From Vezdaea acicularis (lineage: Eukaryota): DNA of 22,697 bases. The position numbers and the translations under genes were made by a program. Shown piece by piece: positions 1-22,697 of the stretch. Below the pieces are notes generated by a model. That model saw only the letters and a list, made by a program, of their open reading frames with translations, had not been told where the DNA came from and made no database searches. The DNA is taken from NCBI GenBank assembly GCA_026025075.1, contig JAPEUI010000079.1:62001-84697 (forward strand). Reading direction: 5' to 3'. Numbering within the stretch: the stretch's first letter is position 1; the number at the start of each line of letters is the position of its first letter.

Positions 1-3000
1 TGGCGCGATCGGGCAGGGATCCTAGAGATCCTAAATTCATTCACTTTGGGAGCACAGTATCACAACACAGGATCCGATCAGTTGCCGGGTGCGGCGAGGT
101 GCTTCGCAGAACGCATTGGGCACGACTGCGTGGGGTTCACTCAGGGAGCATCTCACCAATATGCGCGTACTCGGGACGCGGTCTGTTTACACTTTTGTTT
201 GTACCAAGCTACCTCTAAGTGTCACTGCGGTTTGCAGGCTACGTAGACCGACGGCGTAAATTCCCCACGAAAATCTTTTTCTCCTTTGGAGGACGGGTTT
301 TGCGGCGGCGTTCCCCCCGTCTGATCCTTGTGGCCAGCCGGGCGAACTCACGATCCTGTTCGATGCGATGGGTATGCCGTCAGACGCGCCGCGTCAACCA
401 CGATTTTGAGGCCGTGTTTTAATCGGTGGCGACTTTTGGTGTAGATGAAACACATGGCTGATCTGTGTGCTTTTTTCGGGGAAGAGGGGGGGGGGCCGCC
501 GGCGGGGCGAGCAGCGATGGCCGCCGGGGCTGGCGGTGCTCACGGACCATGCAGCGTCACCGTTCACCTCGACAAAGGGAACACTTACGAAGGAGCAAGA
601 ATGCAATAGAAAGCTCCAGGCGGACATCGGCGGGCAGCGCGACATGGAGAACATCAGATTCTGTTGGGAGGTGGTGTGGTGGATAAAATTCAGCCTGGAG
701 GATACTTGCCCAGCTGATGGTCTGCGGCCCAGTCCACTATCGCGCCGACCGTGACGGGGTTCGCGACGCACAGCGTCTCAGCACCCTCTCCCTAAACGCC
801 GTCCTCGTCAGGCGTTCACTGCAAACATTTGCGTGACTGCGTCCCTACAACAACGACGGACCGCAGAGAGCACACCACCACCGCGTCCCTCTGGCTGAAG
901 AAAGACGCGCGTCTGTTTGTTGCAGGTGAAAAATTTCTGCGAGGCTGATTGGGGAATTGGAGGGAAGAGGACAAGGAGTTGTACAGTCGACGGTGGCCTG
1001 GGGCACCTCATGTCATCATTCTCAAGCCTCCGGCCTGCTCTTCCACGACCTTCTTCCTCTCCCTCAGCTACCTTCCGGCCTTGGCGGGGGCTTTCGCACG
1101 CCGGTTGGTGTTGAGTCACTCGGCCGCTGATTGGCCGTCAGCTGATTTTCTTTTGCTGGTTCATGTGAACGATGCTGGCGGGGTCAGCGGTCGAGGGTGT
1201 CTCTTGCTCTCGAGGAGCAGCAGACAGGCGCGACCGATCGTCTTTGCTCCGGAGTTCGAAGTAGAATTGCTCGGAGTAAGACGACGGTGCTGGGGCACGC
1301 TCGTTTGCGGCTGAAGCGTCTTGGTTGGGCCGAGTCGCGCTTCTCGCCAGTGTCGCTCGGCAACACCACCCCCATCGCAGTCACATCCCTCCAAAGTGAG
1401 GCGCAGATCACCATCAGGCCGCTGCGGGGAGCGGCTTGCAAGTCCAGCCGACGGGCTTGTCTGAACCCTTCACTCCCGATCGATAGCGGCGCGAGATCCG
1501 GCATCGCCGATCTTGTTGAAATAACTCCATGTTTATCGAATGGTCAACACGCTGTGCAGTATGAGGGAGGACTTTGTTGCTGGATCGCACCCAGGTCGCT
1601 TCGTCGCACGCTAGATCCTTTTCGGTAATACCGATACGAGCCCATGTTACCCAGAACGGTCTGGCATACAGCAGTTCATCCCCCGACACCAGCAATCATG
1701 GGCTGACCTTCAAGCCGATAGCAATGACGACACCTACTCACGCAGAGACAATATTGTGCTCCGGCTCGACAGTCCGCATCGAGGTGAGGCTTCTCCCAAG
1801 GCGCGAGTCCACAGCCTCAAGTCACGTGTCCGGCGTGCGTGAGCCACACCGGGCGGTGCGCCACAGGTGCACAACGGGTTTAGCGGCACTTCGCCTCCTC
1901 GCTGTCCCCAGCCAATCAACGTCGTCGCAGCGGGCGCTCCCTTGTTGGCGGGTGCGGGCTGTGCCCTTCACGCCGCAACCTCCACCCCCCCTTCATGCCC
2001 CCCCAGTCTTAGGCAGCTTTGTATCATGTATCGTTGATTCGTCGATGCGGCGGCCGCTACGGCTCCACTGCCCACGAGATGTGCTCATGCGGTGGGCAGC
2101 ACCCCTTTCGACAGGGTTGCCCATGATCCCTTGAGCGATTCCCTGTGGGTGTGATGCAGGGGAGACGTCCGCCGCGATGGGGCCTTTCCATGAACGCGTT
2201 CGCGGCCGGCGGACGGCCGCCGTGACCAGCTAACCGGGGCAATGATTTCGCCGACCAGGGTAAGGCCTGGGTGAGCCCTAAAGTAAACGGCGGTCCGGTT
2301 GCAGAAGGAGGGTGTGGTGGGTGGGACGCTCGCCCCATGGATAACGCGTCGCCGGTCCCGGCCTGCAGCATATCTGGCCGTGGCTCCCCTGCACTCTCCA
2401 TGCATTCACTCCGTCGCCTTTTTCTTTCTTCATTCTTCAACATCACTCGCAGCTCGACCGCCGCTCTCTGCTTGTGCTTCCGATCTCCACCTGTCATTGC
2501 GCTCAGTGGCTATGCTCGACCGCCCCCCACCTCATCCCTAGCCGCGCCTCTTACCCTGTCCCGGCTAGCCTTCTCCACTCTCACGCCGGCTCCCGTAGGC
2601 GGTGGCAGAAAAACAGCGGCCAATTGCACCACGGCCCCCCCCCCTCCGCTGCTCCAATTGCACGCCGGCAAGCAGTCAAGGCAGGCGTCCTGTTATAAAG
2701 CAGAGCAAGCCCCCGCGCATCTCCAGCTTTCCACACGAATCATTCTTCCCTGCCTCTCTTCAACGCCACTCGCTCTGGTCATACAAGCCTCCCTCAGCTA
2801 GAAGAGAGGTCCTCCCGCCAATAGACAAAAGCCCCGTCGTTCGTCCACACCACCTCGCGTTCAGGACAGTCACTCTTTGTTCTAAGAGTCAAACTTACGA
2901 TCTCGACGAAGAAACCTCAAACATCACTTTGATTATATGATCGCCACATGTCTCCCACCTGCGACTGGTTAAAGGTACTACTCCTCCATATACCACCGGA

Positions 3001-3209
3001 CCAGACCGCGTGACCACCGACGGACTCGCACCGACCCTTACACACCTCGCATCCCGCCTAGAGCTTTCCCTCCCTCCCAAGTCACCCTCACCAACCCATC
3101 GAAAAGAAACACCGGTTTAACAGAACATCATCGTCGTTGTCGACTTCCTCCCATCCTTTGGTATTCGACTGCCTCTGGGCAGTTCTCGTCACGCATTTAG
3201 CCCTCGAGC

Positions 3210-4964
3210 ATGTGCGTTACGGAAGTACTCACAGACGTCTATCCTAACGGACGCTATCACGAGCACGAGCAATTGAGGCTTTGTGCCGACGCCGTGATCA
3301 CACGAAGAACTTGCGTCGCCCCTCAGCTCATCTACCGAGAGCCTCGACAGATTCAATATCCAGGCGCTATGGCTGGCGGCGGACTGACCGACGCCGTCGT
3401 GGTGGCACCCCCGATGGATCTCGTCGAACGACGGCCATCGCAGAAGAAGAAGAAGGCGAAGGGCTGGGTACAGGGTACCGAGTTTGTCTTTGAGCTCAAC
3501 ATCCCTGGGTTCGGCCGCAGTCGCTCGAAGAGCAGGGAGCAGAAGGAAAGGGAGGCGGAAGAGCGAGAACGACGACGAGAAGAGAGAAGATGGCGGGATG
3601 CGCAGGAGAGAATCATCGTGGCCGAGGCCCCTGATTCTCCGATCATTCTCCCACAGGTCCCGATGCCCCCGCGTAACCCCATGGCCTTCCCGCCACAAGG
3701 ACCTCAGTTCCCCCAGCCGCAGTTTCCTCCGCAGCAATTCCAACAGCCGCAGTATCCCCCGCAGCAATACCCCCAGCCGCAGTATCCTGCGCAGCAGTAT
3801 CCCCAACAACCACAACAGTTCCCTCAACAACAAGTTCCTCCCCAGCGATTCCCCGAGCATCAATTTCCTCCCCAGCAGTTCCCTGAGCAACAATTTCCTC
3901 CCCAGCAATACCCTCAGGCCGCACAGAGGGCGCCACGACAAAATGCTCGACGACCGGCAGATCAAGAGCATCGTGTACCTCCTGCCCAAGGCAACCAACA
4001 GCATCATGTACCTCCCGCCCACGTCAACCAACAGCATCCCGTCCATGTCCACCAACCTCATCCGCCTCGGAACACCCCAAGGCCAGACCCCCTCGACGAG
4101 ATCGTCGCCGTCGAAGAGGGAAACGGAGACCGTCACCCACCTTCCCCCCACCGACGACCCCGCCGCCAAGCAGGCGACCCCTTCCTCAATCGGCAGATCC
4201 AAGCCGAACGCGAGCAAGCCCGCCGCGCCGAGCTTGAACGACAGCGAGCCGAAGCCGAACGCGAGCAAGCCCGTCGCATCGATCTTGAACGACAGCAAGC
4301 CGAAGCCGACCGCCAGCACGCCCACGACGAACGCCGCCACAACCAACGTCTCGCCCTCGAGCGCGCCAACAACGAGCGCCGACGCATCGAGGAAAACGAG
4401 CGCCGTCACGCCCGTGAAGAAGCCGAGCAGCACCGTCTCGCCCGCGAAGAAGACGAGCGCCGCCACGCCCGGCACGAACCCGAGCAACGCCGTCTCGCCC
4501 GTGAAGACGAGAATTGGCGGCAGATCCAGGAGCAAGCCGACCGCGGGCGCCTCCGCCGCGAGCGGGAGGAGGAACGCATCCAATTCGAGCTCCGCCGCAT
4601 GGAGCAGGAGAGGCTCGCCACGGCCGAGCGGGCCCAGCGCAACGCTCAGGCTGGTCACCCACGGCGCCATCATCCCGTCGTGCATCAGCAGCATCAGCGT
4701 CGCCGGGATGCCGATGAGGAGACGTGGACGAGTGGCGATGGGACGATCAGGGTTCAGCCGGAGTATGGCCTGGACGGAGAGTCGCTCGCGGAGAGGGGTG
4801 TGAGGGTCATTGATGATGCGAGGAGGGCGAATGATGGGCGTGGCGGGGGGATGATGCAGAGGCGGCGGACCGTTGGCGGGGGGGAGGCGCGACGGCCGCC
4901 GAGGTTCAGAGATGGGGGCCGAAGAGATGACGAAGGGCCTATGCGGGGCGCGCGGTATGTTTGA
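3210..4964 (+). CDS. Hypothetical low-complexity protein (584 aa): short Cys-containing N-terminus, P/Q-rich repeat block, long R/E-rich predicted helical region
   Basis: Long ATG-to-TGA ORF with GC-rich third positions, preceded by a pyrimidine-rich stretch. N-terminus MCVTEVLTDVYPNGR...C, PQQ(F/Y)P repeats, EREQARR-type repeats. The overlapping antisense and alternate-frame ORFs look like shadows. Confidence 0.75.
   Translation: MCVTEVLTDVYPNGRYHEHEQLRLCADAVITRRTCVAPQLIYREPRQIQYPGAMAGGGLTDAVVVAPPMDLVERRPSQKKKKAKGWVQGTEFVFELNIPGFGRSRSKSREQKEREAEERERRREERRWRDAQERIIVAEAPDSPIILPQVPMPPRNPMAFPPQGPQFPQPQFPPQQFQQPQYPPQQYPQPQYPAQQYPQQPQQFPQQQVPPQRFPEHQFPPQQFPEQQFPPQQYPQAAQRAPRQNARRPADQEHRVPPAQGNQQHHVPPAHVNQQHPVHVHQPHPPRNTPRPDPLDEIVAVEEGNGDRHPPSPHRRPRRQAGDPFLNRQIQAEREQARRAELERQRAEAEREQARRIDLERQQAEADRQHAHDERRHNQRLALERANNERRRIEENERRHAREEAEQHRLAREEDERRHARHEPEQRRLAREDENWRQIQEQADRGRLRREREEERIQFELRRMEQERLATAERAQRNAQAGHPRRHHPVVHQQHQRRRDADEETWTSGDGTIRVQPEYGLDGESLAERGVRVIDDARRANDGRGGGMMQRRRTVGGGEARRPPRFRDGGRRDDEGPMRGARYV
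3690..3916 (+). repeat. Coding tandem repeat of ~15-bp units encoding PQQFP/PQQYP/PQPQY pentapeptides
   Basis: Repeated ccccagc..cag(tt/ta)(c/t)cc units in frame with the 3210-4964 ORF. Boundaries are approximate. Confidence 0.8.
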
Positions 4965-5233
4965 CATTGAAAGGAGGGTTTGTGTGGGATAGACGGTTGG
5001 ATGGCGTTGGATACCCGGTCTCTGCGGTTTTTTTGTTGGTCGTTTGTTTGTAGATCTCCTCCCCTTTTTCCCTTTGTTCTCTCTCCTTCATCACTCAAAG
5101 GCCGCTTCCATAGAATGATACCCCCCCCGGCGCTAGTCTTAGACGGACTTGCTTTTGCAGCATACGGAAAATGTATAGATTCCTGTTTACTCACTTTTCT
5201 TCTCACACCGCCATTCTTCCACTTTTTGCCATC

Positions 5234-6079
5234 TCAGCCGCCTCCTGCGAACCAGATCCCACCCTCAAAGTCCCCCCTCGCTCTTCCCCCCTTCCTCCCC
5301 TCCCCCCCCTTACACCCCACCATCCCACATCCTCTCCCCACCCTCCCTCCGAACCTAATTATCTTCCCCACCCCTCCCTCCCACCCATCCCGCCCCTCCC
5401 GTCCCCTTTTCCTCCTCCCTCTCATCCCAGCATTACCAGCATGCAGGAACATATTTTCTTCTTCTGCATCAATCTCCATTCCCATCCCACCTTTCTCGGT
5501 TTCTTCGGCGAAAGCGGCCGCGCGTCCACGAGTGCTGGAGAGCTGGTAGGAGGGAGGTGGAGTGAGGGGACAGGAACACATGTTTTCGCAGACGAGGAGG
5601 AGGGGGGTGCCGCCGAGGCGCCAGGGGGGGGGAAGGGTGCATTTGACTCTTCCCCCCGTCCTTTCCCTCATGCTTCTGCTTGGCGTCCCTGGTCTCGTCC
5701 CTGGCCTCGTCCCTACCATCTCCCCCTCCCCATCAGAGACGTCGGGGATGCAATGACACCCCAGCCCCAAGCCCAACCCCACCCCTTTCCCTCCCGGAGC
5801 AAACAGCCGAGACCCCAACCCCAACCCCATCTCCTCCCCCCACGGAAACGGAGGAGACAAACACAGCTGCTCGAGCGAGGAATAAGCGGTCCAGGGCGCG
5901 CGGGAGAGGGAGAGGGCGTGGTGGGGCCAGGGGATTGAGGGGGGAGGGGGGAGGGAGGGGCAGCTTGGTTTTGTGGGATGCGTTTGTTGAGTAGTGGTGG
6001 TGGTGCTTGTTTGGGATGTGAGGGGGGGGAGGAAGGTGAGCAGGATGAGAGAGAGAAGGGGGGGGAGGGGAGAGTGCAT
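5234..6079 (-). CDS. Putative secreted protein (281 aa) with signal peptide, Thr-rich linker and spaced cysteines
   Basis: ATG at 6079. Hydrophobic N-terminus MHSPLPPLLSLILLTFLPPLTS, then TSTTTTT and Cys motifs (LEQLC, GCHC, VKC, CENMCSC). The region is low complexity (G/C runs), so the ORF could be partly fortuitous. Confidence 0.5.
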   Translation of the reverse strand: MHSPLPPLLSLILLTFLPPLTSQTSTTTTTQQTHPTKPSCPSLPPPPSIPWPHHALSLSRAPWTAYSSLEQLCLSPPFPWGEEMGLGLGSRLFAPGGKGVGLGLGLGCHCIPDVSDGEGEMVGTRPGTRPGTPSRSMRERTGGRVKCTLPPPWRLGGTPLLLVCENMCSCPLTPPPSYQLSSTRGRAAAFAEETEKGGMGMEIDAEEENMFLHAGNAGMRGRRKRGREGRDGWEGGVGKIIRFGGRVGRGCGMVGCKGGEGRKGGRARGDFEGGIWFAGGG

Positions 6080-6633
6080 TGTTGGATGGTGAGATGGTGA
6101 TGGGCTGGACGCGGTATCAGTACCCTCACCGCCGTTGTTCTTCGGGGGATTCTCCGGGGAACAGGGGGGAGGAGGAGGGGATTGATATACTCCTCCCCCC
6201 CCCGCAGCGCCAAGTCAAGCGTTCCTCCGCACGGGAGCTTCGCTCCAGCTACTGCGCACGTACAAGCAGGGAGCAGGGAGTGGTCCGTGAGAGGCACATC
6301 GATCCATGGCGCAGGAACGACTTACACCACGGGCATGACCACGTGCACGTGAGAGGGCTGGCTAGAGGGGTTTTTTTTCGCTCTTGGGGCGAGGTACGGA
6401 AGGATTGGGAGAGGCACGGGAGAAGCGGGAGAGAGCTATCAGATTTTTGAGTTGGTGGTGGTGGTGGTGGCGGGGAGGAAATGCCGCGGCTTGGTGGTTT
6501 TAGATGCTACTTGGAGAAACAAAAAAGACGCCCGGACGCTGCGCCAGAGATCCGCCAAATATCGCCGGGAACGCCCCCTTCCTGCTACGTATTCTAGTCG
6601 TTTGCTAACACTTCGGGCAATAGAGAAATGCTC

Positions 6634-7787
6634 TCAGTCGGAGTCGCGGAGGATGGCGGCGCTGCGAGGGCTATGAAGCGCCTGGCGTTGCAGGATCGTG
6701 AGGGTTGGGCCAGTCCGCGTGACGAGGTTCAGTCCCGGGATTGCCAGAATGACGCCTCGAGCCGATTGAGCCACGGCAGGTGGTGCAGGCACCGCAGCTT
6801 CCTCCTGAGCGACGACCTTCCTTTTCTTTGCTTTCTTGGGATATCTCCACACATTCGTTCTCTTCGGAACGCACGAGTCCAGTGGGGGCGACTGAACATT
6901 GTGGTCGTGGTAGTGGTAGCACGTATTAATCTCCCACGGCGGCCTTGCATCTTCCTTGTCCAGGTCCACCCTCTTGCAGTTGGCAGCCTCGATGGCCTTG
7001 AGGATTGCAGGCGGCACGTCAAAGTTCTCCGAGTACTCCAAAATGTCCCTCCCTGTCGGCTTCGAGCCAAAAGTCCACACGTACATGTCCACCACCAACC
7101 GCCTGAAGTTGGACCTCTCAAGTGTATTCTCAACGATGTGGTCCAAGGCGGCTTTCGATATGAACTTTTGGTGCCCCGCTTTCCATACCCACTCATCGAT
7201 GATCTCGTTTCTCAGCTGAGTGATGTCGAATCTGTCTGCAATCACGAAAAGGCGGGCGAGCTCCTCCCACTCAAAGTCCCTTTTCAACTGGCCAATCTTG
7301 ACTCTTTTGGCAAGCCAGTGCGTGAGAATGCTAAAGGTTGCGGTGTCGACATCTGGTAGATAGATGGGATCGTCTTCGGAGAGGCCTTCCCATCTGTTTT
7401 GGGTCACAGCCACAAAGTATGGAGACCAGCTACAAAGAAGGAGCTTCGAATATCGAAAGAGAGTCTCCTCGAGCCCAACCTTGAGGAAGAGAAAGACGTC
7501 GCCTGGCTGCCTGTAAAACGTAAGTCAGACCGAAGCCCTCAAAAATGATAGACAGAGGGGGCCTACAAAAGTCGCGTTCCAGCACTGTCGCTTTCGAAGC
7601 CTGGGACGTCGCCGTACGTGCAGGTCAGCAGAGGCAATGTGTTCCCCTTCTGAGGACGTAGTTCCATCCTTCGCGAGCGGAGGGGTCGTAAGCGGCGGGG
7701 TCGTGGTTTAAATCCAATCTCATCCAGTCTCATCCTCCTGGCGAGCCAGTGAAGTTTCGAGCGAAAGTATGTCTTGCAGCGCCCCAT
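6634..7787 (-). CDS. BTB/POZ-domain protein, two exons (7787-7567, 7510-6634), about 365 aa; start codon uncertain
   Basis: Intron 7566-7511 (GTAGGC...CTGAC...CAG) joins ORF 7563-7787 in frame with ORF 6634-7413. Fungal BTB motifs: KVG..ETLF..SKLLLCSWSPYF, IYLPDVDTATFSILTHWL, LARLFVIADRFDITQLRNEIID, and C-terminal CHYHDH. Confidence 0.8.
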
Positions 7788-8363
7788 CGAGTCCAGCTAG
7801 CATTTACGACGAGGAGCTAGAGCAGTTGACTCAAGGCTGCCTACCATTGGTAGAGTCTGTGGGTACTAGCTGTGTTCCTCGTGGTAGGTGTTGCAAATGC
7901 AACGTGTACTCCACCATCGTTGAGAGATGCCGCCGCCATCTTTCAAAATTCCTTGAACGATGGACATCGGGATTACGCAGGTGGCAGTGCAGACTCATGA
8001 TGGGATCACGATTGTCACATTCAGCGGCCAGAGATGAAAATACTGTTCGTGTTTTGAACGGAGAACTACGCGAGTTTTTGGGTGTGTCGGCGCAAAGGCA
8101 TCCGTTTCTTGAGGTTTTCGTGATGCTGCTTTTTCGAAGAGGTTGGACGGTCATCACCATCTGGCGCGAAAACGCTCGGAGTTCGCTTACAGCTACCCAA
8201 TCACAACGAGGAAGCCGGAAACCGAAAACCGCCAACTGTCCACCATCTCCTTCAACTATCCCCGTCAATCTTTGCTCGCCCCAGTGATAACCCCCGCTTG
8301 ATATAGACGCTTACTGTAGTAGCTGATACGTTGCAGAAGATGCCCGACATGCCTTCACGGATG

Positions 8364-8373
8364 TATATATATA
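8364..8373 (+). promoter_or_regulatory. TATA-like (TA)5 box upstream of the captain
   Basis: tatatatata about 140 bp upstream of the ATG at 8511. Confidence 0.3.
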
Positions 8374-8510
8374 GGTGCGTCAAACCACACACTCTTCTTG
8401 ATATCGCGGACAACATACTTCATGCTGTGTCTCTAATTGCACCCCACCAATTTCACCAGTCGTTATATTCCTAGATCACCCTATATCCTGCACCATTGAG
8501 GAGTTCACCC

Positions 8511-10799
8511 ATGACTGCTACAAGACGTCAACTGGTACCAAAGCCTGCGGGATATTGGAAGAATCGGAGCAAGGAGCTTGTTGGACATCAGGCAAAGGGC
8601 AAAGATCATGCAGATCCCACGAAAAAGCAGATTGAACGGACAAAACAACTCTGGGATCGGTCCGTACACTTCCATTTCCGTCCTTTCATTCGCTTGATCG
8701 ACAACACATACTAACAGGTTTTAGATTTTGCTCGGAGATCGAAGAAGAATCAGACGAGCATCTTAAGACTGCTGGGGCCGAAGATTTCAAAACGTTTTTA
8801 GAATGGGTGATGGATGGAAATATCAAAATCACAGCTGAGGGAACAATACTGGGATGCTGGAATTTACTTCTCATGGCCTATACTAAGCTTACCAGTGGCG
8901 AGATCGTCGCTCGTCCAGTAACCCAAGAGATCAGAAAAGTAAAGTTTTCTCTTGGAGAAATCTATTAATTACAAAAATCTCTACTGACACGCGAACAAGT
9001 TCATCCATAACGATATCGTTGAGAGATACGGGCTGAGTACGGTTCGTCAACGGCCTCTCGATGTCCTAAGCTCGTTAGATCTCTTTAAACTACTTCATTA
9101 TCATTGGTGTTTTGATGATAACGTTTTTCTTCACGAACGGTATCGGATACAACAGCCATTGATCACGCAGCTTCTTGTATATGCCGTTGGTCGACCTGGT
9201 GCCATTGTTGAATCTAGTAGCTATAGAGGCACAAATGAGGTTATCAAGTATAAGGTAGCCATCAGCTGTGTATCACCAAACATGAGCTGGATTGCTGACA
9301 CATTTCTCAGGATATACAATTATCGTTACTCAAAAACTCAGCTGGCGAACGGGATGTTCTCGTTTTGGAGATGACTTTTTGGTTGCTCAAAGGAAGGCGA
9401 GGAGAGAGCAGACGGACAGAACCGTAAGTTTATCTGCTTTGACATTCTCAAGAACGCCCCTTCCTCAGTACTTACCAAACAGCCAGAGTCAAATTCGTCT
9501 TTCATGAAAGAGATGATCATCTTGCGTTCTGCCCCATCCTGCTCTTTCTGGCGCTAGCATTTGCGGATGAAGCTTTTGAAGATGTAAGCTCTCCAGAAGC
9601 GCTTAACAGAATCAGAGTTCCGCCCTGTCGTGAAGCTATCCAGTTCCGTTGGAAAAACAGCATGTTGAATATTCCAATATTTCGCCAGACCGAATCGACA
9701 GTCAACGGCCCACGTATATCACCTACACGAGCTCTTCCTGCGTCGGACTATGCGGCTTACTTGGGAAAATTGAGTCTCTCAGCCGGACTTGAAAGAAAAG
9801 TAACACCTTATTGCCTTCGACGAGGAGGGGCGAATGCAATTGAACGTAAGTGTGTCAAGTCTTCCTACCAATGCTAGCACTAATTATTGTACTCTAGCTG
9901 TGGCAACCACCGCTCAGAGAAACCAGATCATGGGGCATGCACGTGCAGATGTATTCAAACACTATATATCGCAAACAGTTGCGGTCGACACACAATCGGC
10001 TTATCTTGGGACACCGGCAAGGAAGGATCTCATGCAAGCTGTTGGGCATATGAGCGCGACTAGGGATCCAAGAGTACCAAAGAAACTGACCGATGATCAA
10101 AAAGCAGAAATCGCCCGCGATGTTTCTCTTTCAAAACTGCGTAAGATTCGTGATGAGCTGTCTGGACAACTTCGATTACAATCTGGAAAGATAAAACTCG
10201 GAAAAGGTACATCTCTGTACCAAGAATATCAGAACGCCCACAAGGATTATCGCAGTCGTCGCATGGTATTGGCAAGGGAGAAACTTGTTAAAAGTAGGGA
10301 GACGTTCTTTGCAAATATTAACGGGCTAGAAATTCGACAACAACTGGCAGGATTGCCTCAATATCGAGAACCAGATCCGCTAACTGAGATCTCATATCAT
10401 TTCCTGGAGAGGGCAAAAGTTGTGAAGGCTTTTTATGGGGATGAAGATGCTCAAAGCGTTCGTTGGTCTGTGATCGAAGATCTAGCCAAGCTTTGTCTTT
10501 TCCAAGAACGCCGTCGCCAAGGCGATAACCGCCCCCACTATAATTTCTTGGAACTGACAGTTGAGTGTTCCCACACACAATGCATTTTCTGCATAGGAAA
10601 CTCCAATATGTCGATTGCAGACCGCTATCAAAATTTCACAAGAGGTTCGAGCCTTCGAAGGCACGTTCAAAACATTCATCTGAGGTATCATGACGCAGCA
10701 AAGCCGATTTCATGCCCTCATCCTTGTTGTGCTATCACATTGGAGAATCTTGTTCACTTCAAAAACCATGTTGCAAAAGTTCATGGCGTTTTTCTATGA
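8511..10799 (+). CDS. DUF3435 tyrosine recombinase (Starship captain) with C-terminal C2H2-type zinc fingers, 663 aa, six exons
   Basis: Exons 8511-8659, 8725-8938, 9000-9254, 9311-9423, 9487-9845 and 9898-10799 total 1992 nt and stay in frame across five GT-AG introns. Motifs: WDRFC, HERYRIQ, GRPGAIVES, YRGTNEVIKYKD, LLKGRR, FCPILLFLALAFADEAF, PYCLRRGGAN, RNQIMGHARADVFKHYIS, then CIFC...RRHVQNIH and CPHPCC...KNHVAKVH. Confidence 0.93.
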
Positions 10800-11140
10800 T
10801 TAAACTTGGGTTCTCCGCTTGTTGTTTATCGTTGTTATCTAAATTGATTTACGGGCAAGTGAATAGGATAGACAAATTTTCGCCCGAAATGAATACCATG
10901 GGCAAATTTTCGCAAAAATGAATTCTATAGACATATCACTCAGTTATTGTCTCGTATCTACCCTTCCTATGATGATGATTTGGCCAACAGTCGGCTCGCG
11001 GTCGCTTTATCGGGGCGAGCTTGTTGCCAGAAGAGCCTATTTTGAGATGATGCTTCGTCGACAGCCGCTGCTGAAGTCCTGGGCTAGACGTCTTTTCACA
11101 GCAAGTGCGTTCTCATCACCATCCTTGTCATCGCGAGCAT

Positions 11141-11831
11141 GCTTTCTTGTTGACGACGGCTGTGACGACAACGACGACTTGTCTTTGACGGCGGCGGCTG
11201 TCTTGACGACGACGACTTGTCTTGACGACGACGGCTGTCTTGACGACGACGGCTTTCTTTTGACGACAACGGCTGTGACGATGACGACGACTTGTCTTGA
11301 CGACGGCTGCTGTCTTGACGACGACGGCTTTCTTTGACGACGACGGCTGTGACGACGACGACGACGACGACTTGTCTTGACGACGGCGGCTGTCTTGACG
11401 ACGACGGCTTTCTTTGACGACAACGGCTGACGACGACGACGACTTGTCTTGACGACGGCTGCTGTCTTGACGACGACGGCTTTCTTTGACGACGACGGCT
11501 GTCTTGACGACGGCGGCTGTCTTGACGACGACGGCTTTCTTTGACGACAACGTCTGTGACGACGACGACGACGACTTGTCTTGACGACGGTGGCTGTCTT
11601 GACGACGACGACTTCCTTTTGACGACAACGGCTGTGACGACGACGACGGCGGCTGTCTTGACGACGGCGGCTGTCTTGACGACGGCGGCTGTCTTGACGA
11701 CGGCGGCTGTCTTGACGACGACGGCTGTCTTGACGACGACGGCTTTCTTTTGACGACAACGGCTGTGACGACGACGACGACTTGTCTTGACGACGACGAC
11801 TTGTCTTGACGACGACGGCTGTCTTGACGAC
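11141..11831. repeat. Hierarchical minisatellite of roughly 35 subunits (16-27 bp) built on TGACGAC/(GAC)n
   Basis: Four subunit types: GGCTGT(GAC)n, TTGTCTTGACGACGGC, GGCTGTCTTGACGACGAC and GGCTTTCTTTGACGACAAC. They recur in a ~75-bp higher-order order, with the GGCTTTCTTT-type unit appearing about 7 times. Confidence 0.95.
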
Positions 11832-12064
11832 TGTTGAAGGAAATCGCTTGTTCGGATCGTTCCGTGAGCTACGGTACCATCACGTGCCAGGTCGAAAGTC
11901 TGGATCGCTCAGATCAAGCGAACCCATACGCGAGCAATCCAGACTTTTGACCTGGTACTGTAGCGCCTATTGGGACGAAACTTGCGCGCCTGAAAACAAA
12001 GGGTGCAAGACTGAGGAATGCCTGAGGAATGCCTGAGGTGTGATTCTGACTGTTACAAAAGATT

Positions 12065-13560
12065 ATGGACTTTGATCATCTGCAAAATCGCCGCATTAAA
12101 AAGGCTTGCGAGCTTTTCATAACCTCTATTGAAGAAAATGAGATTTGCTCTATAGCATCATCTCATAATGCTGGCAAGCCATGTTTTATCTTCCAGAAAC
12201 CTAAAGCTGGCAGTTATAATGTTTGCTTTTTTGTTAGATTCCCTCCAGCCAAAGGAAGAATGGAAAAGGAAGAAAAATGGGTCGTACGATATCCGTTGCC
12301 TTCAGTACACAATCCAAGAGAGAAGTTGGAGAGTGAGATTGCAACTATGAAGTAAACTCCTCTCAGCGCGACTATGCACCTTGGAATTTATGATAACAGC
12401 TCTATAGCTATGTTCAAGCAAAAACAACAATACCGGTTCCTCGCATCCACGGTTATCGGCTTGGTGAAGATGATTGCAACACAGTACCCGGCCAGAATTA
12501 CCTACTAATGGATTTTGTGCCAGGAGAGCGCTGGCACGGAAAGAATCTGCCCAATCTCTCACAAGAGGTCTCTACAAGGTTTTATACGCAACTGGCGAGC
12601 ATATTGGCTCAATTACGTCGACAGGAATTTGAGCGCATAGGCTCTCTCACACTAGACAGCAAGAAAGAAGGCTGGAAGTTGGAGAAGCCTCCACTATCAA
12701 TGGATCTTAATGATCAATTGATCAGGAACCAGAGATCATCCGGAACGTTGGAACAAACCTTTGAAAGCGCACCTGAGTATATCTGGGCACTTTATGAACT
12801 TCTATACACTGGCTTCAAAAAACAGAGGAACAGTGTCTTCGACAGAAAGGATGCCGAAAGAAAAGTATATGCATTGGAAGATTTTAGAAACATACTCTCT
12901 CACTGGATAAATACAAAATATAGCAACGGTCCCTTTGTGTTGATGCACGGAGATCTGCGACCTTCAAACCTTGTTGTTGATGCCGACTATAACATTCTGG
13001 CTGTCTTAGATTGGGAGTGGAGTCGCACAGTACCAATACAGCTTTTCATTCCACCCACCTGGCTTACCGGATATGATGCAGACATAATTGCTCGCCCAGG
13101 CTATCAGGCCGGACTTATGTTGCAGCATTTCAAACTTGGCATGGCGATCACAAAATCTCGAAAAGCTAATGTAGGCTTGGAAATACTGGAAAGAGAATGG
13201 CCGTGCATCGATGAAGCTAGCATCCTGATTGCTAGTGCCCTATTACGGAACTTTACCTTTTATGGCATCTATTTTGACGGATTAAGTCGGCTTTATTCGC
13301 CAAAGCAGACAGAAGAACTATACACGAATTTTTTCCAAGATCCTGAAAGAAAGCATCTGGTCAAGTTGGTGGAGGAGAAAGTCAAAGACTTGCATTGGTA
13401 TGAGGCGGAAACCAAAAGACACCACAGCCATAAGATAATCTCTCATCCACTCAATACCTTATACTCTTCACGGAGCTCATCCAATTTTTGTTTAATAGCC
13501 GTAGCCTGTGCTGTGTTTTGGCTGATCTGCTCCTCGATTGATAGACCTTGGATCGAGTGA
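12065..13560 (+). CDS. APH/choline-kinase-like phosphotransferase family protein, two exons (12065-12351, 12408-13560), 479 aa
   Basis: Intron 12352-12407 (GTAAAC...TAG) restores frame. Motifs: GSYNVCF, WVVRYP, ESEIATM.YV...TTIPVPRIHGY, YLLMDFVPG, FERIGSL, catalytic HGDLRPSNLVV and Mg-binding VLDWEWS. Confidence 0.88.
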
Positions 13561-13742
13561 CCAATCTGCTTAGCACGCTTCTCTCTTGCCGCGGTACCGC
13601 TGCTACTTAGTTGATCAGCAGCATCAGTTGACAACTGACGGCCAAACGCGTCTAATTTCATAAGCTCTTGGGATTTTTCGTCAATCAATTGCTCTAACTC
13701 TTCAATTTGCTTCATTCTATCGTCGGTGATTTTATTGGACAT
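13443..13742 (-). CDS. Small coiled-coil protein (at least 99 aa) convergent with and overlapping the 3' end of the APH gene; may have an upstream exon
   Basis: Heptad-like E/K/Q/L-rich sequence (IEELEQLIDEKSQELMKL; IKQKLDELREEYKVL). A possible GTATGA donor lies near 13814 and a TTTAG acceptor just before the ATG. Confidence 0.55.
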   Translation of the reverse strand: MSNKITDDRMKQIEELEQLIDEKSQELMKLDAFGRQLSTDAADQLSSSGTAAREKRAKQIGHSIQGLSIEEQISQNTAQATAIKQKLDELREEYKVLSG

Positions 13743-14448
13743 GTCTAAAAGCTGATAGTGGCTAGCAGAAGAGGAAATTAGGCGTTGAAAGAGTTCTATT
13801 GAGTGCAGTCATACCGTCCCTATGCACAATATGAACAATTATTTCTTTGCTGTTGGATACAGGTGTAGGACTTTGCAGAGAGGGCGAGCCTGATCTTATA
13901 TTAAGGGAGAGCGGCCTGATCACTATATTATGTTGGACCCCTAAGGCTGGCCTCTACGAGGCTAAGTATCAATCTCTAATCAATCGATTGTTTTTGCTAC
14001 GTGTGTTGTCAAAAGAGAACCTGGCATTGCATTGAGCACACACGATTAGCCATTGGCTCAGGACTGCAGTGCGTCATTTATTGCACGTGATGTCATGTCA
14101 AGATCTGACAACCAAAGGACTATGCACAAATCATTTCTCTCCGTACATTGAAGGTTGAGATGCTATACACAAGCGCATAACTAAATGATGAGAAGACTTT
14201 GAGGATGAATATTTGAAACACAGTGAGTCGACTGGGGCGAATCGCTAGAGCCTGTTCATCAAAAACTGGAGAGGTTTTCCTTATCCACATAAGAACATGA
14301 ATATATAACGTTTCCCTTGCGGTTCTCCGTTCGTTTCCTGCTCCATGCTTATTCTCACGGCGATTAGTACGATTATCTTCAGCTACAAGATTTTGGATTA
14401 CACACCTTCCTTCGATCAAGCTGAACATTCTCTCGTGGCTACCTTGTG

Positions 14449-15274
14449 CTACTTCACATCGATGTCAATACAGGTAGTATAGAGTTCTTGCTTACCATTT
14501 GGAAAACCCTGAGCACCAGGTGCCGTTGGCCAATCCCAAACCCAATAAAGAGTATATATTCCTGTATCTGTTATTGGCATCTTAACATCAATTTCACACC
14601 ATTGATCGGCTCCCATCACGCTATCAGCAACATGCGGATATTGCATCTGTCTGCTCTTTGAGATAGGCCCGGGATTTATCTGATAACATCTGCCATCATC
14701 AAAACTGCGCATGCCTAAAAGCTCACCTTGTCCGTTCCCTCCTGTACCATCTTCATTCCAAACTTTATGGATGGAAAGAAGCGTATCGTTGGCTTGAGCC
14801 TTGCTAGTGCCGTAGACATACACAAGACCAGCGCCAGGAGGCTTTCCAGGGGTGACATCTGGAAGGGTCACATGGCCATTTTCTTGGTAGAAAAGACTTA
14901 CTTTATCCCCAGGACTTGCCCTTAATCGTGGACTTCCTTCAGTCACATTTGCGGTCATCTGGGAGTCTCTACATATAAGATCTGATGGTAACACTACTTG
15001 ATTAGCTCTGTCAACAGGTGGGATCAGGTTTACCATTGTTGGATCTGAAAATATTGGATTAGCGGCAACACCAGTGGTCGTAGATATCTGCCTAGGGACT
15101 GTGGCAATCAGTAAAGAACTTATAGAACAGTAGCTATTGATTACCGTTGCCCCTTGCAAAACCTGGATCACTCGATAACCCATCGGAAGAAGTAGCTGTG
15201 AGTCTTTCCACCCAAGAGTGACAGCTAATGATGCTAATAAAAACGCTCCAGGGCACAATATTTTTGGTTAGCAT
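14449..15274 (-). CDS. Secreted DUF7492-like protein with N-terminal His after the signal peptide, two exons (15274-15145, 15098-14449), 259 aa
   Basis: Intron 15144-15099 (GTAATC...CTGAT...CAG) gives MLTKNIVPWSVFISIISC-HSWVERL...PGFARGNVPR. Conserved-looking blocks: YQENGHVTLP, VYVYGT, GTGGNGQG, FDDGRCYQ, YTLYWVWDWPT, GKQELYTTCIDI. Confidence 0.8.
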
Positions 15275-15462
15275 ACTCTTCTATTGTGCAGAGATTTATA
15301 TCAATACTGATAATCTATGAGGAGTATGAGGAGTACGAGGAACTATGTGTTCTTATAAGAAAGCGACTGGACGTGTGATACATGGTGGCAGTCCGTTTGG
15401 CGCCCAACCAAAAGTGCGCCGGCCGCAAACCGGCACCTCGAAAACCAAAATCTGTCATATCA

Positions 15463-15855
15463 TCATCCAAACTCCCATGCGCATGGCATTCCCGAACTAT
15501 GCTCCCTCTCAACTGTGGCAGAATCTGGACAGAGATTAGTTCAGACACAGATTGAAGCTTTGCTAAAGGCTTTGACCTTACAGCAATTTAAATTGACGTC
15601 GTCTTCGGTCAAGCCATGCTCCATCAGTAATTCTGCTAAGATTTTCTTAGACTTTTGTGTATCTACTAGGCCCGTATTGTCTACTAGCTGGTATTCTGAC
15701 CGAAACGTGTGAAGCCGCCAGCGTATTGCGTCTACTGTACGATTTGTCCCATATCTCATATTGAGACGAGTCGCAATCTCACGGGCTGAAAGATGGGTAG
15801 TTGCGGCGTGCACCATTGATAAGACATGGCTGATCTCCCACGAGTTTTTGCCCAT
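15463..15855 (-). CDS. Small Myb/SANT- or Clr5-like helix-turn-helix protein; 3' end uncertain
   Basis: SW.....LSAREIATRLNMRYGTNRTVDAIRWRL. A likely intron at 15581-15525 (GTAAGG...ACTAAT...CAG) gives a stop at 15463. The unspliced ORF ends at 15541. Confidence 0.55.
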
Positions 15856-16006
15856 GATTTCTTGATGAACACTTTATGTGGGGGCGCAGAGGAAAATGAA
15901 AGATCTACAAATTTTAGACACAGCTGCAATTTCAAAGCGTGTACGCTCTTCTCTAAGTGACGAGACCTTTTAGTCATGCTAATCTGGAATCCCCATCCTT
16001 GATCAT

Positions 16007-16566
16007 TTAGCGTCTTCGTGGAGGGGGTGGCGTTGAAGTTGGCCCCCGCTTCATGCAACTAACAACCGCCACAACACCAGACAACTCTTGCTCATAGCTT
16101 TCAACATCGCTGCAACCACCGCACAAGTTCATCTCTGTCCTTGACGCTGCGTCCGAGCCTTCACATGTTCTATGCACTGTCAGCATTACAATGTTTGAAA
16201 AGTGATTGAGCAATGCTTACAATGTCAGAGATGCAGCTCCGTTAGGGACGCTCGAGGGTAAATTAATCTCGGCAACCTGTTGACCACTACAATTATGCGG
16301 CGAAGCGATTGACGTAAGAGGGATGAAATTCTCATCTTGGAAAGTTACCGTAGCAGCACAAGTTTGATTCAATATGTTAGGCATCCTAAAGATCATATAG
16401 TCAATCCTTTGCTTCAAGCTCTCCATGGATATCTCACTCACATAATTCTGATCGGGTCCGACCCAATATCCAAATGAACCACCGGACTGGCAAGGAAAGG
16501 CAGCTCGCCGATGAGACCGAGAGTCCCTTGGCTAAGGGCCAAGATTCCTATGATCTCAACTTTCAT
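16007..16566 (-). CDS. Small secreted six-cysteine protein, three exons (16566-16442, 16385-16221, 16169-16007), 150 aa
   Basis: Introns 16441-16386 (GTGAGT...TTGAC...TAG) and 16220-16170 (GTAAGC...CTGAC...TAG) both keep frame. The N-terminus MKVEIIGILALSQGTLG is signal-peptide-like. Confidence 0.7.
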
Positions 16567-16790
16567 CTTAGCCTCGTGATCTGTTGTTGCTTTGCAAATG
16601 TATCTTATTTTTCATTCGATGTGATTATTACTGACATGTTACTTCGCTCAAGCTGCCAACTGATCGCTCCTTATATGTATCGGCCAACATAATACGGGGG
16701 CCGCGAATTGACAGTTAGCCTACAGTATTGTGCCCCACAGCGGTTTGCATAGTCAGTCACCTGCAGATGGTCACGGTTCTAGCGCTTATG

Positions 16791-16822
16791 ATAGGCGCGC
16801 TCTTAGATAGACGCGCTCTTAG
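16791..16822. repeat. 16-bp tandem duplication ATAG(G/A)CGCGCTCTTAG in a divergent intergenic region
   Basis: 16791-16806 versus 16807-16822, one mismatch. Confidence 0.8.
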
Positions 16823-17066
16823 CAAGCATTTGTCGCTGTGATAGGGCCAGTGAATGGTGATGAGGTCTTCTGCTATCACGATAGTTGGATGAGGTAAGCG
16901 CCAGCTATCCTCTGGCTGCGTCTTACCCCATGCACTCCTTCACATGCACTTCTTCCATAAGGCAGCGATACGCCGACTTCCAAATTTCTACTGAATCAGT
17001 TGTTTATAAAAATCAGACCGAAGTTCGTCAAGACCATGAAAAACCGCTAAGAGACTCTCCACAATC

Positions 17067-17645
17067 ATGTCAACTCAGCATCAAGAGATCACATTCGAGG
17101 AGCTTCTTCAAACGGAAGCGCTCTTGCCGAACAATCTAGAGTATTCAGATACGACGCAGCCCGATAACGTCAAGCAGACTGACTGTGACATATCTTTAGA
17201 TGCTGTGACAAGTTGGCCAGACAATCTGGCAGCCCCATGGGCGTCAGCCGATCTTTTACAGAGTTTTCCTGAATTTTCTTCATCCCTGCCTCCAGCGCCC
17301 GTGTACTTAGACAGCATGAAGGATGAAATTGAGAAGAGATTCCAGATGCTTGAAGAGTAAGTCCACCACCAACGTAACCTGCTGTACTCATGGATTTCAA
17401 TTAGGCAAGTTGTACAACTTGATAGGACATGTACGAATCAAGCACAACAGATCAAACTGCTAGAAGAAGAACTGAACAAGTTCAAAGGAGAATTTCAAGG
17501 GACCCAGGAATGGATCAATGGGACGGACGAGTGGATTGGGGGCATTGATGAAACTGTTCACTCGTTAGTGAATTTTGTGTATGAAGAAGAGAAAGTAGCC
17601 GGCACCTGCATGGAAAGTGGTAAAGATGAAGTCAAAGTTGAATAA
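17067..17645 (+). CDS. Hypothetical acidic protein with coiled coil, two exons (17067-17356, 17405-17645), 176 aa
   Basis: Intron 17357-17404 (GTAAGT...TAG) keeps frame: MKDEIEKRFQMLEEQVVQLDRTCTNQAQQIKLLEEELNKFK. Confidence 0.7.
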
Positions 17646-18206
17646 TTCGAGTCGGCAAACATTTGGATTTTGTAAATAGACTTAAGTTTACATGTATCCA
17701 CCTGACAAATGCCTAGGCTTGTGAGATGATCAGTACGCCAACGGCGATAAGCATTCTGGGACGCCATCAACTTACTTGGATTCTATTGGGCGGCTGAGCG
17801 GCTGACGTGTTAAGCGATATAAAAACTATCGAGGGTTGGAGCGGAACATTCAAAGATTAGCATACTACATGAGCCGCTAGCGCACGCTATATGGCTTAGG
17901 TCCATGCAAGTGACTCGTTTACCTATCGTGAGGAGGGTACAAGGGGATCCCATCTACTATGGGAATATGCACGCCATATTGCGCAGTATAGCCCTTAGCG
18001 CGTGATGCAAGTGAATCACAAACAGTAGCTCTTAATTTTAGAGGCACACTCACAGGTAGCTGTTGATTTTCTCTGCATACGGCGGCTCGCCAGCTGTCGA
18101 ATTTTTTGTGTATCACTCTCTAAGCCTACTATATTACCCCTTTATCCCCCAATGTGTAGAGAGGCCAGAGAGCGTCTTTTATCCATTTTGAACAAGGCAA
18201 GGCAGC

Positions 18207-18933
18207 ATGCCATCCCGATTCCGATATACACCTGAAATGATTGACTGGCTAGATACTTTCCGTGATGACAATAAACATCTCAGCTGGGACGTGATTGTCC
18301 AGTTGTTTAATCAGAAGTTCAAGACCACTTGCACCTGCGATGGTCTAAGATATAAATATTACCACAGCGGATCAAGGTGGCACTTGTCCAAAATATTTTG
18401 AGGAGATGTACTAATATTCCATTAGACGGTTGCAACGTGAACAAAAGGCAAATGTTGAGTACTTGACGCCATACACTCTATTTCCTTATGAATCTGAGAG
18501 CACAAATACAAATGGAAGTATGGAGAAGCAGGTGCAGGTTTATGGAGAACCTACACCAGAATCAGTTCTTCAGCAAATAGAGAGTACAAATACTAGAGTT
18601 CCAGGCGGGAACAACAATGTCGATCCAGGATATCTTATTCAGCAACCTAGCAGCTTCGATGCCCAAATTTCGATGCTGCAGGATACTTTCTGCGCACAAA
18701 GAAGCAGCTTCTTATTAGAAGACATATCCAAGCCACCTTCCACACCTCGACTTCTACCGACAGGAATAGAGAGAAAGGATGATCGACATACAGATGTTGA
18801 CGAGGATACACCCTCTGACCCGGAATTATCACCTCTAAACATAGGAACTTTGATATGGCCGTCACAAATTGTTGCGATGCATAGAAGAGTTGAGTCGGAG
18901 GCTTCAGGAGCCGCATCATCTAGAGGCGCTTGA
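18207..18933 (+). CDS. Myb/SANT-like N-terminal domain protein with disordered acidic tail, two exons (18207-18376, 18426-18933), 225 aa
   Basis: Intron 18377-18425 (GTGGCA...TACTAAT...TAG) keeps frame. RYTPEMIDWL...LSWDVIVQLFNQKF..T.DGLRYKYY fits a three-helix Myb-like pattern. Confidence 0.7.
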
Positions 18934-19426
18934 AGATTTGTTAAATTAGATTTTTGCAATGGCTGTGGCGCTAGTATAATACACATATCATAACTCATTT
19001 TTGCGTTCCTCTATGAGAAATAGGACTCCTTACCGCCGAGGAAGGTGATGCACGTTACGGCGCTTGTGATAAAGTAACGCCCAGCCACGTCTTGCCTGCG
19101 GAAGATGATGCTGTATGTTTTGCCGCTCTGGGAGATGCAGGAGATGAGATGATAGAATTGTGTTTGGCGGTAGGTGCCAAGCCGCTGGCTCCATAAGAGT
19201 AAGTGGTGATAAAGATTGAGCCATCCTGGATGAGACGCTTGGAAGACTCACAAGTCCATATTTCAATTGAGAAGACCTATTCAGTAAACACCAAATCTTT
19301 GCTCAAAGTAACCTAGAGCTCGCTCGTCAATTGTATCTATAGGATGTCACTAGAGATGGATGGAGGTGTACCTGTTAGATAACTGTCTCTCCACAAAAGC
19401 CAACCAACTGATGCGTCTCCCAGGCT

Positions 19427-19822
19427 ATGAGAAGACAACCGCCGCCTTGTTCCAGTTGTAGAGCAAACCCCGACTATGCCTACTTGGAATCATATTACAA
19501 TGATACAGTGCTTAGCGTGCAAAGCCAAAGCCTTCTCCTTAGTCAGAACCAGCTCTTTACAAGCCGTATCAGAGCGCTAGAAAAGTCTCTAACTTTGGAG
19601 CGGGAAAGATTTGAAGCTCTTCAGCAGGCGCTGAGGAATTCTCGGGATTCAAGAGCTTGGCTGGAAGCTTCCATCCAGCGAGAAGCCAGTCTCAAAAACG
19701 AAATTTTGGGATTGGCTATGAATAAACGAATGTTGGAATCACAGGTAGATCAGAAGGATCGTCAACTACAACTGGCTAGACAAGAGATCAGCAGATTCAA
19801 TCGACAGCAAAGGCATGCTTGA
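19427..19822 (+). CDS. Coiled-coil protein (about 131 aa) with N-terminal CxxC; may have a short upstream exon
   Basis: CSSC followed by a long heptad-rich L/E/R/Q helix. A branch-point-like CTGAT and a CAG lie just upstream of the ATG. Confidence 0.6.
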   Translation: MRRQPPPCSSCRANPDYAYLESYYNDTVLSVQSQSLLLSQNQLFTSRIRALEKSLTLERERFEALQQALRNSRDSRAWLEASIQREASLKNEILGLAMNKRMLESQVDQKDRQLQLARQEISRFNRQQRHA

Positions 19823-19899
19823 ACAGAAAAACGCATTTGTAGGTCATACCACCATCTTCTACAACATGGCTCATATACTCAAGACGTTGGAAGGTACTC

Positions 19900-21197
19900 T
19901 CAAAGCTTCTCTGGGATGTTCCAGACCGTTTGGCACTGAATGGAAGCTATTTCAACCAAAGTGCTAAGATTCGTTGTCTTCCCTTCCAAAAAAGGATGCT
20001 GTGGAGTGTCAATTTGAGTACGATCATAGCGGGATAAACGCACCTGGGTAGGAAGAGTTTTGCCTTCAAGTTTACTCTCTAGAAACAAACGTTCCATGAA
20101 GCTGAGTAGCTCCTGACTCCACTTAGATGGTTCTTTGATGTATGAAGTGGGATGGTCTCGTATCATTTTAACCATTTCACGTCGTGACAATCCAAATGGA
20201 AAAGTTTTCTCCCAATTGAGAGTATCAAGTAAAGCCAATCCTAGTCCTGTTGCGCCCAAAGACGGCTCCAACCCATCGTTTTCTGCAGATATATTCTCTA
20301 GCCCAGCTGTACACATTAGTCAAAGCCTTGTTGGAGCAGGTTGAAGGCTTACCCAGAAGAATTCTACCATCACGGGCCACAAGGATGGAAGATAGACCAA
20401 CGTCACCGTGCGTATATCCTTTCTCCATAAGATACTGGAGTGCTGAAAGGACCTATCACTATTAGGCATAGCTGCGAAACGGGAAAGAAATACCTTACTG
20501 CAAGAGCTATTGTTCTGATTTGAGACTCTGTCAAGCAGGTTGAAAGCAGCAAGATATCTGCTAGACTATGCCGTATAAAGGGGGTCACAACGACAAATTC
20601 GCCGTCTTGTTGGAAAGCTTCAAGCGGTTGTAATATGTGCTCGTGATGGATTGAAAGAATCGAAGATAGTTGTATGCGCTTGTGTTCAGCGGCATACGAA
20701 CAGATCGCTACAAGAGTTTCTTCATTGTTTTCAGATTTTGCCAAAAGCACAGTTTGGGCAGCACTGAGTTTGAGAATAGGAGAATACTTTTGCGTAAACG
20801 GGAGTGTTTGGATGATGTGGTTTTTTGACTGCTTTCTTGAAATCTCTGAGCGCACGCCAGTATCTATACAACCTCGTCTCAAACTTGGCTCCCAGGAGTT
20901 ACTTTTTCTGTAGATAGGTTTTTTTCCAACTGGAGCACCAGCCAAATCAGAAAAGTTAGCCGTTCTTTTGGCCGAATTTACAGGCTTAAACTCTGTCTTG
21001 CTTGAGCCTTGTGCGTCCTGATATCGGTTTGGTAATTGAGGCCTCGGCGTTCTCTTGAACAAAGGTGGTGGGACGACAAAGCTCTTTTCCGCGGTTACAC
21101 CACCGTATGTCGTGCACCTAGATCCTTGATTTGCCATTCTGTTCAACGTTTGACGCCAAAATTTTGAGGAGTGGGGACTACTTGACATGCTGACCAT
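19900..21197 (-). CDS. Degenerate protein-kinase-fold protein (probable pseudokinase, STE20/PAK-like), four exons (21197-20499, 20452-20353, 20306-20044, 19998-19900), about 386 aa
   Basis: Introns 20498-20453, 20352-20307 and 20043-19999 are all GT-AG and keep frame. Kinase remnants: LVAIC, HEHILQPLEAF, SLADIL, LTESQIRTIALAVLSALQYL, YTHGDVGLSSILV, KWSQELLSFM and HPFL. Confidence 0.75.
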
Positions 21198-21555
21198 AAC
21201 TGTAAGCGCTGACTACGCCTTTAAATAGCCGGTGGTCAGCAGGAGCGAGCGCGATCTGCGCTCCGCCAAAAGCCAAATACTGGCATTACTTAAACTTGAG
21301 TGCAAGCTTTCAAAAAGCTGCACAATGACAGCGAATAAGGAGTGTATCTTTATTGATCAAGCCATAGCGGGTGCTTAAAACGTGGTCATGCACTAAACTT
21401 ATATTCGGCTGAGAACTTCGATGAGTGATTATTTCCCTTAGTCTTTCCAGCTTGCCACAAATTCACTAGAAGAGGAGCACGTCAGCAGGCCAGCCTCCAC
21501 TATTTCCTGCCAAGGTGTCAACACAGAGTCCAAGAGCCAGCGGGACACTGTAGAA

Positions 21556-22056
21556 ATGACTTTAGTTACACCTTTATCCTGGTTATGGATTTGCGAGCGA
21601 TGTGGGACCAAGTATGAACTTGGTGTCACAGCTAGATGCCTTAAGGACGGACATAGATACTGCTCTAAACCTCCTTCCGGCTGCAGGAGTGAGTTTGATT
21701 ACTCCGGATGGGAACGCTGGGCGGTTTTGCGTAGATCAAAGCTCCAGAAAGCCAATTTACACCAAGGTGGTCACAATTGTTGGATCGATTGTGATTGGCC
21801 TAGTGAGTGTAAATGGCGCTCCCGTTTCAGAAAACCGAGTTCGGTTCCACAAGTTACAGAGAAAGAACATCACTCTAGACAATCCAATCGAGAAAAAGAT
21901 GTTAGCCTTCTTCAGACGATTCATCACACCCTCACGCCTATTCAGGAGGAACGAGAAATTGAAAAATGTACACCGAGAGAAGAACAATCGGAAGATATAA
22001 TAGATAAATGTTCCCACAGCTTTCTTGATTTAGGAGAGAGTGATGAGGAGGTTTGA
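21556..22056 (+). CDS. Cys/His/Trp-rich hypothetical protein (166 aa), probable zinc binder
   Basis: WLWICERC...YELGVTARCLKDGHRYC...CRSEFDYSGWERW...CWIDCDWPSEC resembles a motif seen in uncharacterised ascomycete proteins. Acidic tail. Confidence 0.7.
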   Translation: MTLVTPLSWLWICERCGTKYELGVTARCLKDGHRYCSKPPSGCRSEFDYSGWERWAVLRRSKLQKANLHQGGHNCWIDCDWPSECKWRSRFRKPSSVPQVTEKEHHSRQSNREKDVSLLQTIHHTLTPIQEEREIEKCTPREEQSEDIIDKCSHSFLDLGESDEEV

Positions 22057-22088
22057 AGGAGATGAGGAAATTTCACGAGATGCTGTAG

Positions 22089-22148
22089 GTCACGTGATAA
22101 ACCTCACATCGGAAAGTGTGGATGCACTGTAGTATAGCTCCTTAGTAT
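22089..22148 (+). repeat. Copy 1 of a 60-bp imperfect direct repeat (candidate element terminus)
   Basis: Ungapped 50/60 match to 22638-22697, including GTCACGTGA, GGAAAG and GCACTGTAG(T/A)ATAGCTCCTTAGTAT. Confidence 0.85.
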
Positions 22149-22637
22149 TCAATCGTTATACTAATCAAGAGATACCTATTAAATACCATCTACTATTTGC
22201 TATTTGCTGCCACTACCCTGTGTATCGCATGCGACCATCCCGCTTGAGACTAGTCTGCTGCCTGCCCCTTTGTCTACCTACTACAGAGAAGGAGAAGCGA
22301 CTGTTGGCATCTGAGGAGGGGAGGAAGGAAACGGTCTGCGCCTTCCGCGCTGGATCACGGGGCATTCTTCCCGGGGAACCAGGCAGGTCATCCGATGGAG
22401 CTCTCTTCCCTGCGCGCCTAGCAAAGGAGATTGTGCAGATACGGAAAAAAGCTGGACGCGTTAGGACGCGTCTGCTGGTTTTTTGCTCGGTGAAGGTGGT
22501 GCGTGTGGGTGGTTGCTGTATATACATAGATCGGTGGGAGGAGTTTGGGAGGGTGGAGAAAGGCTGGCAGTGTCACGAACCTACCTTCCCGTGACTTAGC
22601 CTGCGACTCGACTGCGCTTAGCAAGCGCTAGGTATAC

Positions 22638-22697
22638 GTCACGTGACCACCGTCATATAGGAAAGCGGGGAAGCACTGTAGAATAGCTCCTTAGTAT
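22638..22697 (+). repeat. Copy 2 of the 60-bp imperfect direct repeat; runs to the window edge
   Basis: Offset exactly 549 bp from copy 1, with 10 mismatches and no gaps. Confidence 0.85.

What the first reader, a model, noticed from the sequence alone, without database searches (positions are those of the whole stretch)
8282..22697. Very compact Starship-like element with an unusual cargo set
Seen: an intact DUF3435 captain followed by about ten small, tightly packed genes in an AT-richer block of about 14 kb. Established: Starships carry a 5' captain, usually span tens to hundreds of kb, and often carry DUF3723, ferric reductase, patatin-like or NLR genes. I recognise none of those here. 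Inference: if the 22.1/22.6-kb motif is the right end, this is a near-minimal Starship. Its recurring genes (Myb/SANT, pseudokinase, coiled coils, secreted proteins) could then define a core mobilisation or transfer module rather than metabolic cargo.
Basis: partly seen in the sequence, partly recalled or inferred. Interest (0 to 1): 0.85.

Follow-up and report, generated by a model that had tools for sequence, protein, structure and literature searches.

The report
Candidate mini-Starship in a lichen fungus
An intact "captain" recombinase gene opens a sharply bounded 14-kb low-GC island of about eleven genes in a lichen-associated fungus, so this may be an unusually small Starship transposon, but its ends and mobility could not be proved from this sequence alone.

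Summary
A six-exon, 669-codon DUF3435 tyrosine-recombinase gene (8511-10799, +) is open. It keeps the active-site residues and a C-terminal Cys/His finger. It lies 213 nt inside the left edge of a low-GC island, with GC change points at 8298 and about 22206-22260. No 490-nt window of the island outside one minisatellite reaches GC 0.50, and no left-flank window falls below it. GC3 is 0.35-0.51 in ten island genes against 0.65-0.68 in two flank genes. None of the four Starship auxiliary families is present.

The "22.1/22.6-kb motif" is a 63-nt direct repeat whose second copy is cut by the window end. It does not match the left end significantly. Better end candidates are CCCGCTTGA, found exactly only at 8293 and 22239, and CTGTAGTA, found three times, all at the island edges. 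Their significance is modest. No empty site, second copy or relative could be examined.

The "core mobilisation module" idea is not supported. The pseudokinase has no homologue but itself, DUF7492 is a widespread fungal family, the ORFs show no paralogy, and Myb/SANT is not confirmed.

Verdict: a plausible (about 45%) 13.9-kb Starship-type element, a new member of a known kind.

The parts
8293..8301 (+). Left copy of CCCGCTTGA, a candidate direct repeat. It spans the left GC change point (8298).
   Evidence: Exact copies occur only at 8293 and 22239 in the window. Change point.
8313..8324 (+). ACTGTAGTAGCT motif, 12 nt inside the left boundary. It holds one of the three CTGTAGTA sites in the window.
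   Evidence: 3 sites, 0.28 expected, 0 of 100 shuffles reach 3.
8511..10799 (+). Captain gene, a DUF3435 tyrosine recombinase. Exons: 8511-8659, 8725-8938, 9000-9254, 9311-9423, 9469 (or about 9483)-9845, 9898-10799. 669 codons, with a C-terminal Cys/His finger.
11141..11831 (.). GC-rich minisatellite: 18-nt unit, 36.8 copies (also read as a 37-nt period). Open in several frames. Coding status unknown.
12065..13560 (+). APH-family (phosphotransferase/kinase-like) gene. First exon about 12065-12355, second exon 12397-13560.
   Evidence: PF01636, E 2.1e-15. ORFs.
13446..13742 (-). Small ORF of 99 aa, judged coiled-coil by eye. In the annotated model P0007 it is fused to the DUF7492 gene.
14452..15244 (-). 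DUF7492 gene. Main exon 14452-15099, plus an N-terminal exon at about 15146-15244 that matches the N-terminal part of homologues (signal peptide and His judged by eye).
   Evidence: PF24320, E 2.9e-82..
15583..15855 (-). Small helical HTH/Myb-like ORF of 91 aa, in the opposite sense to the captain.
   Evidence: HTH_12, 23.1 bits; three helices, pLDDT 60. Myb clusters at 0.82-0.83, a lead only; no fold match at E <= 0.001.
16217..16531 (-). ORF of unknown function, 104 aa stop to stop.
   Evidence: no family.
17067..17645 (+). Two-exon gene judged coiled-coil by eye. A 48-nt GTAAGT...TAG intron at 17357-17404 removes the in-frame stop.
   Evidence: Weak sub-threshold hits only.
18207..18933 (+). 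Gene with a Myb-like-looking N-terminus (18207-18401) and a tail (18415-18933) that looks Ser/Pro-rich and disordered by eye.
   Evidence: no significant family or fold match.
19427..19822 (+). ORF of 131 aa, judged coiled-coil by eye.
   Evidence: only sub-threshold hits.
19903..21137 (-). Kinase-like gene (protein P0006, 381 aa, three exons). Partial kinase domain with HGD and no DFG, so probably a pseudokinase.
   Evidence: Pkinase 38.6 bits, profile positions 50-137 of 263.
21556..22056 (+). Cys-rich ORF of 166 aa. Nearest Atlas clusters are Ascomycota hypotheticals. Zn_ribbon_double is a lead only.
22086..22148 (+). Repeat D5a, 63 nt. It contains a CACGTG core and ACTGTAGTATAGCT.
22239..22247 (+). 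Right copy of CCCGCTTGA, inside the flat optimum of the right GC change point (22200-22260).
22276..22286 (-). Inverted copy of CTGTAGTAG(G)T. It matches 10 of 11 positions of 8314-8324 and lies 28 nt outside the right CCCGCTTGA.
22207..22697 (.). GC-rich tail (GC 0.558). Probable right flank, or an internal GC-rich patch.
22635..22697 (+). Repeat D5b, 83% identical to D5a and cut by the window end.

Best explanation
An intact Starship-superfamily tyrosine-recombinase ('captain') gene is the first gene of a low-GC island, about 8,300 to 22,240, and is transcribed into it. No second copy at 90% identity or more is on record. The gene combines a DUF3435 domain with a C-terminal Cys/His finger. 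The island lies in a contig of a lichen-associated ascomycete. The database names the identical proteins 'MAG ... [Vezdaea acicularis]'.

The most likely reading is that the island is one small Starship-type cargo element of about 13.9 kb, or a recently fixed copy of one. By analogy with HhpA of Hephaestus, the captain would recombine short sequences shared by the element termini and the target, release a circle and reinsert it. The candidate crossover sequence is CCCGCTTGA (8293 and 22239). CTGTAGTA-type motifs lie beside both ends and could be binding sites.

Shown: the gene is intact and keeps its catalytic residues; its position and orientation; the sharp compositional and codon-usage island; the shared end motifs.

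Inferred: that the island is the mobile unit, that it ends at about 22.24 kb, and that it is or was mobile.

The cargo is about eleven genes, none from a known Starship auxiliary family: APH-like kinase, secreted DUF7492 protein, pseudokinase, small HTH-like proteins, ORFs that look coiled-coil by eye, and a Cys-rich protein.
For: Gene:
- Open six-exon model with canonical introns.
- End-to-end alignment with homologues. By my reading of that alignment, the R (GRPGAIVE), K (LKGRR), Y-x-x-R (YCLRR), H (MGH) and nucleophile Y (KHY) are conserved.
- DUF3435 over profile positions 3-400 of 418, E 1.8e-101.
- The Tyr-for-His site, and the spacing of 34 residues to the nucleophile by my count, resemble HhpA Y381/Y416 (PMC10104507 passages).

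Position:
- ATG 8511 lies 213 nt inside the left change point 8298.
- Captains always take the first position with conserved orientation (PMC9156397 and PMC10104507 passages).

Island:
- 490-nt windows separate completely. Island maximum is 0.494 outside the minisatellite, left-flank minimum is 0.502, and the tail is 0.558.
- GC3 is 0.35-0.51 in ten island genes against 0.65 and 0.68 in two flank genes.
- No RIP signature, and the genes are intact.

Ends:
- CCCGCTTGA occurs exactly only at the two change points.
- CTGTAGTA occurs 3 times, all at the edges, with 0.28 expected and 0 of 100 shuffles reaching 3.
- Three or more shared 9-mers have P = 0.008 for narrow zones chosen post hoc and P = 0.117 for broad zones.

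Accessory character:
- The pseudokinase has no hit but itself (1 of 657 candidates).
- No congener row appears among the 120 listed DUF7492 hits.
- The only named congener hit is 36% identical (P0146).
Against: - No empty site, second copy or syntenic relative could be examined. No genome is held. The left-flank 33-mer is absent from viral contigs. The metagenome scan gave 4 contigs of 1.1-3.4 kb.
- The end motifs were found post hoc. The broad-zone P is 0.117, and Smith-Waterman scores of left end against right end lie within shuffles.
- The inverted CTGTAGTAG copy lies outside, not inside, the right CCCGCTTGA, so the two candidate features do not form the canonical DR-TIR...TIR-DR layout.
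- The GC-rich tail is only 491 nt, and a GC-rich patch also exists inside the island (the minisatellite, maximum 0.59).
- The window probably ends where the contig ends (84,697 - 22,697 = 62,000; inference).
- The flank baseline is only two genes.
- The DUF7492 copy is not nested in a foreign clade, so there is no sign of recent horizontal transfer.
- The captain, kinase and DUF7492 proteins each sit alone in their 90% cluster on one contig.
- None of the four auxiliary families is present.
- A 13.9-kb element falls under the 15-kb cut below which starfish treats predictions as likely false positives. Most catalogued captains have no delimited element, 559 against 10,212 (PMC11162782 passages).
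Confidence: 0.45

Rival explanations
1. The window shows only the 5' part of an ordinary, larger Starship. The GC-rich last 491 nt are an internal patch, like the minisatellite, or a nested repeat. The element runs on past the end of the contig.
For: - The window end cuts the second copy of the D5 repeat. It probably coincides with the contig end (inference), which is typical of an assembly break at a repeat.
- A GC-rich patch already exists inside the island.
- Median Starship sizes are 27-97 kb (PMC11162782 passage).
- No auxiliary genes have been seen yet, and they could lie further on.
Against: - The tail's GC (0.558) lies inside the left-flank range and above every island window outside the minisatellite.
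- The right GC change point coincides with the second exact CCCGCTTGA and the CTGTAGTA motifs.
- The tail is not a tandem repeat.
Confidence: 0.2
2. There is no cargo element. The captain is a 'solo' or fixed tyrosine-recombinase gene beside ordinary resident genes. The GC difference reflects regional or gene-by-gene variation in this genome, and the shared short motifs are chance.
For: - Solo captains far outnumber delimited elements, 10,212 against 559 (PMC11162782 passage).
- DUF7492 and APH are ordinary, widespread fungal families. The DUF7492 tree follows taxonomy, with the window copy among the lichen rows.
- No second copy at 90% identity or more is on record.
- The motif statistics are weak without the post hoc choice of zones.
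- The left flank has only two usable genes as a baseline.
Against: - Flank and island separate completely in GC, and GC3 differs by about 0.25.
- Both transitions are abrupt, and the left one falls 213 nt before the captain ATG.
- The pseudokinase is an orphan.
- The DUF7492 copy has an end branch of 1.04 against a median of 0.11.
- CTGTAGTA occurs only at the two edges.
Confidence: 0.3
3. The contig is a chimeric metagenome assembly that joins DNA of two fungi with different GC content at about 8.3 kb.
For: The tool names the identical proteins as coming from a metagenome-assembled genome. The GC shift is abrupt.
Against: - GC returns to flank-like values at 22.2 kb.
- The D5 repeat has one copy on each side of that return.
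- An exact 9-mer is shared by the two junctions.
- A single chimeric join predicts one shift, not two.
Confidence: 0.05

Closest known systems
Starship elements and their DUF3435 captains, e.g. Hephaestus/HhpA (PMC10104507, PMC9156397, PMC11162782; passages read)
   Same: - Full-length DUF3435 tyrosine recombinase with the catalytic residues, including Tyr at the His position as in HhpA.
- First gene, transcribed into the block.
- Intact cargo genes of mostly unknown function.
- Short repeats at both edges.
   Different: - At about 13.9 kb it lies below the smallest catalogued element (15,020 bp) and below starfish's 15-kb filter.
- No DUF3723, FRE, PLP or NLR gene.
- The boundaries are not confirmed by an empty site.
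- The captain is at most 43% identical to any full-length relative found. Its family within the Starship tree is not determined.
Tangerine, the Starship of the lichen fungus Xanthoria parietina (PMC13486527; abstract, sections 8 and 11, passages)
   Same: - The host is a lichen-associated ascomycete.
- Tangerine has short direct repeats with terminal inverted repeats set 14 and 28 bp away from them. Here CTGTAGTAG lies 12 nt from the left CCCGCTTGA and 28 nt from the right one.
   Different: - As its authors describe it, Tangerine is large, carries DUF3723, PLP and NLR genes, has a truncated 283-aa captain without a core-binding domain, and was delimited by an empty site.
- Here the captain is full length, no auxiliaries are present and no empty site is known.
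- The word 'Vezdaea' does not occur in that paper's main text. Its supplements could not be read.
MYB/SANT border gene of Starships (PMC12256816; passages)
   Same: A small helical, possibly Myb-like ORF (15583-15855) lies in the opposite sense to the captain. That paper also lists captains with a C2H2 finger (IPR013087).
   Different: No Myb/SANT family reaches even E <= 5 in Pfam. The ORF is 6.4 kb from the right edge, not at it.
Crypton DNA transposons (tyrosine-recombinase transposons of conventional size; mentioned in PMC11162782 and PMC9156397)
   Same: Small size and a tyrosine recombinase as the only recognisable mobility gene.
   Different: The recombinase is of DUF3435/Starship type. 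About eleven further intact genes lie in the block. Crypton membership was not tested, because no reference sequences were available.

Membership tests
Starship-superfamily tyrosine recombinase (captain) | Full-length DUF3435 (PF11917) domain | tested here: met
   P0127 is the locus's own annotated protein. It scores E 1.8e-101 over profile positions 3-400 of 418. The three exon pieces also hit the family.
Starship-superfamily tyrosine recombinase (captain) | Conserved catalytic residues (R, K, H/Y, R, and the nucleophile Y) | tested here: met
   I read them from the alignment with five homologues: GRPGAIVE, LKGRR, YCLRR, MGH, KHY. The assignment of roles follows the PMC10104507 passages.
Starship-superfamily tyrosine recombinase (captain) | Placement inside one of the named families in the reference YR tree | not testable with these tools
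   No reference captain set could be loaded. The nearest relatives are 35-43% identical.
Starship element (Gluck-Thaler et al. 2022 definition) | DUF3435 gene at the 5' end, with conserved orientation | tested here: met
   ATG 8511 is 213 nt inside the left GC change point 8298, and the gene is transcribed into the island.
Starship element (Gluck-Thaler et al. 2022 definition) | Boundaries marked by direct repeats/TSDs and confirmed by an insertion polymorphism (empty site) | not testable with these tools
   No genome is held. There were no matches in viral contigs. The metagenome scan gave only 4 short contigs. The one candidate is the 9-bp repeat CCCGCTTGA at 8293 and 22239.
Starship element (Gluck-Thaler et al. 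2022 definition) | Terminal inverted repeats inside the direct repeats (present in many elements, not all) | tested here: inconclusive
   CTGTAGTAGCT at 8314-8324 matches the reverse complement of 22276-22286 at 10 of 11 positions. However, the right copy lies outside the right CCCGCTTGA.
Starship element (starfish high-confidence set) | Length of at least 15 kb | tested here: not met
   The length is 13.8-14.0 kb with any of the candidate ends. The filter is described in a PMC11162782 passage.
Starship-like region (DUF3435 with DUF3723, FRE, PLP or NLR, without TSDs) | At least one auxiliary family next to the captain | tested here: not met
   0 of the 87 ORFs of 60 aa or more overlapping 8282-22697 hit any of these families at E <= 0.01.
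Starship MYB/SANT border gene | Recognisable Myb/SANT domain, at the edge opposite the captain, in the opposite sense | tested here: not met
   - No Myb family in Pfam at E <= 5.
- No PDB sequence hit.
- No fold match at E <= 0.001.
- Atlas Myb clusters score only 0.82-0.83.
- The minus-strand ORF lies mid-block.
Protein kinase (gene 19903-21137) | Complete catalytic domain with HRD...K..N and DFG | tested here: not met
   Pkinase matches profile positions 50-137 of 263 only, at 38.6 bits. The sequence reads HGD, with no K/N and no DFG (P0006), so it is probably a pseudokinase.

The most novel reading that the evidence does not exclude
The island is a complete, autonomous 13.9-kb Starship. It would be smaller than the smallest catalogued element (15,020 bp) and below the 15-kb cut that starfish applies. 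It carries none of the four auxiliary families, and it sits in an order (Vezdaeales) for which my literature searches found no described Starship. If so, the usual size filter hides a class of 'mini-Starships' whose cargo is a handful of orphan, regulatory-looking genes. The minimal requirements for Starship mobility would then be one captain plus about 100 nt at each end.
Probability: 0.3. Interest if true: 0.55.

Novelty: new member of a known kind. Interest (0 to 1): 0.4.

Why it matters
If the ends are confirmed, this would be one of the smallest cargo-carrying Starships, found in a poorly sampled, lichen-associated lineage. It would give a natural "mini" element for asking what a captain needs in cis. 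It would also argue for lowering the 15-kb filter in surveys. If the ends are not confirmed, it is one more unassigned captain among thousands, which is ordinary. The proposed "core mobilisation module" would have been the exciting part, and it is not supported.

Tried and rejected
- Whole genome of the window: none is held.
- Earlier notes on this genome: none. A look-up by sequence also found none.
- Rfam and tRNA scans of the window found nothing, so there is no 5S or tRNA target.
- Left end against the 22.1/22.6-kb motif: local alignment scores lie within shuffles.
- Empty-site test with an exact 33-nt left-flank string in viral contigs: 0 matches.
- Exact look-up of ten ATG-to-stop ORFs, with and without the stop codon: none is in the collection.
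- Metagenome scan with a captain alignment: 56 pattern matches gave 4 confirmed loci of 1.1-3.4 kb.
- In-silico joining of the two flanks at either candidate repeat restored no convincing gene across the junction.
- RIP as the cause of low GC: rejected. TpA/ApT is 0.73, the substrate index is 1.29, and the genes are intact.
- Recent horizontal transfer of DUF7492: not seen. I used 30 named rows picked from the 120 listed and left out the unnamed metagenomic rows. The window copy falls outside the Eurotiomycete clade on a long branch.
- Paralogy among 213 ORFs of 50 aa or more: none at E <= 0.01.
- Myb/SANT: Pfam, PDB sequence search, two single-sequence AlphaFold models (pLDDT 60 and 67) with Foldseek, and the Atlas gave only weak HTH or homeodomain-like leads.
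- A shorter element ending after the Myb-like ORF, at the one-mismatch copy CCCGCTTCA (16045): rejected. Such near-copies are expected by chance (5 seen, 5.6 expected), and GC does not change there.

Full report
**What is there**

The window falls into three compositional parts. GC is 0.58-0.67 in 1-6500, 0.50-0.53 in 6500-8300 and 0.42-0.49 from 8300 to about 22200. The one exception inside the last part is a GC-rich minisatellite at 11.1-11.8 kb. A two-segment likelihood scan puts the left change point at 8298. It puts the right one at 22206, with an almost flat optimum from 22200 to 22260. The last 491 nt rise again to GC 0.558.

The separation is complete:
- No 490-nt window of the island outside the minisatellite exceeds 0.494.
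- No left-flank window falls below 0.502.
- The tail lies in the flank range.

Third-codon-position GC is 0.35-0.51 in ten island genes. It is 0.68 in the BTB gene and 0.65 in the low-complexity gene of the left flank. RIP indices are negative throughout and the genes are open, so low GC is not RIP decay.

**The captain**

DUF3435 (PF11917) is hit by three ORF pieces in different frames. Five GT-AG introns of 45-65 nt, with plausible branch sites, join six exons from ATG 8511 to the stop at 10799. This gives an open 669-codon frame.

tblastn of five homologues is collinear with these exons, and the model aligns with them end to end. In my reading of that alignment, the following are conserved: the Arg of GRPGAIVE, the Lys of LKGRR, Y-x-x-R (YCLRR), the His of MGH and the Tyr of KHY. 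A C-terminal C-x2-C...H / C...C...H...H motif is conserved too.

A Tyr at the usual His position is the state of HhpA (Y381), whose nucleophile is Y416. By my count the spacing here is 34 residues (PMC10104507 passages).

The database holds the locus's own annotated protein, P0127 (578 aa). It is 99% identical over its matched stretch, is named 'MAG: hypothetical protein M1824_005948 [Vezdaea acicularis]', and sits on a contig of 84,697 nt. It gives DUF3435 at E 1.8e-101 over profile positions 3-400 of 418. That model uses my first introns. It also adds an intron at about 10458-10596 that removes the conserved C-terminal finger. Homologues align through the continuous ORF to 10790-10796, so I prefer the 669-aa model.

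Relatives are distant:
- 5 long proteins at 36-37% identity among 4,934 candidates.
- In the exhaustive representative search, 948 hits at E <= 1e-3 and 29 at E <= 1e-30. The best non-self full-length hits are 35-43% identical.
- The ones I looked up are named MAG proteins of Cirrosporium novae-zelandiae, Coniocarpon cinnabarinum and Vezdaea aestivalis (36%), plus a Blastomyces 'FluG domain' protein.

One caveat applies. That library holds one representative per 50% cluster, and my 'longer' search started at 581 aa. Relatives of 50-90% identity could therefore have been missed.

**Cargo**

After the captain come, in order:
- an 18-nt x 36.8 minisatellite (11141-11831);
- an APH-family gene (PF01636, E 2e-15);
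- a small ORF that looks coiled-coil by eye (minus strand);
- a DUF7492 gene (E 3e-82), whose separate N-terminal exon matches the start of homologues;
- a 91-aa helical ORF (HTH_12, 23.1 bits);
- an unknown ORF;
- a two-exon gene that looks coiled-coil by eye, in which a 48-nt intron removes the in-frame stop;
- a gene with a Myb-like-looking start and a tail that looks disordered;
- another ORF that looks coiled-coil by eye;
- a three-exon kinase-like gene, identical to P0006;
- a Cys-rich ORF.

All 87 stop-to-stop ORFs of 60 aa or more overlapping 8282-22697 were scanned. None hits DUF3723, ferric reductase, patatin or NACHT.

The kinase-like protein matches Pkinase only over profile positions 50-137 of 263. 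It reads HGD, with no DFG, so 'pseudokinase' is fair.

'Myb/SANT' is not confirmed:
- no Myb family in Pfam even at E <= 5;
- no PDB sequence hits;
- low-confidence models (pLDDT 60 and 67) with no fold match at E <= 0.001, only HTH or homeodomain-like rows at E > 1;
- Atlas Myb clusters at 0.82-0.83, which the tool itself rates as leads only.

**Is the cargo a recurring module?**

No.
- The pseudokinase exon finds one protein among 657 candidates in 5.8 billion, and that protein is its own.
- DUF7492 finds 496 proteins at E <= 1e-10. The best non-self hit is 63% identical (Aspergillus ellipticus), and lichen MAGs reach 57-60%.
- In trees of 31 rows the family follows taxonomy. The rows are 30 named picks from the 120 listed, with unnamed metagenomic rows left out. 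The window copy sits outside the Eurotiomycete clade, among unresolved lichen rows, on a long branch (1.04 against a median of 0.11).
- None of the species with the nearest named captain relatives appears among the 120 listed DUF7492 hits.
- No two of the 213 ORFs of 50 aa or more in the window are similar at E <= 0.01.

A MYB/SANT gene at the edge opposite the captain, in the opposite sense, has been reported for about a quarter of Starship-like regions (PMC12256816 passages). Here the minus-strand helical ORF lies mid-block.

**The ends**

It has a CACGTG core, and the second copy is cut by the window end.

The window is therefore probably the tail of that contig and ends where the assembly ends. 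This is an inference.

The repeat does not match the left end beyond 12-14 nt, and local alignment scores lie within shuffles.

Searching the two transition zones for shared words gave three 9-mers:
- CCCGCTTGA at 8293 and 22239, direct. These are the only exact copies in the window, and one lies at each change point.
- ACTGTAGTA at 8313 and 22126, direct. The right copy is inside the repeat.
- CTGTAGTAG at 8314 and, inverted, at 22278-22286.

The 8-mer CTGTAGTA occurs three times in the whole window. All three sites are at the island edges, against 0.28 expected, and 0 of 100 shuffles reach three.

Against an empirical null of random zone pairs from the window, three or more shared 9-mers have P = 0.117 for the broad zones I first searched. 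For narrow zones drawn after seeing the hits, P = 0.008. The truth lies between these values.

With CCCGCTTGA as the direct repeat, the element would span 8302-22247 (13,946 bp). However, the inverted CTGTAGTAG copy then lies 28 nt outside the right repeat. The canonical DR-TIR...TIR-DR layout is therefore not met, and at most one of the candidate features can mark the true end. Joining the flanks in silico restores no gene.

**What could not be done**

- No genome is held for the window.
- The DNA collections on hand are viral, prokaryotic or metagenomic.
- The left-flank 33-mer is absent from viral contigs.
- The one metagenome scan returned four contigs of 1.1-3.4 kb.
- The captain, kinase and DUF7492 proteins are each alone in their 90% cluster, on one contig.

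Presence/absence polymorphism, copy number and what lies beyond 22,697 all remain open.

**Comparison with what is known**

By the 2022 definition, a Starship is a region bounded by TSDs with a DUF3435 gene at its 5' end. A 'Starship-like' region needs auxiliary genes (PMC9156397 passages). Here the captain criterion is met, the boundary criterion is untestable, and the auxiliary criterion fails.

starfish removed predictions under 15 kb as likely false positives. Its smallest element is 15,020 bp, and it lists 559 delimited elements against 10,212 'solo' captains (PMC11162782 passages).

A lichen Starship, Tangerine, was described in 2026, together with a survey of 1,508 recombinases in 554 lichen-associated genomes (PMC13486527: abstract, sections 8 and 11). 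Its main text does not mention Vezdaea.

**Verdict**

The reading 'compact Starship-like element' is plausible but unproven. My estimates are:
- about 0.45 for a bounded element of about 14 kb;
- 0.2 for the 5' part of a larger Starship;
- 0.3 for a solo captain among resident genes;
- 0.05 for a chimeric contig.

The 'core mobilisation module' idea is not supported. This is a new member of a known kind and is of moderate interest. Its main value is as a candidate mini-Starship that a few read-mapping and assembly checks could settle.

Noticed in passing
window 11141-11831 and 11884-11958: A GC-rich minisatellite (18-nt unit, 36.8 copies; also read as a 37-nt period) lies 340 nt downstream of the captain's stop codon. 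It is open in several frames on both strands. A 27-nt inverted repeat, 89% complementary with a 21-nt loop, follows it directly. Whether it codes for a hexapeptide-repeat protein is unknown.
   Followed up: partly
window 13446-15855 (protein P0007) and 10458-10596 (protein P0127): Two database gene models for this locus look wrong. P0007 fuses the helical ORF, the DUF7492 domain and the small 13446-13742 ORF into one 412-aa protein, and it skips the N-terminal exon that homologues share. P0127 splices out the conserved C-terminal Cys/His finger of the captain.
   Followed up: partly
window 22086-22148 and 22635-22697: The 63-nt repeat carries a CACGTG palindrome (GTCACGTGAC in the second copy). 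Its second copy lies exactly at the window end, which is probably the contig end. This suggests a repeat family that broke the assembly.
   Followed up: partly
window 3201-4964: The left flank holds a GC-rich ORF (GC1 0.79), open on both strands, with many 15-57-nt tandem repeats. By eye these encode QYPPQ-like and Glu/Arg/Gln-rich stretches. It has no Pfam family.
   Followed up: no
window 14452-15099: The DUF7492 copy has an end branch about nine times the median of the family tree (1.04 against 0.11), although it keeps 64% identity to the best hit. It may be a fast-evolving copy or belong to a long-branch host lineage.
   Followed up: partly
window 7712-8287: The 191-aa ORF that ends 6 nt before the left repeat has GC2 above GC1 (0.56 against 0.50) and no family hit, so it is probably not a gene. 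The stretch 7525-8298 then looks intergenic.
   Followed up: partly
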